This document shows positions 1-64,000 of a stretch of DNA of 64,000 bases, one piece after another. How positions within the stretch are numbered: position 1 is the first letter of the stretch; each line of letters opens with the position of its first letter. A model generated the notes under the pieces. The model was given only the letters and a program-made list of their open reading frames with translations. It ran no database searches and was not told where the DNA came from. This stretch comes from Bacilli bacterium (lineage in GTDB: Bacteria > Bacillota_I > Bacilli_A > RFN20 > UBA1709). Position numbers and translations under genes: made by a program. The stretch lies in the NCBI GenBank assembly GCA_034115825.1, contig JAXESU010000002.1:538233-602232 (forward strand), given 5' to 3'.

Positions 1-1
1 T

Positions 2-841
2 GTTTGTGCGCTTTTATCAAAAGCTATAGGCAATAATCTAACTGCTATTTTTGTTAATCATGGTTTACTTCGTTTACATGAAGAAGATGAAGTAATTAAT
101 AACTTTAAAGATTTTAATTTAAACTTTAAATATGTTGATGCAAGTGAAAACTTTTTAAATAGACTTGCCGGAGTTATTGATCCAGAACAAAAACGTAAAA
201 TTATTGGTGATGAATTCATTAATGTTTTTGTAAATGAAGCTAATAAATTAGAAGGAATTAAATATTTAGCACAAGGTACTATTTATCCAGATATTATTGA
301 AAGTGGTACAAAATTCCATAAAGTTGTTAAATCTCACCATAACGTTGGTGGTCTTCCAGAAAAGTTAAACTTTAAATTAATTGAACCATTAAAAATGTTA
401 TTTAAAGATGAAGTTAGAGAAGTTGGAAGATATCTTGGTTTAAGTGATGATTTAGTCTCACGCCAACCTTTCCCAGGACCAGGACTTGGTGTTAGATGTT
501 TAAATGGTATTACAAAAGAAAAATTAAATTTATTAAAACAAGCTGACTATATTTTAAGAGAAGAAGTAAAGAAAAATAAATTAGATAAAGCTATTTGGCA
601 ATATTTCTGTGTTCTTCCATCTGTTAAAGCAGTTGGTGTAAGAAATAATAGTCGTAGCTATGAAGATGCTATTGTTATTAGAATGGTCAATAGTATTGAT
701 GCAATGAGCGCTAAATTCTATGAAATGGAATATGCTTTATTAAGACATATCTCATATCGTATTACTCATGAAGTAGTAGGTATTTCTCGTGTTTTATTAG
801 ATATTACTGATAAACCACTTGGAACAATTGAATTTGAGTAG
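2..841 (+). CDS. guaA: GMP synthase (glutamine-hydrolysing), C-terminal portion; 5-prime end lies outside the window
   Basis: Frame-2 translation from the window edge reads ...LTAIFVNHGLLRLHEEDEV...HHNVGGLPEKLNFKLIEPL...SRQPFPGPGLGVRC...ISYRITHEV..GTIEFE*. These are the ATP-pyrophosphatase and dimerisation-domain motifs of GuaA. Stop TAG at 839-841. Confidence 0.9.
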   Translation, partial: VCALLSKAIGNNLTAIFVNHGLLRLHEEDEVINNFKDFNLNFKYVDASENFLNRLAGVIDPEQKRKIIGDEFINVFVNEANKLEGIKYLAQGTIYPDIIESGTKFHKVVKSHHNVGGLPEKLNFKLIEPLKMLFKDEVREVGRYLGLSDDLVSRQPFPGPGLGVRCLNGITKEKLNLLKQADYILREEVKKNKLDKAIWQYFCVLPSVKAVGVRNNSRSYEDAIVIRMVNSIDAMSAKFYEMEYALLRHISYRITHEVVGISRVLLDITDKPLGTIEFE

Positions 842-866
842 AAATAATAATTAAAGATAAAGTATT

Positions 867-897
867 AACTATTGTAAGTCATACAACAGTTGTTTTT
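867..897 (+). terminator. weak intrinsic terminator candidate after guaA
   Basis: Hairpin aactattg / caacagtt (one mismatch) followed by GTTTTT. Confidence 0.3.
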
Positions 898-1149
898 AGT
901 ATGATTTTTATTAATTTAATATTGAAGATAAAGTTATGTATTGAATTATGATATATTATTAGTAAAGTTTTTAATTTAAAATATCGAGAATCGACATAAT
1001 ATATATTAAATAAAATTAAGTTTGAAATACAATTTGATTAGGAAAAAATTTATTTGTAAAAGTCTAGTTGTATTCAATATTCATTAAATTATTGAAAAAT
1101 AATAAATATCTTCACCCAAATGATTAAAAAACAGGAAAAGAGGGATAGC

Positions 1150-3300
1150 ATGAAAATAGATTTGCACTGTCATACTAAGAAAACTAAAAAAGGTGATCCT
1201 GATACAAGGGAAGTTGATGCCAAAACTTTTAGAGAATCTGTTTTAAGTGCAGGAGTAAAAATAGTAGCTATAACAAATCACAATGTTTTTGATATTAAAC
1301 AATATTATTCATTTGTTTCAATTGCTAGTGATGATTTTCAAGTTTGGCCAGGTATCGAACTAGACGTAGAAGGTGAAATTCAAAATGGTCATGTTATTAT
1401 TGTTAATAATCCAAAAACAGTAGGAGTTTTTGATGAAAAAGTAAAAGAATTGATTGGTGATAGAAATCCTGATGAAGTATTAATTAGTATTGATGAGTTA
1501 ATTTCTTTTTTTAGTGAATTAGATGCAATTGTATTACCGCATTATTATAAACCTAAGTCCTTAGATGAAAATTCTATAGAAAAAATTAAAGAGTCGATTA
1601 TTGATGATTATAGATTCTTTTATGAGCCAAGTAGTTATAGAACAATGGGTATTTTAATTAATCATAAACAATCTTCTTTAATGGGATCTGATGTAAAAGA
1701 TTGGAAAAAATACGATCAAAATATTTTTTCGGAATTAAAACTGGATGTTGATACTTTTGATCAGTTTATATTATTAGCTAAAAAAGATCCGATTTTAGTT
1801 GATACTTTATTACACAAGAAAAATCAAACTATGATTGATATTGGTTATAAAGGAACTGGAAAGAACAAAAAGTATTCTGTTGAGGAATACGCACCAATAT
1901 ATGATGATATAAATATTATTTTTGGAACTAAAGGAACTGGAAAAAGTAATGTGTTAGAGCAAGTTAAAAAGTATTATATATCTAAAAACATTGATTTTAG
2001 TTATTATACTCCAAACAACACAAATGATGAGATTAATTCAAAACTAAAAGTATTTGATTCAGAGAGATTATTAGAAAAGTATTCTCTAAAAAATTTTGCA
2101 AGTGAATTTGAAAAGATTTCCAATTGGACAGAAGCGTCTATTACTCAGTTAAAAGATTTCATTGATTATTCAAAGTGTACTAAAATTAGTAAGAACAAAG
2201 AAAAACTAAAAATATTAGATACCAATATTTTTCTTGATGTCAGTGAAAAAGAAATAGATAAACAAAAAAAATATTCAGAATCTTTAAATGATATTTGCTC
2301 AAAATTAGATAGTATAGAGTTAGAAAAACATCTTGATAGTACAGAAATAGAGACATTATATACTATTTTAGGCAAGATTAATTATAGTATATATTCATTT
2401 TTGAAAGAAGCATGGATTGATTATGAAACTAAAAAACATTCTAATTTTACTATTGAAATGATGAAAAAAATTGTTGAGGAAAATACAGAAACAAAAACTA
2501 AACCAAGTAAAACTGGATTGTTTGATTTTGTTAATAATAGATTAGAATTAATTATTAATGTTAATCAAGTATGTAAAGGATTTGAACATAATTTTGCTTG
2601 TTCACCTATTAAAATAGGTAAATTGGAAGAAAACAAGATTTTATATATGGTAACTAAACATAAAATGCTTGATTCAAAAAGTAAAACAGATGAATTTAAG
2701 CATAATATCACACAACTTAGAGAAACAAAAGATAATTTGTTTAAGTTACAAAAGCATCTTTTTGATGTAAATATCAATGAAATAATTAGAGAGTTAAGTG
2801 ATAATTTGACGAGTTATTCAATTTTATCACTTGATGATTTTCTTGGAGTAAAAAAGGTATTTACGTTAGAACCAACAAAATTAGATGAAATAGAAGAATA
2901 TATTCCATCTACTGGAGAAGCTACTATGATAATTTTACAGGAAAAATTGAATGATAATAAGGATGTATTTATTTTGGATGAACCGGAAAAAAGTTTAGGA
3001 AATACATATGTAAACGACATTATTGTACCTAAATTAGTAAGTTTAGCAAAATCTAGAAAAGTTATTATTGTAGTAACACATAATGCGAATATAGCAGTTC
3101 GTACTTTTCCCTATACTTCTATATTAAAAAAATACCAAGAAGGGAAATATGAAACTTTTATTGGTAATCCTTTCGTCGATAAATTAACACAAATTGGTAA
3201 TGAGAGTAATTGTTTAAATTGGAAAGAGGAAAGTATTAAGATTCTTGAGGGCGGAATACTTGCGTTTGACGAACGAGGTGAGATATATGGCAGAAAATAA
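1150..3300 (+). CDS. PHP-family metal-dependent phosphoesterase/nuclease domain fused to an ABC/AAA_21 (OLD-type) ATPase; candidate defence protein
   Basis: RBS AAGAGGGA lies 6 nt before ATG 1150 (the ORF track's ATG 1120 has no RBS). PHP motifs at the N-terminus: DLHCHT, AITNHN, GIELDV, GHVIIV, LPHYY, INHK. Walker A GTKGTGKS, preceded by a degenerate copy GYKGTGKN. About 360 aa of K/E/L-rich insertion follow, then signature-like PSTGEAT, Walker B VFILDEPE and H-loop VVTHNANI. Confidence 0.75.
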   Translation: MKIDLHCHTKKTKKGDPDTREVDAKTFRESVLSAGVKIVAITNHNVFDIKQYYSFVSIASDDFQVWPGIELDVEGEIQNGHVIIVNNPKTVGVFDEKVKELIGDRNPDEVLISIDELISFFSELDAIVLPHYYKPKSLDENSIEKIKESIIDDYRFFYEPSSYRTMGILINHKQSSLMGSDVKDWKKYDQNIFSELKLDVDTFDQFILLAKKDPILVDTLLHKKNQTMIDIGYKGTGKNKKYSVEEYAPIYDDINIIFGTKGTGKSNVLEQVKKYYISKNIDFSYYTPNNTNDEINSKLKVFDSERLLEKYSLKNFASEFEKISNWTEASITQLKDFIDYSKCTKISKNKEKLKILDTNIFLDVSEKEIDKQKKYSESLNDICSKLDSIELEKHLDSTEIETLYTILGKINYSIYSFLKEAWIDYETKKHSNFTIEMMKKIVEENTETKTKPSKTGLFDFVNNRLELIINVNQVCKGFEHNFACSPIKIGKLEENKILYMVTKHKMLDSKSKTDEFKHNITQLRETKDNLFKLQKHLFDVNINEIIRELSDNLTSYSILSLDDFLGVKKVFTLEPTKLDEIEEYIPSTGEATMIILQEKLNDNKDVFILDEPEKSLGNTYVNDIIVPKLVSLAKSRKVIIVVTHNANIAVRTFPYTSILKKYQEGKYETFIGNPFVDKLTQIGNESNCLNWKEESIKILEGGILAFDERGEIYGRK

Positions 3301-3607
3301 GTTTGTAAAAGTGAAATTAAATTGTATTGATGAGAAATATTTACTTGAGTTCAATTTATCAGAAGTTAAATCTATTAGTTTATATGATGAAAATATGGAA
3401 CAATTAAAAGAATTATTCACTCAAATTATGAAGGATTTAATCAAAAATAATTTAAAATTTAAATTAGAGATATCTGAAGAAGCTAAGAATGGCTCTAATC
3501 AATTGGCATGTGATGTCGCAATCACATATGTTGATAAATTGAACACTGAGATTGAGACATTAATTCAAACTGATAACTTAAAAGAAGTGCGAGAGCATTT
3601 TAGTTAA
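3287..3607 (+). CDS. small acidic hypothetical protein (106 aa), translationally coupled to the PHP-ATPase gene
   Basis: ATG 3287 is preceded by AGGTGA (6 nt) and overlaps the upstream stop (3298-3300) by 14 nt. MAENKFVKVKLNCIDEKYLLEF...; no recognisable motif. The upstream in-frame ATG at 3245 lies inside the ATPase gene without an RBS. Confidence 0.55.
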   Translation: MAENKFVKVKLNCIDEKYLLEFNLSEVKSISLYDENMEQLKELFTQIMKDLIKNNLKFKLEISEEAKNGSNQLACDVAITYVDKLNTEIETLIQTDNLKEVREHFS

Positions 3608-4371
3608 TTTGCTTTTTTGATTATTAGAAACTATCTATATAGACTATCATATAAGATTTAGTGAATATTATATTTTTAACGAATTTGTATGTATAAAAAT
3701 TAATAAAGTAATTATTTTTAAAAAGAAACATTTAAAATTAACTAAGCTAATTACAATATAATTATGATACTATTATTGTTAGTTTAGTGATTTTAATATG
3801 ATACTATTAGTTTGTTACAAGTATACGCATTGTAAAAAATATGTGACAAAAGTAGATGTTTTATATAGAAACAAACTTAATTTGGTTAGAGAAGATAGAA
3901 CTGTTAAGAGGGTTTGAATAGTACAATAGTATTTTATCTATTTTATGTGGTAAGTAGTTTATGGGATTGTTTGTTTTATTAAATATTTTTTAAGAATATT
4001 TATTTAAGTGCCAAAAATAAATATTAAAAAGATAAAAGTTAAGTATGAAAAAAAGTTTTACAGATGAGTTATAAGAAAATAATATGACGGTTATTTTGGG
4101 TAAAATGCTAGAATTAGAGAAAGAAAAGTATAAAGATAAACTAATAAATATAATTATATGAGTTATTGGTGGAAAAGGAGCTCTTATATCTATTGGTTTG
4201 TTATGTTATAGGTTAGTAAGAATAAACTTTTCTTAGATAGTATACTATCTACTTTATTGACATTCTTTTCGGACTTCTTTTAATACATACATTGATTATA
4301 TTGATTCAATTAATTGTATTAATGGTTCGGTTTATGGATTTAAAAAGATGAAGATATTGGAGGGATTTAAA

Positions 4372-4842
4372 ATGACAACCAAGGAAATAGTATACAAATA
4401 TGAAAAGAAAGTATTTAAAAGAGCTTTATTAACACATTTAAAACCAATTACAATTTCAACATTTAGTCAATGCTTTATTGCTATGGTTTGTGGCTTTATT
4501 TACCTTAATGCTTATATGAATAATGATATTGTTTTATTCAATATTACTGCAATACCAGCGATGATTTGCTTACTTGGGGCAGGTATTGGATTAGTAATTT
4601 ACATTATCTTTTTTAAAAATTTATTAATAACAGCATATAATTGGTCATATGATCATTACCTAACTATTGATAATAATCAAGTAGTATTATTACTAAAATC
4701 GAGTGATGGTTTAAAAGAAGAAAAATATAAATTTCCGATTAAAAAAATTAAATTGGAGAAAGATAATTATTTAATTTTTAAGAATAATAATCATTTTGTT
4801 TATGTTCCAAAAGAACTTTTTGATGCTAGTAAGCAAGATTAA
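4372..4842 (+). CDS. small membrane protein, YcxB-like (two TM helices plus a bacterial PH-like domain)
   Basis: GGAGGG lies 8 nt before ATG 4372. Hydrophobic segments FIAMVCGFIYL and AIPAMICLLGAGIGLVIYIIFF are followed by a soluble C-terminal domain. Confidence 0.55.
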   Translation: MTTKEIVYKYEKKVFKRALLTHLKPITISTFSQCFIAMVCGFIYLNAYMNNDIVLFNITAIPAMICLLGAGIGLVIYIIFFKNLLITAYNWSYDHYLTIDNNQVVLLLKSSDGLKEEKYKFPIKKIKLEKDNYLIFKNNNHFVYVPKELFDASKQD

Positions 4843-4941
4843 TTATATTAAAAATTTTGATTATTTAAGTACATATAGAAGAGTATGTAAATAGAAGTAA
4901 GTTCAAAATAATGCATAACTTAATTAGTTAAATGTAATAAT

Positions 4942-4980
4942 AAAAAACAGTTACTGTAATGTTACAGTAGCTGTTTTTTT
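4942..4980. terminator. bidirectional rho-independent terminator between the convergent YcxB-like gene and cat
   Basis: aaaaaa-CAGTTACTGTAAT-GTTACAGTAGCTG-ttttttt; a 13-bp stem with one G-T pair, flanked by an A-run and a T-run. Confidence 0.7.
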
Positions 4981-5002
4981 AACTAAATATTATCTATATA
5001 TT

Positions 5003-5623
5003 TTATTTAAAATGATTAATTAATTCTTGTAAAGTATTTATAAATTTTCCAACATGATAGCCATCACAAACAGCGTGATGAACTTGAATAGCAAGAGGGA
5101 TAAAACGTTGATTATTATTTTCAAAAAATTTGCCGAAGGTAAAAATAGGTAATAAATATTTTCCATCATTATAAATATTGATGTTAAATGATGTAAAAGT
5201 AAACCATGGAATCATCGATACATCAAACGTATTTAATGGACGATCTTTTTTTGGCTCAAATGAAGTAGTATTTAAATATTTTTTTAAATCTTGATGATAA
5301 TTTTCTAAAAACACACGATAGTCATCATTATATAAAGTATAAATTGAAGAAAAAGTTTCACTTTCTTTATTAAAAATAGTATATGCTGGATTCATTTTAT
5401 CAAAAATAACTAACTTATCATTAATTGAAGTTGTTTTAAATTCATCAATGTTATTTATTGTTTTAGTTAATAAATAAAGAAGGGTAGGATATAATTTAAA
5501 ATTTTTAAGATTAGTAATATCTAGATTAACTACTGTTGAATATGTGCAAGGACACTTTGTAGTATAATGCTTAAAGTGTTCTTTTCTTTTATAAGTATTT
5601 AAATCAATTTCTTTATAATTCAT
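5003..5623 (-). CDS. cat: type A chloramphenicol O-acetyltransferase
   Basis: MNYKEIDLNTYKRKEHFKHY...SMIPWFTFTSFNINI...PLAIQVHHAVCDGYHVGKF: the classic CAT N-terminus and the HHAVCDGYH catalytic-His motif. RBS AAAGGA lies before ATG 5623; the ORF-track extension MKERKKV has no RBS. Confidence 0.9.
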   Translation of the reverse strand: MNYKEIDLNTYKRKEHFKHYTTKCPCTYSTVVNLDITNLKNFKLYPTLLYLLTKTINNIDEFKTTSINDKLVIFDKMNPAYTIFNKESETFSSIYTLYNDDYRVFLENYHQDLKKYLNTTSFEPKKDRPLNTFDVSMIPWFTFTSFNINIYNDGKYLLPIFTFGKFFENNNQRFIPLAIQVHHAVCDGYHVGKFINTLQELINHFK

Positions 5624-6656
5624 AACTTTTTTCCTTTCTTTCAATGCTATTTATATAACAGTTTAATTCCTTAAAAGTAAGATTAGCAGGTAAGTGATTA
5701 AATATTGTAGTAGGACTATTTTTCCCGCCACGAAGGCTAATATAATAATCAATAATTGATTCTTTAGCTTCGTTTAATGAGGAATACTCATGAATTCCTT
5801 TTGTTTCACTATTTGCGGTTTCAAGATGATAATATTTATTATTTAATTTATAAATAACAAAGCAATGCATGTGTTCATTTTCATCAAAGTTATTAAATGT
5901 TTCATCTTCGTAAATTCGACAACAATATAAATAGTTTTTAACTTTTATTTTGTTAAGCAAATAGTGAATTAAATAAGCTTGTTCAATACAAGTTCCACAT
6001 CTATATTTAAAAATTGCTTTTAAAGACATTGTTCGATAAAGAAGACGGAAACCTTTCATTTCTTTATTACTATGATAAATTTTATTGTTATCAATAAAAC
6101 CATAACTAATATTATTGCTAATAAAATTATAAATATCTCTTGGAGTTTTAATATTTTCAATTTTATTATAAAAAGAAGGAGAATAGTCAAAGGAGATACG
6201 TTTATCACCATTTGCTAAATAAATGGTTCCACATTGTTTAAATCCATAATTAAAGAGTGCTTTTTGCATTACTAAATTGTCTTTGTGAGTATCGATTCGT
6301 AAATAATTACATTTAGTTAGACAATAGTTAAAAATCTTTCTTGTAATATTAGGTATATTTGATTTTTTAGCAACTTTATGAATGACTCCATATTGCTCAT
6401 TTTTATTCCAGTTTCCTTCAATATAATCGTAGGTTGGATCATTAGTTATCGCAAAAGAAAAGCAGGCTTCAATATTATCATTTTCCTTTAAAATATATAA
6501 AATTTTCTTTTTTATATCATTTAAGATCATTTCTTTAGTCGGATATCCTTTTTGCCATTGATTAATATTGTTTGTTATAACCATAAAGTTTTGGGCATAT
6601 ACATATATTTCCATGATTTTATCAATATCTTTTTTAGTTGCTTTTTTAATAATCAT
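5613..6656 (-). CDS. fusion protein: N-terminal GNAT acetyltransferase plus a C-terminal papain-fold Cys-His-Asp/Glu domain (arylamine-NAT-like / transglutaminase-like)
   Basis: N-terminal approx. 150 aa GNAT-like (MIIKKATKKDIDKIMEIY...IHKVAKKSN..ITRKIFNYCL). C-terminus YRCGTCIEQAYLIHYLL (R-x-G-x-C-x-E, as in the NAT RGGYCFE motif), HMHCFVIY, YHLETAN. Stop overlaps the cat start by 11 nt. A TATAAT -10 box lies immediately upstream, and GGTGA before ATG 6656. Confidence 0.65.
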   Translation of the reverse strand: MIIKKATKKDIDKIMEIYVYAQNFMVITNNINQWQKGYPTKEMILNDIKKKILYILKENDNIEACFSFAITNDPTYDYIEGNWNKNEQYGVIHKVAKKSNIPNITRKIFNYCLTKCNYLRIDTHKDNLVMQKALFNYGFKQCGTIYLANGDKRISFDYSPSFYNKIENIKTPRDIYNFISNNISYGFIDNNKIYHSNKEMKGFRLLYRTMSLKAIFKYRCGTCIEQAYLIHYLLNKIKVKNYLYCCRIYEDETFNNFDENEHMHCFVIYKLNNKYYHLETANSETKGIHEYSSLNEAKESIIDYYISLRGGKNSPTTIFNHLPANLTFKELNCYINSIERKEKSYEL

Positions 6657-6790
6657 TTTTATCACCATTTATTATTATACCTTAATTTATTTAATGTATT
6701 AAATAATATTTACAATTTTATACTCATTTACTATAATAGATATAATTACTATCGACAAAAGTAATTAGTTAGAAAGAAGGAAGTAAAATT

Positions 6791-7891
6791 ATGAATAAGT
6801 ATTATGATAATTTTGAAATCACATCTTTAGACACAGAAATTTTAGAAGAAAAAGATGGCTATTATGTTTTTAAAGACACTATTTTTTATGGTGAAAAAGG
6901 TGGAATGCCAAGTGATGAAGGAACAATTAATGGTTTAGAAGTAGTTGAATTAAAATATGATGGTGACACTTTACTTCATAAAGTAAATGGAACTTTAACT
7001 AATCCAATTCATATGGAAGTTAATAAAGAAGTACGTGAAATTAACACTTCTGTTCAAACAGCTTTCCATATTTTAGATGGTTACTATGCTAAAAGAGGTC
7101 AATATTTACCTGCTGTAGGAGTTCATCCAAATAATCAATGGTTTGAAGTAAATAGTAAAGATATTACTAAAGAAGATTTAATGGAAGTTCAAGAATTTAT
7201 GAACAAAGTTATTGATGATGATGTTAAAGTTACTTTTGAGTACATTAATGGAAAAGATTACTATAATGAAAAGTATCAACATTATGATTTAGTACGTATT
7301 GTTAATATTGGTGATTTAGATAGTCAACCATGTGGAACTCTTCATCTAAATCATACTTCACAAATTAAAAGTTTTGTTATTTTAGACTTTGAAAAAACAA
7401 GTAAAGGTACAAGAGTTTATACTTGTGTAAATAAAGTTTGTGATGAACATTTAAAAAATTATTATAATTTATTAAAAGAAACAGGTAAAATTTTAGGTGT
7501 TAAAAAAGAAGAAGTAATTGAAAAAGCTAGTGAAGTAACTGCTTCCAATAAAGCTTTAAAGAAAGAAGTTCAAGATCTTAAAAAAGAATTGATGGATTTA
7601 AAAGCTAACTCCATTTTACAAGACGAAAATTTAATGTATAAGTATGAAACTAGTGATGCTAATGATTTACGTCTAATTGGTCAAAGTTTAATGAATCGTG
7701 TAAATGGTAATAAAATAGTTTATGCCTTAATTAATGATGAAATTAACTTTGCAATTGTTTCTTCAAGCAATGAAGCTCGTAATTATTTAGAAAAAGTTAA
7801 AACTTTAGGCAATGTCATTGGTGGAGGTTCTCCTAAAATTGTTACTGCTAAAGTAAAAGCAAATGAAGAAGACTTCTTAAATTTATTTTAG
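6791..7891 (+). CDS. alaX: AlaX-L type alanyl-tRNA editing protein (AlaRS editing-domain homologue with a DHHA1-like C-terminus)
   Basis: Zn motifs VQTAFHILDG and QPCGTLHLNHT (HxxxH ... CxxxH), a coiled-coil linker, and C-terminal GNVIGGGSP like the AlaRS C-terminal domain. Confidence 0.7.
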   Translation: MNKYYDNFEITSLDTEILEEKDGYYVFKDTIFYGEKGGMPSDEGTINGLEVVELKYDGDTLLHKVNGTLTNPIHMEVNKEVREINTSVQTAFHILDGYYAKRGQYLPAVGVHPNNQWFEVNSKDITKEDLMEVQEFMNKVIDDDVKVTFEYINGKDYYNEKYQHYDLVRIVNIGDLDSQPCGTLHLNHTSQIKSFVILDFEKTSKGTRVYTCVNKVCDEHLKNYYNLLKETGKILGVKKEEVIEKASEVTASNKALKKEVQDLKKELMDLKANSILQDENLMYKYETSDANDLRLIGQSLMNRVNGNKIVYALINDEINFAIVSSSNEARNYLEKVKTLGNVIGGGSPKIVTAKVKANEEDFLNLF

Positions 7892-7895
7892 TAAT

Positions 7896-7927
7896 TAAGT
7901 GAACTAATATTAGTTCACTTTTTTGTT
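7896..7927 (+). terminator. intrinsic terminator after alaX
   Basis: AAGTGAACTA-atat-TAGTTCACTT followed by TTTTTGTTT. Confidence 0.65.
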
Positions 7928-7964
7928 TAATGTGAAAGTTTTAACAACTTTGTGAAAAAACTTA

Positions 7965-8019
7965 TTGAAAAGCACAATATCTTTTTTTATAATATAAATG
8001 TAAGTCAAACTGACATTTA
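7965..8019 (+). promoter_or_regulatory. sigma-A-type promoter (TTGAAA-17-TATAAT) plus an imperfect 25-bp palindrome between -10 and RBS; likely TetR operator
   Basis: TTGAAA 7965-7970, TATAAT 7988-7993. TAAATGTAAGTCAAACTGACATTTA at 7995-8019 (symmetric except for 2 positions). Confidence 0.5.
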
Positions 8020-8039
8020 TTACAAAGGAGATTATAATT

Positions 8040-8657
8040 ATGTCTTTATTAGATGTTCGCAATCAAAATATTGAAAAAGTTACTAAAGAAGCTTTAAAGA
8101 TGTTTGTAAGTAAAGGAATAGAGAATAGTAAAGTAAGTGATATTGCTAAAAATTGTGATTTAGCAGAGCGCTCATTATTTCGATATTTTCCGACTAAAGC
8201 TGATTTAGTATTAGCGGCAGCAAAGTTGTTTTGGCATGAAATGGTTAAAAATTCATATAATGTATTAACTCAAATCGATAATTCTTTAGATGGTATTGAT
8301 CAACTATCAATTGTTGTCAAAACTTATGCCCATCAATTTTTTGATAATAAAGAAAAATTAATATTTGTTCAAGAAAGTGAAGTTTATTTATATCGATATA
8401 ATAAAGGAATATTAAATCCTGTTGATTTATTAAATAATCAAGATGCTCCTATGTATCAAGTGATACAAAAAGGAGTTAAAGATGGTTCAATAAAAAATCA
8501 AAATATTGAAGAATTATATCTAATAGTTTATGACAGTTTATTAGGGTTTATGCAAAAAATGGCTACAGGAATATATGCTAAATCACTAAGTAAAGCTGAA
8601 CAATTGCAATATTTAAATCTTTTTTGTGAAATGTTAGTTAATTCATTTAGAAAATAA
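8040..8657 (+). CDS. TetR/AcrR family transcriptional regulator
   Basis: N-terminal HTH: VSDIAKNCDLAERSLFRYFPTKADL. RBS AAAGGAG. Confidence 0.8.
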   Translation: MSLLDVRNQNIEKVTKEALKMFVSKGIENSKVSDIAKNCDLAERSLFRYFPTKADLVLAAAKLFWHEMVKNSYNVLTQIDNSLDGIDQLSIVVKTYAHQFFDNKEKLIFVQESEVYLYRYNKGILNPVDLLNNQDAPMYQVIQKGVKDGSIKNQNIEELYLIVYDSLLGFMQKMATGIYAKSLSKAEQLQYLNLFCEMLVNSFRK

Positions 8658-8670
8658 AGGAGAGGAAAAA

Positions 8671-10206
8671 ATGAATAATGTATATGATTGCATCATTATT
8701 GGTGGAGGTAATGGTGGACTTGCTAGTTGTGCCACATTAGCTAAAGAAGGTAAAAAAGTTATTTTATTTGAAAAACATAATATTCCCGGTGGATGTGGGA
8801 CAAGTTTTAGAAGGGGACGTTTTGAGTTTGAAGTTGCCCTACATCAATTAAGTAGTATGGGTACAAAAGAAAAACCAGGACCTTTAAGAGAACAATTTAG
8901 ACGTTATGGTATTGAAGATCAAATTGATTGGATTGAAATAAAAGAATTATTTAGAGTTAATTTTCCTGATGGAACTGGTGTTAGTTTACCTGCTGATAAA
9001 GAAAAATGTATTGATTTTTTAAGTAAAGAATTCCCTAATGAAAAAGAAAATATTAAACGTTATTTTGATGTTGTTTATAAGTTTTGTTTTGAAGCTAATG
9101 ATTTTGCAAGCAAAAGTGCTAAAAGTAGTAAAGAACCAAATGCCCTTAAAAAAGGTGTAATGAAATTTGCTTTCCCTAAAAAATATAAAACTTTAGCTAA
9201 TTATGGTCTAAAATCAACTCAAGAAGTTTTAGATGAATTTTTTAAAGATCAAAAATTACAATTAGCTTTAAGTGCATATTGGTGCTTTATGGGAGTTCCA
9301 CCTAAACGTTTCCCGTTTTCGATTTTAGCTAAATGTACGTGTTTTTATTTAGAAGATAAACCATTTTATTTAAAAGGAACATCAATGATGATGAACCAAG
9401 CTATTATGGATGCAAGTATTAAAATGGGGGCAACTGTTAAACTTAATTGTGGTGTTAAAAAGATTATCGTTAAAAATAATGAAGCTGTTGGAGTTGTTTT
9501 AGAAAATGGCGAAAAATATTATGCTAAAAAAATTATTTCTAATATTTCTCCATTACATACTTATGGAGCTTTGATGGATAAAGAAGATGTACCAGAAAGC
9601 GCTCGAGAATATTTAAAACCATATACAGTTGGTATTAGCGCATTAACATGTTTTATTGGTTTAGATTGTCCACCGAGTGAAATTGGTTTTAAAACATCAT
9701 TTACATTAAATTATAAGTCGATGGATGCTAACAATGATTTTAAAGATGCTTATAAATTATTACCGGAAAATGATCCACTTGTAGCTACTTGTTATACGGT
9801 TGATGATGAAAGTGTTTCACCAAAAGGAACGAGTGTTATTACAGCAGGTGTTTTAAAATATGCAACTGAATGGGAAAAATTAACAGCTGAACAATATTAT
9901 GAAGCTAAATATGAAGCTGGTAAACGAATCGTAGACCGACTTGAAGAAATGTATCCAGGATTTAAGAGTCATATTGAAGAAATGGAAATTGCTACTCCAT
10001 TAACTCATATGCGCTATTTAAACCATCCAGGAGGCGCAATTTATGGCTATGAACAAGACTTAAATCAATCAGTCTTTTTCTTTCCATCTGAAAGTAAAAT
10101 TAAAAATTTAGAATTTGCTAGTGGCTGGGTTAATGCTTGTGGATTTGGGCCTAACTATATGTATGCTGATAAAATTGCATTAAAAGTAGCAAAGGAGATT
10201 AAATAA
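8671..10206 (+). CDS. FAD-dependent oxidoreductase of the phytoene-desaturase / NAD(P)-FAD amine-oxidase-like family
   Basis: DCIIIGGGNGGLASCATLAKEGKKVILFEKHNIPGGCGTSF: dinucleotide-binding GxGxxG followed by the GG motif. Confidence 0.75.
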   Translation: MNNVYDCIIIGGGNGGLASCATLAKEGKKVILFEKHNIPGGCGTSFRRGRFEFEVALHQLSSMGTKEKPGPLREQFRRYGIEDQIDWIEIKELFRVNFPDGTGVSLPADKEKCIDFLSKEFPNEKENIKRYFDVVYKFCFEANDFASKSAKSSKEPNALKKGVMKFAFPKKYKTLANYGLKSTQEVLDEFFKDQKLQLALSAYWCFMGVPPKRFPFSILAKCTCFYLEDKPFYLKGTSMMMNQAIMDASIKMGATVKLNCGVKKIIVKNNEAVGVVLENGEKYYAKKIISNISPLHTYGALMDKEDVPESAREYLKPYTVGISALTCFIGLDCPPSEIGFKTSFTLNYKSMDANNDFKDAYKLLPENDPLVATCYTVDDESVSPKGTSVITAGVLKYATEWEKLTAEQYYEAKYEAGKRIVDRLEEMYPGFKSHIEEMEIATPLTHMRYLNHPGGAIYGYEQDLNQSVFFFPSESKIKNLEFASGWVNACGFGPNYMYADKIALKVAKEIK

Positions 10207-11369
10207 TGAAAAAGGGAATTAAAGAAACATTACTAGGAACACTAGTACATGGAAAAGAAGTTTTAAATAATATAGATGTCTTACGTAAAACAAGTAATGA
10301 TAAAATTGTTGAATATAATTTAGCTGATAATGTTATTAATAAATTACATCAAAAAGAATTACATTTAGTTGTTAATGAAATAATTGATACTCATAAAAAT
10401 GCTAAAATATTTCGTTTAGTAAGTGAAGATAATTACTTACCTCCTTTTGAAGCAGGGCAATATATTAATTTATTTGTTGAGATTGATGGAGTTTATACAT
10501 CTAGACCATATAGTATTTCTTCATCACCACTTCAAAGAGCTTATTATGAAGTTACTATTGCAAGAGTTAATGATGGATTTGTTTCTTCTTACTTTTTAGA
10601 TAAAGTTAAAGTAGGTGATAAATTAATTGCTAATGGTCCAAGTGGAGTATTTCATTATAATAAAGTATTTCATTCACCTAAAGCACTTTTTATTGCTGGT
10701 GGTAGTGGAATTACACCATTTATGTCAATGTTACGTGAAATTTTAAGCGCTAAACATGACCGTGATGTTGTTTTACTTTACGGTTGTCCAGAACTTAAAA
10801 ATGCCTTATATCATGATGAATTAACATATTTAAGTAAAACATATAATAACTTTAAATATCATTTAGTTTTATCAAATGAAGTTAATAAAGATTATGAGCA
10901 TGGATTTATTTCTAAAGAATTAATTACTAAATTAGTTAAAGATTATAATGAAAGAACTAGTTATATTTGTGGGCCACAAGTTATGAATGCTTTTGTCGAA
11001 AGTAATTTAAAAGAATTAAATGTACCACTTAAACAGATTCGAAGAGAAATGTTTTCATCAAATAAAAATGTTATTAAAGAAGAAGGTTTCCCTAAATCAT
11101 TAACGGGGGAAGAAGTATTTAATGTTAAAGTAAATGACCAAATGATAAAAGCTAAAGCAAATGAATCATTATTAGTTGCTTTAGAAAGAAACCATATTAG
11201 AGTTAATGTATGCTGCCGAAGTGGGGAATGTAGTTTATGTAGAGTAAAACTTGTTAAAGGTAAAGTATATTTAGCAAAAGGTATTTTACTACGTAAAGCT
11301 GATGAAAAATTTGGTTATATTCATTCTTGTAAAGCTTATCCATTAACTGATCTTGAAATTATGTTATAA
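10206..11369 (+). CDS. ferredoxin-NAD(P) reductase-type oxidoreductase with a C-terminal plant-type 2Fe-2S ferredoxin domain
   Basis: RPYSISS (FAD-binding RxYS), GGSGITPF (NAD-binding), CCRSGECSLCRV...C (2Fe-2S). Start overlaps the upstream stop. Confidence 0.75.
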   Translation: MKKGIKETLLGTLVHGKEVLNNIDVLRKTSNDKIVEYNLADNVINKLHQKELHLVVNEIIDTHKNAKIFRLVSEDNYLPPFEAGQYINLFVEIDGVYTSRPYSISSSPLQRAYYEVTIARVNDGFVSSYFLDKVKVGDKLIANGPSGVFHYNKVFHSPKALFIAGGSGITPFMSMLREILSAKHDRDVVLLYGCPELKNALYHDELTYLSKTYNNFKYHLVLSNEVNKDYEHGFISKELITKLVKDYNERTSYICGPQVMNAFVESNLKELNVPLKQIRREMFSSNKNVIKEEGFPKSLTGEEVFNVKVNDQMIKAKANESLLVALERNHIRVNVCCRSGECSLCRVKLVKGKVYLAKGILLRKADEKFGYIHSCKAYPLTDLEIML

Positions 11370-11399
11370 AGTAAGTGACAAGGTTCACTTACTTTTTTA
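11369..11399 (+). terminator. intrinsic terminator after the reductase gene
   Basis: AGTAAGTGA-caagg-TTCACTTACT followed by TTTTTT. Confidence 0.65.
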
Positions 11400-11400
11400 A

Positions 11401-11442
11401 TTGACAAAAATTAATAATCTTGATAAAATGAACATTGTTCAT
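11401..11442 (+). promoter_or_regulatory. promoter TTGACA-17-TAAAAT with a 15-bp perfect palindrome operator overlapping -10/+1
   Basis: TTGACA 11401-11406, TAAAAT 11424-11429, ATGAACATTGTTCAT at 11428-11442. Confidence 0.6.
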
Positions 11443-11457
11443 ATTGGTGGTGAGAAG

Positions 11458-12009
11458 ATGAATAAACAAGTTATTAGTAAAGAAAAAATTATTGAAATTA
11501 GTAAAGAAATGATTGCTCAAGATGGTTTTAATAGTATCAGTATTCGATCAATAGCCGAAAAAGGTAATGTTTCGATTGGGGTTATCTATAACTATTTTCA
11601 AAATAAAGATGAAATATTAATGGCAACAATCGAAGCCATTTTTAAAGAAATAGGTAAAGAATTATTACTTAATGATGATATTTCATTTATAAAGATGGTT
11701 AATGATATTTTTAATACTTTTAAAAATGGTAGTAATAAATATCCTAATTTTTTCTCCTTGCATACGTTAATGATTTCTTCAAATGAACGTCAAAAAGGAA
11801 GAGAAGTAATGAATGATTATTTTAAAGAATTAAAAAAACATTTATTAAAGTGTCTTAATAATGATTTAGATGTTAATCAGTCAATATTTAATAATCTAGA
11901 TAAAGAAAAGTATGTTGATTTTGTTTTTACTAATATTTTAAGTTTATTAATCAATCATGAAAATAATTGTGAAGTATTACTTTTTTCAATTAAACACACT
12001 ATTTATTAA
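11458..12009 (+). CDS. TetR family transcriptional regulator
   Basis: GGTGGTGAGAAG precedes ATG 11458. HTH: ISIRSIAEKGNVSIGVIYNYFQNKDE. The ORF-track start at 11401 would begin inside the promoter. Confidence 0.75.
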   Translation: MNKQVISKEKIIEISKEMIAQDGFNSISIRSIAEKGNVSIGVIYNYFQNKDEILMATIEAIFKEIGKELLLNDDISFIKMVNDIFNTFKNGSNKYPNFFSLHTLMISSNERQKGREVMNDYFKELKKHLLKCLNNDLDVNQSIFNNLDKEKYVDFVFTNILSLLINHENNCEVLLFSIKHTIY

Positions 12010-12028
12010 TGCTCATTGAGCATTTTTA
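12009..12028 (+). terminator. short hairpin plus T-run after the TetR gene (partial terminator/attenuator)
   Basis: ATGCTCA-tt-GAGCAT followed by TTTTT. Confidence 0.4.
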
Positions 12029-12040
12029 AATGAACAAATA

Positions 12041-12053
12041 TGAACAATGTTCA
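12041..12053 (+). promoter_or_regulatory. second copy of the TetR operator palindrome upstream of the membrane-protein gene
   Basis: TGAACAATGTTCA is a perfect 13-bp palindrome with the same half-sites as 11428-11442. It sits 25 nt before RBS AGGAGG / ATG 12078. Confidence 0.55.
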
Positions 12054-12077
12054 CTTTGCTTGATAGGAGGTATATAT

Positions 12078-12740
12078 ATGCAAGGAATTATTGAAACTAT
12101 TTTCGATGTTTGTTACCTTACATTAGTAATTAGTATTGGTATTTTAATGATCGTTAAAAGTAAAGGAAACAAACAATATTTATTATTTGGAATTATGGCT
12201 GTTACTCTAGGATTTGGTGATTCATTTCACCTTGTTCCAAGAATGATTGCTCTTTTAACTACTGGTTTAGATAGTTATACCAAAGCCTTAGGTATAGGTA
12301 AATTTATTACTTCAATTACGATGACTATTTTCTATGTAATTTTATATTATGTTTATCGATTACGTTATAAGGTAAAAGGTCAATTAACAACGACAATTTT
12401 AGTATATGGATTAGCGATAATTAGAATTATTTTATGTTTATTCCCACAAAATGAGTGGTTAAGTGCTTCTCAACCTTTAAGTTGGGGTATTTATCGAAAT
12501 ATTCCATTCGCTTTACTTGGTATCCTAATTATTGTGTTATTTTTTAGAGGAAGTCGTAAACATCAAGATAGTAACTTTAAATGGATGTATTTAACAATTG
12601 TTCTAAGTTTTGCCTTTTATCTTCCAGTTGTTTTATTTGCTGATGTTTATCCATTAATTGGAATGTTAATGATTCCTAAAACATGTGCTTATGTTTGGAC
12701 AGTATTAATTGGTTATTTTGATATGAAAGCAGTGAAGTAG
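12078..12740 (+). CDS. polytopic membrane protein (6-7 predicted TM helices), function unknown
   Basis: AGGAGG precedes ATG 12078 (MQGIIETIF...). The ORF-track ATG 12030 lacks an RBS and overlaps the operator. Confidence 0.6.
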   Translation: MQGIIETIFDVCYLTLVISIGILMIVKSKGNKQYLLFGIMAVTLGFGDSFHLVPRMIALLTTGLDSYTKALGIGKFITSITMTIFYVILYYVYRLRYKVKGQLTTTILVYGLAIIRIILCLFPQNEWLSASQPLSWGIYRNIPFALLGILIIVLFFRGSRKHQDSNFKWMYLTIVLSFAFYLPVVLFADVYPLIGMLMIPKTCAYVWTVLIGYFDMKAVK

Positions 12741-12741
12741 G

Positions 12742-13152
12742 ATGAAAAAATATTTTAAAATTGCCTTTATTTATTTAATTTTAGTCTTAGTTAGTGGTGT
12801 CTTTTATCGTGAATTTACAAAATTTAATCAATTTGATGGTAAAACAACTTTAGCAGTTACTCATTTACATTTCTTTGTTTTAGGTACATTATTTTTCTTG
12901 ATTTTAGCCTTAATAAATAATATTATTGATCTTCAACATCATAAATTATATAAGCCATTTATGATTTGTTATAATATAGGACTTCCATTAATGGTTATTA
13001 TGTTTTATGTAAGAGGTATTATTCAAGTCTTAGAAGTCAATATTTCTAGTTCTATTTCATCAATGATTTCAGGATTTGCAGGTATTGCTCATATTTTAGT
13101 TGGAGTATCATTAATTTTTATTTTTACTATTTTAATAAAAAAAGCAAAATAA
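12742..13152 (+). CDS. small membrane protein (4 TM helices), function unknown
   Basis: Hydrophobic throughout; start 2 nt after the upstream stop. Confidence 0.6.
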   Translation: MKKYFKIAFIYLILVLVSGVFYREFTKFNQFDGKTTLAVTHLHFFVLGTLFFLILALINNIIDLQHHKLYKPFMICYNIGLPLMVIMFYVRGIIQVLEVNISSSISSMISGFAGIAHILVGVSLIFIFTILIKKAK

Positions 13153-13216
13153 ACTCTTTTAAAAGGGTTTATTTTTTTGTATTTATGATAAAATAAAATT
13201 ATCGAGGTGAAGTTTT

Positions 13217-14206
13217 ATGAAAATTGGAATAATGGGTGCTGGTAAAATTGCTCATACAATGGCAAAGACAATTGTAAATATGCATGATAATAATATTATT
13301 TTAGAAGCAATTGGATCACGAAACATTCGAAAAGCTCAAGAATTTCAAAATCAATATAATATTAAAAAAGCATATGGAAGTTATTTGGATTTAGTTAATG
13401 ATAATGATTTAGATTTAATTTATATAGCGACACCTCACTCCGAGCATTTTAATAATGCTAATTTATGTTTGGACCATAATAAACATTGTTTAATCGAAAA
13501 ACCAATGTGCGTTAATTATAAAGAAGCAAAATATTTATTTGATAAAGCAAACCAAAAAGGACTATTATTAACTGAAGCAATTTGGACAAGATATATGCCA
13601 TCAGCCAAGTTTTTTAAGCAAATAATTGCATCACAAATTATTGGGGAAGTAAATAGTGTTGAAGCAAGTTTAGGATATAATTTAGTCAATGTTCCTCGAC
13701 TAAATGATCCTTATTTAGCCGGTGGAGCATTATTGGATGTTGGTATTTATCCACTGACATTTGCGTGTTTAGTTTTTAATTCATTACCGATTTTTGTCGA
13801 TGGCAATTGTGTTAAAACTAAAAACAATTTAGATGCAAGTGATAATATAACTTTAATTTTTGAAAATAATAAAATAGCCTGTTTACATGCAACAATGATT
13901 TCGAAAACTAGTCGAAAGGGTTTTATTTATGGTAGCAAAGGTTATTTAGTTGTTGATAACATTAATAATCCTTCTAAAGTAAGTCATTATGATAATGATG
14001 ATCATTTAATTAATGAACTTAGTTTCCCTAAACAAATAACTGGTTTTGAATATCAAATTTTAGAATGTTTCGATGCTATTAACAACAAACACCTTGAATG
14101 TCAAAGTGTTAAACAAATTGAAGTTTTAACAATTATGCAAACAATGGATACTCTAAGAAAAAAATGGGGAATTATTTATCCATTTGAAAAGGAGGAAGAT
14201 TTATGA
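13217..14206 (+). CDS. Gfo/Idh/MocA family NAD(P)-dependent oxidoreductase
   Basis: MKIGIMGAGKIAHTMAKT...EKPM. Confidence 0.8.
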   Translation: MKIGIMGAGKIAHTMAKTIVNMHDNNIILEAIGSRNIRKAQEFQNQYNIKKAYGSYLDLVNDNDLDLIYIATPHSEHFNNANLCLDHNKHCLIEKPMCVNYKEAKYLFDKANQKGLLLTEAIWTRYMPSAKFFKQIIASQIIGEVNSVEASLGYNLVNVPRLNDPYLAGGALLDVGIYPLTFACLVFNSLPIFVDGNCVKTKNNLDASDNITLIFENNKIACLHATMISKTSRKGFIYGSKGYLVVDNINNPSKVSHYDNDDHLINELSFPKQITGFEYQILECFDAINNKHLECQSVKQIEVLTIMQTMDTLRKKWGIIYPFEKEEDL

Positions 14207-14793
14207 TTATTACCGTAAGCCGAGAATTTGGGGCTTCAGGAAGAGAAGTTGCTAAACTTTTAGCAAAAGAATTAAATTATCAATATTTTGATAAAGAAAT
14301 TTTAAAGGAAACAAGTAAAGTAAGTGGATTATGTTTAGATTATTTAGATAAACAAGATGAGAAAAGTTTTAATAGTTTTTTATCTTCACTTATGTCATCA
14401 ACTAGTGCTATAAATGGCAAAGAATCAATGGAAGACATTATTTTAAAAGCTAATAAAGAAGCAATTATTAATATTGCTAATAAAGATAATGTTGTTATTG
14501 TTGGCCGTTGTGCTGATTATATTTTAAAAGATTATAGTAATGTACTACGTGTATTTATTGTTGCAAATGATGAATATCGTATTAGTCATGTTGCTAGTCG
14601 CGATAATTTAACTTTAATTGAAGCGAGTAAAAAAATCCGTAAAATGGATAAAATTAGAGCTAATTATTATCAAAATTATACTGATGCAACTTTTGGTGAT
14701 CCAAGTAATTATGATTTATGTTTAAATGTTGCTTCCTTAGGCAAAGAAAAGGTTGTTAAGATAATTAAAAAATTAGTCAAAGGAGAAGAATAA
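14203..14793 (+). CDS. cytidylate kinase-like family protein
   Basis: MIITVSREFGASGREVAKLLAKELNYQYFDKEIL; 4-nt overlap with the upstream gene. Confidence 0.75.
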   Translation: MIITVSREFGASGREVAKLLAKELNYQYFDKEILKETSKVSGLCLDYLDKQDEKSFNSFLSSLMSSTSAINGKESMEDIILKANKEAIINIANKDNVVIVGRCADYILKDYSNVLRVFIVANDEYRISHVASRDNLTLIEASKKIRKMDKIRANYYQNYTDATFGDPSNYDLCLNVASLGKEKVVKIIKKLVKGEE

Positions 14794-15566
14794 TGAAAAT
14801 AGGTTTTATAGGTTTTGGTAATATGGCGAGTGCCATTTGTGAAGGTTTAATTAAAAGTGGATTTAATAGCAATGATATTTATGCTTCAAGTCTACATTAT
14901 GATAAATTAATCCAAAGAACAAATAAATATCACATTAATCCTTTAAAAGATAATAATAGTGTTGCTAAAACTTGTGATGTTATTATTTTAGGAGTTAAGC
15001 CATTTCAAATGGAACAAGTTATTAATGAAATAAGTGATAATTTAAATAATCAATTAATTATTTCCATTGCTGCTAGTTTTACTTTTAATAGTTTAATTAA
15101 GTTATTTAATAAAAAAGTAAATCTTGTTGTAACAATTCCTTCAACTCCAATTGCTAGTTTAGAAGGAATAACTATTTGTGATCAAAAGACGAGTTTAACT
15201 AAGACACAATTAGAAACATTTCTTTCTTTATTCTCTAAAATGGGTTTAGTCGAGTTTGTTAGTGAAGATAAATTAGATATTGCATCAACATTAAGTGGAT
15301 GTGGACCAGCTTTTATTAGTATGGTAATTGAATCACTTAGTGATGCTGGAGTAAAACATGGATTAACTTATGAAGAAAGTTTTCGTTTAGTAAGTAAAAT
15401 GGTTTTAGGTAGTGCTAAAAAATGTTTAGAAACAAAAACTCATCCGGCTATTTTAAAAAATGAAGTATGTTCTCCTAAAGGAACGACAATTAAAGGTGTT
15501 GCAAAACTTGAAGAGTTAGGACTTAGAAATGCTTTTATTAAAGCGATAGATGAAATAGTTGGATAA
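14793..15566 (+). CDS. proC: pyrroline-5-carboxylate reductase
   Basis: MKIGFIGFGNMASAICEGL...ILGVKPFQ...GCGPAFI...SPKGTTIKGV. Confidence 0.85.
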   Translation: MKIGFIGFGNMASAICEGLIKSGFNSNDIYASSLHYDKLIQRTNKYHINPLKDNNSVAKTCDVIILGVKPFQMEQVINEISDNLNNQLIISIAASFTFNSLIKLFNKKVNLVVTIPSTPIASLEGITICDQKTSLTKTQLETFLSLFSKMGLVEFVSEDKLDIASTLSGCGPAFISMVIESLSDAGVKHGLTYEESFRLVSKMVLGSAKKCLETKTHPAILKNEVCSPKGTTIKGVAKLEELGLRNAFIKAIDEIVG

Positions 15567-15596
15567 AAAAGGAGTAAAATGCTCCTTTTATTTTTC
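15565..15596. terminator. bidirectional terminator between proC and the convergent TetR gene
   Basis: aaaaAAGGAG-taaaatg-CTCCTT-ttattttt. Confidence 0.6.
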
Positions 15597-16145
15597 AATT
15601 AATTTAATTGTTTTATCAATAAATTCATCAATATTAATATTATTATTTAACTTTTGTTGAATAAATAAGCCATCAGAAATAATAATCAATAGAGTCGATA
15701 AATATTTGGAATCAGTATATTTACTCGATAATTTATCAGCAATTAAATCGATAAATTGATTATAATGACGAATTAATTCTTTTCGTAAAATTAAATTATT
15801 TGTTGTTGCTTCTAAAAAAAGTTGAAGTCGACTATTAAGAGTTGAAATATTACGTTTAATAATATAAGAAATAGCACGATGAAGTGAAGTATCTTTACTT
15901 AAATCATCGATCCAATTAACAAAATCATTATATTGTTTATCTAAATCCTTATTTGCTATATCAATAATAATATCGTTTTTCGTTTTATAGTAATAATATA
16001 ATGTACCACATGAAATATTTGCTTCACTAGCTATTAATTTTAATGAGATACTATTTAAAGGACGATTTTCACATAGGTTGATTAAAGTATCTTGAATCAA
16101 TTCTTTGATATTTTCATTACGAATTTTTGCCATTTTCATCACCAA
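15588..16145 (-). CDS. TetR family transcriptional regulator, divergent from the glpA-like operon
   Basis: HTH: ISLKLIASEANISCGTLYYYYKTKND. The start may instead be ATG 16133 (MAKIRNEN). Confidence 0.75.
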   Translation of the reverse strand: MVMKMAKIRNENIKELIQDTLINLCENRPLNSISLKLIASEANISCGTLYYYYKTKNDIIIDIANKDLDKQYNDFVNWIDDLSKDTSLHRAISYIIKRNISTLNSRLQLFLEATTNNLILRKELIRHYNQFIDLIADKLSSKYTDSKYLSTLLIIISDGLFIQQKLNNNINIDEFIDKTIKLIEK

Positions 16146-16160
16146 TTTTATTATACTATA

Positions 16161-16218
16161 TTGACAATAAAAATAGTAGGTATTACTATTATATTAGATA
16201 GTCGGTCAAACAACCGAC
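16161..16218 (+). promoter_or_regulatory. candidate promoter plus an inverted-repeat operator for the glpA-like operon
   Basis: TTGACA 16161-16166, -10 TACTAT. Inverted repeat GTCGGT-caaaca-ACCGAC at 16201-16218, just upstream of RBS AAGGTGA. Confidence 0.4.
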
Positions 16219-16232
16219 AAGAAGGTGAAAAT

Positions 16233-17888
16233 ATGCATAAAAGAATAGTAAATGATGTTATTTATTTAACTGGTGAAGTTTCTTCATATGAAGAAAAATT
16301 AAAGTTGGGTAAACAAAATGTCAAAAAAGGATTCCATGTCGTTAATAATATTGTTGTTAAAGGTTTAAAAGAAGAAAAAATTCGTAAACCAAATATCTAT
16401 GATCAAAGTTTAGATGGTTTAAATGTTGACGTTTTAATTATCGGCGGTGGGATTAGTGGATGTTCTTTACTCCGTGAATTAACTAGATATAATCTCAATG
16501 TTTGTTTGATTGAAAAAGAAAGTGATGTTGCTTTTGCGGCTAGCGGAAGAAACGATGGTGAAGTTCATCCTGGTGTTGATTTAAAAAAAGGAAGTTTAAA
16601 ACAAAGCCTAGTTGTTAAATCAAATAGAATCTATGAAAGTGTTTGTAAGGAATTAGATGTCAAATTTAAACGCGTTGGTCAACATGTTATTTTTACTAAA
16701 TCTTCTTATTTACCAGTTATTCAATATTATAAACATAATCGAGTCAAAAAATGTGGTGTAGATGATACTAAAATTATTAAAAAAGAACAATTATTTAAGA
16801 TGGAGCCACATATTAATAAGGAAGCAAAATTTAGTTTATATAATAGTATGGCTGGAATTGTTTGTCCATATTCTTTATGTATTGCTTATTGTGAAAACGC
16901 AATTAGTAATGGGGCAAAAGTGTATTTAGAGACAATGTGCTTAGGATTAAATTTACAAAATGATTCAATTAAGGAAGTTATAACTAATAAAGGAAAGATT
17001 AAAGCTAAAATTGTCGTTAATGCTAGTGGAACATATGCTGAAGAAATTGCCAAAATGGCCAATGATCAATTTTATTCAATCCATCCTCGAAAAGGGACAG
17101 ATTTAATCTTTGATAAAAAAGCTTTTGGCGAATTAAATAGTATTGTAAGTAAAAAAGATTTAAAGAAAAATAAAGCGCATTCAAAAGGTGGAGGGATTAT
17201 TTTAACTGTTGATAATAATATTTTAGTAGGCCCTGATGCTATTGAAACACCATTTAAAGAAGATTTTAGTGTAAGTAAAGAAAGTATTGATAACATTTTT
17301 AATAAACAAAAAGAAGCATATCCAAATTTAAAAAGAAGTGATATCATAACTTATTTTAGTGGAGTTAGAGCTTGCACATATGAAGAAGATTTTGTTATTG
17401 AGTGGGGAAGAAACTGTCATAATTTATATCATATAGCAGGTATCCAATCACCTGGTCTTACAACCGCACCTTTGGTTGCTAAAAATGTTAGTAAAGAAAT
17501 AGCTTTAAAATTACATGCTTCAATTAATGAAAACTTTAATCCAATTAGAAAAGGATATGGTCATTTAAATGAATTAGATGAAATTAGTCGAGATAGATTA
17601 ATTAAACAAAATAGTGATTATGGAATTATTATTTGCCGCTGTGAAGAGGTTTCAAAAGGTGAAATTATTGATTGTTTAAAATCACCTTTACCAATCAAAA
17701 ATATTGATGGTATAAAAAAACGTGTGCGTGCTGGAATGGGGCGCTGCCAAGGAGGTTTTTGTTCACCTTTAGTTTCAAAAATTATCGCGGATTTTTATAA
17801 TATTCCAGTTGAAAAAGTAACGAAAAATTCATTAGAAAGTTATATTTGCCTAAAGTCAAATAAGGGTGGTGAAAATGATGGATTATGA
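16233..17888 (+). CDS. FAD-dependent oxidoreductase of the GlpA/LhgO (DAO) family with a C-terminal BFD-like [2Fe-2S] domain
   Basis: AAGGTGA precedes ATG 16233. VDVLIIGGGISGCS...ASGRNDGEVHPG, and C-terminal CRCEEVSKGEI...GMGRCQGGFC. The ORF-track start at 16092 overlaps the divergent TetR gene. Confidence 0.8.
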   Translation: MHKRIVNDVIYLTGEVSSYEEKLKLGKQNVKKGFHVVNNIVVKGLKEEKIRKPNIYDQSLDGLNVDVLIIGGGISGCSLLRELTRYNLNVCLIEKESDVAFAASGRNDGEVHPGVDLKKGSLKQSLVVKSNRIYESVCKELDVKFKRVGQHVIFTKSSYLPVIQYYKHNRVKKCGVDDTKIIKKEQLFKMEPHINKEAKFSLYNSMAGIVCPYSLCIAYCENAISNGAKVYLETMCLGLNLQNDSIKEVITNKGKIKAKIVVNASGTYAEEIAKMANDQFYSIHPRKGTDLIFDKKAFGELNSIVSKKDLKKNKAHSKGGGIILTVDNNILVGPDAIETPFKEDFSVSKESIDNIFNKQKEAYPNLKRSDIITYFSGVRACTYEEDFVIEWGRNCHNLYHIAGIQSPGLTTAPLVAKNVSKEIALKLHASINENFNPIRKGYGHLNELDEISRDRLIKQNSDYGIIICRCEEVSKGEIIDCLKSPLPIKNIDGIKKRVRAGMGRCQGGFCSPLVSKIIADFYNIPVEKVTKNSLESYICLKSNKGGENDGL

Positions 17889-19122
17889 TGTAGTTGTTAT
17901 TGGTGGGGGACCAAGTGGATTAGCTGCTTCTATTAGTGCATATGATAATCATCAACATGTCCTTCTAATTGAAAGAGAAGCACGATTAGGGGGAATATTA
18001 AAACAATGTATTCATGATGGATTTGGTCTAATCACTTTTAATGAAAAATTAACTGGACCAGATTATGCCACTCGCTTTATTAATGAAGTTTATAAAAGAA
18101 AGATTGATGTTTTGTTATTAACATTTGTTACTAAAATAATTAAATTAGAAGATGGTTTTGAATTACATATTGTTAATGCAAATGGCGTTAGTAAAATAAC
18201 TTCAAAAACTTTAATATTATCTTCTGGGTGCCGTGAAAGAACGGCTCGCCAAGTTAGTATTGTTGGAACTAGACCAAGTGGTTTATTAACCGCTGGTACT
18301 GCTCAAAACTATATCAATTTACTTGGTCAAAAGGTGGGTCAAAATGTTGTTATCTTAGGAAGTGGCGATATTGGTCTTATTATGGCAAGAAGACTTACCT
18401 TAGAAGGTAGTAAGGTGCTTGGGGTGTATGAAATAAAAAATACTCCAAGTGGTTTGAGTCGAAATATTAATCAATGCTTAAAGGATTTTGATATTCCTTT
18501 ATATTTATCACATACAGTTACCAAAGTGTTTGGAAAAGATCGCTTAGAGGCTGTTGAAATAGCTAAAGTTGATGAAAATTTAAAGATTATTCCTAATACG
18601 AGTGAAATAGTAAAATGTGATACTTTAATTGTTTCAGTCGGTTTGATTCCTGAAAATGAATTAATTGAAAAACTAGGCGTAGTAATTGATAATAGAACAA
18701 AAGGGGCAAAAGTTGATCAAACATTAATGACTAGTATTGATGGTTTATTTGTTAGTGGTAACTGTTTGCATGTTTTTGATTTAGTCGATTATGTAACTGA
18801 ATCGGCTATTAAAGCAGGAAATAGTGCAAGTAGTTATCAAAAAGAAAAACGTAATTTAATCAATATTGAAATTAAAAATAATTTAAGCTATGTTGTTCCA
18901 CAATGTTTAGATTTAAATAAACAATTAGATGTTACCTTTTATTTTAGAAGTAACAAAGAATTAAAAAATGCCAAATTAATAATTAAAGTTGATGAAAAAG
19001 TTGTTTTAGAAAAACGCTATCTTAAGTTATTACCGCCGGAAATGGAACGCTTGGTATATACGTTTAAAGATTTAACCAAAGAAAGCAAAGTATCAATTGA
19101 TGTGGAGGAATTAGGTAAATGA
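17866..19122 (+). CDS. NAD(P)/FAD-dependent (pyridine nucleotide-disulfide-type) oxidoreductase
   Basis: YDVVVIGGGPSGLAASI... and a second GxGxxG, VVILGSGDIGL; overlaps the upstream stop. Confidence 0.8.
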   Translation: MVKMMDYDVVVIGGGPSGLAASISAYDNHQHVLLIEREARLGGILKQCIHDGFGLITFNEKLTGPDYATRFINEVYKRKIDVLLLTFVTKIIKLEDGFELHIVNANGVSKITSKTLILSSGCRERTARQVSIVGTRPSGLLTAGTAQNYINLLGQKVGQNVVILGSGDIGLIMARRLTLEGSKVLGVYEIKNTPSGLSRNINQCLKDFDIPLYLSHTVTKVFGKDRLEAVEIAKVDENLKIIPNTSEIVKCDTLIVSVGLIPENELIEKLGVVIDNRTKGAKVDQTLMTSIDGLFVSGNCLHVFDLVDYVTESAIKAGNSASSYQKEKRNLINIEIKNNLSYVVPQCLDLNKQLDVTFYFRSNKELKNAKLIIKVDEKVVLEKRYLKLLPPEMERLVYTFKDLTKESKVSIDVEELGK

Positions 19123-19475
19123 AAGAGTTAATTTGTATTGTTTGCCCTAATAGTTGCCTTTTAAGACAAGATGAAAATGGACAAATAAGTGGTAATAAAT
19201 GTCAAAGAGGTCTTGCTTTTTTTGAAAATGAATTAAAATGTCCTAAAAGAACTTTGCAAACAACTGTAAAAACAATTTTTAAAGATGTTCCAGTAATAAG
19301 TGTTAAAACAACGAATGAAGTAAATAAAAAAGATTTATTTTTAATAATGAAAGAGTTAAATAAAGTTACTTTAGATAAATACTATCATTATGGTGATGTT
19401 ATCATTAAAAATATTTTAAATAGTGGTGTAGATATAGTTATTACAAGTAATTTACTTGAGGAGGAAAGAAAATGA
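19119..19475 (+). CDS. DUF1667-type small Cys-rich protein, third member of the glpA-like trio
   Basis: CIVCPNSCLL...CQRGLAFFENELKCP; 4-nt start/stop overlap. Confidence 0.7.
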   Translation: MKELICIVCPNSCLLRQDENGQISGNKCQRGLAFFENELKCPKRTLQTTVKTIFKDVPVISVKTTNEVNKKDLFLIMKELNKVTLDKYYHYGDVIIKNILNSGVDIVITSNLLEEERK

Positions 19476-21229
19476 GTCATAAGCCATACAAAGGATTTGA
19501 GCCTAAATGGGTTAAAGAAGTAGCACCTAAAAAAAGCTATCGTTCAATATTTAGATGGGGAGATCCAGAATTTTTTAAATTTCCTAAAGAGACATTATAT
19601 AAAATGATGAAAGAAAAGTTTAAAATGAATGATGATGATTTTAAACAATACATTTGTAATAATGATGTTGGAATGGATGAAGTTAAACTTGATCAAGCAA
19701 AATATGCACCTAAAATTGATCAAAAACACGTTGATGCTTTTAAACAAATTGTCGGTGAAGATAATGTTAGTCAAGAAGATTATGATCGTTTAAGTGTTGC
19801 TTATGGACAAACGGGTTTTGATTTATTAAGATTACGTCATAAACAAATTGATTCTTTGCCTGATGTTGTTTTATATCCGTCTAGTCATGATGAAATTCAA
19901 CAAATTGTTGATTATATTGCTAAAAATAATTTGAAATTATATGTTTATGGTGGTGGCAGTAGTGTAACTAGAGGTGTTGAACCAGTTATGGGTGGAGTAT
20001 CTTTAGATATGCGTAAAAACTTTAATAAAGTAATTGAGTTTAATGAAATTGATCAAACAATTACTGTTCAAGCAGGGATGTCTGGACCAGATTTAGAAAA
20101 ACATTTAAATAATGCTATAAGTGAATTTGGTGCCAAAAGACAATATACATGTGGTCACTTTCCTCAAAGTTTTGAATATTCATCTGTTGGTGGTTGGGTC
20201 GTAACTCGTGGTGCTGGTCAAAATTCAACATATTATGGTTGTATTAGTGATATTGTTATGTCTCAACGTTATGCAACAATAAGAGGTGAATTTAAAACTT
20301 CACCTTATCCACGTGAAGCAACCGGGCCAAATTTAAATCAATTAATGATGGGTAGTGAAGGAACTTTTGGTATTTTAACCGATGTTAAATTAAAAGTATT
20401 CCGTTATATGCCTGAAAATCGTAAACGTTTTAGTTTTATCTTTAAAACTTGGACTGATGCGATGAATGCGGCAAGAGAAATGATGCAAAAAGAATGTGGT
20501 TTTTCGTCTGTCTTTAGATTATCAGACCCAGAAGAAACAAATTTAATGTTAAGATTATATAATGTTGATGAAACTCCTCTTCAAAAAATATTAAATCTAA
20601 GAGGTTATAAAGATATGGAAAGATGTCTATTCTTAGGTTTTACTGATGGTGAAAAAGGCTTTTCTAAAAACGTTTATAAAAATATCAAACGTATTGCTCG
20701 CCAATATGGTGGTATGTCTCTTACAGGATTTGTTTGTAAAAGTTGGGAAAAAGGTCGCTTTAATGATCCATATTTACGTGATTCATTAATGGATTTTGGC
20801 GTTACTATTGATACAATGGAATGTAGTGTAAACTGGTCAAATATGGCACAAGTCCATAAAGATGTTCGTGAAGTATGTCATAAACTTCCAAATATGATTG
20901 TTACAACTCATATGTCACATTGTTATCCTCAAGGGGCTAACTTATACTTCATTTTTATGGGAAAAATTAGTGAGGTTGAAGAATTTAGAAAATATCATGC
21001 CTCTATTTTAGATGCTATTCAAAAATCGAAAGCTGCCATGTCACATCACCATGGCATTGGTAAAATGTTTGGACCATGGCTTGAAGGACAATTAGGACAT
21101 AATGAATATGGTGTTATTCGTCATTTAAAAGAATATTTTGATCCAAATTACAATTTAAATCCTGGAGGTACTTTAGGATTAGATGTTAAAGAAGAAGATA
21201 AACATTATACAAGAGATGATATAAAATAA
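19472..21229 (+). CDS. FAD-linked oxidase (FAD_binding_4 plus C-terminal domain), alkyl-DHAP synthase / GlcD-like
   Basis: VVLYPSSHDEIQQIVDY...YGGGSSVTRG, C-terminal SHHHGIGK; 4-nt overlap with the upstream gene. Confidence 0.75.
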   Translation: MSHKPYKGFEPKWVKEVAPKKSYRSIFRWGDPEFFKFPKETLYKMMKEKFKMNDDDFKQYICNNDVGMDEVKLDQAKYAPKIDQKHVDAFKQIVGEDNVSQEDYDRLSVAYGQTGFDLLRLRHKQIDSLPDVVLYPSSHDEIQQIVDYIAKNNLKLYVYGGGSSVTRGVEPVMGGVSLDMRKNFNKVIEFNEIDQTITVQAGMSGPDLEKHLNNAISEFGAKRQYTCGHFPQSFEYSSVGGWVVTRGAGQNSTYYGCISDIVMSQRYATIRGEFKTSPYPREATGPNLNQLMMGSEGTFGILTDVKLKVFRYMPENRKRFSFIFKTWTDAMNAAREMMQKECGFSSVFRLSDPEETNLMLRLYNVDETPLQKILNLRGYKDMERCLFLGFTDGEKGFSKNVYKNIKRIARQYGGMSLTGFVCKSWEKGRFNDPYLRDSLMDFGVTIDTMECSVNWSNMAQVHKDVREVCHKLPNMIVTTHMSHCYPQGANLYFIFMGKISEVEEFRKYHASILDAIQKSKAAMSHHHGIGKMFGPWLEGQLGHNEYGVIRHLKEYFDPNYNLNPGGTLGLDVKEEDKHYTRDDIK

Positions 21230-21238
21230 TCATCAATA

Positions 21239-21270
21239 AAGGTAATCTATCAAAAGATTGCCTTTTTTTG
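21239..21270 (+). terminator. intrinsic terminator after the FAD-linked oxidase gene
   Basis: AAGGTAATC-...-GATTGCCTT followed by TTTTTTG. Confidence 0.55.
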
Positions 21271-21410
21271 TCAACAACTTATGGTTGCAATTACACTTAT
21301 AATATGATACATTAAAATTAAAGATATTTACTTATAATAATATGGATGTGATTAAAATGAAAATATAAGCTAATAATAAGGAAAAATTAATTAAATGAGG
21401 AGGGAAAACT

Positions 21411-21686
21411 ATGAGTGAAAAGTATCAAAGATGGATAAAATATTTATTAGCTATAGCAATTGTTATTATTGCAAATAGAGTTGTGTATAAAGTAATTATG
21501 GAAGAATTAATGGGGAATGTTGTTCAAAATTATTTTATAGTTATTTTGGGTGCATCTTCAATAATTATATATTTAATCATTAATTATAAATATATTTCAG
21601 CAATTATTAAGGAGAAGTTTTCTTATTTAAACTATGTAATACTTGTAATTGGAATAATTCCATTTATATTTTATTTAATTTACTAA
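21411..21686 (+). CDS. small hydrophobic protein (91 aa, 3 TM helices)
   Basis: GGAGGG RBS; entirely hydrophobic. Confidence 0.5.
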   Translation: MSEKYQRWIKYLLAIAIVIIANRVVYKVIMEELMGNVVQNYFIVILGASSIIIYLIINYKYISAIIKEKFSYLNYVILVIGIIPFIFYLIY

Positions 21687-21704
21687 GTTATAAAATGTTA
21701 TTTT

Positions 21705-21735
21705 GGCAACTAGTGGAAGCTAGTTGCTTTTTTAT
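21705..21735 (+). terminator. intrinsic terminator
   Basis: GCAACTAG-tggaa-GCTAGTTGC followed by TTTTTTATT. Confidence 0.7.
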
Positions 21736-21781
21736 TGTAAATATGGAAAAAAAGTTTATAATTTAAAATAGGTGATTACAT

Positions 21782-22540
21782 ATGAAAATTAATGATTTTT
21801 TAGCTTTAGTTGATCAAGAAAAACAAGATAAAGTAAAACCTTTATTAGATTATTTAGATAAATACTATTGTTATGATGAAAACATGAGTGACAAATCAAA
21901 AATGCCTTGTTTTACTTTCAATCATAGTTTTATTAAGATTGGATGCCGCAAAAACTATTTAAGTATTTATTTTAGTAATAATAATGCTTTTAGTTTTATT
22001 AAAGAAAATTATCCATATTGTAAAATTAATGAAAAGTGTATTAATTTTTCATATGATAGAAGTCTTCCTTATGTTTTATTATATGTCGTTTTTGATAAAA
22101 CATTAGATGTTTTAAATATCGATGATAAAGACATTAATTATTCTAAAGTTTATGATTTAATTTATAATGATTTAAATAAAGAAGAAGATGTAAATTATGT
22201 TAAAAAAATTCATAAATACAAAGTTTTAGAATTAGTAGCATATAAAGATAACCAAGAAGTAGGTTATATAATGTTTTCTAAAATCAATAAGTTTATTTTA
22301 GTGTGTCCACTTGTTGTTAAAAAAGAATATCAAAAAAGAGGGATTGGCACTAAATTAATGAATATTGGTTTAGAACGATTTAAAGAAGAAGATATTTATT
22401 TAGTGGGCGATATTAATTATTATCAACGTTTTGGTTTTAAACAAGTTGAAAATAGTTTAAATAAAAGTAATTACCCTAATGAATATGTCCTTCATTTAGG
22501 AATAGGAAAAGAAGTGTTTAGTTTAGAAGGGGTTGAATAA
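21782..22540 (+). CDS. two-domain protein: YdhG/DUF1801-like N-terminal domain plus C-terminal GNAT acetyltransferase
   Basis: Promoter TTGTAA-17-TATAAT upstream. C-terminus VVKKEYQKRGIGTKLM (acetyl-CoA-binding motif). Confidence 0.65.
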   Translation: MKINDFLALVDQEKQDKVKPLLDYLDKYYCYDENMSDKSKMPCFTFNHSFIKIGCRKNYLSIYFSNNNAFSFIKENYPYCKINEKCINFSYDRSLPYVLLYVVFDKTLDVLNIDDKDINYSKVYDLIYNDLNKEEDVNYVKKIHKYKVLELVAYKDNQEVGYIMFSKINKFILVCPLVVKKEYQKRGIGTKLMNIGLERFKEEDIYLVGDINYYQRFGFKQVENSLNKSNYPNEYVLHLGIGKEVFSLEGVE

Positions 22541-22541
22541 A

Positions 22542-23294
22542 ATGTCATATACTGATATTAACTCAAAAGTTTTTGATAAATGGAATAAGGAAGATTGGGA
22601 ATGGGGAAGACCAATCAGTCATGAAGAGTTTATCAATGCCAAAAAAGGTGATTATAATATTAAATTAACCCCAACTAAATTTGTTCCTCATTCTTGGATT
22701 GGTGATGTTAAAAACAAAAAAGTTTTAGGGTTAGCAAGTGGTGGTGCTCAACAAATGCCCATAATGGCTGCTTTAGGCGCAAAGGTAACAGTTTTAGATT
22801 ATAGTGATAGTCAACTAGAAAGTGAAAAAAAGATGGCTATAAAAGAAGAATATGATATTAAAATTGTTAAAGCAGATATGTCAAAACCACTTCCATTTAA
22901 AGACGAAGAATTTGATTTAATTATCCATCCAGTTTCTAATTGTTATATTGAAGAAGTATTGCCACTTTTTAAAGAATGTTATCGCATTTTAAAAAAACAA
23001 GGACGATTAATAAGTGGACTTGATATTGGTTTAAATTATGTTTTTGATGAAGATGATGAAACAAGTGTGAAGTTTGGCTTACCATTTAATCCCTTAAAAG
23101 ATAAAAACTTATATAATTTATGTTTACTAAATGATTGGGGGATTCAATTTTCTCATACGATTGAAGAACAAATTAGAAGTCAATTAATTGCAGGTTTTAC
23201 TTTAGAAGATTTATATGAAGATTATAACGGTTATGGCAAATTAAATGAATTTAAAATTCCAACCTTTATTGCAACGAAGGTGATTAAGTTATGA
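22542..23294 (+). CDS. class I SAM-dependent methyltransferase
   Basis: VLGLASGGAQQMPIMAALGAKVTVLDYS (motif I). GAAGGGG RBS precedes ATG 22542; the ORF track uses TTG 22533. Confidence 0.75.
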   Translation: MSYTDINSKVFDKWNKEDWEWGRPISHEEFINAKKGDYNIKLTPTKFVPHSWIGDVKNKKVLGLASGGAQQMPIMAALGAKVTVLDYSDSQLESEKKMAIKEEYDIKIVKADMSKPLPFKDEEFDLIIHPVSNCYIEEVLPLFKECYRILKKQGRLISGLDIGLNYVFDEDDETSVKFGLPFNPLKDKNLYNLCLLNDWGIQFSHTIEEQIRSQLIAGFTLEDLYEDYNGYGKLNEFKIPTFIATKVIKL

Positions 23295-23713
23295 TTAATT
23301 TTATTAAAAAAGTTTTAAGTTTAGAAATTGTTAAATTTTTAATTGTCGGTGGTATAAACACGCTTATGGGAGGAATTTTAATTCCTTATTTAGTTCGACT
23401 TTTTTTACAAGGTGAGCCAAGATTTTATGGTATTGATATATCATTAACAGTAGGGTATTTAATTTGGTTCACTTTTGCCTATCTTTTACAAGTAAAATAT
23501 GTATTTAATACTAACTTTAATATTAAAAGATATTTATTATATCCTCTAACACAAATCCCGAATTATTTAATCAATCAAGGATTCCTTTATCTTTTTGAAA
23601 AAGTACTTAAATTATCGTCACTTATTTCATTATTTTTAGCGGCAATTTTAGCGGTTCCAATTATGTTTATTATTGTTCGATTGGTGGTGAAAGATAAACA
23701 TGAAAGAGTATAA
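23291..23713 (+). CDS. GtrA-family membrane protein
   Basis: 140 aa, 4 TM helices, FLIVGGINTLMGGIL...; overlaps both neighbours. Confidence 0.7.
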   Translation: MINFIKKVLSLEIVKFLIVGGINTLMGGILIPYLVRLFLQGEPRFYGIDISLTVGYLIWFTFAYLLQVKYVFNTNFNIKRYLLYPLTQIPNYLINQGFLYLFEKVLKLSSLISLFLAAILAVPIMFIIVRLVVKDKHERV

Positions 23714-24215
23714 AAAACCTTCAGTAACAGCAGATAATATTATTTTTACTTATAAAGATAATCAATTATATGTTTTATTAATTAAGCGAAAAAATCCTCC
23801 ATTTAAAGATTACTATGGGTTCCCTGGAGGGTTTTTAGAAGAAAATGAAAATTTAGAAACTTGTGCTAAACGAGAATTATTTGAAGAAACTAATGTTAGT
23901 AACGCTAACTTAATTGAATTAGGGATGTTTAGTGATCCAAATCGTGATGAACGAGGATGGATTATAAGTGATTGCTTTATGGCAATAATTAATTATGATG
24001 AATTAGTTTATAAAGCAGGCGATGATGCTAGTGAAGCTAAATTATTTAAACTAGATTATTATCATAAAGACGATAAACTATATGTTACTTTAAGTAATGG
24101 TAATATTGTTTTAGAAAATATTATTGATGAAAAGAATAACATGATTAAATCAAGTTTATGTTTTGATCATTTAAAGATGTTAAAAAAAGCTTTAACAAAA
24201 TTAAAGACAATATAA
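23700..24215 (+). CDS. NUDIX hydrolase
   Basis: Nudix box GFPGGFLEENENLETCAKRELFEETNV. Confidence 0.8.
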   Translation: MKEYKKPSVTADNIIFTYKDNQLYVLLIKRKNPPFKDYYGFPGGFLEENENLETCAKRELFEETNVSNANLIELGMFSDPNRDERGWIISDCFMAIINYDELVYKAGDDASEAKLFKLDYYHKDDKLYVTLSNGNIVLENIIDEKNNMIKSSLCFDHLKMLKKALTKLKTI

Positions 24216-24216
24216 A

Positions 24217-24250
24217 AAGACTCAATCAATTACGATTGAGTCTTTTATTT
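24217..24250. terminator. bidirectional terminator between the NUDIX gene and ppdK
   Basis: AAGACTCAATC-aatta-CGATTGAGTCTT followed by TTATTT. Confidence 0.75.
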
Positions 24251-24255
24251 ATTCA

Positions 24256-26910
24256 CTATTTCTTGTTTTTAACAGCAGCTTGAGCAGCAGCTAAACGAGC
24301 AACTGGAATACGGAATGGTGAACATGAAACATAGCTTAAACCAACTTTGTGGAAGAATTCGACAGAAGAAGGATCGCCACCAGTTTCACCACATACACCG
24401 ACCTTTAAGTCAGGACGTGTTTCTCTACCAAGTTTAGTAGCCATAGCAACTAATTTACCAACGCCAGCTTGGTCTAAGTGAGCAAATGGATCACTTTGAT
24501 AAATCTTATTGTTATAGTAAGCATCTAAGAATTTACCAGCATCATCACGTGAGAAACCGAAAGTCATTTGAGTTAAGTCATTTGTACCAAAACTGAAGAA
24601 TTCAGCTTCTTTAGCGATTTCATCTGCAAGTAATGCAGCACGAGGAATTTCAATCATTGTACCAACATGGTAGTTTAAGTTAACGCCAGCTTCTTTAATG
24701 ATGCTGTCAGCAGTTTCAACTACGATGTCTTTAACGAACTTCATTTCTCTTGGTTCACCAACTAATGGAATCATAATTTCTGGAACGATATTCCAATCAG
24801 GGTGTTTCTTATTAACGTTGATAGCAGCTTCAATAACAGCGTGAGTTTGCATCTTAGCAATTTCAGGATAAGTTACTGCTAAACGGCAACCTCTATGACC
24901 CATCATTGGGTTAAATTCATGTAAACGAGCAATTGTTTCATGGATTTCATCAACTGTTACATTTAATTCTTTAGCTAATTCAACGATATCTTCTTCTTGA
25001 GTAGGTAAGAATTCATGTAGAGGTGGATCTAAGTAACGGATAGTTACTGGTCTAGTTTCCATTTCTTCGTAAATAGCTTCAAAGTCACTTCTTTGCATTG
25101 GAAGAATCTTATTTAATGCAGCTTCTCTTTGTTCAACTGTTTTAGCTAAGATCATTTCTCTTACAGCCTTAATTCTTGAAGCTTCGAAGAACATATGTTC
25201 AGTTCTTGTTAAACCGATACCTTCAGCACCAAAGTTAACAGCAGTACGAGCATCTTTTGGAGTATCAGCATTAGCACGGACTTTTAATGTTCTTAATTCA
25301 TCAGCCCAACCCATTACACGACCAAAGTCGCCAGTGATTGATGCTTCAACTGTAGGAATAACACCTGCATAGATGTTACCAGTAGAGCCATCTAATGAAA
25401 TGTAGTCACCTTCATTGAAAGTAACACCATTTAATGTAGCAGTTTTAGCTTCTTCGTTAATTACAAGTTCAGTACAACCTGCAACACAGCATTTACCCAT
25501 ACCACGAGCAACAACAGCTGCGTGAGAAGTCATACCACCACGAGCAGTTAAGATACCTTGAGCATAGTCCATACCTTCGATATCTTCTGGTGAAGTTTCA
25601 AGTCTTACTAAGACGACTTTTTCACCATTTTTAGCCCATGCAACAGCGTCATCAGCTTCAAATACAACTTTACCACAAGCTGCACCTGGAGAAGCTGGTA
25701 AAGCTTGACCTGTAGGTTTTGCTTTCTTTAATTCTTTAGGGTCAAACGTAGGGTGAAGTAAAGTATCTAATTGAGATGGTTCAACTAATAAGATAGCTTC
25801 TTCTTTAGTTACTAAACCTTCATCATATAAGTCACAAGCAATCTTTAAAGCTGCTTGAGCTGTTCTTTTACCATTACGAGTTTGTAACATGTATAATTTT
25901 CTATTTTCAATAGTAAATTCCATGTCTTGCATGTTCTTGTAATGTTTTTCTAAGTTTTTAGCTGTTGTACAGAATTGTTCATATACTTCAGGCATAATAG
26001 CTTTTAATTCGTTAATGCTTAATGGAGTTCTAATACCAGCAACAACGTCTTCACCTTGTGCGTTGATTAAGAATTCACCATAAATAGCATTTTCACCTGT
26101 AGCTGGGTTTCTTGAGAAAGCAACACCAGTACCACAGTTATCACCCATGTTACCGAATGCCATCATTTGAACGTTAACAGCAGTACCGATATCGTGAGGG
26201 ATATCATTCATCTTACGGTAGTAGATAGCACGAGCGTTGTTCCAAGATCTAAATACAGCTTTAACAGCAGCTAATAATTGGTCTTGAGCATCTGTAGGGA
26301 AGTCTTCACCTTTTAATTCTTTATATTTAGCTTTGTATTCAACAACGATTTCTTTTAAATGTTGTGCAGTTAATTCAGTATCATACTTTAATCCGTTAGC
26401 TTCTTTTTTGCCATCTAAGATTTTATCAAAGTTTACTTTTCCTAAATCTTCAACAACATCAGCATACATTTGGATGAAACGGCGATATGAATCGTATGCG
26501 AATCTTTCATTATTAGTTAATTTAGCTAAACCTTCTGCAACTTTATCGTTCATACCAAGGTTTAAAACTGTATCCATCATACCTGGCATAGAAATTCTAG
26601 CACCAGAACGAACAGATACTAAAAGTGGGTTTTCTGGATTACCAAATTGTTTTCCAGTTAATGCTTCAAGATCTTGCATTGCTTTCTTAATTTGTTCAAC
26701 AATTTCAGGAGCAACAGTTTCTTTATCAGCATAATAGCGGTTACAAGCTTCAGTTGTAACTGTGAAGCCAGGAGGGACTGGTAATCCAGCACAAAGCATA
26801 TCAGATAAGCCAGCACCTTTACCACCTAATAGGTTACGCATTGCTTGCATGCCGCCTTTTTTTAGGACTTCTTGGCCTTCACTAAAAGCATATACATATT
26901 TTTTGTTCAT
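24256..26910 (-). CDS. ppdK: pyruvate, phosphate dikinase
   Basis: 884 aa; GGMTSHAAVVARGMG (phosphohistidine domain), N-terminal ATP-grasp and C-terminal PEP-utilising motifs; RBS AAAGGAGAAG. Confidence 0.95.
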   Translation of the reverse strand: MNKKYVYAFSEGQEVLKKGGMQAMRNLLGGKGAGLSDMLCAGLPVPPGFTVTTEACNRYYADKETVAPEIVEQIKKAMQDLEALTGKQFGNPENPLLVSVRSGARISMPGMMDTVLNLGMNDKVAEGLAKLTNNERFAYDSYRRFIQMYADVVEDLGKVNFDKILDGKKEANGLKYDTELTAQHLKEIVVEYKAKYKELKGEDFPTDAQDQLLAAVKAVFRSWNNARAIYYRKMNDIPHDIGTAVNVQMMAFGNMGDNCGTGVAFSRNPATGENAIYGEFLINAQGEDVVAGIRTPLSINELKAIMPEVYEQFCTTAKNLEKHYKNMQDMEFTIENRKLYMLQTRNGKRTAQAALKIACDLYDEGLVTKEEAILLVEPSQLDTLLHPTFDPKELKKAKPTGQALPASPGAACGKVVFEADDAVAWAKNGEKVVLVRLETSPEDIEGMDYAQGILTARGGMTSHAAVVARGMGKCCVAGCTELVINEEAKTATLNGVTFNEGDYISLDGSTGNIYAGVIPTVEASITGDFGRVMGWADELRTLKVRANADTPKDARTAVNFGAEGIGLTRTEHMFFEASRIKAVREMILAKTVEQREAALNKILPMQRSDFEAIYEEMETRPVTIRYLDPPLHEFLPTQEEDIVELAKELNVTVDEIHETIARLHEFNPMMGHRGCRLAVTYPEIAKMQTHAVIEAAINVNKKHPDWNIVPEIMIPLVGEPREMKFVKDIVVETADSIIKEAGVNLNYHVGTMIEIPRAALLADEIAKEAEFFSFGTNDLTQMTFGFSRDDAGKFLDAYYNNKIYQSDPFAHLDQAGVGKLVAMATKLGRETRPDLKVGVCGETGGDPSSVEFFHKVGLSYVSCSPFRIPVARLAAAQAAVKNKK

Positions 26911-26983
26911 TTTAAAAAATTTGTTATTTTTTTAGCAAAAATAACTTCTCCTTTCTTTTTTACCGATATAATTATACAATGTT

Positions 26984-27026
26984 TGAAAACGATTTTCAAT
27001 TTTTTTGTGTTAAAAAAACGATTTTC
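26984..27026. promoter_or_regulatory. two copies of the inverted-repeat element GAAAA-CGA-TTTTC in the ppdK promoter region
   Basis: TGAAAACGATTTTCA at 26984-26998 and AAAAACGATTTTC at 27014-27026. The proximal copy overlaps the -35 region of the ppdK promoter (minus strand, ...CGTTTTCAAACATTGTATAAT). Confidence 0.4.
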
Positions 27027-27108
27027 TTACCCTTTTAAGTATATAATAGTAGATTTTACTCGTATATTACTTTATAATATACGGCATAGAGGGAAAGGAG
27101 AATTTGAT

Positions 27109-28266
27109 ATGGAAAAAATAGATAGTAAGAAAAAATCCCACAATATTTTAAACGTTTCCCTTATTTTTATTTTTTCAATTATAGTCGTTTTCTTTTTTGT
27201 AAAAGATGATTTTAATGGGGTAGTTGATGTTTTGAGCAAAGCTCAATGGATATTTGTTGTTTTAGCAATCGGAGTTTTTTCATTTATGTATATTTTTGAT
27301 GCACTAATATTGTTTGTCTTAACACGAAAATCCAAAAAAGATTATACATTTAAAGAAGCCATCTTAAATGCGATGGTTGGTTCTTTTTTTAGTGCTATTA
27401 CACCTAGTGCAACCGGCGGACAATTTGCTCAAGCTTATGTGTTTGAAAAGCAGGGAGTTCATATAGAAAATTCGGGTACAGTATTAATTCTTAATTTTAT
27501 TGCATATGAGTTAGTACTTGTCTTATACTGTTTTGTTACAATATTATTTCGTCAGGGAAATTCAATGAATATTGTTGAAATATTCGGCTTAAAGATTAAT
27601 TTTTTAACTTTAGTAATAATTGGTTTTGGTATTAATTTGTTTGGTATTTTTGGCGTTATCTTTTTGGCATATTTTAAAGGTGTTGAAAAGTTTGTTAAAT
27701 GGATTTGCAAAATATTATATAAAATTCATATTGTTAAAGATTTAGAAAAAATGAATCGCAAAGTTGATCATAAAATTAAAAAGTTGCGTAAAGAGTTAAG
27801 TGATATAAAAGGTAACTTAAAACCGTTTATTATTGCATGTTTATTGTATGTTTGCCGATTTAGTTTTTATTTTTCTATTCCATTCTTTTGTGCATTAGCA
27901 CTCAATGTTAAAGTCGAACCAATTCAAATTTTTACTGTTTTAGCGTTGAGTTCATATATTTCACTTTTAGCCTCATTTGTTCCAATTCCAGGTGCAAGCG
28001 GTGGAGCCGAGTTTTTCTTTGGTTTAGTGTTTGCTAATTTTTTTGGTAGTAAAACACTATTGGCTTCTGGAATGTTAATTTGGCGATTTGCTACTTTCTA
28101 TTTTGGTTTAATTATAGGATTCTTTGTAGTAATGAATTTCAATCATAAACGCCGAGTAAATATCTATAAAGAAGTAAAAGATGAGTATCGTTGGATGGTT
28201 TTAAAACGTAAATATGTTAATAACCAAAGTATTAGTAACGAAGAATCAAGCAATAGTTCAATTTAG
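27109..28266 (+). CDS. flippase-like (MprF/LPG-synthase TM-region, UPF0104) integral membrane protein
   Basis: GGAGAA precedes ATG 27109. Eight or more TM helices and motifs like SFFSAITPSATGGQFAQAYVF. The ORF-track start at 26872 overlaps ppdK. Confidence 0.65.
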   Translation: MEKIDSKKKSHNILNVSLIFIFSIIVVFFFVKDDFNGVVDVLSKAQWIFVVLAIGVFSFMYIFDALILFVLTRKSKKDYTFKEAILNAMVGSFFSAITPSATGGQFAQAYVFEKQGVHIENSGTVLILNFIAYELVLVLYCFVTILFRQGNSMNIVEIFGLKINFLTLVIIGFGINLFGIFGVIFLAYFKGVEKFVKWICKILYKIHIVKDLEKMNRKVDHKIKKLRKELSDIKGNLKPFIIACLLYVCRFSFYFSIPFFCALALNVKVEPIQIFTVLALSSYISLLASFVPIPGASGGAEFFFGLVFANFFGSKTLLASGMLIWRFATFYFGLIIGFFVVMNFNHKRRVNIYKEVKDEYRWMVLKRKYVNNQSISNEESSNSSI

Positions 28267-28819
28267 CAATAATCAAGAACTTGAAGTAAGTATAAATACT
28301 TATCTTGATTTACATTTACGTGAAGGTTTAGATATTGAACTTAAAGAAATTAAGGCCAAAGAAGATTACTATAAAGCATTAGAATATGGTCTTAAACTAA
28401 CTAGAAAAAGAGAATATTCCTCTTTTAAAGTTAAATTAATGATCAACAAAAAATATAGTGAAATAGTTACTAATCAAGTAATTAAAAGATTAGAACAATT
28501 AAGCTTAATTGATGATGAATATATTATTAATAAAACAATTAATAAATGTTTGACTCGAAATTATGGTAAATTAAAAATTATTCATCAGTTAGAGATGGAT
28601 GGTTTTAAAGATGTGGACAAGTATTTTACTTTAGAAGTAGAAGAACAGATTAATGAAAATATAAATCAAGCCGCATATAAGTATATTAAATCGCATAAGC
28701 GTTATAACAATGATAAAATGAGACAAAATTTATATCGATATTTATTATATTTAGGGTATAATAATGAAGAGATAAATCATTATATGTCATTGTTTGGAGG
28801 TGAAAATAATGGTTATTGA
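28214..28819 (+). CDS. recX: RecX family regulatory protein
   Basis: ITKVLVTKNQAIVQFSNNQELEVSINTYLDL... and three-helix repeats; conserved position next to yhaM. Confidence 0.65.
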   Translation: MLITKVLVTKNQAIVQFSNNQELEVSINTYLDLHLREGLDIELKEIKAKEDYYKALEYGLKLTRKREYSSFKVKLMINKKYSEIVTNQVIKRLEQLSLIDDEYIINKTINKCLTRNYGKLKIIHQLEMDGFKDVDKYFTLEVEEQINENINQAAYKYIKSHKRYNNDKMRQNLYRYLLYLGYNNEEINHYMSLFGGENNGY

Positions 28820-29738
28820 TTTAAAAGAAAATACGGAAATTAAAGAAAAGTTTTTGATTGCCAATATGACAAGAGGAGTAACAAATGCTGGCCTTAGTTA
28901 TTTAAATATTGTTTTTCAAGATCATACTGGTCAAATTGAAGGTCGAAAATGGGAAATTAAGGATAATGATGAGGAAGTTTTTCAAATAGGAAATATTGTT
29001 GAAATAAAAGCCCAAGTTATCAAATATCGCAATGTTTTACAACTTAAAGTTGGACAGGGTGAAATTGTAAAACCAGAAGATATTGATATAGCTGATTATA
29101 TAGCTAGTGCTCCAGTTAGTCGAGAAGTGCTTCAAAGAAAATTGTTTGATTATGTAAATAGTATTGAAAATCTTGAAATTAAAAAAGTTGTTGAATCAAT
29201 TGTTACACAAAATATTTTATCATTAGTTATTTATCCTGCTGCAAGTCGTAATCATCATGAATATGCATCAGGATTAATTCATCATACAGTTTCAATGCTA
29301 GATGATGCAAATGCTTTAGCAAAGTTATATAAAAATTTAAATCGTTCATTTTTATATGCAGGGATTATTTTACATGATATTGGTAAGACAATTGAATTAT
29401 CAGGTCCAGTGTTACCTAAATATACTTTAGAAGGAAAGTTAATTGGGCATATTTCAATTATTCAAGCTTTAATAAAAGAAACATGTGATAAACTTGAAGT
29501 AAGCGATGAAGTAGCAACTATTTTACAACATCTAGTTTTATCTCATCATGGGAAAAAAGAATTTGGTAGTCCAGTATTACCTCAAATTTTAGAAGCAGAA
29601 GTTATTTATTTAATCGACAATTTAGACTCTAGAATCAATATGATTGAAAAGATGCTACAATCAGTTAATGAAGGGGAATTTACACAACGTGCTCCTTTTT
29701 TAGAGGATCGTTCATTTTACAAGCCCAAGATAAAATAA
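28809..29738 (+). CDS. yhaM: 3-prime to 5-prime exoribonuclease YhaM (OB-fold plus HD domain)
   Basis: GGAGGTGA lies 6 nt before ATG 28809. HD motifs ASGLIHHTVSM...LHDIGK...HLVLSHHG. Confidence 0.85.
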   Translation: MVIDLKENTEIKEKFLIANMTRGVTNAGLSYLNIVFQDHTGQIEGRKWEIKDNDEEVFQIGNIVEIKAQVIKYRNVLQLKVGQGEIVKPEDIDIADYIASAPVSREVLQRKLFDYVNSIENLEIKKVVESIVTQNILSLVIYPAASRNHHEYASGLIHHTVSMLDDANALAKLYKNLNRSFLYAGIILHDIGKTIELSGPVLPKYTLEGKLIGHISIIQALIKETCDKLEVSDEVATILQHLVLSHHGKKEFGSPVLPQILEAEVIYLIDNLDSRINMIEKMLQSVNEGEFTQRAPFLEDRSFYKPKIK

Positions 29739-29768
29739 AAAAATTCATCGTAATGATGAATTTTTTTA
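29739..29768. terminator. bidirectional terminator between yhaM and the HIT gene
   Basis: aaaaaaAAATTCATC-gtaat-GATGAATTT-ttttt. Confidence 0.7.
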
Positions 29769-30182
29769 TATATTACTATTAATACTTTTTGCTAGTTTTG
29801 CTAATTTATCAAAATTAATATTATTACTATTATCAAGATGGTTAATACTAAAACCATCATTATCATATCTAGGAATTAAATGTAGATGATAATGCATAAC
29901 AACTTGGCCAGCTTTTTCACCACAATTATTAATAATATTAATTCCTTTTATACCATCTAGTGATTTCATCATTGCTTGAGCAATTTTTTGAGCAACGATA
30001 TTTAAATGAGCTAAAACATTACTATTAATATCTAAAAAATTTGTAAAGTGTTGTTTAGGGACAACTAATGTATGACCATCTGTTATTTGAGAAATATCCA
30101 TAAAAGCAACGACTAAATCATCTTCATAGACTTTTGTTGATGGAATCTCACCATTAATAATTTTGCAAAATAAACAATCCAT
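29766..30182 (-). CDS. HIT family (histidine triad) nucleotide hydrolase
   Basis: MDCLFCKIINGEIPS...HYHLHLIP (HxHxHxx motif). Confidence 0.85.
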   Translation of the reverse strand: MDCLFCKIINGEIPSTKVYEDDLVVAFMDISQITDGHTLVVPKQHFTNFLDINSNVLAHLNIVAQKIAQAMMKSLDGIKGINIINNCGEKAGQVVMHYHLHLIPRYDNDGFSINHLDNSNNINFDKLAKLAKSINSNI

Positions 30183-30233
30183 TTTAATACCTCCAAAAAA
30201 AGGAAGACGATAACGCCTTCCTTTTAAAATTAA

Positions 30234-31568
30234 TTATTTTTCAAAACCGTAAGTTTCTTTTAAATAATCATATAGTGCTTGTTCATATACATTAACACCA
30301 TATTGTTCTAAATAATAAGAAACAGCGTTTTTAACGTTTGTTGAGTTTTTAGTTAAAGCATTAGCACCTTCAACTTTTAAAGCCTTGTCAGTAGTAGTTT
30401 CATCAATGATTTCATAACGGACAACATAATATGAAGTACCTGATTTGAATACTTTACTACCTTGGTCAGTAAAATCTAAGAAATTTGATTTTGCTTCATC
30501 TTCACGAGTTGTTTTAAATAATTTTGTATCAATACTTGCTTCAACTAAGGCGCCAGTAGTATCATCGTTAGCCATAGTTTTTTCTTTATAACCAAGTGTA
30601 TTATATACTTCAAGTTGTTTTAATAAATAACCAAATTCTTTAGAATAAGCACCATTATTAGTATAAGTGTTCATAGCATCTTTAACTTTTGTTTTTTGTG
30701 TGTCACTTAACTTATCGTTAATGACCATATTTCCATTGCCATCATCGACAAAGTAATCTTTAATGTATAAATCTTTATATTTTAATTCGGCTTCTGTTGT
30801 TGGATTATCGTTAATAACTGCGTAATCTTTAGCAACTTTATCTAAAGCAACTTTTTCATAAGAAGATTGGAATTTAGTTTCAGATAAAGTTTTAAACTCA
30901 TCAAAACTCATCTTATCATTAGTTAATTCTTTTTCTAATGCTTCTTTAATTTCAATTGCAGCATTTGAATCATTAGGTGTAAAAGTGAAGTATTGAACTT
31001 TTCTAATTTTCTTTGTTTTAAAATAATCTACCTTTTGAGTTAAAATATATTCTTCTTTTAATAATTGAGAATAAATATCATAGTCAGCTTTTTTAGCAAA
31101 ATAATCACTGTAATCAGCTTTTAAAACTGAATGTAATCCTTGATACTTAACGAGATTAGATAAATCTTCAGTTTCTTCAAATAATTTTCCATCTTCTGGA
31201 ACAATAATTTTATAACCTTTTGATTGTAAATCTTCGACTAGTAATCTTTCTTGGAATAGACCATCTTTTTTATATGAAGAAGTATAAAATTCATCTAAAA
31301 CATCATTTTTACGTTCTTCATAGATATTTAAATCTTTAAAATTTTCTGATTTATTATAAACATCTTTTGAAACTTGTAAGATAAGCTCTTTTGCAGCATA
31401 TTCTGCTCCGATACTAGCATACATTTCATCATAAAATTCTTGATATGTAGTACCATTATCACCTACAATTGGATTTTTACCATTACTTGGTCCAATACTA
31501 CTAGAAGAACAACCAACTAATAATAAAGCAGCTAGAGCAAATGGAATAACTTTAATACCTTTTTTCAT
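30234..31568 (-). CDS. lipoprotein of unknown function
   Basis: Signal peptide plus lipobox MKKGIKVIPFALAALLLVGCSS; AGGAGG RBS. Confidence 0.7.
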   Translation of the reverse strand: MKKGIKVIPFALAALLLVGCSSSSIGPSNGKNPIVGDNGTTYQEFYDEMYASIGAEYAAKELILQVSKDVYNKSENFKDLNIYEERKNDVLDEFYTSSYKKDGLFQERLLVEDLQSKGYKIIVPEDGKLFEETEDLSNLVKYQGLHSVLKADYSDYFAKKADYDIYSQLLKEEYILTQKVDYFKTKKIRKVQYFTFTPNDSNAAIEIKEALEKELTNDKMSFDEFKTLSETKFQSSYEKVALDKVAKDYAVINDNPTTEAELKYKDLYIKDYFVDDGNGNMVINDKLSDTQKTKVKDAMNTYTNNGAYSKEFGYLLKQLEVYNTLGYKEKTMANDDTTGALVEASIDTKLFKTTREDEAKSNFLDFTDQGSKVFKSGTSYYVVRYEIIDETTTDKALKVEGANALTKNSTNVKNAVSYYLEQYGVNVYEQALYDYLKETYGFEK

Positions 31569-31585
31569 TTTTCATAACCTCCTTA

Positions 31586-33235
31586 TTATTTATTGCCATA
31601 TATTTCTTCGTGAAGTGAAATATCAGCTTCAACTTTGCGAACATAAGTGTCTAAAGTTGATTCGATAGCGTTGTTAATTTTTGTTTTATGAGCATCTAAT
31701 TTTAAATCAACGTAATCATTGACAGCTTTTGCAATTTCTTCATCGTTAACTTTGACTTTATTTTGATAAACTTTAAACATTTTATATGACATAATTTGTT
31801 GATCAGCACTAACAGAAGTGGCGTATCCACCTTGTAAGAAGTTTGTTACACGACCTTCAATTTCAGATTTACGATTTTTTTCAAGTGTAGCAACTGATTC
31901 AGAATAACCTTTATTGAATAATGGGTTTTTATAATAACCATTTTCGATACCTTCTAAATTTAAGTTAGTCATGAAGTATTCAACCGAATCTTCAAGTGTG
32001 TGATCTAAAGAAGACCAAGTAACAGAGATGAAATGAATCCCATATTCACTACGTGTTACAACAATAGGATTATTGTTTTCATCAACAACATATCCTTGAT
32101 CATTAGTGCGAACATCTTTTTCATTACCACTACCTGCAAGTGTAGTTTTGTTATTAACTTTTAAATATTTGAATCCAGAGAAATTGAAATATTTATTAAA
32201 GGCCATATTTCTAGGGTAGCGAGTGTAATCTTCATCTTTTCCAGGGACTTGATTACCAACGCTGTGAGCGTTATCAATTAAATCTTTTACAACATCTTCA
32301 ACTACAATGTAATCAACAGTTTCATAAATTCCATTAGTTTCAAACATAGTTTTATCTAAATTCAATGAAGTAACAATGTTATTGTATTTTTCATTATTAC
32401 CACTTGCTTTTGCATTATAAGCAATAGAAGAATAAACACCTAATTTAAATTCATTAACAAATGAAGTGTATTCATCAACAATGCCTAAGTTACCGCCATT
32501 TTTAGCTGAACCATCATCACTTTCATCAACCGCAACTTCAGCAAATGAATTGCTAGTTTTGTTTCCTAAAGCTAATCTTTTAACAACTGTACCTAATTTG
32601 ATTGATTCTTGTTCTGTAATGTTTGCTTGAGCAAAAACATTACCAGTATCAGCAGTTTTAACTAAAACATGTTTCATAATCATTGGAGTAGCATTTGAAA
32701 CATAGTCTTTTAATAATGAAGCTTCATTAATATCGATTTTGCCATCTTTGACTTTTGGTTCAAGGTTGTTAGCTTGATAGTTTTTGTTTAATTGAGTTTT
32801 TTGTTCAGCTAAAATATAACTATCTTCTAAGTCTTTACGAGTTTCAAAACCTTCTTGAGCAAGTAAAGCTTTTTCAGCCATTCTTTCAGTTAAACCATTT
32901 TCAGTAGCATATGTTTTAACTTTTTCTTTCCATTCATCCATTTTAAATGCAACGGCATTTTTAATATTGTCATCGACTTCAACTTCTTGTTGAATAATTG
33001 CTTTTTCAATAGCGTTATATAATTCTCTAGCGCCTTCTTCAGATTTCAAGAAACTATAAGTGTATGAACCTTCATTTCCAAGAAGATCATCAGCAGTAAA
33101 GTTTTTATCACCATAACTGAATAAGACATCTTTACCATCGATTACTAAAGGTTTAACATTACCACTATTACAAGCAGTTAAAGTTGTTGCACCCAATAAT
33201 AAAAGTAAAGAGAGTGAAATTGCAGATTTTTTCAT
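31586..33235 (-). CDS. prsA: PrsA-like lipoprotein foldase (parvulin-type PPIase)
   Basis: AAGGAGG precedes ATG 33235. Lipobox LTACNSG. Parvulin motifs KHVLVKTADTG and SAKNGGNLG. Confidence 0.6.
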   Translation of the reverse strand: MKKSAISLSLLLLLGATTLTACNSGNVKPLVIDGKDVLFSYGDKNFTADDLLGNEGSYTYSFLKSEEGARELYNAIEKAIIQQEVEVDDNIKNAVAFKMDEWKEKVKTYATENGLTERMAEKALLAQEGFETRKDLEDSYILAEQKTQLNKNYQANNLEPKVKDGKIDINEASLLKDYVSNATPMIMKHVLVKTADTGNVFAQANITEQESIKLGTVVKRLALGNKTSNSFAEVAVDESDDGSAKNGGNLGIVDEYTSFVNEFKLGVYSSIAYNAKASGNNEKYNNIVTSLNLDKTMFETNGIYETVDYIVVEDVVKDLIDNAHSVGNQVPGKDEDYTRYPRNMAFNKYFNFSGFKYLKVNNKTTLAGSGNEKDVRTNDQGYVVDENNNPIVVTRSEYGIHFISVTWSSLDHTLEDSVEYFMTNLNLEGIENGYYKNPLFNKGYSESVATLEKNRKSEIEGRVTNFLQGGYATSVSADQQIMSYKMFKVYQNKVKVNDEEIAKAVNDYVDLKLDAHKTKINNAIESTLDTYVRKVEADISLHEEIYGNK

Positions 33236-33401
33236 AATTTTCCTCCTTAAAAATTCCAATGCAAATCTATTTTACTCTAAAAATGGCCCTTTTTCAATTA
33301 AAATATTAAATAAATTATTTATTTAACAAAAAAATTATTATATTATTTGTATTTTGCTTTCAAAAAATATAAAATACATTTTGTTAAGGAGTTGATTTTT
33401 A

Positions 33402-34214
33402 ATGTCAAAATTAAAAATTATTGATTTACACGTAAGTGTAGATGGAAAAGAGATTTTAAAAGGAATAAATTTAGAAATTAATGAAGGCGAAACACACGCC
33501 CTATTAGGGCCAAATGGTCACGGTAAATCAACATTATTAAATGTAATTATGGGTCATCCAAAATATGTTGTTACTAGTGGACAAATTTTATTAGATGATG
33601 AAGATGTTTTACAAATGAGTGTTGATGAACGTGCTAAAAAAGGATTGTTTTTAGCTTTTCAATACCCACAAGAAATTAATGGCGTTTCTGTTTCGGATTT
33701 TTTAAAAAGTGCAATTAATGCCAAAAGAGAAACACCTATTTCTTTGTTTAAATTTATCAAAGGATTAGAAGATTCTGCTAAAGAAGTTGGTTTTACCCTA
33801 GATATGGTTCATCGTTCAATTAATGAAGGTTTTTCGGGTGGAGAAAAGAAACGTAATGAAATTCTACAAATGCGCTTACTTGAACCTAAAATTTCATTGT
33901 TGGATGAAATTGATTCTGGTTTAGATGTAGATGGTTTACATCAAGTTGCAAAATCAATTAATGCTTTAAAAGAACGCACAAATTTAGGGCTAGTAATTGT
34001 TTCTCACTATGCTCGATTATATACGTTAATTAAACCACAATTCGTTCACGTTATTGTAAATGGTAAAGTAGCAGTTAGTGGCGATGAATCTATCATTAAA
34101 AAGATTGATGAAAAAGGTTATGAATGGATTAAAGAAGAATTAGGTATTGAAATAGTAAAAGAAGAGGTAAAACCAGTACTTTTAGAAAGTTGTGCTCGTA
34201 AAGAGGTAAAGTAA
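33402..34214 (+). CDS. sufC: Fe-S cluster assembly ATPase SufC
   Basis: Walker A GPNGHGKST, signature FSGGEKKR, Walker B LLDEIDSGLD. Confidence 0.9.
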   Translation: MSKLKIIDLHVSVDGKEILKGINLEINEGETHALLGPNGHGKSTLLNVIMGHPKYVVTSGQILLDDEDVLQMSVDERAKKGLFLAFQYPQEINGVSVSDFLKSAINAKRETPISLFKFIKGLEDSAKEVGFTLDMVHRSINEGFSGGEKKRNEILQMRLLEPKISLLDEIDSGLDVDGLHQVAKSINALKERTNLGLVIVSHYARLYTLIKPQFVHVIVNGKVAVSGDESIIKKIDEKGYEWIKEELGIEIVKEEVKPVLLESCARKEVK

Positions 34215-34215
34215 A

Positions 34216-35046
34216 ATGCTTATCAATTTTAGTGAAATTTTAAACCATAATTTTCCTAATTTAATCTATCAGAACAATACTTTATTTTTAAATGGAAATA
34301 TTGATATAAAACTTAACTATGATGTAAAGGTAGAAGAATTGAAAATAGTTGCTAATAGTGGTGAAATATCGCTTGTCGAATTTAATCCTAGTTATTCGCA
34401 AATTGATATTGTAGTTAACGTTTCAAGTAGTTTAAAGCATAGTAGCATTTATAGTAATAAGTCTAATTCCGATAATGTTAAAATTAATGTTGAAAATAGT
34501 GGAATTTACAAACGAATTTTAATTGATTTGGTTGTATCAAATTTGAATATTAATTCATGTATAAATTTAGTTGCAGATGGTTCGGAAAGTGATTATCAAT
34601 CGGCAACAATCAGTTATGATCAAAATATTAAACATCATACAGTGACAACAAATAATTTAAGTCGTTTTAGCAAAGGTAACATCTTAAATTATGGAATTGT
34701 TTATGGCGATGCTATTTTAGATATTACTGGTATTGGGGATATTAAAAAAGGTGCCAGTGTAAGTGAATCGCATCAAAAGACGGTTATTGTTACATTTGAT
34801 GAAAAGTCAAAAGGTTATGCTCGACCATTTTTATATATTGCTGAAGATGATGTAAAAGCAAGTCATGATACAGCAGTAGGTAAAATTGATGAAGAAGTAA
34901 TATTTTATTTAACTTCACGTGGTGTAAGTGAAAAGGAAGCAAAAAGATTTATAGCACTTGGATATTTTAAACCGATTATTAAAGAGTTAAATGATGATGA
35001 AACTCAACAAAAAATTATTGATTATCTAGAGGGAGTGATCAAATAA
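34216..35046 (+). CDS. sufD: Fe-S cluster assembly protein SufD (short form)
   Basis: Position between sufC and sufS; the C-terminal beta-helix region resembles SufB/D (GRGVSEKEAKRFIALGYF). Confidence 0.7.
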   Translation: MLINFSEILNHNFPNLIYQNNTLFLNGNIDIKLNYDVKVEELKIVANSGEISLVEFNPSYSQIDIVVNVSSSLKHSSIYSNKSNSDNVKINVENSGIYKRILIDLVVSNLNINSCINLVADGSESDYQSATISYDQNIKHHTVTTNNLSRFSKGNILNYGIVYGDAILDITGIGDIKKGASVSESHQKTVIVTFDEKSKGYARPFLYIAEDDVKASHDTAVGKIDEEVIFYLTSRGVSEKEAKRFIALGYFKPIIKELNDDETQQKIIDYLEGVIK

Positions 35047-36272
35047 TGCTTAATGTTAAGGAAATTAGAAAAGATTTTCCAATGCTAAATAAACAAATTC
35101 ATGGTAAAAATGTTATATATTTAGATAATGCAGCAACAACTCTTAAGCCACAAAGTGTTATTGATGCAGTGTCATACTATTACACTGATTTAGGTGCAAA
35201 TGCGCATCGTGGCGATTATGATTTATCACATGATGTTGATGTTTGTTATGAAGAAGCTCGTAAAAAAGTAGCTAATTTTATTAATGCTGATTATAAAGAA
35301 GTCTTTTTTACTTCAGGCGCGAGTATGTCTTTAAATAGTGTTGTTTATGGTGTAAGTGAGAAGTTTTTGAATGAAGGCGATGAAGTCTTAATTACTCAAG
35401 CAGAACACGCTTCTAATGTTTTACCTTGGTTTAAAATGCAACAAGATAAGAAAATAACAATAGGATACATTCCGCTTGATGAAGAAGGAAGATTAACAGT
35501 CGAAAACGTAAAAAAAGCAATAACTCCAAGAACTAAAGTCATTAGTGTGGCTCATGTTACAAATGTTTTAGGTTATTGTGCTGATATAAAAGGGATTTGT
35601 GAAGTTGCACATCAAAACAATATTTTAGTTATTGTTGATGGTGCACAAAGTGTTCCTCATCTTAAGGTTGATGTGAAAGATTTGGATTGTGATTTTTTAT
35701 GTTTTTCAGGGCACAAAATGTGTGGACCAACTGGAATTGGAGTCGTATATGGAAAATATAAACTCTTAGAAGAATTACCACCATTAATGATGGGGGGCGG
35801 CATGAATTCTAGATTTGATACATGTGGTGATTATATGTTAGTCAAGCCTCCTCATAAATTTGAGGCTGGTACTCCACATATTGAAGGGGCAATCGGTTTA
35901 GGTGCAGCTGTCGATTATTTAATGAAAATTGGAATGGATAACATTCAAAAATATGAAAAAGAATTGCATGATTATGCTATTAAAAAAATGAAAGAAATTC
36001 CAGGAGTTAAAATTTATAATGAACATGGTGACACTGGAGTTATAACATTTAATTATAAAGATGTATTTGCACAAGATATTGCGTCGCATTTAAATAAATA
36101 TGGCGTTTGTGTTCGTGCAGGTCAACATTGTGCTAAAATTTTAATGGATTATTTGGAAACTACAGCTACTGTTCGTATGTCTACATACTTCTATAATACT
36201 TTTGAAGAAATAGATGCCTTTGTTGAAGCTTTAAAAAAAGGAGATGACTATTTAGATGCCTTCTTTGGATGA
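35046..36272 (+). CDS. sufS: cysteine desulfurase SufS
   Basis: PLP-lysine motif SGHKMCGPTGIGV; C-terminal active-site Cys in RAGQHCA. Confidence 0.9.
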   Translation: MLNVKEIRKDFPMLNKQIHGKNVIYLDNAATTLKPQSVIDAVSYYYTDLGANAHRGDYDLSHDVDVCYEEARKKVANFINADYKEVFFTSGASMSLNSVVYGVSEKFLNEGDEVLITQAEHASNVLPWFKMQQDKKITIGYIPLDEEGRLTVENVKKAITPRTKVISVAHVTNVLGYCADIKGICEVAHQNNILVIVDGAQSVPHLKVDVKDLDCDFLCFSGHKMCGPTGIGVVYGKYKLLEELPPLMMGGGMNSRFDTCGDYMLVKPPHKFEAGTPHIEGAIGLGAAVDYLMKIGMDNIQKYEKELHDYAIKKMKEIPGVKIYNEHGDTGVITFNYKDVFAQDIASHLNKYGVCVRAGQHCAKILMDYLETTATVRMSTYFYNTFEEIDAFVEALKKGDDYLDAFFG

Positions 36273-36687
36273 TAAAATGTTGCGTGAAATTATAATGGAT
36301 CACTATCAATATCCACGCAATAAAAGAACAATGACTGATACAAAATACGATTCGATTCATATGGATAGTGAGTCTTGTACCGATGATATTCATGTATATT
36401 TGTGGTATGAAAATGGTATTATCAAAGATGTCGCTTTTGATGGAATTGCTTGTACAATTGCAACATCTTCCACTTCAATAATGACTGAACTTTTAATTGG
36501 AAAAACCAAAGAGGAAGCAAAGAAAATTATTGATAATTATATGAATATGATTTATGAAAAACAATATGATGAAGATTTGTTAGAAGAGGCAAATGCTTTT
36601 AAATATACATATCGTCAAGCTAATCGAATTAATTGTGCAACAATTGGTTGGAAAGGAATTAACGAGTTATTAGATAGAAAGGAGTAA
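36256..36687 (+). CDS. sufU: Fe-S cluster scaffold SufU (IscU-like)
   Basis: IMDHYQYPRNK...CTDDI...GIACTIATSS; overlaps the sufS stop. The start may instead be ATG 36277. Confidence 0.85.
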   Translation: MPSLDDKMLREIIMDHYQYPRNKRTMTDTKYDSIHMDSESCTDDIHVYLWYENGIIKDVAFDGIACTIATSSTSIMTELLIGKTKEEAKKIIDNYMNMIYEKQYDEDLLEEANAFKYTYRQANRINCATIGWKGINELLDRKE

Positions 36688-36693
36688 TAGCTT

Positions 36694-38088
36694 ATGGATA
36701 AAAAATACATCGATGATGAATATAAATATGGTTTTAAAGATGAAGACGTTTCCATTTATAAAACTAATAAAGGACTTAATGAAGATGTAATACGTGCTAT
36801 TTCTCATAAGAAAAACGAACCAAATTGGATGCTTGAGTTCCGTTTAAAATGCTTTGAGTATTTTAAAAAAGCCCCACTTCCTAATTATGGACCGGATCTT
36901 TCTAATTTAGAATATGATGATTATACTTATTTTATTCGTTCTAGTGAAGATGTTTCTAATAAATGGGAAGATGTTCCAGAAACAATCAAAGATACATTTG
37001 ATAAATTAGGTATTCCTGAAGCAGAACATAAGTTTTTGGCAGGAGTATCAACTCAATACGAATCAGAAGTAGTTTACCATAATATGCTTCAAGAGGTTGA
37101 AGAAAAAGGGGTTATATTCCTTGATACAGATAGTGCATTAAGATTATATCCAGATTTATTTAAAGAATATTTTAATACAGTTGTTCCATATTATGATAAT
37201 AAATTCGCTGCCTTAAATGGTGCTGTTTGGTCCGGTGGTTCATTTATATATGTTCCAAAAGGTGTAAAGTTAGAAAAGCCTTTACAATCATATTTTAGAA
37301 TCAATTCTGAAAGAATGGGACAATTTGAAAGAACACTAATTATTGTTGATGAAGGAGCAGATGTCCATTATGTAGAAGGTTGTACCGCTCCAATTTATTC
37401 TAAGGATTCTTTACATGCAGCAGTAGTAGAAATTGTTATTAAAAAGAATGGAAAATGCCGTTATTCAACTATTCAAAATTGGTCAAACAATATAGTAAAT
37501 TTAGTAACTAAACGAGCTCTAGTTATGGAAAATGGTATGATGGAATGGATTGATGGCAATATTGGCTCAATGCTTAATATGAAATATCCATGTTGTGTTT
37601 TAAAAGGAAATGGTGCAAAAGGATCATGTATTTCAGTTGCTGTTGCAAGTAAGAATCAACATCAAGATGCTGGAGCAAAAATGATTCATTTAGGCGAAAA
37701 CACATCTTCGGTAATTATTTCAAAATCAATTGTCCATGATGGTGGAATTTGTAATTATCGAGGAAAAGTTCAACATGGTCCTAATGCAAAAAATGCAAAG
37801 TCTCACGTTGAATGTGACACATTAATTTTAGATAATCAATCTATTACTGATACAATTCCAATGAATTTAGTTAATAATAATAGTTCGTTCATTGAACATG
37901 AAGCTACAGTATCAAAAGTTAGTGAAGAACAATTATTTTATTTGATGTCGCGTGGTTTAAGTAAAGAAGATGCAACTCAAATGATTATTATGGGATTTAT
38001 TGAACCATTTTCGAAAGAGTTACCAATGGAATATGCGGTTGAACTAAATCGTTTACTAAAACTTAATATGGAAGGATCGATTGGTTAA
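36694..38088 (+). CDS. sufB: Fe-S cluster assembly protein SufB
   Basis: 464 aa; C-terminal [17 protein letters not shown] and typical SufB core motifs. Confidence 0.9.
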
Positions 38089-38089
38089 T

Positions 38090-38118
38090 TAGGCACTAGA
38101 TTGTGCCTTTTTTAATAA
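38090..38118 (+). terminator. intrinsic terminator after sufB
   Basis: AGGCAC-tagattg-TGCCT followed by TTTTTTAAT. Confidence 0.7.
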
Positions 38119-38126
38119 AATATTTT

Positions 38127-38153
38127 TTAGCACTCTATTATTGACAGTGCTAA
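38127..38153 (+). promoter_or_regulatory. CIRCE-like inverted repeat (HrcA operator) overlapping the htpG promoter -35
   Basis: TTAGCACTC-TATTATTGA-CAGTGCTAA versus consensus TTAGCACTC-N9-GAGTGCTAA (26/27 match). TTGACA 38141-38146, a 16-nt spacer, and TATAAT 38163-38168. Confidence 0.7.
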
Positions 38154-38192
38154 AAATGGTGCTATAATTATTGGATGTAGGGAGATGATTTT

Positions 38193-40115
38193 ATGGAAAT
38201 CAAACAATTTAAAACAGAATCAAAACGTTTGTTAGATTTAATGATTAACTCAATTTATACGAATAAGGAAATATTTTTACGTGAATTAATTTCTAATGCA
38301 TCAGATGCTATCGATAAGTATCACGTATTATCTTTGAATGATGATAACTTAGTTAAAGAAACTAATTATCAAATTAATATTGAGGTTGATAAAAAGAATC
38401 GTACTATTACAATCAAAGATAATGGTATAGGTATGAACAAAGAAGAACTTGAAGAGAATTTAGGAACTATTGCTAATTCTGGTTCAAAAGCTTTTTTAGA
38501 AAAAATCAGTGATGAAAAACTAAAAAATGAAATGGATATTATTGGTCAATTTGGTGTAGGTTTTTATAGTGCATTTATGGTTGCTAGTAAAATTGAAGTT
38601 AAAACTAAATCACCATATAGTGAACAAGGATATTTATTTTTAAGTGAAGGTGAAGAAACATATTCAATTGATGAATGTGAAAAATTAGAACATGGTAGTG
38701 AAATCACTTTATATTTAAGAGAAAATAATGATGAAGAAAATTATGATAAGTTTATGGAATCATATGAAATAGAACATTTGGTAAAAAAATATAGTGATTA
38801 TATTCGCTATCCAATTTTAATGATGGTTGAAACATCTAAACCAAAGTTAGATGCTAACAATGAAATTATTGAAAACGAATATGAAACGGTAAGTGAATTA
38901 AAAACATTAAATTCAATGACTCCTATTTGGAAGAAAAAGAAAAACGAAGTTAGTGAAGAAGAATTAAATGATTTTTATAAGCAAAAATTTAATGATTTTG
39001 AAGACCCATTACTTACAATATTTTTTAATGTTGAAGGGATGTTAACTTATAATGCACTTATCTATATTCCAGCAAAAGCCCCTTATAATTTATATAGTGA
39101 GAAGTATGAAAAAGGTTTACAATTATATACTAAAGGTGTCTTTATTAAAGATTCATGTAAAGAATTAGTGCCAGATTATTTGCGTTTTATTAAAGGCTTA
39201 GTTGACTCTAGTGATTTATCATTAAATATTTCGCGTGAAATGTTACAACACACACGTCAATTAGAAAAAATAGCTAACTCAATTGAGAAAAAAGTTTTAA
39301 GTGAGTTAACAAAATTAAAAGAAAATGATTATGATAAATACTTAAAGTTCTTTAAAGAGTATGGAATAAACTTTAAATATGGTATTTATAATTCATTCGG
39401 TACTAATAAAGATAAATTACAAGATTTGTTAGTTTATAAATCAATTAATCAAGAAAAAGAGATTACTTTAGAAACATATGTTAATAACATTAAAGAAAAT
39501 CAAGAATTTATTTACTATGCTTCTATGAAAACAAAAGAACAAGTTTTAGCAATGCCACAAATGGACAAGATTAAAAAACTTGGTTATGATGTCTTAATTT
39601 TACAAGATGATATTGATGAATTTACAATTAGTATTCTTCAAGAATATAAAGGTAAAAAATTTAAATCAGTAAATCAAGGAGATTTAGATGTTTTATCTAA
39701 GGAAGAAGAGGAAGCATTTAACTCATTAAAAGAAACTAAACAACCATTATTAACAAAAATTAAAGAAATTCTTCAAAGTGAAGTTAGTGACGTTGTTTTA
39801 TCAAAACGTCTTCAAGACTCACCAGTATGTTTGGTTTCAAGTGAAAATGGCGTGTCTTTTGAAATGGAAAAAGCAATTAATGCAATGCCACTCGATGATA
39901 AAGTACATGCAACTAAAATTTTAGAAATTAATCCTAATCACGATTTATTTAAGGCGATTGAAAAAGCTTATGATAATAATAGTGAATCATTAAAAGATTA
40001 TGCTACTTTATTGTATAATAATGCATTGTTGATGGAAGGATTTAATATAAAAGACCCAGCTTCATTTACTAACTTAATGGCAAAATTAATTATTGAAAAT
40101 GCAAATAAAAAATAG
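38193..40115 (+). CDS. htpG: molecular chaperone HtpG (Hsp90)
   Basis: LRELISNASDAIDK, IGQFGVGFYSAFMVA (GHKL ATPase motifs), C-terminal dimerisation domain; RBS GGGAG. Confidence 0.95.
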   Translation: MEIKQFKTESKRLLDLMINSIYTNKEIFLRELISNASDAIDKYHVLSLNDDNLVKETNYQINIEVDKKNRTITIKDNGIGMNKEELEENLGTIANSGSKAFLEKISDEKLKNEMDIIGQFGVGFYSAFMVASKIEVKTKSPYSEQGYLFLSEGEETYSIDECEKLEHGSEITLYLRENNDEENYDKFMESYEIEHLVKKYSDYIRYPILMMVETSKPKLDANNEIIENEYETVSELKTLNSMTPIWKKKKNEVSEEELNDFYKQKFNDFEDPLLTIFFNVEGMLTYNALIYIPAKAPYNLYSEKYEKGLQLYTKGVFIKDSCKELVPDYLRFIKGLVDSSDLSLNISREMLQHTRQLEKIANSIEKKVLSELTKLKENDYDKYLKFFKEYGINFKYGIYNSFGTNKDKLQDLLVYKSINQEKEITLETYVNNIKENQEFIYYASMKTKEQVLAMPQMDKIKKLGYDVLILQDDIDEFTISILQEYKGKKFKSVNQGDLDVLSKEEEEAFNSLKETKQPLLTKIKEILQSEVSDVVLSKRLQDSPVCLVSSENGVSFEMEKAINAMPLDDKVHATKILEINPNHDLFKAIEKAYDNNSESLKDYATLLYNNALLMEGFNIKDPASFTNLMAKLIIENANKK

Positions 40116-40140
40116 AGAGGAATTTCCTCTCTATTTTATT
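40106..40140. terminator. bidirectional terminator shared by htpG and the convergent hypothetical gene
   Basis: aaaaaATAGAGAGG-aattt-CCTCTCTAT-tttatt. Confidence 0.75.
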
Positions 40141-41747
40141 TCTTGACGAGTTAAATCATTTTTTAATTTACTAATTGCATAGGTTAGTCCTAATTCAATT
40201 TGCATATATTCATCATGTGATAATTTATTTTTTAAATCATAATATTTGATAATATTATATGATAGTCTTTGTGTTAATTCATTAATTAAAAGTAATGGTT
40301 TTACTAAATCAAAATTTATTTGTGTTGGATCAAATGCATAAGGAGTGATGTGTGTGAAAGCATTACTTTCTTCATAGAATCCTAATAAATAATGAGTTAT
40401 TTCTTTATTATTTAATAAGTTATTTCCTAATAGGTCAACAAAGAAAGGGGAATTAGGAACATTCTCATTATTAATATTTTTAAGATATAGTGCCCAACCA
40501 TTTAGGCGAAGAATTTTATTGTCATCTACAATAACATTAAAGTTTTTACGGTAGTATGAACGAATTTTTTCAACATTTTCAATATGAACGTTATTTACAT
40601 CAACTGGATCTTCTTTTCCTCTCATATTATATTGAATTAAAAAATTGATAGCAGTTATTTTAGCATCATAACTTTTAATATTTTGATGTAAATAATATAT
40701 TTCTGAACGTTCATCATCATCATTAAGTAAACAATTTATTAAAGAAAGTGATTCAATAACATATCTTGCTTGCGCGTAAAACATCATAACATCAAATATA
40801 TAATATGACATTAACATATCGTCATAATGTGATGACAAATCATATAATAGATAGGTAATACTTAATGATTTATAACTAGCATTGTTGATACTTGACGCCA
40901 ATGAGATAATTGAATATGGTAGTGAATGAACATATTCACTTATCTGTTCTTTATTTTTAAGATATGTTTGGCGGATATCGTGTTCTTTAAAATCATTAAT
41001 TTTATTTTTTAAAATATCATCAAGTAAAGAATAGCACTCTTTATCAATTAGATTTTCATAGACGGAAGCTAAATTTGATAGAATATTGTAACAACAATCA
41101 TAGACAATACCATTAGAAATAAATAAAGCAGCTATATTAGAAATTTCTTCACCTACTTTTTTATCTTTAATTGATTCGGCAAATTTAAATGATGGGTGTA
41201 CAAAAGTATCAAAATTTTTGATTAATGTTGAATAATAATATTCATAATTTTTATTATCACCAAAGTCAACAAAATGTAAAATGTCTTTTAAAGCACTGCA
41301 TTTTTTCCCCTTTACTCGAGGAAGCCAACTAAATCTTTTCATATATTTTTTTAAATCAATTGATGTTTGATCAATTTCAGTATATGTTTCATCGATTCTA
41401 TCAACGTCACTTTTTAATGTTGCATAATACTTTTCGGCAAGCAAAGGGTTGTTTTGAATGATATTTAAGATAAGATTGGATTCAAGGCAGTTTCTTAGTA
41501 AAATTCTATTTGCATTAGCTTTTGGCATCATTGTGTATTCTTCTTGGTCGATGTCATCATATACAGATAATAGATATGATTTTAAAGAATGAACAAAGCC
41601 ATTAAAACATACGTAAGCTGATTTATAGAAATAAGTGTCTTTTGTAGAACAATTTTTAAAAGCAATTTCAATAATATCAGCGAAAGCAAAATATTTTTTT
41701 ACTTCTTTTAAAATATTTTCCTTAATTTTATTTATCACAACTATCAC
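40131..41747 (-). CDS. large hypothetical protein (about 535 aa), alpha-helical, Y/N/L-rich, no recognisable catalytic motif
   Basis: The ORF runs the full length on the minus strand. The only possible starts are GTG 41747 (abutting GAAGG) or GTG 41738 (AAGGTGA plus 5 nt). Promoter TTGACT upstream. No Walker, HTH or signal-peptide features. Confidence 0.6.
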   Translation of the reverse strand: MIVVINKIKENILKEVKKYFAFADIIEIAFKNCSTKDTYFYKSAYVCFNGFVHSLKSYLLSVYDDIDQEEYTMMPKANANRILLRNCLESNLILNIIQNNPLLAEKYYATLKSDVDRIDETYTEIDQTSIDLKKYMKRFSWLPRVKGKKCSALKDILHFVDFGDNKNYEYYYSTLIKNFDTFVHPSFKFAESIKDKKVGEEISNIAALFISNGIVYDCCYNILSNLASVYENLIDKECYSLLDDILKNKINDFKEHDIRQTYLKNKEQISEYVHSLPYSIISLASSINNASYKSLSITYLLYDLSSHYDDMLMSYYIFDVMMFYAQARYVIESLSLINCLLNDDDERSEIYYLHQNIKSYDAKITAINFLIQYNMRGKEDPVDVNNVHIENVEKIRSYYRKNFNVIVDDNKILRLNGWALYLKNINNENVPNSPFFVDLLGNNLLNNKEITHYLLGFYEESNAFTHITPYAFDPTQINFDLVKPLLLINELTQRLSYNIIKYYDLKNKLSHDEYMQIELGLTYAISKLKNDLTRQEIK

Positions 41748-41750
41748 CTT
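41739..41750. repeat. left copy of a 12-bp perfect inverted repeat (AACTATCACCTT)
   Basis: Reverse complement of 41827-41838. Each copy supplies the AAGGTGA RBS of one of the two divergent genes. Confidence 0.6.
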
Positions 41751-41826
41751 CTTATATTTTCTTAATTATATAATAGTCAAGAAAAATTATAAATACTAAT
41801 TTATAAAAAAATATGTTATTATTAAA

Positions 41827-41838
41827 AAGGTGATAGTT
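41827..41838. repeat. right copy of the 12-bp inverted repeat (AAGGTGATAGTT)
   Basis: See 41739-41750. The 76 bp in between contain the promoter of the minus-strand gene. Confidence 0.6.
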
Positions 41839-42684
41839 ATGATTAAAATGATTGCAACTGATTTAGATGGAACATTATTACATCCTAAAAGGCCATTTAC
41901 TCTTGTTTCAAAGCAAAATATCAAATTTTTACAAGGCTTTGGAAGTGCAGGAGGAAAAGTAACATTAATCACTGGCCGATCAACTGAATTTTGCCATAAA
42001 GTAGTTAAAAAACTTAAGGTTCCATGTGATATAATCTCATACACTGGTTCAGTAATAATCAAAGATGGAAAAGTATATTCGGAAGAGTTTATTCCTTTTG
42101 AAGTGGCTAATGAGTTACATAAGGTATTAGATAGTGCGAAATTTCGTTTTGCTCGTGTTTATATGCTTAAAGATAAACCATTTTTATCTAATGGTTTCGA
42201 ATATAATTTTTTTGTTAGATTTATTATGTTTTTAATGAACGTTAAAAAAATAAGATATTATGATCCAATAAAATTTTCTAAAAAGTATTTTAAAAATAAT
42301 TTCAATGAAGATGGAAAAGTATGCAAAATGATGGTTTTATACTTTAAATCAAAAAAGAAAAAGGTGTTAGAAGAACTGGAACCAGTATTTAAAAAATATA
42401 ATGATATTTTAGAGTTTCAAGTCTCACAAAATTGTATTGAAATTACTAAAAAAGGTTGCAATAAAGGTGAAAGACTAGAAGAATTAGTAAAATCATATGG
42501 AATCAACAATAATGAAGTGGCTGTAGTTGGAGATGATGGAAATGATATTTCAATGTTTGAACGTTTTCCAAACTCTTTTGCAATTAAAAGTGGTACAAAA
42601 GAATTACAAGAAATAGCAAAATATAAAGTTAAAAATATAAGTGAGTTAGCAAAGTATCTCACAGAATTAAATGTTGATTTATAA
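41839..42684 (+). CDS. Cof-type HAD-IIB family hydrolase
   Basis: AAAGGTGA precedes ATG 41839. MIKMIATDLDGTLL (motif I DxDGT), VVGDDGNDISMF (motif III). Confidence 0.8.
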   Translation: MIKMIATDLDGTLLHPKRPFTLVSKQNIKFLQGFGSAGGKVTLITGRSTEFCHKVVKKLKVPCDIISYTGSVIIKDGKVYSEEFIPFEVANELHKVLDSAKFRFARVYMLKDKPFLSNGFEYNFFVRFIMFLMNVKKIRYYDPIKFSKKYFKNNFNEDGKVCKMMVLYFKSKKKKVLEELEPVFKKYNDILEFQVSQNCIEITKKGCNKGERLEELVKSYGINNNEVAVVGDDGNDISMFERFPNSFAIKSGTKELQEIAKYKVKNISELAKYLTELNVDL

Positions 42685-42718
42685 TTGATTTTATATTAAA
42701 ATATAAAGAGTTATTGAG

Positions 42719-43003
42719 GTGTTTATTATGAAAAAAAAGTTGTCTATTATTGAAATGGTTATTATATCTATTTTTGTTTTAATTATTTTGGCTTCATTGT
42801 TTATAGCTGCATCAGCTGTTTTTCGCGCCGAGTATGCTTTACAATTAGAGTATTACATCCAAAAAACATACGCTTATTATGATTTTAATTTAGTTAATGT
42901 TGCTACTGTTGTTGCTATTGTTACATGCATAATTGCTGTTTTTGTTTTAGTAGTTTTAGATAATAAATATAAAATTGTTAAGCGAAAAGTGGTTAGAAGA
43001 TAA
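42719..43003 (+). CDS. small membrane protein (2 TM helices)
   Basis: GAGGTG RBS; hydrophobic segments at the N-terminus and mid-protein. Confidence 0.5.
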   Translation: MFIMKKKLSIIEMVIISIFVLIILASLFIAASAVFRAEYALQLEYYIQKTYAYYDFNLVNVATVVAIVTCIIAVFVLVVLDNKYKIVKRKVVRR

Positions 43004-43009
43004 AAAAAT

Positions 43010-43038
43010 AAGAAGGCGTGACCTTCTTTTTTTTGAAA
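43010..43038 (+). terminator. intrinsic terminator
   Basis: AAGAAGG-cgtga-CCTTCTT followed by TTTTTTTGAAATT. Confidence 0.7.
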
Positions 43039-43047
43039 TTTGTTATA

Positions 43048-43138
43048 TGGCGGAGGAAGAGGGGTTCGAACCCTCGCGACCTATTAAAGTCCTACGAGCT
43101 TTCCAAGCCCGCCCCTTCAACCACTTGGGTATTCCTCC
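43048..43138 (-). tRNA. tRNA-Ser (anticodon GGA), class II with a long variable arm, CCA encoded
   Basis: Minus-strand sequence GGAGGAA-TA-CCC-AAGTGGTTGAA-GGG-G-CGGGC-TTGGAAA-GCTCG-(variable arm)-GAGGG-TTCGAAC-CCCTC-TTCCTCC-GCCA. The acceptor stem pairs perfectly, the T-loop is canonical TTCGAAC, and the anticodon loop is UUGGAAA. Confidence 0.85.
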
Positions 43139-43147
43139 AACTTTTAA

Positions 43148-43176
43148 GATTATACTAAATATTTTTTTTGATGTAA
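43148..43176 (-). promoter_or_regulatory. promoter for tRNA-Ser (TTTACA-17-TATAAT on the minus strand)
   Basis: TATAAT (revcomp at 43148-43153) lies 10 nt upstream of the tRNA 5-prime end; TTTACA is the revcomp at 43171-43176. Confidence 0.6.
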
Positions 43177-43179
43177 AGG

Positions 43180-43530
43180 GTGGAAAAAATGAAAAAATGT
43201 CATGTGTGTGGGAAAGAAATTAATGAAGTTGATGTTTATTGTCCGCATTGTGGGCAAAAATTAATTGATGAAGTTCAAACTAATAAAGAAACAAAAGAAA
43301 TTCCGTTAAAAAAACGAAGTGTAACATTGATGTTAGCCTTCTTTTTAGGTGCTTTTGGCTTTGAGGATTTATACATGCATCGTTTAACGGCATTTTATTT
43401 AAAATTTGGTTTAGCTTTTATTTCAATGGGATTACTAGTTATTCCTTTAATGATTATTGGTTTTATTCATTTTTTGATAATTTTATTTAATAAAGAATAT
43501 AAAGATGGATTAGGGAGAAAATTAATATGA
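43180..43530 (+). CDS. zinc-ribbon plus TM2-domain small membrane protein
   Basis: CHVCGKEINEVDVYCPHCGQKL, followed by two TM helices (TLMLAFFLGAFGFEDLYM...). The start may be ATG 43189. Confidence 0.65.
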   Translation: MEKMKKCHVCGKEINEVDVYCPHCGQKLIDEVQTNKETKEIPLKKRSVTLMLAFFLGAFGFEDLYMHRLTAFYLKFGLAFISMGLLVIPLMIIGFIHFLIILFNKEYKDGLGRKLI

Positions 43531-44477
43531 GGGAATTTTTTGTTAAAGATAAAGAAGAAAATCAACGATTAGATAAATACTTACGTAAAAATATGGATGA
43601 TGTAGCATTAAGTAGTATTTATAAAATATTTCGAAAAAAAGATGTTAAAGTAAATGGTATTAGAGAAAAAGAAGATTATTTAGTTAAAGTAAATGATAAG
43701 ATAATTGTTTATGTTGAAGAAAAAAAGCATAATGATCATCAGGAAATAAAAAAATATCAAAAGGAATTTGATGTGATATACGAAGATAATAATATATTGA
43801 TTGTTAATAAACCAATAGGCTTAGAAGTTCAAGATGATGGAAAGAATAATTTGACTTCTCAAGTATTGACTTATCTTAATAGTAAAAATGAGTATTTTTA
43901 CGAAGATAATTTTAAACCAAGTCCAGCCCATCGATTGGATCGAAATACTTCAGGACTAGTTGTATTTGGTAAATCAGTTAAAGTTTTGCAAGAATTAAAT
44001 GAGTGTTTTAAGAATAGAATAGGAATAGAAAAATATTATCTAGCATTGGTTTTGGGAAAGACAAAAGAAAAAGAAACGCTTTCTTTCCCTCTACTTAAAA
44101 ATGAAAAATCTAAAATTGTTAAAGTTGATTTTGAAAAAGGTTTAACTGCTAAAACCAAGTATCAATTAGTTTGGACAAATAATAATTATTCTTTGCTAGA
44201 AGTTCAATTAATGACAGGACGAACACATCAAATTAGAGTTCATTTGTCATATATTGGACATCCATTAATTGGTGACGAGAAATATGGTGATTTTAAAGAG
44301 AATAAATTATTCTATAATCAATTTAAATATCGTTATCAGTTTTTGCACGCCTATAAAATGTGTTTTACTAATTTAAATGGTGTACTTAAGTATTTAAACA
44401 ATCGTAATTTTATGGCACCATTAACAAGTGATAAAATAACTATTTTAAAAGCTTTAGGTTATAAAAATTCTATTTAA
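43527..44477 (+). CDS. RluA-family 23S rRNA pseudouridine synthase (RluD/YjbO-like, N-terminal S4 domain)
   Basis: S4-like N-terminus RLDKYLRKNMDDVALSSIYKIFRKKDVKVNG; catalytic motif HRLDRNTSGLVVF. Confidence 0.85.
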   Translation: MREFFVKDKEENQRLDKYLRKNMDDVALSSIYKIFRKKDVKVNGIREKEDYLVKVNDKIIVYVEEKKHNDHQEIKKYQKEFDVIYEDNNILIVNKPIGLEVQDDGKNNLTSQVLTYLNSKNEYFYEDNFKPSPAHRLDRNTSGLVVFGKSVKVLQELNECFKNRIGIEKYYLALVLGKTKEKETLSFPLLKNEKSKIVKVDFEKGLTAKTKYQLVWTNNNYSLLEVQLMTGRTHQIRVHLSYIGHPLIGDEKYGDFKENKLFYNQFKYRYQFLHAYKMCFTNLNGVLKYLNNRNFMAPLTSDKITILKALGYKNSI

Positions 44478-44531
44478 GATATCTTACAATTTAGTGGTTT
44501 TGTGTTATAATTAAATCATGGTGGTGATAAT

Positions 44532-45104
44532 ATGTTTCAAACAATAAATTTTGATATTATTTTTGCAATTGTATTGATAACTTTACTAATTTGTTCAGTT
44601 TTTAAAAATAGCCGTAAAATTAAGGTTAATTTTGTACTAATGTTTTTTAGTTTATTAATCGTGGGGTGCTTAAGTTATTTTAAAGCAATCGATTATTTGG
44701 TTTTGCATTTTGGTAACTTTTTTAATAAAGTAATTGGCTATATACCAGATAGTCTAGTTAACGAAAATACATATGGTATTTTGTATTACATAATTCTTTT
44801 ACTATCTACTTTAGTTATATTCGGTTTTTTTAAACTACTAGGACTTCTAATAAGAACAGAGAATTATCGTTATAAAGAAGATCCTACTTATGTAACTTTA
44901 CATTCACCTGTTAGTGCAATATTTGTTACTTTTTTCAAATGTTTAATAATTATGTATTTGTTTGTTACTTTAATAGTTCTTTTAAATCCAATTTTACAAT
45001 TTGATTTTGCAAATTCATATGTAATTGAAGCATTTAATCGTTATGATGTTTTAGTTAAATATTTATTGGATAAAGGGAATTCCATTTTTATGTCATTGAT
45101 TTAA
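44532..45104 (+). CDS. membrane protein, possibly CvpA-like
   Basis: Promoter TTACAA-16-TATAAT at 44487-44515; 4 TM helices; no further motif. Confidence 0.45.
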   Translation: MFQTINFDIIFAIVLITLLICSVFKNSRKIKVNFVLMFFSLLIVGCLSYFKAIDYLVLHFGNFFNKVIGYIPDSLVNENTYGILYYIILLLSTLVIFGFFKLLGLLIRTENYRYKEDPTYVTLHSPVSAIFVTFFKCLIIMYLFVTLIVLLNPILQFDFANSYVIEAFNRYDVLVKYLLDKGNSIFMSLI

Positions 45105-45117
45105 GGAGGTATTAATC

Positions 45118-46182
45118 ATGAGAGAGTATGATAAAGTTGCTTTATTGTTCGAGATGTTAATTGATACCGATTTAGCATCAGTTAATCGAAAAATTACTGA
45201 AATTAAAATGAGTAAGGAATACAATAGATTGTCTGAAGCAATTGTTGCGTTATCGACTACAGAATCAATGAAAGATGTTGTTCGACGTTATAATAAATTA
45301 GATATAGAAGGTATATTGACTTTTGAACGTGCTTTAGAAGTTGAAAAAGAAATTAAAGAATTAGATAAGAGAATTGGTTTTTTAGGAAATTTCAATCCAT
45401 ATTTAGTAAATGAAGATAATGCTCGACAATATGGTATAAAAACTGTTGGGGATGTTAGCGTTGAAGTATCTGCCAATAATATGAAAGTGAATGATTTTAC
45501 AACTAAAGAAGGTGTTACGACTAATCATCGTCGTAAAATAATGAAAATTAAAGCATTCAACTGGTATAAAGAAGCTAAAAAAGCAGTATACTTAATTATT
45601 GAAAATACTAAATTGTATTTAACAAGAATTCGAAAGTCAAAAGTTAGATTTAAAAGCTTAGGACTAGAATTTATTATATTAAGTCTTTTATTATGTGCTA
45701 GTTTAGGGTTAACCTTCTTTTCAAAAAATATGGAGGCATTCAGATTAGGTGCCCTTAATAATTCAATGATGATCCTTGGGTTAGTTAGTTTGTATACGTT
45801 ATTAATCTCGTTTATGTTTGTCTCTATTATTAGAGTCCATTATCGTTATTATGGATTTAGAATGGCTTCTAAGATGCGAAAAAATTTAAAATATCAACAA
45901 CAAGTAATTCGTGAATTAGATGAATGTTCAATAAAGTTCGAACGTGATTTAATTTCACAAGTTAGAAAACCTCGAAAAGTTAAAACATCGCTTGTTTCAA
46001 CGGGTATCTTAAATGAAAAAAATAATTTATCATTTAATGAAGTATTCGAATATATGTATAGTGAAAAAGAGTATTATTATTCAAAACATAAGACAGTATT
46101 AGTCCTAAGTAATATATTCTTTATGATTGGCGTTTTAGCAGCAGTAATATTAATATCTTTACCATTAATTATTGCATTATAG
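45118..46182 (+). CDS. hypothetical membrane-associated protein (soluble N-terminal domain, 3 central TM helices, C-terminal TM)
   Basis: AAGGAGG RBS; no recognisable motif. Confidence 0.55.
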   Translation: MREYDKVALLFEMLIDTDLASVNRKITEIKMSKEYNRLSEAIVALSTTESMKDVVRRYNKLDIEGILTFERALEVEKEIKELDKRIGFLGNFNPYLVNEDNARQYGIKTVGDVSVEVSANNMKVNDFTTKEGVTTNHRRKIMKIKAFNWYKEAKKAVYLIIENTKLYLTRIRKSKVRFKSLGLEFIILSLLLCASLGLTFFSKNMEAFRLGALNNSMMILGLVSLYTLLISFMFVSIIRVHYRYYGFRMASKMRKNLKYQQQVIRELDECSIKFERDLISQVRKPRKVKTSLVSTGILNEKNNLSFNEVFEYMYSEKEYYYSKHKTVLVLSNIFFMIGVLAAVILISLPLIIAL

Positions 46183-46194
46183 GAGGACGATTTT

Positions 46195-46911
46195 ATGGAA
46201 ACATTGAATAAAATGCTAGAAGATTTAATTAATAAAGGTAGTTATTTTGTTGATGAAGATAATAAAATTGTTCTTACACGTGAGCATTTAGGCGAAACTC
46301 TAGCAGGTAATTATGAAGCTAGCATAATGGCTTTACAAGATGGCAATTTATTAAAAGCTTTTAAAGCTTGTGATTTAGATGCATATAATTATTTAAATGA
46401 ATTACAAAGTAAAGATTTAGATTTATCACTTGTTTTATTTCATTTACAATATTTCTTAAACAAAAATTTACCTTTATCATTTAAAGAGACTGTTTTTAAA
46501 GATTTAAAATCATTTGGGCAATTACTATTTGATAATAGAATTGATGATTATATTATTGAAGAAATTTTAAAAAATCAAATAACAAGTAAATATTTAAAAA
46601 TAAAAGGCATTGATGAAGTTAGTAAAGTAATGTTTGATAATATTGTTTTAGCCGAAAATTTAGTTAATGAACAATTTGAAGTTGCAAAAAAATTAGTTGC
46701 ATATGCACTTTTAGAGAAAGAAGATTATACTTATGCTTCTAAGAAATTTAATAGCATTGAAGAGTTATATGATTTCTTATTGCAAAAGAAAAAATTAATG
46801 CGTTTTTCAAAAACATTTAAAGAAGATTATAATTTCATGGCTTGGATAATTTATTTAGGAAAATATGATTTAGTTAAATTATGGAGCGAAAGAATCCAAT
46901 ATTTTGATTAG
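46195..46911 (+). CDS. hypothetical soluble protein (238 aa)
   Basis: GGAGGA RBS; alpha-helical; no motif recognised. Confidence 0.55.
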   Translation: METLNKMLEDLINKGSYFVDEDNKIVLTREHLGETLAGNYEASIMALQDGNLLKAFKACDLDAYNYLNELQSKDLDLSLVLFHLQYFLNKNLPLSFKETVFKDLKSFGQLLFDNRIDDYIIEEILKNQITSKYLKIKGIDEVSKVMFDNIVLAENLVNEQFEVAKKLVAYALLEKEDYTYASKKFNSIEELYDFLLQKKKLMRFSKTFKEDYNFMAWIIYLGKYDLVKLWSERIQYFD

Positions 46912-46932
46912 GTTAGAGAGGATGTTTTACAC

Positions 46933-48627
46933 ATGAAAGAATTAGAAAATTATAATTTATGGTTAAGCAAAAGTGATTTAGATAAAGATCTTCGTGAAGC
47001 AATGCAAAAGATGAGTGAAGATGAGATTTATGATGCTTTTTATTGCAATCTTGAATTCGGTACGGCCGGTATTCGTGGCGTTTTAGGCCCTGGAACAAAT
47101 AGAATGAATAAATATGTTGTTCGTAAAGCTAGTTATGCTTTTGGTCAATATGTTTTAAAATATGTGAATAATGCTAAATCTCGAGGTGTTGTTATTGCTC
47201 ATGATAATCGTCATATGTCTCGTGAATTTTGCATTGAAACTGCAAGAGTTTTATTAACATTAGGTGTTAAGGCTTATATCTTTGATTCTTTAAGACCTAC
47301 TCCTGAACTTTCGTTCGCTGTTAGAGATTTAAATTGTGCTGGTGGTGTAGTTATTACGGCTTCGCACAATCCTAGACAATATAATGGATTTAAGGTCTAT
47401 GATGAACATGGATGTCAATTAGTACCTCATTTAATTGATAAGTTATTAGAATTTTATAATGGTGTTCATAATGTTTTTGATGTTAAAGTCGATTTAACTG
47501 TTGATGATAGTATCATTACTTTAGATCATTCTTTAGATTTACGTTATTATGAAGCAGTTGATAAAATTAGACTAAATCGCAATCTTAAAACAAAAGATTT
47601 CACAGTCGTATATACTCCTGAACATGGTACGGGATTAAAGGGTGTTGAATATTTATTATTGAATCAAGGTTATAACTTACATTTAGTTAAAGAGCAATGC
47701 AGTCCTGATCCGGATTTTTCAAATACTAAATCACCTAACCCAGAAGAGAAAGGGGCATTTGAAAAAGCTATTGAACTTGCCAAAAAAGTTAAAGCTGATT
47801 TAATAATTGCTACAGATCCAGATGCAGATCGTTTAGGTGTTGTAGAACTTCATAATGATGAACCTGTATATTTTACTGGTAATCAAACAGGTGCAATGTT
47901 AATTGAATATATTATTAATTCACATAAGCAAAATGGCACTTTCAAGGATAATTATGTTGTTTTTAATACAATTGTTACATCTTCTTTAGGTGCTAAAATT
48001 GCATTGGCCTCGGGAGTAGATGTTAAATCAACACTTACCGGTTTTAAATTTATCGGTGAGCAAATTGATATTCTTAAAAAAGAAGATAAACAAAGATTTT
48101 TATTCGGTTATGAAGAATCATATGGTTATTTAATTTCTTCAATTTGCCGTGATAAAGATGCATTACAAGCATCAACATTAATATGTGAAATGGCATGTTA
48201 TTATAAAGAACAAGGTTTAACATTAAAAGATGTTCTTCACAATATATATGAAAAATATGGCTATTTCTATGATAAAGTAAAATCAATTTCATTTAGTGGT
48301 GAACAAGGTTTACAAAAAATCAAAGATATTCTTCAATATTTTAGAAAATCAAAATTAAAACGTTTAGGTGACATGAATGTAATGTATCTAGAAGATTACT
48401 TGTACAGTGTCAAAGAAGGAAATCATGAAAAATACTTATTAACTTTACCTAAGTCAAATGTTTTACGTTATATCTTTAGTGATGGTAGTTTTGTTGCTAT
48501 ACGTCCAAGTGGTACTGAGCCTAAATGTAAATTCTATTTTAATGTAATTGGAAACAATAAAGAAGATGCATTACAAAAAGGCTTGTCACTTGAAAAGTTT
48601 ATTGATGATCTTGTAAAAACAATATAA
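46933..48627 (+). CDS. pgcA: phospho-sugar mutase (alpha-phosphoglucomutase / phosphomannomutase family)
   Basis: Active-site ITASHNPRQYNGFK, metal loop ATDPDADR, sugar-binding GYEESYG. Confidence 0.85.
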   Translation: MKELENYNLWLSKSDLDKDLREAMQKMSEDEIYDAFYCNLEFGTAGIRGVLGPGTNRMNKYVVRKASYAFGQYVLKYVNNAKSRGVVIAHDNRHMSREFCIETARVLLTLGVKAYIFDSLRPTPELSFAVRDLNCAGGVVITASHNPRQYNGFKVYDEHGCQLVPHLIDKLLEFYNGVHNVFDVKVDLTVDDSIITLDHSLDLRYYEAVDKIRLNRNLKTKDFTVVYTPEHGTGLKGVEYLLLNQGYNLHLVKEQCSPDPDFSNTKSPNPEEKGAFEKAIELAKKVKADLIIATDPDADRLGVVELHNDEPVYFTGNQTGAMLIEYIINSHKQNGTFKDNYVVFNTIVTSSLGAKIALASGVDVKSTLTGFKFIGEQIDILKKEDKQRFLFGYEESYGYLISSICRDKDALQASTLICEMACYYKEQGLTLKDVLHNIYEKYGYFYDKVKSISFSGEQGLQKIKDILQYFRKSKLKRLGDMNVMYLEDYLYSVKEGNHEKYLLTLPKSNVLRYIFSDGSFVAIRPSGTEPKCKFYFNVIGNNKEDALQKGLSLEKFIDDLVKTI

Positions 48628-48656
48628 AAAGAGTGGATATTTTCCACTCTTTTTTA
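48627..48656. terminator. bidirectional terminator between pgcA and trpS
   Basis: aaaaAGAGTGG-atatttt-CCACTCT-ttttt. Confidence 0.7.
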
Positions 48657-49643
48657 ATAATTAAATCCAATTTTATTATAAACTTTTAATAATTTTTTGT
48701 GTGCAATATAAGAAGCTTTTGCTGCTCCTTCTTTAAGGATGTCATATATTATTTTTGATTGTTTGATATCATTATATTTTTTTTGGATTTCAGTTAATAA
48801 ATTATAAACGATATCACCTAAATCTTTTTTAAAAGTACCATAATTACTATCAACATATTTTTTTTCTACTTCGTCAATTGAAAGATTAGTTAATGCACTA
48901 TAAATAGAAATTAAATTGGAAATACCCGGTTTATTAATAACATCATATTTAATATGGCAATCAGAATCGGTTACCGCAGACATAATCTTTTTTCTAGCAA
49001 TATTAGGATCATCTAATAAATAAATACAACCTTTATCTAGTTCATCATCACTTTTTGACATTTTTTTTGATGGGTCTTGTAGTGACATAATTCGACTACC
49101 TGTTTTACTAGTAAGGGGCTTTGGAATTTTAAAAGTTTCTCCATATTTGGCATTAAATCTTTCGGCTAAATCACGTGTTAGCTCAACGTGTTGTTTTTGA
49201 TCATCACCAACAGGTATATAATCAGGATCATAAAGAAGAATATCGGCTGCCATTAAACATGGATAAGTAAACAATCCTACAGTATGACTTCCATTCGGAT
49301 TTTTAGCGATTTTATCTTTATATTGAGTCATTCTATTTAATTCACCCATGTAAGCATTACAATTCATTATGAATCCTAAATTAGCATGTTCTAAAACATC
49401 TGTTTGAACAAATAGCGTAGTTTTGTTGGGATCAAGACCACAAGCAACATAAAGCATTGCTAAATCTAAAGTGTTTCTTTTTAATTCTAGTTTATCTTGT
49501 GGAACAGTAATTGCATGCATATTGGCAATGAAAATAAATAGTTCATATTCATCTTGATATTTGACAAAATTTCTAATAGCTCCTATATAATTTCCTAAAG
49601 TGACTTTTCCTGATGGCTTAATACCCGATAACATTCTTTCCAT
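48654..49643 (-). CDS. trpS: tryptophan--tRNA ligase
   Basis: HIGH-like SGIKPSGKVTLGNYIGA at the N-terminus, KMSKS present; GGAGGA RBS. Confidence 0.9.
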   Translation of the reverse strand: MERMLSGIKPSGKVTLGNYIGAIRNFVKYQDEYELFIFIANMHAITVPQDKLELKRNTLDLAMLYVACGLDPNKTTLFVQTDVLEHANLGFIMNCNAYMGELNRMTQYKDKIAKNPNGSHTVGLFTYPCLMAADILLYDPDYIPVGDDQKQHVELTRDLAERFNAKYGETFKIPKPLTSKTGSRIMSLQDPSKKMSKSDDELDKGCIYLLDDPNIARKKIMSAVTDSDCHIKYDVINKPGISNLISIYSALTNLSIDEVEKKYVDSNYGTFKKDLGDIVYNLLTEIQKKYNDIKQSKIIYDILKEGAAKASYIAHKKLLKVYNKIGFNY

Positions 49644-49850
49644 AAAATCATCCTCCTAAACAATAAAAAAAGCACCTTTTTAAAGGGACGATTAATCTCG
49701 TGGTGCCACCCTAATTGATACTCTTGTTTCTTTAACGCAGAATTTACGATCAAGTTAATTAAACATCCATTTTGATAATTAAATTGTAATAGTTTTCATC
49801 AACCACTATTTTTCTAGAAGCGAATTTAATATCTACTCTTGTTTATTGAT
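49644..49850 (-). ncRNA. T-box riboswitch leader of trpS
   Basis: Minus-strand leader contains the F-box GCGTTA and the T-box AATTAGGGTGGCACCACG (plus 49699-49716). A terminator hairpin GCACC..GGTGC plus TTTTTTT lies directly upstream of the RBS. UGG candidates in stem I are AAUAGUGGUUG and AAAAUGGAUG. Driven by TTGACA-16-TATAAT (plus 49857-49884). Confidence 0.8.
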
Positions 49851-49878
49851 ATATTAATTATAGTTAATATATTTAATT

Positions 49879-49899
49879 TGTCAAGGTTAACCTTGTAAG
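49879..49899. promoter_or_regulatory. 14-bp perfect palindrome CAAGGTTAACCTTG sitting between and overlapping the -35 boxes of the divergent trpS and spx promoters
   Basis: Plus 49882-49895. TGTCAA (trpS -35, minus) at 49879-49884; TTGTAA-17-TAATAT (spx, plus) starts at 49894. Confidence 0.45.
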
Positions 49900-49938
49900 A
49901 ACACTAAAAACGTTGTAATATATTAATAGGTGATAATT

Positions 49939-50373
49939 ATGATTAGAGTATATACTTCTCCTTCTTGCTCATCATGTCGCAAAGTGAAGGAATTTTTAAA
50001 GAAAGAAAATATTGAGTTTGTAGAAAAAAATATATTTGCGTCAGTTTTAAATGAAGATGACTTAAAAGACATTTTAGCTAAATCGGAAAATGGTGTTGAT
50101 GATATTATTTCAAAGCGTTCAAAAATTATTAAAGAGAGTAATGTTAATATTGATGATATGAAATTACCTGAATTGATCGACTTTATTAGACATAATCCAA
50201 CGGTATTAAAACGTCCAATTATTGTTAATGATCGTCTTATTCAAGTTGGTTATAATAATGAAGAAATTCGTGTCTTTTTACCAAAAGAGTTGAAATGCTT
50301 AATTAATGACAATTGTAGTCCAAATTGTCCCGGATATGCTAAATGTAGTCAAGAAAAAGATTGGCCTAAATAA
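49939..50373 (+). CDS. spx: Spx/ArsC-family global regulator with a Cys-rich C-terminal extension
   Basis: AGGTGA lies 6 nt before ATG 49939. MIRVYTSPSCSSCRKVKEFL...RPIIVNDRLIQVGYNNEEIRVFLPKEL is a near-canonical Spx core with the CxxC switch. It carries an extra tail KCLINDNCSPNCPGYAKCSQEKDWPK. Confidence 0.8.
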   Translation: MIRVYTSPSCSSCRKVKEFLKKENIEFVEKNIFASVLNEDDLKDILAKSENGVDDIISKRSKIIKESNVNIDDMKLPELIDFIRHNPTVLKRPIIVNDRLIQVGYNNEEIRVFLPKELKCLINDNCSPNCPGYAKCSQEKDWPK

Positions 50374-50407
50374 AAAACTCGTGTTATTCACGAGTTTTAT
50401 TTTTTGC
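50374..50407. terminator. bidirectional terminator between spx and the CYTH gene
   Basis: aaaaAACTCGTG-ttatt-CACGAGTT-ttatttttt. Confidence 0.75.
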
Positions 50408-50971
50408 CTCTATACATCGTTTAATTTTAGAATAGCCTTTATGAAAAGAAGTAATATTTATTTGCTTAAATAATGTATTTAAATCATTATAAGCATCTTC
50501 TAAATTTGTATTAACTTCGTATTCGATCTCATAATCAACTATATTTAAATAAGAAGATTCATCGAAGAATAGTTCACCATTTTTATATGGAATAGTGGCT
50601 CTTTTTGTTGTTAGACTAGCGATGAAGTGTAAGTCCTTCAAGGAAAGATTTAAATTATGTAGTACATTTTCTAATTCTTTAATTTCAACATTATCGTTTT
50701 TAAGAAGCTTATTAAAGGTAGTTTTATCAATTGCTATATTTGTTTCAAGAAGGCCTTCTTTATAAGGAATCTTTGTAGTTGCTTCATATGTATTATCTGG
50801 TAATAATCTTACTCTCATTGCCGCATGATGATTAATTAAATCATAATTAATAGTATCAAAATAATAATTTGTTTGGATGAAGTAGGAATCAATTTTAAAA
50901 TGGTTAACAAGTTTAAGATAATCATTTTTATCAATTAAATATTTTGCTTCAATTTCTAAATTTTTTGCCAT
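50384..50971 (-). CDS. CYTH-domain protein (YjbK-like triphosphatase/adenylate-cyclase fold)
   Basis: N-terminal EIEAKYLI (ExExK motif); approx. 190 aa. Confidence 0.75.
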   Translation of the reverse strand: MAKNLEIEAKYLIDKNDYLKLVNHFKIDSYFIQTNYYFDTINYDLINHHAAMRVRLLPDNTYEATTKIPYKEGLLETNIAIDKTTFNKLLKNDNVEIKELENVLHNLNLSLKDLHFIASLTTKRATIPYKNGELFFDESSYLNIVDYEIEYEVNTNLEDAYNDLNTLFKQINITSFHKGYSKIKRCIEAKNKTRE

Positions 50972-51034
50972 TTATATATCACTCCTTATTTATATATGAT
51001 ACAATAATAAAAGTAATTTAGAAAGGGTGAAGTT

Positions 51035-51832
51035 ATGAAAAGATTTTATATTATTGCTAAAACGGATAATTTCTCTCAAAGTATATATCGTACATTGCGT
51101 GATAAATTAATTGCTGCTAGTTTAATTGAAGATAAATATAATCCTGAACTTTTAATTGTATGTGGTGGAGATGGTAAAGTTTTAAGAAGTATTCATCATT
51201 ATCTTAGAACAATTGATAAAATTAAAATTATGTCGATATTAACAGGAACATTAGGTTTTTCAAGTGATTTTCTTCCAAATGAATTAGAAGAATTAGTTAA
51301 CAATATTAAAAATGATAATTATTTTGTCGAACAACATAATTTGTTAAAAATTTGCGTAAATAAGAATCGCGGAAATAGTGAAGTGTATTATGCCTTAAAC
51401 GAATTTAGAGTTGAAAATCGTTTTAGAACATGTGTGGTCGATGTTTATTTAAACAATAATTTATTCGAAACGTTTAGGGGTAATGGCTTAATTGTATCAA
51501 CTTCTTTTGGCTCAACAGCATATAATCGTTCACTTGGAGGAGCGATAGTTTCCCCATCTTTAAAAGTTATGCAATTAACAGAAATTGCTGGTATTCATCA
51601 TAATTCATATCGCTCATTAAATTCACCTTTAATTTTAGATAAAGATACAATTATAAAATTTAAGGTTTATGAAACCAAAAAATGTATTCTTGGTTTAGAT
51701 CATCTAATTTTAAATAATGATTTTGTTAATGATATTGAGATAAGTTTAAGCGATAAACAAGTTTCATTCATCCATTATAAAAATATTACATTCATTGATC
51801 GTTTAAAGAAAGCATATATTGTTGAAAAATAA
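51035..51832 (+). CDS. nadK: NAD kinase
   Basis: LLIVCGGDGKVLRS (GGDG), NEFRVEN, STSFGSTAYNRSLGG. Confidence 0.85.
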   Translation: MKRFYIIAKTDNFSQSIYRTLRDKLIAASLIEDKYNPELLIVCGGDGKVLRSIHHYLRTIDKIKIMSILTGTLGFSSDFLPNELEELVNNIKNDNYFVEQHNLLKICVNKNRGNSEVYYALNEFRVENRFRTCVVDVYLNNNLFETFRGNGLIVSTSFGSTAYNRSLGGAIVSPSLKVMQLTEIAGIHHNSYRSLNSPLILDKDTIIKFKVYETKKCILGLDHLILNNDFVNDIEISLSDKQVSFIHYKNITFIDRLKKAYIVEK

Positions 51833-51841
51833 AAGACATTG

Positions 51842-52273
51842 TTAATCAATGTCTTTTTTCATCATGATATGTTCAATATTTGCATCCATGAAAATATCTC
51901 CATCACATTTATAGCCGAGTTTTTCATAGAAACATTTTATATAGTATTGGGCACCTAGTTCAATATGTTTAATTTTACTTTCTTTTAATATTTTTTCAAG
52001 ATGAGTTATAAGAGCTGTTCCAAGGTGATGACGACGATATTCTTTTAAAACACAGACTCTACCAACGTGAGCTGTGTCTTTTGATGGGAAGAGAACACGT
52101 AAAGTGGCACAAGGAATATTTTCATAAAATAATAATAAATGAAGGGCGTCACAATCATATCCATCCATTTCAAGTTCGAGGGGAACATTTTGCTCTTCGA
52201 TAAAAACTTTAGTTCTAATATCGAGACATTTTTCAAAATCATCTTGGGAATTAACTTCAATAATTTTAATCAT
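51842..52273 (-). CDS. GNAT family N-acetyltransferase
   Basis: 143 aa; RVCVLKEYRRHHLGTALI (acetyl-CoA-binding motif). Confidence 0.8.
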   Translation of the reverse strand: MIKIIEVNSQDDFEKCLDIRTKVFIEEQNVPLELEMDGYDCDALHLLLFYENIPCATLRVLFPSKDTAHVGRVCVLKEYRRHHLGTALITHLEKILKESKIKHIELGAQYYIKCFYEKLGYKCDGDIFMDANIEHIMMKKDID

Positions 52274-52830
52274 AATTTTACTCCTAATTTAATTAATGAT
52301 TCATAAACTAAATTTACTGGAAGGCCGACAATAGTAAAATAATCTCCATTTATTTTTTTAATGAATTTTGAACCTAGTCCTTGAATAGCATAAGCTCCTG
52401 CTTTATCAAATGGTTCAAGTGAATTTATATAGTCATCAATTTCTTGATCATTTAATTTTTTAAAATACACTTTGGCTTTCTTGGCTAGGCATATTTTTTT
52501 CTTTTTTGATAAAATTGTTAATCCAGTTATAACCTCATGTGTAGAATTACTAAGTAATGTTAGCATTCTTTTAGCATCATCAATATTTTTGGGCTTTCCC
52601 AAAATTTGATTATTTATACATACAATAGTATCTGAACCTATTATAATATCGTTTGGGTAATTTTTTTGGACTGTTAATGCCTTATAATATGAAAGTAATT
52701 TCACTAATTGAAGAGGATTTTTTTCATCAATGAGAGATTCATCAAAATTTGATTCACATATAATAAAATCTTTTGTAATTAGTGATAGAAGTTCTTTTCT
52801 TCTTGGAGATTTACTTGCTAATACTATCAT
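52270..52830 (-). CDS. maf: Maf-like nucleoside triphosphate pyrophosphatase
   Basis: MIVLASKSPRRKELL..., GSDTIV, GKP motifs. Confidence 0.85.
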   Translation of the reverse strand: MIVLASKSPRRKELLSLITKDFIICESNFDESLIDEKNPLQLVKLLSYYKALTVQKNYPNDIIIGSDTIVCINNQILGKPKNIDDAKRMLTLLSNSTHEVITGLTILSKKKKICLAKKAKVYFKKLNDQEIDDYINSLEPFDKAGAYAIQGLGSKFIKKINGDYFTIVGLPVNLVYESLIKLGVKL

Positions 52831-54598
52831 CTTTTTTACTCTTTATTGTACGACGACGTTTTGTAGAATCTTTAGCATCTTTGACAACATATTCAAAGCC
52901 ATCGTCATTCGTTACACGTTTATTAAGTATAACAGGCATAATCATTGGATTACGATTAGTTCTCTCATAAATAAGACTGGATAAACTATTTTTAATAGTA
53001 TTTTTAATAGCACCAAAAGTTACTTTTCCTTTCAAAAATAGTTCGTTCAAATCTTTATTTAATATGTCACTAGCTTCATCGATGAATGATTGTTGTTCAG
53101 TAAAATATGTGAATCCACGTGAAATAATATTTGGTTTGGAAATTAAACTATTGTTACGAGAATCCATAACAATGACAGCAACTACAACACCATCACTTGA
53201 TAGAACTTTACGATCTTTAATAACAGCAGTAGAAAGACCTGAAGTATCTTTTCCATCAACATAGATATCATCTGTATCAACACGACGAAGTGGACGAACA
53301 ATGCCATTTTCTAAAAGTAAAACATCACCATTAGCACATACAAAAGTATTTTCTTTTGGAATACCAATAGTTTCTGCTAATTGAGCATGTATTTTTAACA
53401 TATGATATTCACCATGAATAGGCATAAAGTATTTAGGTTTAAAAAGAGTTAACATCATTTTTAATTCTTCTTTGTTAGCGTGTCCTGATGCATGGATGTT
53501 AGTTAAAATTGATGAAGTTAAAACATCTGCGCCATTTCTAATTAACAAGTTAACAACTTTATTGACTGATTGACCATTTCCTGGAATTGGTGATGAGGAG
53601 AAAACAACTGTATCTCCAGGAAGAATACGAATATGTTTATGTGAGCCATTTGCAATACGAGATAAGGCAGCCATTGGTTCACCTTGAGAACCGGTACATA
53701 AGATTAATAATTCATCACTTCGATAAGTTTTAACGTCTTCTGGTTGAATGATGAAAGAATCAGGACAACGAATGTATCCATAATCACGCCCGATTGAAAC
53801 GGTTTTTTCCATTGAACGGCCGATAATACAAATTTTGCGATTAAACTTAACAGCAGCTTCAACAATTTGTTGAATACGATGGATATTTGAAGCAAAAGTA
53901 GCAACAATTAATCTTCCAGGAGCATTACGGAAAACTTCATGAATAGACTCAACAACACTTTTTTCGCTTAAAGAAATCCCTTCTTGTTCAGCGTTTGTTG
54001 AATCAGACATTAATAGCGTTACTCCTTCTTCACCGATACGCGCGATTTTATGAAAGTCAATATGTTGACCAACTGGAGTCAAGTCTAATTTAAAGTCACC
54101 AGTTGTAACGATTCGACCACCAGGTGAGAGAATAGAAATTCCCACTGAATCAGGGATAGAGTGGGTTGTTGAAAAGAAATCAACTTTAAAAGCCCCTATT
54201 GTTAAAGAGGAGTTACCATCAATTTCGACAATTTTTACTTTTTGTCGAACGCGATTTTCTTCTAATTTATTTCTAATTAAAGCAGCAGCAAGACGTGGAG
54301 CAAAAATCATCGGAACATTAACTTTTTGAAGCAAGAAAGGAATGCCTCCAATGTGATCTTCGTGACCATGAGTAATAACTAAAGCTCTAATTTTATATTG
54401 ATTTGTTTGTAAATATGCATAGCTTGGTATAACATAGTCAATTCCAGGTAAATCATCTTCGGGGAACATAACACCTGAATCGATAATTAATAAGTCATTT
54501 TCGCTTTCAATACAATACATATTTTTACCGACTTCGCCTAATCCACCAAGCGCAAAAACAGCAGTTTGATTATGAAGTAAAACTGACATAGTTCTCAT
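52811..54598 (-). CDS. rnj: ribonuclease J
   Basis: QTAVFALGGLGEVGKNMY, metallo-beta-lactamase VITHGHEDHIGG, beta-CASP and C-terminal domain. Confidence 0.9.
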   Translation of the reverse strand: MRTMSVLLHNQTAVFALGGLGEVGKNMYCIESENDLLIIDSGVMFPEDDLPGIDYVIPSYAYLQTNQYKIRALVITHGHEDHIGGIPFLLQKVNVPMIFAPRLAAALIRNKLEENRVRQKVKIVEIDGNSSLTIGAFKVDFFSTTHSIPDSVGISILSPGGRIVTTGDFKLDLTPVGQHIDFHKIARIGEEGVTLLMSDSTNAEQEGISLSEKSVVESIHEVFRNAPGRLIVATFASNIHRIQQIVEAAVKFNRKICIIGRSMEKTVSIGRDYGYIRCPDSFIIQPEDVKTYRSDELLILCTGSQGEPMAALSRIANGSHKHIRILPGDTVVFSSSPIPGNGQSVNKVVNLLIRNGADVLTSSILTNIHASGHANKEELKMMLTLFKPKYFMPIHGEYHMLKIHAQLAETIGIPKENTFVCANGDVLLLENGIVRPLRRVDTDDIYVDGKDTSGLSTAVIKDRKVLSSDGVVVAVIVMDSRNNSLISKPNIISRGFTYFTEQQSFIDEASDILNKDLNELFLKGKVTFGAIKNTIKNSLSSLIYERTNRNPMIMPVILNKRVTNDDGFEYVVKDAKDSTKRRRTIKSKKDDSISK

Positions 54599-54667
54599 CT
54601 CCTATCTATATTCAACTATTATCATATGTAATAACATTTCATAATAACTCTATTTTATATTATATAT

Positions 54668-54700
54668 TAAAAAAAAGGATTTGTAAATAAAACAAATCCT
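54668..54700 (-). terminator. intrinsic terminator of the alcohol dehydrogenase gene (minus strand)
   Basis: Plus aaaaaaaAGGATTTG-taaataaaa-CAAATCCT; on the minus strand the hairpin is followed by a T-run. Confidence 0.7.
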
Positions 54701-55862
54701 ATTCTAAACAATTTTTATAAATATTAACAACATCTTGAATTGTTAGTTTCTTAAATCCATTTATAACTCCATCTTTATTACAAGCTTTTGTTGCCATTTC
54801 TAAGAAGTAAGTTTCATCAATATTAACTTCTTTTAATGATGAAGCGACATTTAAACGTTTATAGAAGAAATTTTTTGTTTCTTCAATTGCTTTTTTGGCT
54901 ACAACCCATTTATCGTCATCATTGATATCAAAAACATTGCGACCATAAGCAACAAAACGATCAATAGTGGATTCATCTAAGATATATTCCATCCATCGAG
55001 GAGTTAAAATGGCAAGTCCAACACCATGAGTGATATCATAATAAGCACTCAAACTATGTTCCATTGGGTGACAAGACCAAGCATTATTTTCTTTTCCACA
55101 TTCAATAAGACTATTAATTGCAAGGGAAGAAGTCCACATTAAATTGGCTCTTGCTTCATAATTATTAGGTTCATGATAGGCAATTTCACCATATTTAATA
55201 ACGGTTTTTAATAATCCTTCAGCAATTTTATCACTTACAAAGGCATCTAAACGATTGTCAAAATAGACTTCAATAATATGTGAAAAAATATCACAAGTAC
55301 CAGCGGCAGTTTGATATTTAGAGACACTCATTGTATAAGTAGGGTCCAAAACACTACAAGTTGGAATAAATAACTCACTTCCAACTCCAATTTTTTCTTT
55401 TGTATTTAAATTGGAAATAACAGCACCACCATTCATTTCGCTTCCGGTTGCACTTAAAGTTAAAATTGTATAAATTGGTAAACATTCTTTAACAGCGACT
55501 TTACGCTTTACAATATCCCAAGCATCACAATCAAGTTTACTTGCTCCGGCAATAACTTTAGAGCAATCTAATACGCTACCACCACCAACGGCTAAAATAG
55601 CGTCAACATTATACTTTTTACAAAGTCTAGCACCTTCATTAACACTGGTAACTCTAGGATTTGGTTCGACACCACTTAATTCAATAATGTTTTTATCATT
55701 TAATAATTTATATACTTCATCATATAAACCACTTTTTTTAATACTTCCACCACCATATACTAACAATATATTGTGATGATTTTTCATTTCATCTTTTAGT
55801 TGTAAGATAGCATTTTTGCCAAATAAAATTTTTGTAGGAACATGGAAATCAAAATTTTTCAT
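54699..55862 (-). CDS. iron-containing (group III) alcohol dehydrogenase
   Basis: GGGS..D motif AVGGGSVLDCSKVIA and the metal-binding His cluster CHPMEH...HG. Confidence 0.85.
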   Translation of the reverse strand: MKNFDFHVPTKILFGKNAILQLKDEMKNHHNILLVYGGGSIKKSGLYDEVYKLLNDKNIIELSGVEPNPRVTSVNEGARLCKKYNVDAILAVGGGSVLDCSKVIAGASKLDCDAWDIVKRKVAVKECLPIYTILTLSATGSEMNGGAVISNLNTKEKIGVGSELFIPTCSVLDPTYTMSVSKYQTAAGTCDIFSHIIEVYFDNRLDAFVSDKIAEGLLKTVIKYGEIAYHEPNNYEARANLMWTSSLAINSLIECGKENNAWSCHPMEHSLSAYYDITHGVGLAILTPRWMEYILDESTIDRFVAYGRNVFDINDDDKWVVAKKAIEETKNFFYKRLNVASSLKEVNIDETYFLEMATKACNKDGVINGFKKLTIQDVVNIYKNCLE

Positions 55863-55873
55863 AAAATACCTCC

Positions 55874-56464
55874 TTATATTTCAATAGCGCCATCAATTTT
55901 TTTCCAAGGTGTTTCTTTATTAATGTGATCAAAATACAAAACACCATCTAAATGGTCAATCTCATGTTGAAGCACAATTGCTTCATAGCCTCTAAATTTT
56001 TGTGTAATCGTTTTTTTGGTTAAATAATCATACCCTGTGACGGTTATAAAAAAATATCGAGGGACAAAACCTTCTTTATCTAATTTAACGCTTAAACATC
56101 CTTCTCCACCTCTTAGATAAGCAAGGCGGGCAGAGTGGGAAACTATTTTAGGATTAATTAGTACATATTCAAGTTTATTAGTGACCTTATTTTCTTCATC
56201 AAAATATTCAATAAAGATAGCAATCATTTTTTTGGATATCCCTAATTGTGGTGCAGCTAAACCAACACCTGGTCGCAAATTATATTTGATTGCATTTTCT
56301 TCAATACTTGCAAAACGAAGGTAGTCAATTAAATACAAAGCAGTTTCTTCGTCTTCCTTGCTAAGAGGAAATGAAACATCACTCGCTTTTTTTCTTAATA
56401 TTTTATTTTCATTTTTATTACTTTCATCTAGAATTTTTCGTATATTAAACATACAATCACCCAT
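55874..56464 (-). CDS. def: peptide deformylase
   Basis: GVGLAAPQLG, EGCLS, QHEIDHLDG. The start may instead be the downstream Met (MFNIRKIL). Confidence 0.9.
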   Translation of the reverse strand: MGDCMFNIRKILDESNKNENKILRKKASDVSFPLSKEDEETALYLIDYLRFASIEENAIKYNLRPGVGLAAPQLGISKKMIAIFIEYFDEENKVTNKLEYVLINPKIVSHSARLAYLRGGEGCLSVKLDKEGFVPRYFFITVTGYDYLTKKTITQKFRGYEAIVLQHEIDHLDGVLYFDHINKETPWKKIDGAIEI

Positions 56465-56534
56465 TTGTAATTATAACACTATTAATTGAATTAAAAAATA
56501 TAAATGTGATAAAATATGATAGGAGGAGTCAAAA

Positions 56535-56864
56535 ATGGATGAGTTATTGATAAAAATAAGTGAATTAAGAGAGATGATAATTAAAAGTGAACTTTACCAA
56601 AAAGTTAAAGTACTTGAAAATAAATTGTTAGATGAAGAAAGAGCATTAATTATTGATTTTAAACAAAAAGAAGATGCTTATAATGATGCAATTCGTTTAG
56701 GATATTACAATGATTCTTATTTAATCTCGCTTCAAAAAAGCAAGGAGAAATTATATAGTACAACTAATTATCAAAATTATAAAAATGCTCTTAATGAAAT
56801 GAATGATTTTTTAAGTAAAGTTAGTCAATTAATTTATCAAGGGGTCATTCGTGATTTAGATTAG
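56535..56864 (+). CDS. YlbF/YmcA-family (UPF0342) small regulatory protein
   Basis: 109 aa, helical, characteristic MDELLIKISELREMI...YQKVK N-terminus. Confidence 0.6.
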   Translation: MDELLIKISELREMIIKSELYQKVKVLENKLLDEERALIIDFKQKEDAYNDAIRLGYYNDSYLISLQKSKEKLYSTTNYQNYKNALNEMNDFLSKVSQLIYQGVIRDLD

Positions 56865-56865
56865 T

Positions 56866-57396
56866 ATGAGAGTAATTGCTGGTAAATATCGTGGTATGAT
56901 TTTAAAAACACGCGAAGGTTTAAAAACTAGACCTACATTAGATAATGTGAAAGAAGCGATGTTTAATATAATTGGTTTTAAAATCTATAATAGTGTAGTT
57001 TTGGATTTATTTTCTGGAAGTGGTGCTTTAGGGATTGAAGCATTGTCTAGAGGAGCAAAAGAAGTTGTTTTCAATGATGCCGATAAAGAAGCTATAACTT
57101 ATATCAAAGATAATTTAGAACGATTAAAAGTTGAAGAATCGTACAAAATTTATAATTTGGATTATAAAGAATGTCTTAATAGAATAAATAAGCCAATTGA
57201 CATCGTTTTACTTGATCCGCCATATAAATTATATGTTTATGATGAAATTCTAAAATATTTAGAAGAGCATAATTTATTAAATGAAAATGCATTGATTATT
57301 TTCGAGTGTGAAAAAGAATTTCAATTTAGTACTGAAAAATATAAAGTAAAAGAGTATAAGTATGGGAAGAAAAAATTAATTACATTAAAGAGGTAA
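56866..57396 (+). CDS. rsmD: 16S rRNA (guanine966-N2)-methyltransferase RsmD
   Basis: MRVIAGKYRGMILKT..GLKTRPT, VLDLFSGSGALGIEALSRGA, LDPPY. Confidence 0.85.
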   Translation: MRVIAGKYRGMILKTREGLKTRPTLDNVKEAMFNIIGFKIYNSVVLDLFSGSGALGIEALSRGAKEVVFNDADKEAITYIKDNLERLKVEESYKIYNLDYKECLNRINKPIDIVLLDPPYKLYVYDEILKYLEEHNLLNENALIIFECEKEFQFSTEKYKVKEYKYGKKKLITLKR

Positions 57397-57399
57397 AAA

Positions 57400-58197
57400 A
57401 TGGAGAAAGTCGATTTACATATTCATAGTTATTTTTCAGATGGAGTAAAAAGTGTTGAAGAAATTGTTGAGTTAGCTAAAGATTTAAAGTATTTTGCTAT
57501 TTGTGATCATAATGAATATCTAGGTTCCTTACAAGCAACAAAATTATCAAATAAAGCTATTTTAGGATGTGAAATAGACTGCGTTTACGATAATACATTA
57601 ATTCATATACTGGGATATAACTTTGATTACCAAAATCAAGAGTTGATAAAGCTATTAAGTGAGAGCAAGGAAAGAATTGAGAACCAAGATTTTAATACAT
57701 TAGTAAAAATGAGTGAAAAATATCCTAATATTGATTTATCTTATTATAAAAATTATCATTATGATAAAACACGTGGTGGATTTAAAATGTTAAATTATTT
57801 TATTGATTTAGGGATGGTTAACAATATGTATGATTTTTTTACGTTAATTGAACCATTTGAAGAAGAAAAAAATGATTTATATAATGTTAAAGAAGTTATC
57901 GATATTATTCATAGAGCAAATGGCGTTGCTATTCTTGCTCATCCAATTAAAATGATTAAAAAAAATAATCTTGAGGACTATATTAATCAATTTATTAAAT
58001 TTGGTATTGATGGAATTGAATGTTATTATCCATCTCATTCAATAGATGATATTGATTATTTGTTATCTATTGCAAATAAGAATAATTTAGATATTACTTG
58101 TGGCTGTGATTTTCATGGACATTCTAATACAATTAAAATAGGGCAATTAGATGTAGATTATCAAAAATTAAGATTAAAAAAAGTGACTGGAAAATAG
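57400..58197 (+). CDS. stand-alone PHP-domain phosphoesterase (TrpH/YciV-like)
   Basis: DLHIHSYFSDG, CDHNEY, GCEIDC, ILAHP. Confidence 0.8.
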   Translation: MEKVDLHIHSYFSDGVKSVEEIVELAKDLKYFAICDHNEYLGSLQATKLSNKAILGCEIDCVYDNTLIHILGYNFDYQNQELIKLLSESKERIENQDFNTLVKMSEKYPNIDLSYYKNYHYDKTRGGFKMLNYFIDLGMVNNMYDFFTLIEPFEEEKNDLYNVKEVIDIIHRANGVAILAHPIKMIKKNNLEDYINQFIKFGIDGIECYYPSHSIDDIDYLLSIANKNNLDITCGCDFHGHSNTIKIGQLDVDYQKLRLKKVTGK

Positions 58198-58204
58198 TCA
58201 CTTT

Positions 58205-59794
58205 TTAAATATTTTCTATATTTGGGTCGATATAAATGGTTTTGTAATTTTTAAGAATTACTTTACCAATTTTGCCACCATTAATTTTTTTGACATTTTT
58301 GATATTAGTATAATTTACTGGTACAGTAGAAGAGTAACGTGCCTTTGAATAATATGCTGCAAGGTTAGCTGCATAACGAATGATATTTTCATCCAATGTT
58401 GAAACTTTAACTAAAATATGGCTTCCTGGATAGTCTTTTACATGGAAAAAATAATCATTATAATTAGCTAAGGAAAATGTGATATATTCATTTTGTAAAT
58501 TATTTTTGCCAATATAAAATATGGCGCCGAATTTTTGAAATTCAGTAACTTTTATTTTCTTTGAAACTGGTTTTTTGTTTAATTTCTTCTTGCTCTTGAT
58601 ATAACCATAATCAATAAGCTCGTTTCGTATTTGTTCAATATCATCTTTATTGCCAACTTCAATTTGATATTGAAGGTTTTCAAAATAGTTAAGATCATCA
58701 TTAGCTATTTCAATTTGTTCTTTAATAAAGGTTAATGATTTTTGTGCTTTTTGATATTTATTGAAGAAGCGAACGGCGTTTTTGGAGACATTAATTTTAT
58801 CATCTAATGGGATAATTAAGTTTTCTTCGCTAATTTTTATCTCTTTTAAACGCATATTTAATTTATCATTTGCGTAGGTAAAAATAGCATCACCATACTC
58901 CATATACTTTCTAGAATTATTAGCATCTTCTATTTCTTTGTTTAATTTATAAAGCTTTTCTTTCAATCGTTTAAGATTGGTCTTAATAATATTGTTCAAA
59001 TCACTAATTAATTCTTGATGTTGAATATAATTCATTTTTATCTTTTGAAAGGCAACAATTCCTTCATTAATTGAAAATGTATGATATTCTCCTAAATGGC
59101 TTAATGGTATTAAGTGATAGTCTTTTTGATGAACATAAAGAGTATTTGAATTAATTATTGAGTTTATAATATCGTTAAAAGACTCGTGTTCTAATCGATG
59201 TGCAATTTCTATCTTAACATTTTTACTTAATGTCGGGAATTCACTATTTAAGTCCTTATTAACATCATATTTATCAATTAGAGGATTTTTTGAAGTAAAT
59301 AGTGGTGGAAATTTGTATCTAGCTCCTGGCATTAAAGTTCGATTTGTATTTTCATTTGGGCCTTGCTTATTTAAACAATCGATGATGATATTATCATCTT
59401 TCGTTAATATGAGATTTGTTTGTTTGCCAGTTAATTCAACAAATAGAAATTTTAAATGTGGATCACCTAAGTCATCAAATGATTTGATGATAAATTTTAA
59501 AATACGATCATTATTTATTTGTTCGATATCAATGATAATTCCACCTTCTATTTGCTTTCTTAAAAAATAAGTGAAGTGGTTAGGAAAAGCATATTGATTA
59601 TTATCTTTAGTAAACGAAATAAAAGAATTATTTGTATTTGTTGCTAAAATTAAATCATAAATATTTTTGTCCTTATATAAAGTGAAGCAATAATCTAAAT
59701 TGGAAATATTATTAATTTTATTAATACGGGAATTAGAAAACTCATTTTTAAGAAGATGAAACATTTTTTCAAAAATAATAATATCAAAAGCCAT
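58205..59794 (-). CDS. rqcH: NFACT-family ribosome quality-control protein RqcH / FbpA-like
   Basis: N-terminal NFACT-N (FLFVELTGKQTNLIL...), coiled-coil middle, C-terminal NFACT-R/DUF814 (FHVKDYPGSHILV). Confidence 0.75.
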   Translation of the reverse strand: MAFDIIIFEKMFHLLKNEFSNSRINKINNISNLDYCFTLYKDKNIYDLILATNTNNSFISFTKDNNQYAFPNHFTYFLRKQIEGGIIIDIEQINNDRILKFIIKSFDDLGDPHLKFLFVELTGKQTNLILTKDDNIIIDCLNKQGPNENTNRTLMPGARYKFPPLFTSKNPLIDKYDVNKDLNSEFPTLSKNVKIEIAHRLEHESFNDIINSIINSNTLYVHQKDYHLIPLSHLGEYHTFSINEGIVAFQKIKMNYIQHQELISDLNNIIKTNLKRLKEKLYKLNKEIEDANNSRKYMEYGDAIFTYANDKLNMRLKEIKISEENLIIPLDDKINVSKNAVRFFNKYQKAQKSLTFIKEQIEIANDDLNYFENLQYQIEVGNKDDIEQIRNELIDYGYIKSKKKLNKKPVSKKIKVTEFQKFGAIFYIGKNNLQNEYITFSLANYNDYFFHVKDYPGSHILVKVSTLDENIIRYAANLAAYYSKARYSSTVPVNYTNIKNVKKINGGKIGKVILKNYKTIYIDPNIENI

Positions 59795-59904
59795 AAAATC
59801 ACCATGATTATTATATAATTTTATTTAAATTATGTAAATAATATTGACATCAAGAAATCGATTTAATATAATGGTTTTTAATATATTAAAAGGGGGGAGT
59901 AAAG

Positions 59905-60465
59905 ATGAAAAAGGGTAAATTAATAATTTTAAGTGGACCTAGCGGTGTCGGTAAATCAACAGTTAGAAAGGAATTGTTCAAGAAAGATGAGCTTAATTTA
60001 AAGTATTCTATCTCAATGACAACTAGAAAGCCACGTGAAGGTGAAAAAGATGGTGTCGATTATTTTTTTGTTACTGTAGATCAATTCAAACAAGCAATAA
60101 AAAATGGTGAATTATTAGAATATGCAGAATTTGTTGATAATTTTTATGGAACGCCAAAATTCTATGTCGATAAGTTGCTTAATGAAGGTTATAATGTCGT
60201 TTTAGAGATTGAAGTTGAAGGCGCAAAACAAGTAATGGTTCAATGCCCTGATGCTATTTCTATCTTTATTATTCCTCCAACATTTGAAGCTTTAGAAAAT
60301 CGTATTAGAGGAAGAAGAAGCGAAAGTGAAGATACGATTCAACTTCGTTTACAAAAAGCTCGTTATGAGTTACTTTTAACGAAAAACTATCAACATGTAA
60401 TCACTAATGATTCTATTGAACACACATGTGAAGTGATTGCTGATATTATTGAAAATCATGATTAA
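59905..60465 (+). CDS. gmk: guanylate kinase
   Basis: LIILSGPSGVGKSTV...SMTTRKPREGE...YFF. Confidence 0.9.
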   Translation: MKKGKLIILSGPSGVGKSTVRKELFKKDELNLKYSISMTTRKPREGEKDGVDYFFVTVDQFKQAIKNGELLEYAEFVDNFYGTPKFYVDKLLNEGYNVVLEIEVEGAKQVMVQCPDAISIFIIPPTFEALENRIRGRRSESEDTIQLRLQKARYELLLTKNYQHVITNDSIEHTCEVIADIIENHD

Positions 60466-60757
60466 ACCATTTGTACCTAGTATCCTTGATGTAATAGATA
60501 ATGGTGTGTTCATTTTGTATTTTTCTAATACAGATTGCGCTCCGTGTATTATGTTAGAAAAGATTTTATTACAAATTGATGAGTGTGATTTTTATAAATT
60601 AAATATTAGTGAATACTTAGAAATAGCTCAAAAACTTGATGTTACATCAATCCCTTCAATAAAGATATTTAAAAATGGTATAAATATATCAAACATAATT
60701 GGGGTTAGAAGTGAAAAAGATATTCGCAAAATCTTAAAACATTTCAATATTATATAA
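60458..60757 (+). CDS. small thioredoxin-like protein (CxxC)
   Basis: ATG 60458 overlaps the gmk stop. FILYFSNTDCAPCIMLE...IPSIKIFKNG follows the thioredoxin-fold pattern. Confidence 0.55.
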   Translation: MIKPFVPSILDVIDNGVFILYFSNTDCAPCIMLEKILLQIDECDFYKLNISEYLEIAQKLDVTSIPSIKIFKNGINISNIIGVRSEKDIRKILKHFNII

Positions 60758-60764
60758 AATAAAA

Positions 60765-60795
60765 ATCTTCTTGTATTTCAAGAGGATTTTTTATT
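60765..60795 (+). terminator. intrinsic terminator
   Basis: ATCTTCTTG-tattt-CAAGAGGAT followed by TTTTTATTTTT. Confidence 0.65.
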
Positions 60796-60947
60796 TTTGT
60801 TTCGCTAATAATTTTGAGTTTAGTAAAACTAATATAAAAGTTTAGAAAAAAAACAAAAAAATATATTGCAAATTAGCAAAAAAAATATATAATAATCACG
60901 TAATAATAAAAAATAAGTTTTATATTACTAAACAAAGGAGCGGTTTG

Positions 60948-61481
60948 ATGGATATTGGTAAAAAGATTAAAGAACTACGTTTAAAGAATAGTTTAACTTT
61001 ACAGGAATTAGCTAGTAGATGTGAATTAACTAAGGGTTTTTTATCTCAAGTTGAAAATGATTTAACTTCACCTTCTATTTCGACGCTAGAAGATATACTA
61101 GAAGCTCTTGGAACAACTTTAAGCGAATTTTTCCAAACACATGATGATGAAAAAATCATTTTTAAAAAAGATGACTTTTTTGAAGATGAAACTGAGGATT
61201 ATAAAATAAGTTTTATTATTCCTAATGCTCAAAAACATGATATGGAACCAATTATTATCGAAATTAATCCTTCATGTTCATCTAAAACGATTTATCCTTA
61301 TGAAGGAGAAGAATTCGGTCTTGTTTTAAGTGGCATATGTAAATTACGTTATGGAGATAAAGACTATGTTTTAAGACAAGGGGAGACTTTTTACGTTTAT
61401 GGTGATAAAGAACATGTCCTAACAAATATTGGATTACGACCTTGTCGTATTTTGTGGGTTTCTAATCCACCATCATTTTAG
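60948..61481 (+). CDS. XRE-family HTH regulator with a C-terminal cupin domain (PuuR-like)
   Basis: [41 protein letters not shown] (HTH); C-terminal cupin ([10 protein letters not shown]..., [13 protein letters not shown]). Confidence 0.8.
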
Positions 61482-61497
61482 AAAGGGGAACATTTTT

Positions 61498-63018
61498 ATG
61501 AAAAAAAATAAAAAAGTTTTAATTGAATTGAAAAATATTCACAAAGTATTTGAAGATGGGGTTACGGTTTTAGAAGATCTTAATTTAAAGATTTATCAAA
61601 ACGAATTTGTAACATTTTTAGGACCATCAGGTTGTGGTAAAACAACAACTTTAAGATTGATTGCTGGATTTGATATTCCAACAAGTGGACAAGTGTTATT
61701 AACCGGCGAAGATATTGCTAATCTTCCTCCATATAAACGTCCAATTAATACAGTTTTCCAAAGATATGCTTTATTTCCACATTTAGATGTTTACGATAAT
61801 ATTGCTTTTGGTCTTAAACTAAAACGTATTGAAGAAAAAGTAATTGATAAAAATGGTAATGAAGTAATTAAAACACGTAAATTAACTCGTGATGAAATTG
61901 ATGCTAAAGTAACTAGAGCATTAAAAATTGTTGACCTTGAAGAATTTGAGTGGCGTGACATTACAACGCTTAGTGGTGGTCAACAACAACGTGTTGCGAT
62001 TGCACGTGCAATTGTAAATGAACCACAAATTTTGTTACTTGATGAACCTTTAGGTGCTTTGGATTTAAAGATGCGTAAAGATATGCAACTTGAATTAAAA
62101 GAAATGCACAAAAAATTAGGTATTACATTTATTTATGTTACTCACGATCAAGAAGAGGCTTTAACAATGTCTGATACTATTGTCGTTATGAATGATGGTG
62201 AAATTCAACAAATTGGTTCACCAACAGATATTTATAATGAACCAAAGAATGCTTTTGTTGCTGACTTTATCGGTGAATCTAATATTTATAATGCGACAGT
62301 TGTTGATCAATATAAAGTTCGTTTTTTGAATCATGTATTTGATTGTGTTGATGATTTCCCAAAAAATGAATTAGTTGATGTTGTCGTTCGTCCTGAGGAT
62401 GTTATTTTACTTGAAAAAGATAAAGGTATGGTTAACGGTAAATTAGTATCTAAAATTTTTAAAGGTGTATATTATGAATATTTAGTTTTAGTTGGTAAAA
62501 ATGAAGTTTTGATTCAAGATACAACTAATCGTGAAGTTAATCAAGAAGTTAGTATTTCAATTGATAAAGAAAATATTCATTTAATGAATAAAATCTTCAC
62601 AGAGAATAGATACGATGCAACAATTACTAGTGATTATAAAGTTTGTTTTGCTGGTGGAGAATTTGAATGTGATGTTACGCAATTATTTAAAGGAAGTAAA
62701 ATTAATGAAAATGGTCTTTTAGTTGATGATAAAAATAATGAAATTGATGTTACTGATTTAGAAGTAATTGCAACTGTAAATATGAAAGATATCGAGATTA
62801 TTGATAATGAAGAAGATGGTGTAGTTGCTGGTGAAATTATTTCAATTATTTATAAAGGTGACCACTATCAAGTTATCATTAGAACTGAAGATGAAGATGA
62901 CTTTGTTGTTGATACTGAATGGACATGGAATGAATTTGATAAAGTAAGTGTAAAAATTGCAAGTAACAAAATTAAATTAAAATTAAAGGAAGAAAATAAA
63001 GCTCATGCTAAAAAGTAA
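61498..63018 (+). CDS. potA: spermidine/putrescine ABC transporter ATP-binding protein PotA with an extended C-terminal region (about 507 aa)
   Basis: Walker [10 protein letters not shown], signature [14 protein letters not shown], Walker [12 protein letters not shown]. About 140 extra C-terminal residues after the TOBE region. The ORF-track start at 61429 overlaps the regulator gene. Confidence 0.85.
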
Positions 63019-63811
63019 ACTTCATTTTCAAAGAAAACAATTGACAATTCCTTATGCATTGTTTTTACTTTTCTTTGTTATTGCTCCATTAATTTTGGTT
63101 ACTTACTATGCATTTACTGATGGTGTTACAGGTAGTTTTACTTTCAATAATTTCATTAAGTTTTTTAGTTCTACTGATAGTTTAAATACATTTTTAGTTT
63201 CTCTTCTTATCGGAGGGGGGAATACGATTATTTGTCTTTTAATTGGTTATCCAATCGCAATGATTTTAGCAAACAAAAAATATAATAAGAGTTATGTTAT
63301 CGTCTTATTATTTATTATGCCAATGTGGATTAACTTTGTTCTTAGAACAGCAGCTTTAAGAGATGTTTTGTTCTTCCTTGGAATTAGAGGTGGCGAAAAT
63401 CCTTATTTAACTACAATGATTGGTATGGTCTATAACTATTTACCGTTTACTATTCTACCATTATATACAACAATGTTAAAAATGGATCGCTCTCAAATTG
63501 AAGCCGCTAGCGATTTAGGTGCTAATCCTTTCCAAACATTTTACAAAGTTATTTTACCAATGACTTTCCCTGGAATTGTTAGTGCAGCCACAATGGTATT
63601 TATGCCAACAATGTCTTCATACGTAATTTCAGATGTAATGGGTGAAAGAATGATTAGTTTAATCGGTAATTTGATTCAATTGAATTTCGATCAAGGTATG
63701 TGGCATGATGGAAGTGCTATTGCTTTAATAATGTTAATTATCATTGCTATTAGTGCTTTCTTTACTCGTAATATGGATAAAGAAAAGAATGCGAGGGGTA
63801 GTTTATGGTAA
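63005..63811 (+). CDS. potB: spermidine/putrescine ABC transporter permease PotB
   Basis: Six TM helices and the EAA-like loop [21 protein letters not shown]. Confidence 0.85.
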
Positions 63812-64000
63812 AAAAATGTTTAGCAAAAGGTGCTATTTTCCTTACATTGTTTTTAATGTACCTTCCAATTTTAGTATTGATTGTTTTTAGCTTTACAGAT
63901 TCAAAAAATATTGGCGTTTGGAATGGTTTTAGTTTTAATTTATACGTTTCTCTTTTTAAGAATAAGGAGATATTACAAGTCACTTTAAATACGATTATTG
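63805..64000 (+). CDS. potC: spermidine/putrescine ABC transporter permease PotC, N-terminal part (continues beyond the window)
   Basis: [30 protein letters not shown]...; overlaps the potB stop. Confidence 0.7.
   Translation, partial: MVKKCLAKGAIFLTLFLMYLPILVLIVFSFTDSKNIGVWNGFSFNLYVSLFKNKEILQVTLNTII

Follow-up and report, generated by a model that had tools for sequence, protein, structure and literature searches.

Between guaA and alaX, in the 64-kb stretch of DNA analysed here (the window), lies a strain-variable accessory locus in which a 4.1-kb insert sits beside a resident, divergent acetyltransferase pair. The coordinates and content given for 842-6790 by a first-pass annotation hold, and no housekeeping gene is found there. 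The interval and its flanks comprise the following features:

2-841, + strand: 3' part of guaA (GMP synthase), the conserved left flank; 279 codons plus a TAG stop at 839-841 (Pfam GMP_synt_C, 4.9e-35)
1150-3300, + strand: PHP phosphoesterase/nuclease domain joined in one protein to an SMC/RecN-like ABC ATPase that contains a coiled-coil insertion; a PDC-M49A-like defence candidate
3287-3607, + strand: 106-aa partner gene, its first 14 nt shared with the end of the ATPase gene
3608-4371: non-coding stretch of 0.76 kb, ~21% GC, with no ORF longer than 39 aa
3763-3775 and 3797-3809: 13-nt direct repeat within the non-coding stretch
4084-4236: TGA-interrupted small ORF within the non-coding stretch
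4372-4842, + strand: small membrane protein of 156 aa with a weakly YcxB-like C-terminus; the ORF opens at 4348
5003-5623, - strand: cat, type-A-like chloramphenicol acetyltransferase, 206 aa from ATG (Pfam CAT, 1.8e-73)
5613-6668, - strand: 351-aa fusion of GNAT (residues ~1-160) and a transglutaminase/papain-like Cys-His domain (~160-351)
6791-7891, + strand: AlaX-like tRNA-editing protein gene, the conserved right flank (Pfam tRNA_SAD, 8.3e-10; NCBIfam AlaXM/AlaS C-terminal part)

The interval is indeed more AT-rich than its neighbours, an effect that is real and modest. Its GC content of 23.5%, against 27.9% in the rest of the window, is the window minimum, the next-lowest 5.9-kb stretch elsewhere reaching 25.4%; positions 843-4935 (23.8%) likewise lie below every other 4.1-kb stretch. 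Single genes have GC z-scores of -0.6 to -1.7. The PHP-ATPase gene and its partner, with a GC z of about -0.6 and a codon-use z of about 0, are not distinguishable from host genes, and therefore composition alone does not show a foreign origin.

The PHP-ATPase is 716 aa long from a conserved MKIDLHCHT start and 726 aa from the ORF opening at 1120. Its catalytic motifs and domain architecture are intact, the PHP metal ligands, Walker A, signature motif, Walker B and H-loop being invariant across 56 homologues. It matches the PADLOC models PDC-M49A (9e-29), Ppl (1e-6) and AriA (3e-6), and the NCBIfam TrlF family at 2e-22, far below that family's cut-off. In Foldseek, an AF2 model (mean pLDDT 89.7) resembles the RNase AM PHP domain, RecN, JetC, the retron-IA ATPase and AriA, with cohesin/condensin heads and Rad50 also among the best fold matches. 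For the 106-aa partner, neither PADLOC (PDC-M49B included) nor Pfam gives a match. It occupies the same position, at 57-89% identity, in the related loci L001, L003, L006 and L008, and in three of four viral contigs with distant homologues an ORF of 109-113 aa follows. From sequence comparison, the two genes are a candidate for a horizontally acquired phage-defence system.

Downstream, the non-coding stretch gave no Rfam match at E<=1, folds no better than its shuffles (z = -0.66) and resembles none of the fetched loci, plasmids or phages. For the small membrane protein, the start at 4372 was chosen, with a ribosome-binding site upstream; its match to Pfam YcxB (0.008) is below threshold, and the protein is rare, a search of 1.84 billion representative proteins yielding only 14 clusters at E<=0.001.

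The genes on the opposite strand form an overlapping operon. The cat ORF reaches back to a TTG at 5644, and at its start cat shares 11 nt with the upstream gene. Its product may confer chloramphenicol resistance; it carries the catalytic HHAVCDG motif, scores 267.4 bits against NCBIfam CatA, just under the cut-off of 270, and has ~70% DNA identity to plasmid catA genes. The 351-aa protein, identical (100%) to the NCBI entry 'MAG: Bacilli bacterium SO253_03570', agrees with its earlier description as a GNAT-papain fusion. The GNAT part matches PDB sequences 3h4q and 2pc1 (~5e-9). The C-terminal domain (AF2 pLDDT 93.7), whose Cys and His are nearly invariant, resembles in Foldseek the CPR-C4 protease (6.6e-5, TM 0.56), then vasohibins, TglA and arylamine N-acetyltransferases. 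Elsewhere this transglutaminase-like domain is fused to kinases, VanY, NUDIX and others.

The structure of the interval becomes clear from L009, a contig of the same species whose flanks are 96% identical and in which guaA and alaX are separated by only 1.4 kb. The comparison with relatives suggested in the first-pass annotation thus reveals a presence/absence polymorphism, as positions 843-4935 are missing there. The comparison defines these features:

843-4935 (equivalently 851-4943): strain-specific segment of 4,093 bp, absent from L009 (BLASTN and MAFFT)
843-850: left 8-bp direct repeat AATAATAA, directly after the guaA stop codon (junction alignment)
4936-4943: right 8-bp direct repeat AATAATAA, where L009 homology resumes (junction alignment)
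4947-4981: putative bidirectional terminator, a hairpin with an A-run and a T-run at its sides (read from sequence)
5150-6790: hyper-divergent tract between the conspecific strains (sliding identity profile)
5636-6198, - strand: 563-bp segment coding for the transglutaminase-like domain, absent from L009

The guaA genes of the two strains share 96% DNA and 98.9% protein identity, their AlaX proteins are 98.6% identical, and from 6765 onward L009 again matches at 96%. One copy of AATAATAA stands at the empty site of L009, overlapping its TAA stop, and two stand at the filled site, one at each insert end. This 8-bp motif consists of A and T only and occurs 21 times in the 64-kb window, and it is a weak mechanistic signature. 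The hairpin, not called by a consensus terminator scan, is conserved in L009, where it lies directly between guaA and cat. Beyond it, identity falls to 60-80% across the hyper-divergent tract, compared with 94-100% in its flanks; the tract begins within cat and stops just short of alaX. L009 has the GNAT and cat genes in the same order at ~80% DNA identity, with 76% protein identity for cat and 68.5% for the GNAT protein, which in L009 is a 172-aa GNAT only. Because L009 also carries this operon, cat belongs to the resident chromosome and did not come in as cargo alongside the defence gene. The interval thus divides into a strain-specific insert and a resident, hypervariable GNAT-cat operon. 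The polymorphism and the mosaic identity profile are directly observed, against a single conspecific contig; since only one such contig was found, the frequency and direction of insertion or deletion rest on one comparison plus one outgroup. That outgroup, the closest relative to retain guaA-alaX synteny (L010/L011; AlaX 63% identical), has none of the window's genes in the interval and carries His_Phos_1 and a MurJ/MatE-type protein instead.

Within the insert, the PHP-ATPase and its partner travel as a unit:

1086-3630, + strand: horizontally shared two-gene cassette, including ~65 bp of 5' leader and ~25 bp of 3' tail

The cassette is observed in different genomic contexts. It is 93% identical in DNA to metagenome contigs L001 and L002, with identity confined to 1086-3630; their flanks are unrelated, have a higher GC content (32-36%) and hold a BrxL_N fragment and an IS110-family transposase, the BREX fragment following the 93% identical copy. 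This degree of identity in unrelated, higher-GC contexts indicates recent transfer. Loci L003-L008 show 72-77% identity. Other defence genes are repeatedly found near relatives of 70-77% identity: LlaJI-type R-M genes and Vsr in L003, type I R-M genes and Mrr in L006, and a methyltransferase and an OLD-like gene in L008. The cassette proteins of L003 are 70% identical to those of the window, compared with only ~52% for the guaA genes.

The guaA 3' end, described in the first-pass annotation as an integration hotspot, proves to be often used for integration in the present data too. In 16 of 50 loci from other species, the 3 kb that follow guaA contain a related tyrosine integrase, and one such island (L003), with the order guaA, integrase, PemK, R-M genes and PHP-ATPase pair, carries a homologue of the defence candidate. 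L016 and L044 repeat the guaA end, GAGTGGGAATA(A), 3.8 and 8.2 kb downstream. Here, the reported lack of a recombinase and of an obvious guaA-end repeat is confirmed by wider searches. No recombinase family appears among Pfam matches to ORFs in 842-6790, tblastn with a guaA-island integrase finds no match anywhere in the window, and comparison of the non-coding parts with the fetched loci, including tblastx, reveals no remnant of a gene or integrase. Copies of the guaA 3' end elsewhere in the window do not stand out clearly from chance either: the best repeat (18/20 bases at 4530-4549) is equalled or beaten in 2 of 100 Markov simulations and sits inside a gene, off any structural boundary. In these respects the interval is a rather typical island without a recombinase, at a site already known as an integration hotspot. 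The earlier label of a defence/resistance island holds for a recombinase-less accessory insert and fails for cat and GNAT as its cargo; it is also overstated, as it covers one defence candidate and one unproven resistance gene. With a single defence candidate, the window is not a multi-system defence island.

Among known systems, the cassette is a candidate counterpart of PDC-M49 in PADLOC. PDC systems are candidates predicted by guilt-by-embedding (Payne et al. 2024; bioRxiv 10.1101/2024.01.29.577857), and PDC-M49 is tabulated there as a single A family that pairs with alternative B families. Along its whole length the large protein matches PDC-M49A models (E 9e-29 and 2e-28), and both arrangements place a small B gene after A, with R-M and BREX genes around or adjoining; the 106-aa partner, however, lies outside all PADLOC models, and because its score is moderate the large protein is a distant member. 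Ppl, a validated single-gene anti-phage system (bioRxiv 10.1101/2025.09.30.679545), likewise combines a PHP domain with a P-loop/ABC ATPase, but its weak match (residues 583-662) spans only the ATPase signature/Walker B region, and its counterpart here comprises two genes, with a shorter protein; by sequence it is not a Ppl member. PARIS AriA/AriB, OLD/Gabija GajA, Wadjet JetC/JetD and the retron-IA ATPase also pair an ATPase with a nuclease-type effector, and AriA, JetC and the retron-IA ATPase share the SMC/RecN-like head with coiled-coil insertion. The window effector differs in being an N-terminal PHP domain in place of TOPRIM or HNH, its 106-aa partner belongs to no known family, and sequence-level membership is lacking. 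The resident genes also have relatives: cat resembles CatA, by far its best NCBIfam model, over the full length of Pfam CAT, but is chromosomal and in an operon with a GNAT gene, while the Cys-His domain shares the fold of CPR-C4, vasohibin and transglutaminase-like peptidases at 15-16% identity, differing in its GNAT fusion and in matching no Pfam family.

How the segment arose can be read in more than one way. Tn5801-like islands occupy the guaA 3' end with 11-bp repeats at their sides (PMC4844618), and the insert could be a decayed Tn5801/IME-type element that entered this att site-specifically and then lost its integrase and most of the att sequence. The insert starts where such elements integrate, at the guaA stop codon, and has a short direct repeat at both ends; strain-variable cargo, the integrases after guaA in other species, the guaA-end repeats of L016 and L044 and the homologous pair in L003 all fit. 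This origin is nevertheless rather unlikely: no integrase, conjugation or mobilisation gene or 11-bp guaA-end repeat is present, the 8-bp A/T repeat lies after the last guaA codons and not over them, the best guaA-end repeat is at chance level inside a gene, the insert is only 4.1 kb, and the cassette also occurs away from guaA. Slippage or microhomology deletion classically leaves the same signature, short direct repeats at both ends and one copy at the empty site. An ancestral segment lost from L009 between the 8-bp repeats would fit this pattern and the host-like codon use of the cassette. Such a loss is considered unlikely, given an outgroup with conserved guaA-alaX linkage that has none of these genes and the 93% identical copies elsewhere; even then, the segment would remain accessory.

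Doubts about the function or variability of the locus carry less weight. The PHP-ATPase pair might be a RecN/SbcC-like repair or housekeeping module amid miscellaneous accessory DNA, as RecN, cohesin/condensin heads and Rad50 among its best fold matches could suggest; its NCBIfam relative TrlF belongs to the Photorhabdus temperature-restriction locus, for which PMC7554251 reports no defence function. This is improbable for a patchily distributed pair that is missing from a conspecific strain, belongs to a family on the PADLOC candidate list and is consistently accompanied by R-M, BREX, OLD or Mrr genes, the more so as PARIS, Wadjet, retron-IA and OLD are powered by the same ATPase class and Ppl contains PHP. 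That the interval is ordinary chromosome with one gene order in all close relatives is scarcely credible. The shared order of cat and the GNAT gene in both conspecific sequences agrees with it, but the 4,093-bp and 563-bp presence/absence differences and the 60-80% identity tract between strains otherwise 96% identical do not, and L009 and L010, the latter with different cargo, already contradict it.

The reading that probably accounts best for these data is a two-layer, strain-variable accessory locus, combining a 4.1-kb insert that bears a horizontally exchanged cassette with a resident GNAT-cat operon. The first layer (843-4935) sits exactly at the guaA stop codon, bounded by the 8-bp repeats, and probably entered through a junction at the level of microhomology; its core is the exchanged operon of the PHP-ATPase and its translationally coupled partner, and its remainder the featureless AT-rich DNA and the rare small membrane protein. 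The second layer (~4936-6790) is the resident operon, of which the conspecific strain holds a very divergent allele. Host recombination most likely imported and reshuffled this content, probably by homologous crossovers in the conserved guaA and alaX sequence on either side. The cassette may act in defence: on recognising a phage cue or foreign nucleic acid, an ATP-driven, SMC-like sensor would set the PHP domain to nucleic acid degradation, and the small partner may serve as adaptor or regulator.

The window is low-GC Firmicute chromosome (27.5% GC), and re-derivation of the gene positions from guaA through alaX confirmed the coordinates and gene calls of the first-pass annotation, which had read the whole interval (842-6790) as one recombinase-less defence and resistance island. 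The interval is laid out as follows.

839-841: TAG stop codon of guaA
from 1150 (ORF opening at 1120): PHP-ATPase gene, 716 aa from the conserved start MKIDLHCHT
3287-3607: partner gene, 106 aa, overlapping the end of the PHP-ATPase gene
3608-4371: 764 bp with no credible gene
4372-4842: membrane-protein gene, 156 aa
5003-5623: cat, on the strand opposite to the two-gene cassette and the membrane-protein gene
5613-6668: 351-aa gene, same strand as cat, with an 11-nt overlap
6791: start of the AlaX-like gene

An NCBI entry labelled 'MAG: Bacilli bacterium' matches one of the proteins encoded here at 100% identity. The AT-richness reported for this region is real: GC content is 23.5%, against 27.9% in the remainder of the window, and is the lowest of any stretch of equal length in the window, while the deviations of individual genes are modest (z from -0.6 to -1.7). 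The lack of a recombinase was likewise borne out, as no recombinase family occurs among the Pfam matches to the interval ORFs and the integrase of a guaA-linked island on contig L003 found no match in the window by tblastn at E<=1e-3. Comparison with all fetched loci revealed no gene or pseudogene remnants in the non-coding parts of the interval. Similarity to plasmid or phage DNA is confined to cat, whose DNA identity to plasmid catA genes is only about 70%, and one weak match of the PHP-ATPase gene on a Clostridium plasmid. A defence island comprises at least two recognised systems side by side, whereas PADLOC matches the PHP-ATPase protein only; the membrane protein, cat and the GNAT fusion gave no PADLOC match.

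An AlaX search recovered a conspecific 32-kb Logan contig, L009, whose AlaX is 99% identical. The two sequences are 96% identical over guaA (window 1-840) and again from 6765 onward, and the guaA-alaX interval of L009 measures just 1.4 kb, holding cat and a 172-aa GNAT gene. Window positions 843-4935 (4,093 bp) are absent from L009, in which the guaA stop codon abuts a hairpin, flanked by an A-run and a T-run, that precedes cat. The insert begins 1-2 nt past the guaA stop codon, and the 8-bp sequence AATAATAA that follows this stop occurs once at the empty site of L009 and twice at the filled site, at 843-850 and 4936-4943, where it flanks the insert. From about 5150, inside cat, to 6790, identity with L009 drops to 60-80%, and positions 5636-6198, which encode the C-terminal domain of the 351-aa protein, have no L009 counterpart. 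Protein identities are 76% for cat and 68.5% for GNAT, 98.9% for GuaA and 98.6% for AlaX. This mosaic, running from 96% to 60-80% and back to 96%, indicates that homologous recombination with divergent donors acts on the interval; such a route could also import cargo without a recombinase. The accessory and variable character of the region stands, but the comparison resolves the supposed single island into two things, a strain-specific insert and a resident, hypervariable GNAT-cat operon.

More distant relatives extend this picture. In a relative with a 63%-identical AlaX, guaA and alaX are linked, with a histidine phosphatase and a MurJ/MatE-type protein between them. Relatives whose AlaX is at most 60% identical lack the linkage, so that those at 53-54% are uninformative about the interval. 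The differences from L009, together with the different cargo of the 63% relative, indicate that the interval varies at both strain and genus level, and comparisons with relatives exclude the alternative that it is conserved, non-island chromosome. An AlaX scan of the genome collection found no relative, and a guaA-fragment scan recovered distant Clostridia only (at most 64% identity), which served an integrase census and not close synteny. Two exact-pattern scans of JGI metagenomes (guaA end and terminator junction) gave no match, and exact-protein look-ups of the window AlaX and of protein P0241 returned no record.

Two further features of this lineage were observed. A second strain-variable junction lies at about 15586-15608, at a TetR gene (15588-16145, minus strand), where homology to L009 ends; past this point L009 carries an IS110-family transposase and two unknown genes, and synteny with the more distant outgroup contig L010 picks up again at window 15586. 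GuaA is short, with only 422 aa in L009 (7353-8621, the orthologue of window 2-841) and 421 aa in L010; in the L009 protein, Pfam recognises the PP-loop ATP-pyrophosphatase and GMP_synt_C domains and no glutamine amidotransferase domain in the first ~110 residues.

The premise that the guaA 3' end is an integration hotspot was upheld by the census of guaA loci from other species. Eighty loci were fetched, 50 of them with at least 3 kb downstream of guaA, and 16 of these 50 have, within 3 kb of the guaA stop, a full-length integrase that shares 45-60% identity with the L003 enzyme. This agrees with the literature on Tn5801-like islands, whose integration site is the guaA 3' end and whose flanks are 11-bp repeats (PMC4844618). 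The guaA end, GAGTGGGAATA(A), is repeated a few kb downstream in two of the 16 integrase loci. In three of the 16 (L023, L044 and L092), as in L003, the integrase gene is on the minus strand about 110-130 bp past guaA; in the other 13 it is on the plus strand, 0.4-1.6 kb past guaA. Two such arrangements among loci L013-L092 suggest two element families at one site. A complete example of an integrase-bearing guaA-3' island is seen in L003 (735-13786). A NikA-like gene and a tyrosine integrase stand at its start, right past guaA; its other genes encode a PemK toxin, HTH regulators, a LlaJI-type endonuclease along with two C5 methyltransferases, the PHP-ATPase pair and Vsr. Its far end runs beyond the contig.

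The window insert resembles a Tn5801-type ICE or IME in its placement at the guaA 3' end and in its presence/absence polymorphism, being absent from L009. Unlike such elements, it has no tyrosine integrase beside guaA and, instead of a core of about 11 bp, no guaA-end repeat at its distal boundary, only AATAATAA being duplicated. The best att-like duplicate of the guaA end (790-809 against 4530-4549, 18 of 20 bases) is at chance level; it was equalled or exceeded in 2 of 100 simulations and sits inside the membrane-protein gene, where no boundary lies. A decayed integrase-borne element is accordingly an unlikely source of the insert, which does begin at the position equivalent to that of integrase-borne guaA-3' islands but contains neither an integrase nor a guaA-end repeat. 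It is similarly improbable that the polymorphism reflects a deletion in L009 rather than a gain in the window strain, and the short flanking repeat is compatible with such a deletion as well as with a microhomology junction or a vestigial att core. The locus is probably a strain-variable accessory region at the guaA 3' hotspot, in which a 4.1-kb insert, carrying a horizontally acquired, PDC-M49-like two-gene candidate defence system, adjoins a resident, divergent GNAT-cat operon.

Several observations indicate that the cassette is mobile. Positions 1086-3630, exactly the operon with about 65 bp on its 5' side and about 25 bp on its 3' side, are 93% identical to two metagenome contigs. The flanks of these contigs, at 32-36% GC, are unrelated to the window; a BrxL N-terminal fragment and an IS110-family transposase are encoded in them. 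Homologues at 70-77% identity have other neighbours: in L003 a LlaJI-type restriction-modification (R-M) system precedes the pair and Vsr follows it, in L006 the pair is followed by a type I R-M system with Mrr, and in L008 it has a methyltransferase on one side and an OLD-like gene on the other. The cassette proteins of the window and L003 are 70% identical, compared with only ~52% for GuaA, and in higher-GC hosts the lowest-GC segment is always the cassette.

The PHP-ATPase, which has more than 1,200 homologues, matches the large protein of PADLOC phage defence candidate PDC-M49 (PDC-M49A) over its full length (E 9.1e-29 and 1.8e-28, residues 12-723), while its PADLOC matches to Ppl and AriA are local only. 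Membership in Ppl was rejected, the profile giving no full-length match and only an 80-residue local one (E 1.1e-6). The TrlF family AAA-like ATPase (NCBIfam NF045780) was rejected as well, at 79.6 bits against a curated cut-off of 350, with the best stretch of the match covering the N-terminal PHP region only; TrlF is part of the Photorhabdus temperature-restriction operon (PMC7554251). In an alignment of 56 homologues, the PHP metal ligands, Walker A (GxKGxGKS), ABC signature (PSxGE), Walker B (DEPE) and H-loop are invariant, and the window protein retains every one of them. Its AlphaFold model (mean pLDDT 89.7) has two parts: an N-terminal PHP domain nearest to RNase AM and related phosphoesterases, and an SMC-type ATPase head with a long coiled-coil insertion, the head being nearest to RecN, Wadjet JetC, the retron-IA ATPase and PARIS AriA. 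That the cassette serves repair and not defence is distinctly unlikely.

The 106-aa partner is kept in L001 (one of the 93% contigs), L003, L006 and L008 at 57-89% identity. It has no Pfam match, and neither it nor its homologues match any PADLOC profile, those of PDC-M49B included, even at E<=10. The source paper defines PDC-M49 by a single A family with alternative B families behind it, and all PDC systems are predicted candidates. Distant PHP-ATPase homologues (31-34% identity) are found on four predicted viral contigs of IMG/VR (L097-L100); in three of these the large gene is followed by an ORF of 109-113 aa whose start falls at the end of that gene or slightly upstream, and the longest such ORF in L100 has 53 aa. 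Architecture and context suggest that an SMC-like, ATP-dependent sensor would direct the PHP nuclease, with modulation by the small partner.

On the other side of the insert boundary, cat encodes a full-length type-A-like enzyme (Pfam CAT PF00302, 1.8e-73) with the catalytic histidine motif HHAVCDG; it scores 267.4 bits against the NCBIfam CatA equivalog, for which the cut-off is 270, and 135.9 against the next-best model, CatA_like_3. The proposal that cat is mobile resistance cargo did not hold, as L009 also has cat, at 76% protein identity; the comparison shows a resident, divergent chromosomal gene. The N-terminal part of the 351-aa protein (residues 6-152) matches GNAT structures (PDB 3h4q, 4.7e-9; 2pc1, 8.5e-9); the protein has no match to the Pfam GNAT model, while its homologues do carry PF00583. 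The C-terminal domain of ~190 aa (residues 160-351; window 5616-6191, minus strand) is confidently modelled (pLDDT 93.7) and matches no Pfam family. Its nearest folds by Foldseek are the CPR-C4 cysteine protease (6.6e-5), followed by vasohibins, TglA and arylamine N-acetyltransferases, and C68 and H109 (domain numbering) are at least 90% conserved. The domain is thus predicted to have a transglutaminase/papain-like cysteine peptidase fold with a conserved Cys-His pair, and the fold matches and these residues uphold the earlier designation as a GNAT-papain fusion at fold level. In other genomes it is fused to GNAT, AAA_33 kinase, APH, VanY, NUDIX, ASCH, GAF or HD domains, and it may represent an unnamed domain family.

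The stretch at 3608-4371 shows no Rfam match, no excess folding energy, no similarity to fetched loci, plasmids or phages, and nothing beyond background in promoter and terminator scans. Its possible contents are the membrane-protein gene's promoter or genes that have decayed completely. At 3763-3775 and 3797-3809, 34 bp apart, the stretch contains the two copies of a 13-nt direct repeat, TATGATACTATTA, which could be an operator-like site or a product of chance. A small plus-strand ORF at 4084-4236 contains an in-frame TGA (4159-4161); readthrough would give a peptide of 50 aa whose tail is hydrophobic, MTVILGKMLELEKEKYKDKLINIII*VIGGKGALISIGLLCYRLVRINFS, and the ORF may be a decayed small membrane-peptide gene. 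It raised the idea that TGA is read as tryptophan (genetic code 4), which was rejected since table 11 translates long conserved ORFs without interruption. The membrane-protein family is very small, with 14 clusters among 1.84 billion representative proteins, and has no match among viral contigs.

A bolder proposal can be entertained at very long odds: the 4.1-kb segment would be a minimal recombinase-less cassette and CIME-like remnant, which the guaA-specific integrases common in neighbouring gut Firmicutes would mobilise in trans at the guaA-stop site, with a functional PHP-nuclease/SMC-like ATPase immune system and with the 106-aa partner and the rare membrane protein as new components. On the probable reading of a strain-variable accessory locus, the first-pass view of an island was largely right in kind, and the region is not unusual. 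Both of its kinds are already known, the guaA-3' accessory region and, in PADLOC, the ABC-ATPase-plus-nuclease defence candidate, and current understanding is not overturned by the findings at this locus. They provide a base-pair-resolved example of variation at the guaA 3' hotspot, with no recombinase encoded at that site, in an uncultured gut Bacilli lineage of low GC. The resident status of cat bears on the resistome annotation of metagenome-assembled genomes. The predicted PDC-M49-type system is now seen in five independent contexts associated with defence; its catalytic motifs are intact and its partner gene is conserved, all of which makes it a reasonable candidate for experiment.

Follow-up and report, generated by a model that had tools for sequence, protein, structure and literature searches.

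The 64,000-nucleotide stretch of DNA that we analysed (the window) carries two overlapping genes on its forward strand. The large-subunit gene (1150–3300) encodes a protein of 716 amino acids. The ORF as called extends from 1120 to 3300 and has an alternative ATG at 1120, but MKIDLHCHT is the common N-terminus of all homologues, 22 of which were aligned to set the start. Thus, the ATG at 1150 is the actual start codon. In our reading of the sequence, this ATG is preceded at a distance of 5 nt by a forward-strand Shine-Dalgarno sequence, AAGAGGG (1138–1144). The small-partner gene (3287–3607, forward strand) encodes 106 amino acids and overlaps the stop of the large gene by 14 nt. It has its own Shine-Dalgarno sequence, GAGGTGA (3275–3281, forward strand), which lies within the 3' end of the large gene and 5 nt before the ATG at 3287. 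A preliminary description of this DNA had reported an acidic 106-aa ORF with its own ribosome-binding site and a 14-nt stop overlap, and our analysis agrees with it on each point.

The ends of the two-gene cassette were set by comparison with a second copy, at locus L091. DNA identity of 93% to this copy starts exactly at 1086, so that the forward-strand segment 1086–1149 holds the leader and the presumed promoter region, and there was no DNA alignment to L091 upstream of 1086. At the 3' end (3608–3630, forward strand), 91% identity stops at 3630. A promoter consensus scan of the locus gave fewer sites than shuffled sequence, with no excess of promoter-like sites; no terminator-like site was found at the locus, and an Rfam search of window positions 1–9000 gave no match. 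A search for att-like flanking repeats returned just short AT-rich chance matches. The upstream intergenic region spans 842–1149 (308 bp, or 278 bp if counted to the alternative ATG at 1120) and the downstream non-coding stretch spans 3608–4347 (740 bp), in keeping with the 280 bp and 740 bp of non-coding DNA described previously. The cat gene, also mentioned there, is indeed nearby, at 5003–5644 on the minus strand, one ORF beyond. The immediate neighbours of the pair in the window are guaA, a small membrane protein and cat, none of which is a defence gene. The ORF list had raised the suspicion that guaA is truncated. This was ruled out; its translation is intact and the gene extends past the 5' end of the window.

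The first 222 residues of the large subunit (1150–1815, forward strand) correspond to a PHP domain with putative metal ligands H6, H8, D16, H44, E70, H81, H131 and D181. In an alignment of 22 homologues that are 38–93% identical, H6, H8, H44, E70, H81, H131 and D181 were invariant, as they were in a second alignment, and position 16 was always D or E in both. The PHP motifs listed in the preliminary description therefore stand where they contain metal ligands, which are invariant in the 22 homologues, but the INHK motif of that list is not conserved. Foldseek matched the domain to RNase AM (7ug9; E 8.9e-6, TM 0.65; also 9etk) and to the phosphoesterases 3e0f (E 3.4e-6) and 2yb1, and the N-terminal domain thus has the (beta/alpha)7-barrel fold of PHP enzymes. 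Pfam PHP (PF02811) matches 5 of the 22 family members; the window protein itself falls below the threshold of this model. Together, these matches uphold the earlier assignment of an N-terminal PHP domain. NCBIfam searches with the PHP domain matched the TrlF N-terminus (2e-22) and CehA/McbA metallohydrolase (1.9e-5).

The RNase AM / TrpH (YciV) subfamily gave the best structural match and the only sequence match of the window PHP domain. The two have in common the motif order H-x-H, D, H, E, H, and the first six ligands align with those of Vibrio cholerae RNase AM (9etk). However, RNase AM and TrpH (YciV) are stand-alone housekeeping enzymes that act on RNA 5' ends or on nucleotides, whereas the window PHP domain is fused to an ATPase. 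Additionally, the window domain lacks the ninth canonical PHP ligand, the histidine of the final D-x-H, which is present in RNase AM and TrpH (YciV); the window sequence here is GSDVKDW. Because this histidine is missing, the substrate may be DNA, RNA or a nucleotide. The closest PHP structures found by Foldseek are an RNA exonuclease and a nucleotide phosphatase, and none is a DNase.

The remainder of the large subunit contains the motifs of an ABC-type ATPase, all of them on the forward strand and all invariant in the alignment of 22 homologues at the nucleotide-binding positions. The Walker A motif or P-loop, GTKGTGKS (aa 259–266; 1924–1947), has invariant residues G259 and K261–K265 and aligns with the P-loop of AriA. 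The signature-like sequence PSTGEAT (aa 586–592; 2905–2925), in which P586, S587, G589 and E590 are invariant, aligns with the SSGE of AriA. Walker B, VFILDEPE (aa 606–613; 2965–2988), is followed by the D-loop SLGN, with L609–E613, G617 and N618 invariant. The H-loop VTHN (aa 642–645; 3073–3084), where T643–N647 are invariant, opens a C-terminal signature, THNAN...LEGG..AF..R..Y, and the same motifs align in Ppl/TrlF. Foldseek placed the ATPase closest to RecN, SMC, JetC, the retron-IA ATPase (PtuA) and Rad50 heads, with AriA also matching; by sequence, AriA was the best match among solved structures (E 8e-7). Among family members, Pfam ABC_tran matched 10 of 22 and AAA_21 matched 5 of 22.

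Between Walker A and Walker B lies a helical insert (aa 300–560; 2047–2829, forward strand). The AlphaFold2 model of the large subunit, with a mean pLDDT of 88.6, shows the insert as mainly helical, with helices at 367–388, 397–445 and 457–477, the longest of which is 49 residues (397–445). A loop at its tip, TETKTKPSxTGF (aa 444–456), is conserved in the 22 homologues. In the model, the insert is therefore a short arm and not a long SMC-type coiled coil. The invariant motifs, the Foldseek heads and the sequence match to AriA bear out the earlier proposal of an ABC-type ATPase with an insert, and three of its details can be adjusted. The Walker motifs are widely separated as described, by 345 residues instead of about 360. 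The insert, called probably coiled-coil, is helical and forms the predicted short arm. Last, 'OLD-type' is a loose label for an ATPase that is closest to AriA and to SMC/RecN heads.

The small protein has a pI of 4.8 (the family median is 4.6). A homologous ORF of 76–130 aa follows the large gene in all 87 evaluable loci, which come from many phyla, and this answers positively the question, raised in the preliminary description, of whether the small ORF is conserved beside PHP-ATPases in other genomes. The partner ORF is also present in 4/4 evaluable viral contigs and in both full-length plasmid copies. The two proteins diverge in step (Mantel r = 0.94, with none of 2000 permutations as high), and both genes are under purifying selection, with dN/dS values of 0.12 (large) and 0.16 (small). 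Clustered at 90% identity, the small-protein family falls into 1171 groups; a 50% threshold reduces these to 385 clusters. Among the best 150 of the 385 clusters in an exhaustive search, the protein stands alone at about 100 aa, except for a few ORFs of 200–240 aa, and no fusion to the large subunit was seen; a Rosetta-stone test likewise found that the small-protein profile aligns nowhere inside TrlF. One small-protein cluster is a repetitive outlier of 2883 aa. The AlphaFold2 model of the small protein has a mean pLDDT of 87.5. The protein contains no catalytic motifs and is matched by no PDC-M49B, Pfam or NCBIfam model; matches to LmuC appeared in 4 of 30 partner proteins, the best with E 0.0039, which is at noise level. 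A third conserved gene was looked for among 401 neighbouring proteins, and none was found. In sum, the small ORF is a real, obligate and co-evolving partner of the large subunit.

Two catalogued relatives of the pair were compared with it. The first, Ppl, reportedly comes from the Gao et al. 2020 defence screen, and we take it to be equivalent to the NCBIfam 'TrlF family AAA-like ATPase'; the best PADLOC match of TrlF is itself Ppl. Ppl/TrlF and the window protein each join a PHP domain at the N-terminus to an ABC-type ATPase within a single polypeptide, and BLASTP and hhalign show collinear homology at the start of the PHP domain, at the P-loop and over the entire C-lobe (THNAN, LEGG..AF..R..Y). 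Both families are found on mobile elements adjoining defence genes. On the other hand, Ppl/TrlF is about 900 aa, whereas the window protein has 716 aa and a shorter middle region, and Ppl/TrlF is a single-gene system (Yersinia ruckeri TrlF has no small downstream partner), whereas the window family has an obligate one. The PADLOC Ppl model (PDLC02208) matched the window protein with E 2.2e-7 and 27.4 bits over 83 residues only (570–652), and NCBIfam TrlF (NF045780) gave 79.7 bits against a cut-off of 350, the best stretch being residues 2–101. Thus, the match to Ppl that was suggested earlier holds as homology (TrlF N-terminus, Ppl model, C-lobe) but not as family membership. Judged by these comparisons, the window protein is a distant, collinear homologue of Ppl/TrlF that falls outside the Ppl and TrlF family models.

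The second relative is PDC-M49, which a supplement table of Payne et al. (bioRxiv 10.1101/2024.01.29.577857) lists as a PADLOC phage-defence candidate found through 'guilt-by-embedding'. PADLOC PDC-M49A matched the window protein over its full length but weakly, at 98 bits (E 1.3e-28) compared with 1273 bits for a true member, and all branches of the window family score 95–130 bits on PDC-M49A models. An end-to-end hhalign comparison with genuine PDC-M49A gave a probability of 99.6%, E 3e-24, 615 columns and 24% identity. In Enterococcus casseliflavus plasmid pEc378, genuine PDC-M49 consists of a 680-aa PHP-ABC ATPase followed by a 94-aa acidic ORF (pI 4.3) with a 20-nt overlap. PDC-M49 therefore resembles the window pair in having a large gene whose 3' end overlaps a same-strand ORF of about 100 aa (by 20 nt, compared with 14 nt in the window). 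However, it forms a separate clade and its B protein has no detectable relation to the window partner: the PDC-M49B model gave no match at E <= 10 for the window partner and none in 30 family members, and hhalign of the window partner with true PDC-M49B gave a probability of 0.1%. By sequence, the window large protein is closer to PDC-M49A than to Ppl/TrlF, which makes PDC-M49 its nearest catalogued relative. As PDC-M49 is a two-gene candidate of a sister clade, the two-gene layout has already been predicted and is not unprecedented. No dedicated Pfam, NCBIfam or PADLOC model matched either window protein, neither a two-gene PHP-ATPase system nor PDC-M49 is mentioned in the main text of any paper found, and a literature search on TrlF gave only unrelated matches.

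The family was scanned for in a collection with one genome per species (185,579 species). The family counts more than 1,200 protein clusters. In the scan, at least 490 species-level loci matched, spread patchily over Bacillota, Actinomycetota, Bacteroidota, Pseudomonadota, Verrucomicrobiota, Saccharibacteria and one archaeon. Among the matches listed, the copies in species representatives share at most 47% identity with that of the window. A look-up of a protein that flanks the pair in the window, meant to reveal presence/absence polymorphism of the cassette, retrieved no record. The copy at L091 is a 93%-identical 2.5-kb segment that comprises exactly the cassette and likewise lies 3' of guaA. 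This copy has 27% GC and its host 55–57% GC, which points to a recent horizontal transfer. In L091–L093 an IS110 element sits between the two genes, and the large ORF, at 714 aa, is nearly complete. Most family copies are chromosomal. Others are cargo of an integrative mobilisable element and of plasmids, where they lie beside Fst and Hok toxins, IS257/IS1216 and recombinases. A search of INPHARED phage genomes gave no match. The neighbours listed for family pairs include type I, II, IIG and III restriction-modification systems, Vsr and GmrSD, as well as Hachiman, BrxL (BREX parts), TIR-TM, AbiL, HEC-05/06, MkoC and PbeA. Copies of the family thus lie among defence genes and mobile elements, a context that supports the earlier proposal of a candidate defence module.

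Based on these results, the cassette is an intact member of a widespread family that is related to the Ppl anti-phage system and moves between bacteria. A defence function of the predicted PHP-ATPase/partner cassette is strongly suggested. With moderate confidence, we propose that this self-contained two-gene cassette of the Ppl superfamily most likely protects against phages or other invading DNA. Against this proposal speak the sub-threshold Pfam PHP score of the window protein, the missing ninth PHP ligand, the absence of a DNase among the closest PHP structures and the lack of defence genes among the immediate neighbours in the window.

Other readings of the pair were weighed against this proposal. 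Ppl and TrlF are single genes, and the 106-aa ORF might accordingly be a chance reading frame beside a single-gene Ppl; this reading is practically eliminated, as conservation of a homologue in 87/87 loci already refutes it, and the dN/dS of the small gene, its many clusters, its confident structural model and its own Shine-Dalgarno sequence also speak against it. It is very unlikely that the large protein is a housekeeping enzyme of nucleic-acid repair or processing (RecN/SbcCD-like or RNase AM-like) with an accessory subunit. The structural matches to repair ATPases and RNase AM would fit such a role, but the family is patchily spread (at least 490 loci over 185,579 species genomes), synteny is not conserved, a 27%-GC copy recently moved into a 55%-GC genome, and the listed species representatives include no close copy. 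The same patchy spread, together with variable neighbours and transfer across hosts of different GC, speaks against the housekeeping SMC/RecN/SbcC-type protein that the preliminary description had raised.

Two further readings were considered. The pair could be a toxin-antitoxin-like addiction or stabilisation module of mobile elements, in which a toxic nuclease (the large protein) and its antitoxin (the small one) would together keep plasmids or islands in place. In favour of this, the two genes form a compact, overlapping and mobile unit, the partner is a small, acidic protein without enzymatic features, and the plasmid copies lie beside Fst and Hok toxins, IS257/IS1216 and recombinases. However, the copies are mostly chromosomal with neighbours dominated by restriction-modification and other defence systems, a putative antitoxin downstream of and coupled to its toxin reverses the order of most type II pairs, and an unrestrained toxin should not tolerate the IS110 that separates the genes in L091–L093 while the large ORF remains 714 aa. 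We therefore regard an addiction module as quite unlikely. An addiction role and a defence role are not mutually exclusive. Alternatively, the target could be plasmids or other non-viral DNA, as for Wadjet or Lamassu, instead of phages. The likeness of the ATPase to SMC, RecN, JetC and Rad50 heads and the faint LmuC matches in 4/30 partners would suit this anti-plasmid or anti-conjugation role, and Lamassu (LmuB, small LmuC and the LmuA effector) and Wadjet also combine an SMC/Rad50-like head with a small non-enzymatic subunit. Unlike these systems, the window system has neither long coiled coils nor a third effector gene; its short arm differs from loop-extruding SMC complexes, the LmuC similarity is noise, and Ppl, the nearest tested relative, restricts phages. 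This reading is unlikely.

Our model for the preferred reading, defence by a Ppl-like cassette, begins with the ATPase. Two large-subunit ATPase heads would dimerise around nucleotide, as in other ABC/SMC proteins, and in healthy cells the bound nucleotide would hold the PHP nuclease off. An infection trigger, such as free DNA ends and/or a fall of the NTP pool, may then turn the PHP domain on, and the activated domain would digest nucleic acid from its ends. Such a switch is reported for Escherichia coli Ppl in a review (PMC12904381), which describes Ppl as a ssDNA 3'–5' exonuclease that is inhibited by NTPs and protects against phage. PARIS offers a partial parallel: AriA, the closest solved structure by sequence and a structural match to the window ATPase, is a short-arm ABC ATPase that controls a nuclease in defence. 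However, PARIS has its Toprim nuclease AriB as a protein of its own, which is set free upon triggering, whereas the putative window nuclease is a PHP-type domain in the same polypeptide as the ATPase, and the second protein of the window system, unlike AriB, has no catalytic motifs.

The final part of our model involves the small subunit, which we propose is regulatory and binds the large subunit in a fixed proportion. Tentatively, it may act as a restraint or adaptor on the nucleic-acid-binding or head surface until the trigger arrives; this is the weakest step of the mechanism. A more specific version, which we consider improbable, gives the acidic protein the role of a 'safety catch' or bait that resembles a DNA mimic, covers the nucleic-acid-binding surface of the PHP-ATPase and can dissociate from it. 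It would be displaced by phage DNA ends or by a phage protein with affinity for DNA mimics or acidic decoys, and its loss would unleash the nuclease. Dissociation of this kind might also account for the absence of fusions between partner and enzyme. If true, this guard mechanism would be one that is not known from Ppl or any ABC-ATPase defence system.

Few defence systems are built around a PHP nuclease; Ppl is one of them, and the outline of how it is regulated is recent. In the window family, this PHP-ATPase architecture is invariably paired with a small acidic subunit. The role of this subunit would show how a potentially self-destructive nuclease stays safe, and also whether Ppl as a single gene and the two-gene forms differ in how they sense infection. 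At 2.5 kb, the self-contained cassette is short and evidently works in hosts that differ widely, and it should therefore be easy to clone and test.

The cassette lies in AT-rich DNA (GC of the window ~27%) on the 3' side of guaA, a gene that extends beyond the 5' edge of the window and has its stop at 841. A spacer of 308 bp separates guaA from the large gene, which was called in the ORF listing at 1120..3300 (+ strand). As nearly all of the 22 homologues that we aligned (38-93% identity) begin with MKIDLHCHT, we place the start at the ATG at 1150, which gives a product of 716 aa; a Shine-Dalgarno-like AAGAGGG lies 5 nt 5' of this codon. The small ORF (3287-3607, + strand) encodes 106 aa with a pI of 4.8, shares the last 14 nt of the large gene and has GAGGTGA 5 nt ahead of its own ATG. 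Its product shows 100% identity to a protein from the MAG of a 'Bacilli bacterium', which hints at the origin of the window. The ORF listing and the alignment bear out the coordinates and motifs of the preliminary description with the exception of its INHK motif, which is not conserved among the 22 homologues.

The 740 bp 3' of the pair (3608-4347) lack any ORF of 50 aa or more, match nothing in Rfam and bear no resemblance to the island of related contigs. Between the cassette and a gene for an AlaX-like editing protein (6791-7891) is an accessory-looking stretch, made up of a membrane-like ORF of 164 aa (4348-4842), the chloramphenicol acetyltransferase gene cat (5003-5644), on the - strand and thus opposite to the pair, and a 351-aa ORF without a Pfam match (5613-6668, - strand), whose end shares 32 nt with cat.

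The large protein has a genuine and obligate partner in the small protein, whose gene is coupled to the large one. Scanning one genome per species, we found at least 490 loci of the family, in Bacillota, Actinomycetota, Bacteroidota, Pseudomonadota, Verrucomicrobiota and Saccharibacteria, among other groups, and in one archaeal MAG. We sampled 88 loci for co-occurrence, 87 of which were evaluable. An ORF of 76-130 aa begins at the end of the large gene in all 87, and an iterated HMM search found these ORFs to be homologous at every one of them. The 106-aa ORF of the preliminary description is conserved beside the PHP-ATPases of this family. It overlaps the large gene at 85 of the 87 loci, and by exactly 14 nt at 43 of them (first-ATG rule). 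The partner was also found in both full-length plasmid copies and in all four evaluable IMG/VR viral contigs. Across 75 loci, the pairwise identities of the large proteins correlate strongly with those of the small proteins (r = 0.94; 0 of 2000 permutations as high). In a comparison with a relative of 93% identity, the large gene has a dN/dS of 0.12 and the small gene one of 0.16.

The small-protein family comprises 1171 clusters at 90% identity, none of them named or carrying a Pfam domain, and an exhaustive search gave 385 clusters at 50% identity. In the best 150 of the 385 clusters the proteins are nearly all stand-alone and about 100 aa long, and in no case joined to the large subunit. 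The family is acidic throughout (median pI 4.6, range 4.2-5.7). Pfam, NCBIfam and PADLOC models gave no match to the small protein, and the LmuC matches seen in 4 of 30 family members were at noise level. A few matches of 200-240 aa (P0284, P0324 and P0326) carry the small-protein domain at one end; these could be gene-calling read-throughs or true fusions to something else.

The large protein joins an N-terminal PHP domain to an ABC-type ATPase. Family models recognize it poorly: Pfam gave only a sub-threshold ATPase_2 match, NCBIfam matched the N-terminus of 'TrlF family AAA-like ATPase' (2e-22, far under the model cut-off) and a PHP-type CehA/McbA metallohydrolase domain, and over 22 family members Pfam found PHP in 5, ABC_tran in 10 and AAA_21 in 5. 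A confident AlphaFold2 model built from the family alignment (mean pLDDT 88.6) contains a beta/alpha barrel (aa 1-222), an ATPase N-lobe (aa 226-300), a mostly helical insert (aa 300-560) with a longest helix of 49 residues, and a C-lobe (aa 561-716). In Foldseek searches of the PDB, the N-terminus matched RNase AM (7ug9, TM 0.65 on target), BAD_1165 (3e0f), Cv1693 (2yb1) and V. cholerae RNase AM (9etk), and the remainder matched the ATPase heads of RecN, SMC, JetC, the retron-IA ATPase, AriA and Rad50. AriA of PARIS was also the nearest solved protein in a sequence-profile search (E 8e-7). No solved Ppl structure was among the matches listed in either search.

The catalytic motifs of both halves are conserved. 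Residues H6, H8, H44, E70, H81, H131 and D181 are invariant and position 16 is always D or E; in a PHP-only profile the first six conserved residues align with the H-x-H, D, T-D-H, G-I-E and H motifs of RNase AM, a weak match (E 0.19). The His of the final D-x-H motif is absent. The Walker A, signature, Walker B, D-loop and H-loop motifs are each invariant in the 22-homologue alignment. Both domain assignments of the preliminary description, the N-terminal PHP domain and the ABC-type ATPase, agree with the conserved residues and the structural matches. We infer from these motifs that both halves are enzymatically active. A TETKTKPSxTGF loop at the tip of the helical arm (aa 444-456; window 2479-2517) is strongly conserved, on a par with the ATP-binding motifs, and could be a binding site for DNA or for the partner.

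How does the cassette relate to known systems? It had been suggested that the pair might be a two-component variant of Ppl, the single-gene PHP-ATPase defence protein. The distant homology of the PHP-ATPase and the obligate partner are in line with this suggestion, but the large protein fails both the Ppl and the TrlF models, with the PADLOC Ppl model matching only the Walker B region. Ppl and TrlF are close, because the top PADLOC match of a TrlF on a Yersinia ruckeri plasmid (900 aa, a single gene adjoining an Abi gene) is Ppl. Like TrlF, the large protein has a PHP N-terminus, a P-loop and a C-lobe that includes the unusual THNAN and the LEGG..AF..R..Y tail; however, it is about 185 residues shorter in the mid-region, and the small protein aligns to no part of TrlF.

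The top PADLOC match of the large protein was instead the candidate PDC-M49A (E 1.3e-28, full length). PDC-M49, a 'guilt-by-embedding' candidate, has two genes, FAM_00021 and then FAM_01695 or FAM_02682 (bioRxiv 10.1101/2024.01.29.577857), so that a bioinformatic prediction of this architecture already existed for a sister clade; many such candidates are known. A genuine PDC-M49 on Enterococcus casseliflavus pEc378 has a 680-aa protein, scoring 1273 bits on PDC-M49A, and an overlapping 94-aa protein with a pI of 4.3 (PDC-M49B, 3e-40). The large proteins of the window and pEc378 align end to end (probability 99.6%), whereas the small proteins do not align (probability 0.1%) and every clade of the window family reaches just 95-130 bits on PDC-M49A. 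By these comparisons, the cassette is not a member of Ppl and appears to be only a distant sister of PDC-M49. They suggest that the superfamily of PHP-ABC-ATPases has at least three branches: Ppl/TrlF, encoded alone; PDC-M49, paired with a small acidic protein of its own; and the larger branch of the window, whose small acidic partner is either different from that of PDC-M49 or diverged past recognition. The cassette is best described as a two-gene relative of Ppl that is widespread but not yet catalogued.

E. coli Ppl restricts phages. According to a review (PMC12904381), it is an ssDNA 3'-5' exonuclease that is inhibited by NTPs bound at both domains and activated by nucleotide depletion together with 3'-OH ends from phage homing endonucleases. 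We propose that the large subunit would dimerize via its heads around nucleotide, keeping the PHP nuclease inactive, and that changes linked to infection would lead to degradation of invading nucleic acid from its ends. The small subunit, always a separate chain and presumably made at a fixed ratio through translational coupling, would be regulatory, and most likely a restraint or adaptor on a nucleic-acid-binding or head surface; we hold this specific role only tentatively. Rival explanations are that the cassette is a toxin-antitoxin-like addiction module, that it serves in anti-plasmid surveillance or that it is a housekeeping enzyme. We lean towards a defence nuclease. Our results confirm the observation in the preliminary description and support its interpretation to the extent that computation allows. 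The invariable acidic partner of this large, compact and demonstrably mobile family poses a clear, testable mechanistic question.

The cassette occurs in a mobile, defence-rich context. There is no conserved third gene (clustering of 401 flanking proteins gave groups of at most 6), and in many loci the pair adjoins defence genes. Individual loci have type III restriction-modification and GmrSD; type I restriction-modification with T5orf172; LlaJI restriction-modification and Vsr; DpnII restriction-modification and Hachiman; a methyltransferase and NOV_C; or Eco47II restriction-modification, Vsr and DUF6602 carried by an element that also has TnpV, an integrase and Mob_Pre. On a Photobacterium plasmid the neighbours are Eco57I-type and BsuBI/PstI restriction-modification. 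PADLOC models for REase I, IIG and III, TIR-TM, HEC-05, HEC-06, MkoC, AbiL, PbeA, RmrA and BrxL gave matches among 143 immediate neighbours.

The most revealing comparison is with L091-L093, contigs from three independent assemblies, on which a cassette matches the DNA of the window only at 1086-3630 (93% and 91% identity) and lies immediately 3' of guaA. Their host has a GC content of 51-63% up to the guaA stop, compared with 27% for the cassette, and its guaA protein is only 55% identical to that of the window. Therefore, the cassette has moved recently between very different bacteria. On L091, host DNA of 51-63% GC (1-5647) gives way directly 3' of guaA to a mosaic island of 25-45% GC (5648-20372). 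Besides the cassette at 27% GC, the island carries fragments of BrxL_N, two copies of IS110, Dcm together with a MutH-like gene and Vsr, and a KAP NTPase. The cassette occupies the guaA-3' site in both the window and this host, and the region looks like a hotspot common to both. No flanking repeats that would account for insertion were found.

On all three contigs an IS110-family element (L091:8429-10047) sits exactly at the two-gene junction, which corresponds to window 3283/3284, 3 nt 5' of the ATG of the small ORF. It deletes the last codons of the large gene, leaving 714 aa, and uncouples the small gene. In intact 93%-identical copies on two other contigs, the next gene after the pair encodes a 182-aa protein that consists of a BrxL_N domain alone (L105:3139-3687, L106:3075-3623). 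This gene is in two pieces in L091 and absent from the window.

Further copies are carried by plasmids. A divergent overlapping pair of 725 aa and 100 aa on S. aureus p17Sau58 (L108:3938-6407) and about 10 similar plasmids adjoins IS257, a mer operon and an Fst toxin. Of this pair, the large protein matches neither the PDC-M49A nor the Ppl model, and the small protein of these staphylococcal plasmids belongs to the window partner family (hhalign probability 97%). On E. faecium pKO1 (L109:2642-4969), the large gene is in three short ORFs and the 102-aa small ORF 3' of it is intact; this copy is probably decaying.

What the first reader, a model, noticed from the sequence alone, without database searches (positions are those of the whole stretch)
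5003..6668. cat gene translationally coupled to an unusual GNAT + NAT/transglutaminase-like fusion protein
SEEN: a two-gene minus-strand operon with its own promoter (TATAAT directly upstream). Gene 1 is about 347 aa: an N-terminal GNAT and a C-terminal papain-fold domain with R-x-G-x-C-x-E (YRCGTCIEQAY, cf. arylamine N-acetyltransferase RGGYCFE), then HMHCF and YHLETAN. That is a Cys-His-Asp/Glu triad in the order expected for NAT/transglutaminase-like enzymes. Its stop overlaps the start of a canonical type-A chloramphenicol acetyltransferase (HHAVCDGYH). KNOWN: CATs are xenobiotic acetyltransferases; NAT and GNAT enzymes acetylate arylamines and aminoglycosides. INFERENCE: a three-acyltransferase-domain module, possibly a composite resistance/xenobiotic-modification cassette; the fusion partner could modify a second drug or a chloramphenicol metabolite.
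Basis: partly seen in the sequence, partly recalled or inferred. Interest (0 to 1): 0.6.

Follow-up and report, generated by a model that had tools for sequence, protein, structure and literature searches.

The report
GNAT–transglutaminase-like fusion gene upstream of cat
A gut bacterium carries a chloramphenicol-acetyltransferase-type gene whose start overlaps the end of an acetyltransferase-like gene that, in this lineage only, has a widespread but unstudied cysteine-enzyme module joined to it in frame; the three parts sit together through local history and are not a conserved resistance machine.

Summary
On the minus strand, a 351/347-aa ORF (6668/6656..5613) overlaps by 11 nt a 206-aa CatA-type gene (5623..5003), and a hairpin plus U-tract terminator follows.

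- **N-terminal half:** a GNAT-fold protein of unknown substrate.
- **C-terminal ~180 aa:** a confidently modelled transglutaminase/papain-fold module (pLDDT 94). Cys227 and His268 are kept in 85 of 85 homologues and Glu283 in 84 of 85.

The "three-acyltransferase resistance cassette" reading is only partly supported.

- A syntenic sister genome has the same GNAT–cat overlap but no Cys module.
- None of 80 genomes carrying the module has a cat gene within 6 kb.
- None of 80 nearest relatives of this GNAT has the module or a cat gene within 3 kb.
- The module was not found on 72,556 plasmids or 50,697 phages.

The module is mostly a stand-alone ~175-aa protein of gut Firmicutes, which NCBI names "transglutaminase domain-containing protein". 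It has been fused independently to many small enzymes. Its biochemical function is unknown. Interest is moderate to low.

The parts
6674..6702 (-). Promoter-like site: TTAATA, 17 nt spacer, TATAAT. It lies 5 nt upstream of ATG 6668 and 17 nt upstream of ATG 6656.
   Evidence: 10 of 12 matches. Such sites are not enriched over shuffles in this AT-rich region. A TGTATAAT occupies the same position in sister locus L081.
5613..6668 (-). Gene 1, the GNAT::transglutaminase-like fusion. It is 351 aa from ATG 6668; the alternative start, used by NCBI, is ATG 6656 (347 aa), preceded by GGTGAT.
   Evidence: It is identical to P0001, 'MAG: hypothetical protein SO253_03570 [Bacilli bacterium]'.
6183..6656 (-). 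GNAT-fold domain (residues about 5-162). The subfamily carries QW..GYP and RIDTHKDN motifs.
   Evidence: phmmer hits to 3h4q (E = 4.7e-9) and 2pc1 (E = 8.5e-9). Family alignment A4. 72% identical to the stand-alone GNAT of the sister locus.
5637..6182 (-). Transglutaminase-like Cys-His-Glu module (residues about 163-344). It is present in the window and absent from the sister genome's orthologous gene, so it is an in-frame indel.
   Evidence: for fold and conservation. for the indel against L081.
5988..5990 (-). Codon of Cys227 (TGT), the predicted nucleophile. It sits at the N-terminus of a helix in the model.
   Evidence: Conserved in 85 of 85 homologues. Model helix spans domain residues 63-76.
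5865..5867 (-). Codon of His268 (CAT) in the HMHCF motif.
   Evidence: Conserved in 85 of 85 homologues. It starts the strand at domain residues 104-111.
5820..5822 (-). Codon of Glu283 (GAA), the predicted third member of the triad.
   Evidence: Conserved in 84 of 85 homologues. It ends the strand at domain residues 114-119. It is in register with the NAT Asp in the weak GdmF alignment.
5613..5637 (-). Coupling region: the Shine-Dalgarno-like AAAGGAA (5637-5631), the cat ATG (5623-5621), and the 11-nt overlap ATGAATTATAA that ends in gene 1's TAA (5615-5613).
   Evidence: The same overlap is found in the sister locus, with AAGGAGG as the Shine-Dalgarno site.
5003..5623 (-). catA-type O-acetyltransferase gene (206 aa).
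   Evidence: Pfam CAT 247.5 bits. NCBIfam chloram_CatA 267.6 bits against a cut-off of 270. CATIII structure 3cla at E = 8.4e-53.
4939..4978 (-). Intrinsic terminator: A-tract, 7+7 bp interrupted hairpin, U-tract. It is possibly bidirectional, because it faces the convergent gene at 4348-4842.
   Evidence: minimum free energy -17.3 kcal/mol, z-score -4.2, 0 of 200 shuffles as stable. It is missed by the consensus scan, which requires at least 3 G-C pairs. It is conserved in L081.

Best explanation
This is a chromosomal bicistronic unit in a low-G+C gut Bacilli genome.

**Expression (inferred).** One promoter drives a transcript that ends at a hairpin terminator. The first cistron encodes a two-domain protein. 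The second is a CatA-type acetyltransferase whose start codon lies 11 nt inside the end of the first cistron. cat also has its own Shine-Dalgarno site, so it can be translated both by coupling and by independent initiation.

**History (shown by comparison).** The GNAT belongs to a subfamily that is normally a stand-alone protein of about 165 aa. In the common ancestor of this genome and a sister genome, the GNAT gene became overlapped with cat. Later, in this lineage, a complete copy of a widespread stand-alone gene of about 175 aa was joined in frame between the GNAT core and its short tail that overlaps cat. That gene encodes the 'transglutaminase domain-containing protein'.

**Biochemistry (inferred).**
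- The added module is a cytoplasmic papain/transglutaminase-fold enzyme.
- Its Cys227-His268-Glu283 triad most likely forms a thioester (acyl-enzyme) intermediate and hydrolyses, or possibly transfers, an amide or peptide bond. It would act like a small cysteine peptidase or amidase of the CPR-C4/vasohibin type.
- It most likely works independently of cat.
- The CAT most likely acetylates chloramphenicol by the standard His195 general-base mechanism.
- The substrates of the GNAT and of the Cys module are unknown.
For: **Operon anatomy**
- ORFs, the 11-nt overlap and the Shine-Dalgarno site.
- Terminator with z-score -4.2.
- The -10 element, the overlap and the terminator are all conserved in sister locus L081.

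**CAT**
- Pfam E = 1.6e-73.
- Best NCBIfam model is CatA, 267.6 bits.
- 182 bits to CATIII, with Arg18, Ser148, His195 and Asp199 equivalents aligned.

**History**
- Sister locus L081/L082 is syntenic: guaA, cat, GNAT, tRNA_SAD, TetR, amine oxidase and an FAD/Fer2 reductase.
- Its upstream gene is the GNAT only, 72% identical, with the tail ...FDYYKEENHYEL*. The window has ...FDY[182 aa]KEKSYEL*.
- The query's GNAT half finds no GNAT of other GNAT-module fusions at E < 1e-5.
- The 80 nearest GNAT relatives carry no module and no cat. Of 79 complete ORFs, 72 are 140-199 aa.

**Module**
- Model pLDDT 94.
- Foldseek: CPR-C4 E = 2e-5.
- Homologues pass the Pfam thresholds of Transglut_core and DUF553.
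- Triad conservation: Cys 85/85, His 85/85, Glu 84/85, plus many other conserved polar residues.
- About 65 of 80 genome hits are stand-alone genes of about 175-185 aa. NCBI names them 'transglutaminase domain-containing protein'.

**Independence from cat**
- 0 of 80 module loci have a cat gene.
- No neighbour family occurs in more than 9 of 80 loci.
- Other close CATs (60-64% identical) are solitary genes in unrelated contexts.
Against: - No activity was measured for any of the three domains.
- The direction of the indel rests on parsimony with one sister genome plus outgroups. A precise in-frame deletion in the sister is not excluded. A 7-nt ATTGAAA repeat lies near both borders (6161-6155 and 5645-5639), but recombination there would not reproduce the sister's sequence exactly.
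- Hydrolase versus acyltransferase chemistry cannot be told from the fold. The triad spacing (Cys to His 41, His to Glu 15) is NAT-like, B. cereus NAT3 also uses Cys-His-Glu, and GNATs are the commonest fusion partner. That could mean functional cooperation with acetyl transfer.
- The query departs from the family consensus at three nearly invariant positions (Trp191 to Phe, His284 to Thr, Pro285 to Ala), so its module might be impaired.
- This GNAT subfamily lacks the canonical Q/R-x-x-G-x-G/A acetyl-CoA loop.
- CAT scores 2.4 bits below NCBI's CatA cut-off, and NCBI names it 'CatA-like'.
Confidence: 0.55

Rival explanations
1. The three domains form an integrated xenobiotic or antibiotic acylation cassette. 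The C-terminal module would be a NAT-like, Cys-dependent acetyl or acyl transferase that modifies a second drug or a chloramphenicol metabolite and cooperates with the GNAT and CAT.
For: - The Cys-His-Glu order and spacing match NAT. A weak alignment to the NAT-family enzyme GdmF puts Cys, His and Glu in register (E = 0.74, not significant).
- Homologues give sub-threshold Pfam NAT hits (17 bits against a 22.8 cut-off).
- Fusion partners and neighbours of the module come from superfamilies that include resistance enzymes: GNAT, APH, VanXY-like, CPT/Gar-like kinases and MBL fold.
- The reading frames of gene 1 and cat are physically coupled.
Against: - The sister genome keeps GNAT-cat without the module.
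- 0 of 80 module loci contain cat, and 0 of 80 GNAT-relative loci contain the module or cat.
- There are no plasmid or phage copies.
- None of the partner domains reaches any NCBIfam resistance-equivalog cut-off.
Confidence: 0.12
2. The module acts on proteins and not on small molecules. It could be a self-processing or partner-processing cysteine peptidase, or a selfish in-frame cassette. Its repeated grafting onto unrelated enzymes would then reflect insertion at gene ends and not shared chemistry with the partner.
For: - Independent fusions exist at N-terminal, C-terminal and internal positions of at least 10 unrelated families: several GNAT subfamilies, AAA_33 kinases, VanY, APH, MBL fold, HD, NUDIX, ASCH, methyltransferase and peptidase MA/S41/S51.
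- Two sister genomes differ by presence or absence of the module, with the frame and downstream coupling preserved.
- The nearest solved structures are proteases (PMC9108980).
- A large serine recombinase lies within three genes of the module in 7 of 80 loci.
Against: - About 80% of genome copies are ordinary stand-alone genes.
- Fusion partners mirror the families of neighbouring genes (AAA_33, GNAT, NUDIX). That is what simple read-through fusions of adjacent genes would give.
- No terminal repeats or mobility genes lie at the window's junctions.
- The module is absent from the phage and plasmid collections.
- No cleavage-site motif is evident.
Confidence: 0.1
3. The ancestral gene was a GNAT-module fusion, and the sister genome lost the module by a precise in-frame deletion. 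The fusion would then be older, and possibly functionally tied to the cat unit.
For: - GNAT-module proteins of the same length (for example P0002, 347 aa) are common.
- Short AT-rich repeats (ATTGAAA) lie near both borders of the module.
- The sister's tail YKEENH resembles both junction sequences of the window.
Against: - Those other fusions use a different GNAT subfamily, with no hit to the query's GNAT half at E < 1e-5.
- All 80 nearest relatives of this GNAT lack the module.
- Recombination at the ATTGAAA repeats would leave 179 aa, not the sister's 172 aa.
Confidence: 0.15

Closest known systems
Type A chloramphenicol O-acetyltransferase (CatA; CATIII structure 3cla; Pfam PF00302; NCBIfam NF000491)
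   Same: - Full-length match.
- 182 bits to CATIII, with Arg18, Ser148, His195 and Asp199 equivalents and the HHAVCDG motif.
- Size of 206 aa.
   Different: - It scores 267.6 bits against the 270-bit equivalog cut-off, and NCBI names it 'CatA-like'.
- It is chromosomal, with no leader-peptide attenuator. Its start is buried in the end of an upstream ORF.
- The nearest relatives are 75%, 64% and about 60% identical, all in uncultured gut Firmicutes.
CPR-C4 (7pjo/7ob7) and the vasohibins: transglutaminase-like cysteine proteases (Cornish et al. 2022, PMC9108980)
   Same: - A small cytoplasmic single-domain Cys/His enzyme.
- A family of hypothetical proteins with no conserved gene neighbours.
   Different: - No sequence relation is detectable: the profile of the module finds nothing in the PDB at E <= 10.
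- The third triad member is a conserved Glu side chain (84/85), 15 residues after the His. CPR-C4 and the vasohibins use a Leu backbone carbonyl, 22 residues after the His.
- The Cys-to-His spacing is 41 here against 32.
- The host group differs: gut Firmicutes, not the Candidate Phyla Radiation.
Arylamine N-acetyltransferases (NAT; PF00797), including B. cereus NAT3 and the amide synthase GdmF
   Same: - The Cys ... His ... (15 residues) ... acid spacing is shared, and NAT3 uses Cys-His-Glu.
- The G-x-C-x-E motif is similar.
   Different: - Only about 120 of 250-290 NAT residues align, and the third (lid) domain is absent.
- The Pfam NAT model is not reached.
- Proteases are clearly closer in structure.
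Pfam Transglut_core (PF01841) and DUF553 (PF04473) transglutaminase-like domains
   Same: - Homologues of the module pass these models' thresholds over the Cys-His region (P0051 31.1 bits; P0103 32.8 bits).
- NCBI names cultured members 'transglutaminase domain-containing protein'.
   Different: - The window's own protein matches no Pfam or NCBIfam model even at E <= 1.
- The family is a tight, separate cluster, about 50% identical between Clostridia and Bacilli.
- It has extra conserved motifs (YGW.D..G..H, FR.LYRT.S, EHMHCF, EHPN) that existing models do not cover.
GNAT-fold proteins 3h4q and 2pc1 (structural-genomics 'putative acetyltransferases')
   Same: Sequence-level homology over residues 6-152, including the shared QW..YP motif.
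   Different: - The substrate of the whole subfamily is unknown.
- The query and its relatives lack the canonical Q/R-x-x-G-x-G/A loop.
- Pfam GNAT models do not detect the query.

Membership tests
Type A chloramphenicol acetyltransferase (CatA) | Full-length match to the CAT fold family (PF00302) | tested here: met
   247.5 bits against a 23.5 cut-off, covering residues 1-199 of 206.
Type A chloramphenicol acetyltransferase (CatA) | Catalytic His195 in HHAVCDG, Ser148, and the Arg18/Asp199 pair | tested here: met
   All are aligned and identical in the CATIII (3cla) alignment.
Type A chloramphenicol acetyltransferase (CatA) | NCBIfam equivalog score of at least 270 bits (NF000491) | tested here: not met
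   267.6 bits, which is 2.4 bits short. The next model, CatA_like_3, gives only 136 bits against a 275 cut-off. The case is borderline.
Type A chloramphenicol acetyltransferase (CatA) | Confers chloramphenicol resistance or acetylates chloramphenicol | not testable with these tools
   Needs MIC and enzyme assays.
GNAT superfamily | Sequence or fold homology to GNAT domains | tested here: met
   phmmer hits to 3h4q (E = 4.7e-9), 2pc1 (E = 8.5e-9) and 2fia (E = 2.8e-4). Pfam GNAT models do not hit the query itself.
GNAT superfamily | Acetyl-CoA pyrophosphate-binding loop Q/R-x-x-G-x-G/A (motif A) | tested here: not met
   The query has VAKKSNIPNITRKI and the sister has VAKKSNIKKMTKII. Relatives also lack the Gly signature, whereas 2pc1 has FRGRGLA. 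Cofactor binding is therefore unproven.
Arylamine N-acetyltransferase (NAT, PF00797) | Cys-His-Asp/Glu triad in that order with NAT-like spacing | tested here: met
   Cys227, His268 and Glu283, with spacings of 41 and 15. Conserved in 85/85, 85/85 and 84/85 homologues.
Arylamine N-acetyltransferase (NAT, PF00797) | Match to the NAT family model | tested here: not met
   No hit for the query. Homologues reach 17.1-17.3 bits against a 22.8 cut-off.
Arylamine N-acetyltransferase (NAT, PF00797) | Three-domain architecture of about 250-290 aa, with a C-terminal alpha/beta lid domain | tested here: not met
   [not shown]
Transglutaminase-like / papain-like cysteine enzyme superfamily | Core fold with Cys at a helix N-terminus and His plus an acid on adjacent beta-strands | tested here: met
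   [not shown]
Transglutaminase-like / papain-like cysteine enzyme superfamily | Pfam Transglut_core or DUF553 threshold | tested here: inconclusive
   Not reached by the query. Reached by homologues P0051, P0040, P0103 and P0056, and by 12 of 60 multidomain representatives.
CPR-C4 / vasohibin family | Close structural similarity | tested here: met
   [not shown]
CPR-C4 / vasohibin family | Non-canonical Cys-His-Leu(carbonyl) triad | tested here: not met
   The family here conserves a Glu side chain 15 residues after the His. CPR-C4 uses C61, H93 and L115.
CPR-C4 / vasohibin family | Detectable sequence relationship | tested here: not met
   The profile of alignment A1 finds no PDB chain at E <= 10.
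CPR-C4 / vasohibin family | Peptidase activity | not testable with these tools
   Needs fluorogenic peptide or casein assays with a Cys227Ala control.

The most novel reading that the evidence does not exclude
The ~175-aa 'transglutaminase domain-containing protein' of gut Firmicutes may be an unrecognised enzyme family. It has 1507 clusters at 50% identity, and the window's own copy matches no Pfam or NCBIfam model.

It combines a CPR-C4/vasohibin-like fold with a NAT-like Cys-His-Glu register and a strongly conserved polar pocket. It may act as a portable thiol-dependent deacylase or peptidase that evolution has repeatedly bolted onto detoxification-type enzymes: GNAT, APH, VanXY-like, P-loop kinases and NUDIX.

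On this reading, the window shows a recent graft caught in the act, because the sister genome lacks it. The graft would create a new bifunctional enzyme co-expressed with cat.
Probability: 0.15. Interest if true: 0.6.

Novelty: new variant of a known kind. Interest (0 to 1): 0.35.

Why it matters
**For resistance surveillance.** The practical point is modest. This is one more chromosomal, non-mobile catA-type gene in an uncultured gut Bacilli genome. It sits just under NCBI's calling threshold and is expressed through an unusual overlap with an upstream ORF, not through the classical leader-peptide attenuator.

**For protein science.** The more useful by-product is a well-defined and experimentally tractable family of small Cys-His-Glu enzymes.
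- It is highly conserved: about 50% identity between Clostridia and Bacilli, with members in Clostridium botulinum, Eisenbergiella and Roseburia.
- Its function is unknown.
- It is structurally linked to CPR-C4 and the vasohibins.
- It is repeatedly fused to small modifying enzymes.

The window and its sister locus form a natural pair, with and without the module, for testing what the module adds.

Tried and rejected
- **Pfam and NCBIfam on gene 1:** nothing at E <= 1, apart from one meaningless 10-bit hit.
- **PADLOC on gene 1:** nothing.
- **Profile of the module against PDB sequences:** no hit at E <= 10. Only fold comparison worked.
- **AlphaFold-database fold search (afdb50):** the library was not available.
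- **Consensus terminator scan:** 0 sites, because it requires at least 3 G-C pairs. The hairpin was found by folding instead.
- **Rfam on window 1-9000:** no family, so no riboswitch or attenuator.
- **Exact DNA pattern of the cat 5' end in metagenome contigs:** no match.
- **tblastn of the module against plasmids and phages:** no match.
- **NCBIfam on ten fusion partners:** only sub-threshold, generic hits (VanXY, Gar-like kinase, MutT, TehB). Partner identity does not reveal a substrate.
- **Neighbour clustering around 80 module genes:** no family occurs in more than 9 loci, so there is no conserved operon partner.
- **Literature:** nothing on this family. One relevant paper on CPR-C4.
- **Considered and rejected:**
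  - A mobile resistance cassette: composition equals the genome's, the locus is a syntenic chromosomal one, and there are no plasmid hits.
  - Membership of the NAT family (see membership tests).
  - A lasso-peptide B-type protease: no precursor or cyclase neighbours were seen.
- **Not attempted:** a full-length two-domain structure model. No homologue shares both domains, so the orientation between the domains would be uninformed.
Full report
**1. What is in the sequence**

The minus strand of 5003-6668 holds two long ORFs in a 24% G+C region.
- Gene 1 runs from ATG 6668 to TAA 5613 (351 aa). The alternative ATG at 6656 gives 347 aa, is preceded by GGTGAT, and is the start NCBI uses for the identical protein.
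- That protein is P0001, "MAG: hypothetical protein SO253_03570 [Bacilli bacterium]", on a 674-kb contig.
- The cat start codon is at 5623. It aligns with Met1 of CATIII.
- Gene 1 ends TAT GAA TTA TAA, so the two frames share the 11 nt ATGAATTATAA. An AAAGGAA Shine-Dalgarno-like site lies 8 nt upstream of the cat ATG.
- A TTAATA-17-TATAAT promoter-like site lies at 6702-6674. In this AT-rich DNA such matches are no more frequent than in shuffles (23 against 20.7 +/- 5.0), so it counts only because a TGTATAAT sits at the same place in a related genome.
- Downstream of cat, an A-tract, hairpin and U-tract at about 4978-4939 folds far better than shuffles (z = -4.2, 0 of 200). It is also conserved.
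- No Rfam family, and so no known attenuator, lies in 1-9000.

**2. The three domains**

*cat.*
- Pfam CAT at E = 1.6e-73 over the full length.
- The best NCBIfam model is type-A CatA, at 267.6 bits against a cut-off of 270. NCBI accordingly names it "CatA-like O-acetyltransferase".
- It scores 182 bits against CATIII, with Arg18, Ser148, His195 and Asp199 equivalents intact.

*N-terminal half of gene 1.*
- It matches no Pfam GNAT model.
- It is homologous to GNAT-fold crystal structures 3h4q and 2pc1 (E = 5e-9 to 9e-9, residues 6-152).
- Its subfamily has QW..GYP and RIDTHKDN motifs and lacks the usual Q/R-x-x-G-x-G/A loop.
- No member has a known substrate.

*C-terminal ~180 residues.*
- They hit nothing in Pfam or NCBIfam.
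- With an alignment of 31 homologues, AlphaFold2 gives a confident model (pLDDT 94, pTM 0.90).
- Foldseek agrees: CPR-C4 at E = 2e-5, then vasohibins, then B. cereus NAT3.
- Among 85 homologues, Cys227 and His268 are invariant and Glu283 is present in 84. Tyr189, Gly190, His199, Tyr211, Gly225 and Gln230 are also invariant.
- In the model, the Cys starts a helix, and the His and Glu lie on consecutive strands.
- Some homologues pass the Pfam thresholds of Transglut_core or DUF553. The NAT model stays below threshold.
- A non-significant phmmer alignment to the NAT-family enzyme GdmF puts Cys, His and Glu in register with NAT's Cys, His and Asp.

However, the module is half the size of a NAT, lacks its lid domain, and is closer in structure to small cysteine proteases. 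CPR-C4 was shown to be a protease with a Cys-His-Leu(carbonyl) triad (PMC9108980). The family here keeps a Glu side chain instead.

**3. What the module is elsewhere**

- A profile search of 1.84 billion representative proteins finds 1507 clusters at E <= 1e-3 and 687 at E <= 1e-10.
- In one genome per species, 182 loci encode it. Of the best 80, about 65 are stand-alone genes of about 175-185 aa. They occur in Lachnospiraceae, other Clostridia, Erysipelotrichaceae and uncultured Bacilli.
- Cultured carriers include Clostridium botulinum, C. intestinale, Eisenbergiella tayi and Roseburia yibonii. There NCBI names it "transglutaminase domain-containing protein" or "hypothetical protein".
- The remainder are fusions at either end or in the middle of unrelated enzymes. 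Partners are several GNAT subfamilies, ASCH, AAA_33/CPT-like kinases, VanXY-like peptidases, APH, MBL fold, HD, NUDIX, methyltransferases and peptidases MA/S41/S51.
- None of the ten partners tested reaches a curated NCBIfam cut-off.
- Neighbours of the stand-alone genes come from the same assortment of small enzymes. No neighbour family recurs in more than 9 of 80 loci.
- The module is absent from 72,556 plasmids and 50,697 phages.

**4. Is the pairing with cat conserved?**

- No cat lies within 6 kb of the module in any of the 80 loci.
- The closest CAT (P0108, 75% identical) lies in a locus that is syntenic with the window. The shared genes are guaA, cat, the upstream ORF, an AlaX-like tRNA_SAD gene, TetR, an amine oxidase and an FAD/Fer2 reductase.
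- There, the ORF that overlaps cat by the identical 11 nt is only 172 aa. It is the GNAT alone, 72% identical to query residues 1-163, and ends ...FDYYKEENHYEL*. The window has ...FDY-[182 residues]-KEKSYEL*.
- More distant CATs (64% and about 60% identical) are solitary genes in unrelated contexts.
- The query's GNAT half does not recognise the GNATs of other GNAT-module fusions.
- Its 80 nearest relatives in metagenomes (38-46% identical) have neither the module nor cat within 3 kb. Of 79 complete ORFs, 72 are 140-199 aa.

The most parsimonious history therefore has three steps. The GNAT began as a stand-alone gene. It then became coupled to cat in the ancestor of the window and sister genomes. 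The module was then acquired in frame in the window's lineage. A precise deletion in the sister is the less likely alternative.

**5. Mechanism**

*Shown or directly read:*
- the operon layout;
- the overlap and the Shine-Dalgarno site;
- the terminator;
- the domain folds;
- the conserved triad;
- the lineage-specific presence of the module.

*Inferred:*
- the two genes are co-transcribed from the conserved -10 element;
- cat is translated by coupling plus its own Shine-Dalgarno site;
- CAT acetylates chloramphenicol;
- the module forms a Cys227 thioester and hydrolyses (less likely, transfers) an amide or peptide bond, on a conserved but unknown substrate, independently of cat.

*Caveats:*
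- The window's copy departs from the consensus at three nearly invariant positions (Trp191 to Phe, His284 to Thr, Pro285 to Ala).
- GNATs are the commonest fusion partner. This leaves room for cooperation with acetyl transfer.

**6. Verdict**

The proposed integrated three-acyltransferase resistance cassette is not supported. The arrangement is a local, recent mosaic on a chromosome, and the cat gene is an ordinary, borderline-scoring CatA homologue.

What remains of interest is the module family itself: well conserved, uncharacterised, CPR-C4/vasohibin-like in fold with a NAT-like triad, and prone to fusion. I rate the finding as a new variant of a known kind, with interest 0.35.

Noticed in passing
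window 1120-4842 (+): A block of about 4 kb lies between guaA (395-841) and the cat terminator and is absent from the syntenic sister locus L081, where the cat terminator is followed directly by guaA. It holds a 726-aa protein with a PHP-like N-terminus (DLHCHT) and an ATPase domain that matches the PADLOC candidate defence family PDC-M49A (E = 9e-29), plus two small ORFs with no family (3245-3607 and 4348-4842). It is a likely defence-island insertion.
   Followed up: partly
window 3607-4348: A stretch of about 740 nt has no ORF of 100 aa or more, the lowest G+C of the region (0.20) and the highest GC skew (0.51). It has no Rfam match.
   Followed up: partly
P0083-P0102 (homologues of gene 1 residues 6-163): The same GNAT subfamily (QW..GYP, RIDTHKDN) is fused to a C-terminal GAF domain in a large set of proteins of about 304-347 aa. 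It is also fused to a membrane domain (P0085) and to a second GNAT plus a Cys-rich CPCC domain (P0084). The subfamily lacks the canonical acetyl-CoA loop motif.
   Followed up: partly
L064-L077 (for example L065:5434-6894); cluster of P0056: A recurrent 478-aa GNAT-module-ASCH three-domain protein occurs in uncultured Bacilli (cluster of 239 members, seen on 90 or more contigs). It always follows a 251-aa gene, which it overlaps by 1 to 25 nt.
   Followed up: no
L037 and six other module loci: A large serine-recombinase-like gene (about 535 aa) lies two or three genes from the module in 7 of 80 loci, and a phage-lysin-like gene in 6. Some copies may therefore sit in integrated elements, although no phage or plasmid record carries the module.
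   Followed up: no
P0380, P0385, P0411, P0416, P0435, P0440: The module also occurs inside very large proteins of 1021-1476 aa, sometimes with two or three matched stretches. Their other domains were not examined.
   Followed up: no
window 6791-11369 (+) and L081: Next to the operon there is conserved synteny of an AlaX-like tRNA_SAD protein (366 aa), a TetR regulator, a 511-aa flavin amine-oxidase-like protein and a 387-aa FAD/NAD/2Fe-2S reductase. This looks like a TetR-controlled oxidoreductase pair of unknown substrate.
   Followed up: no
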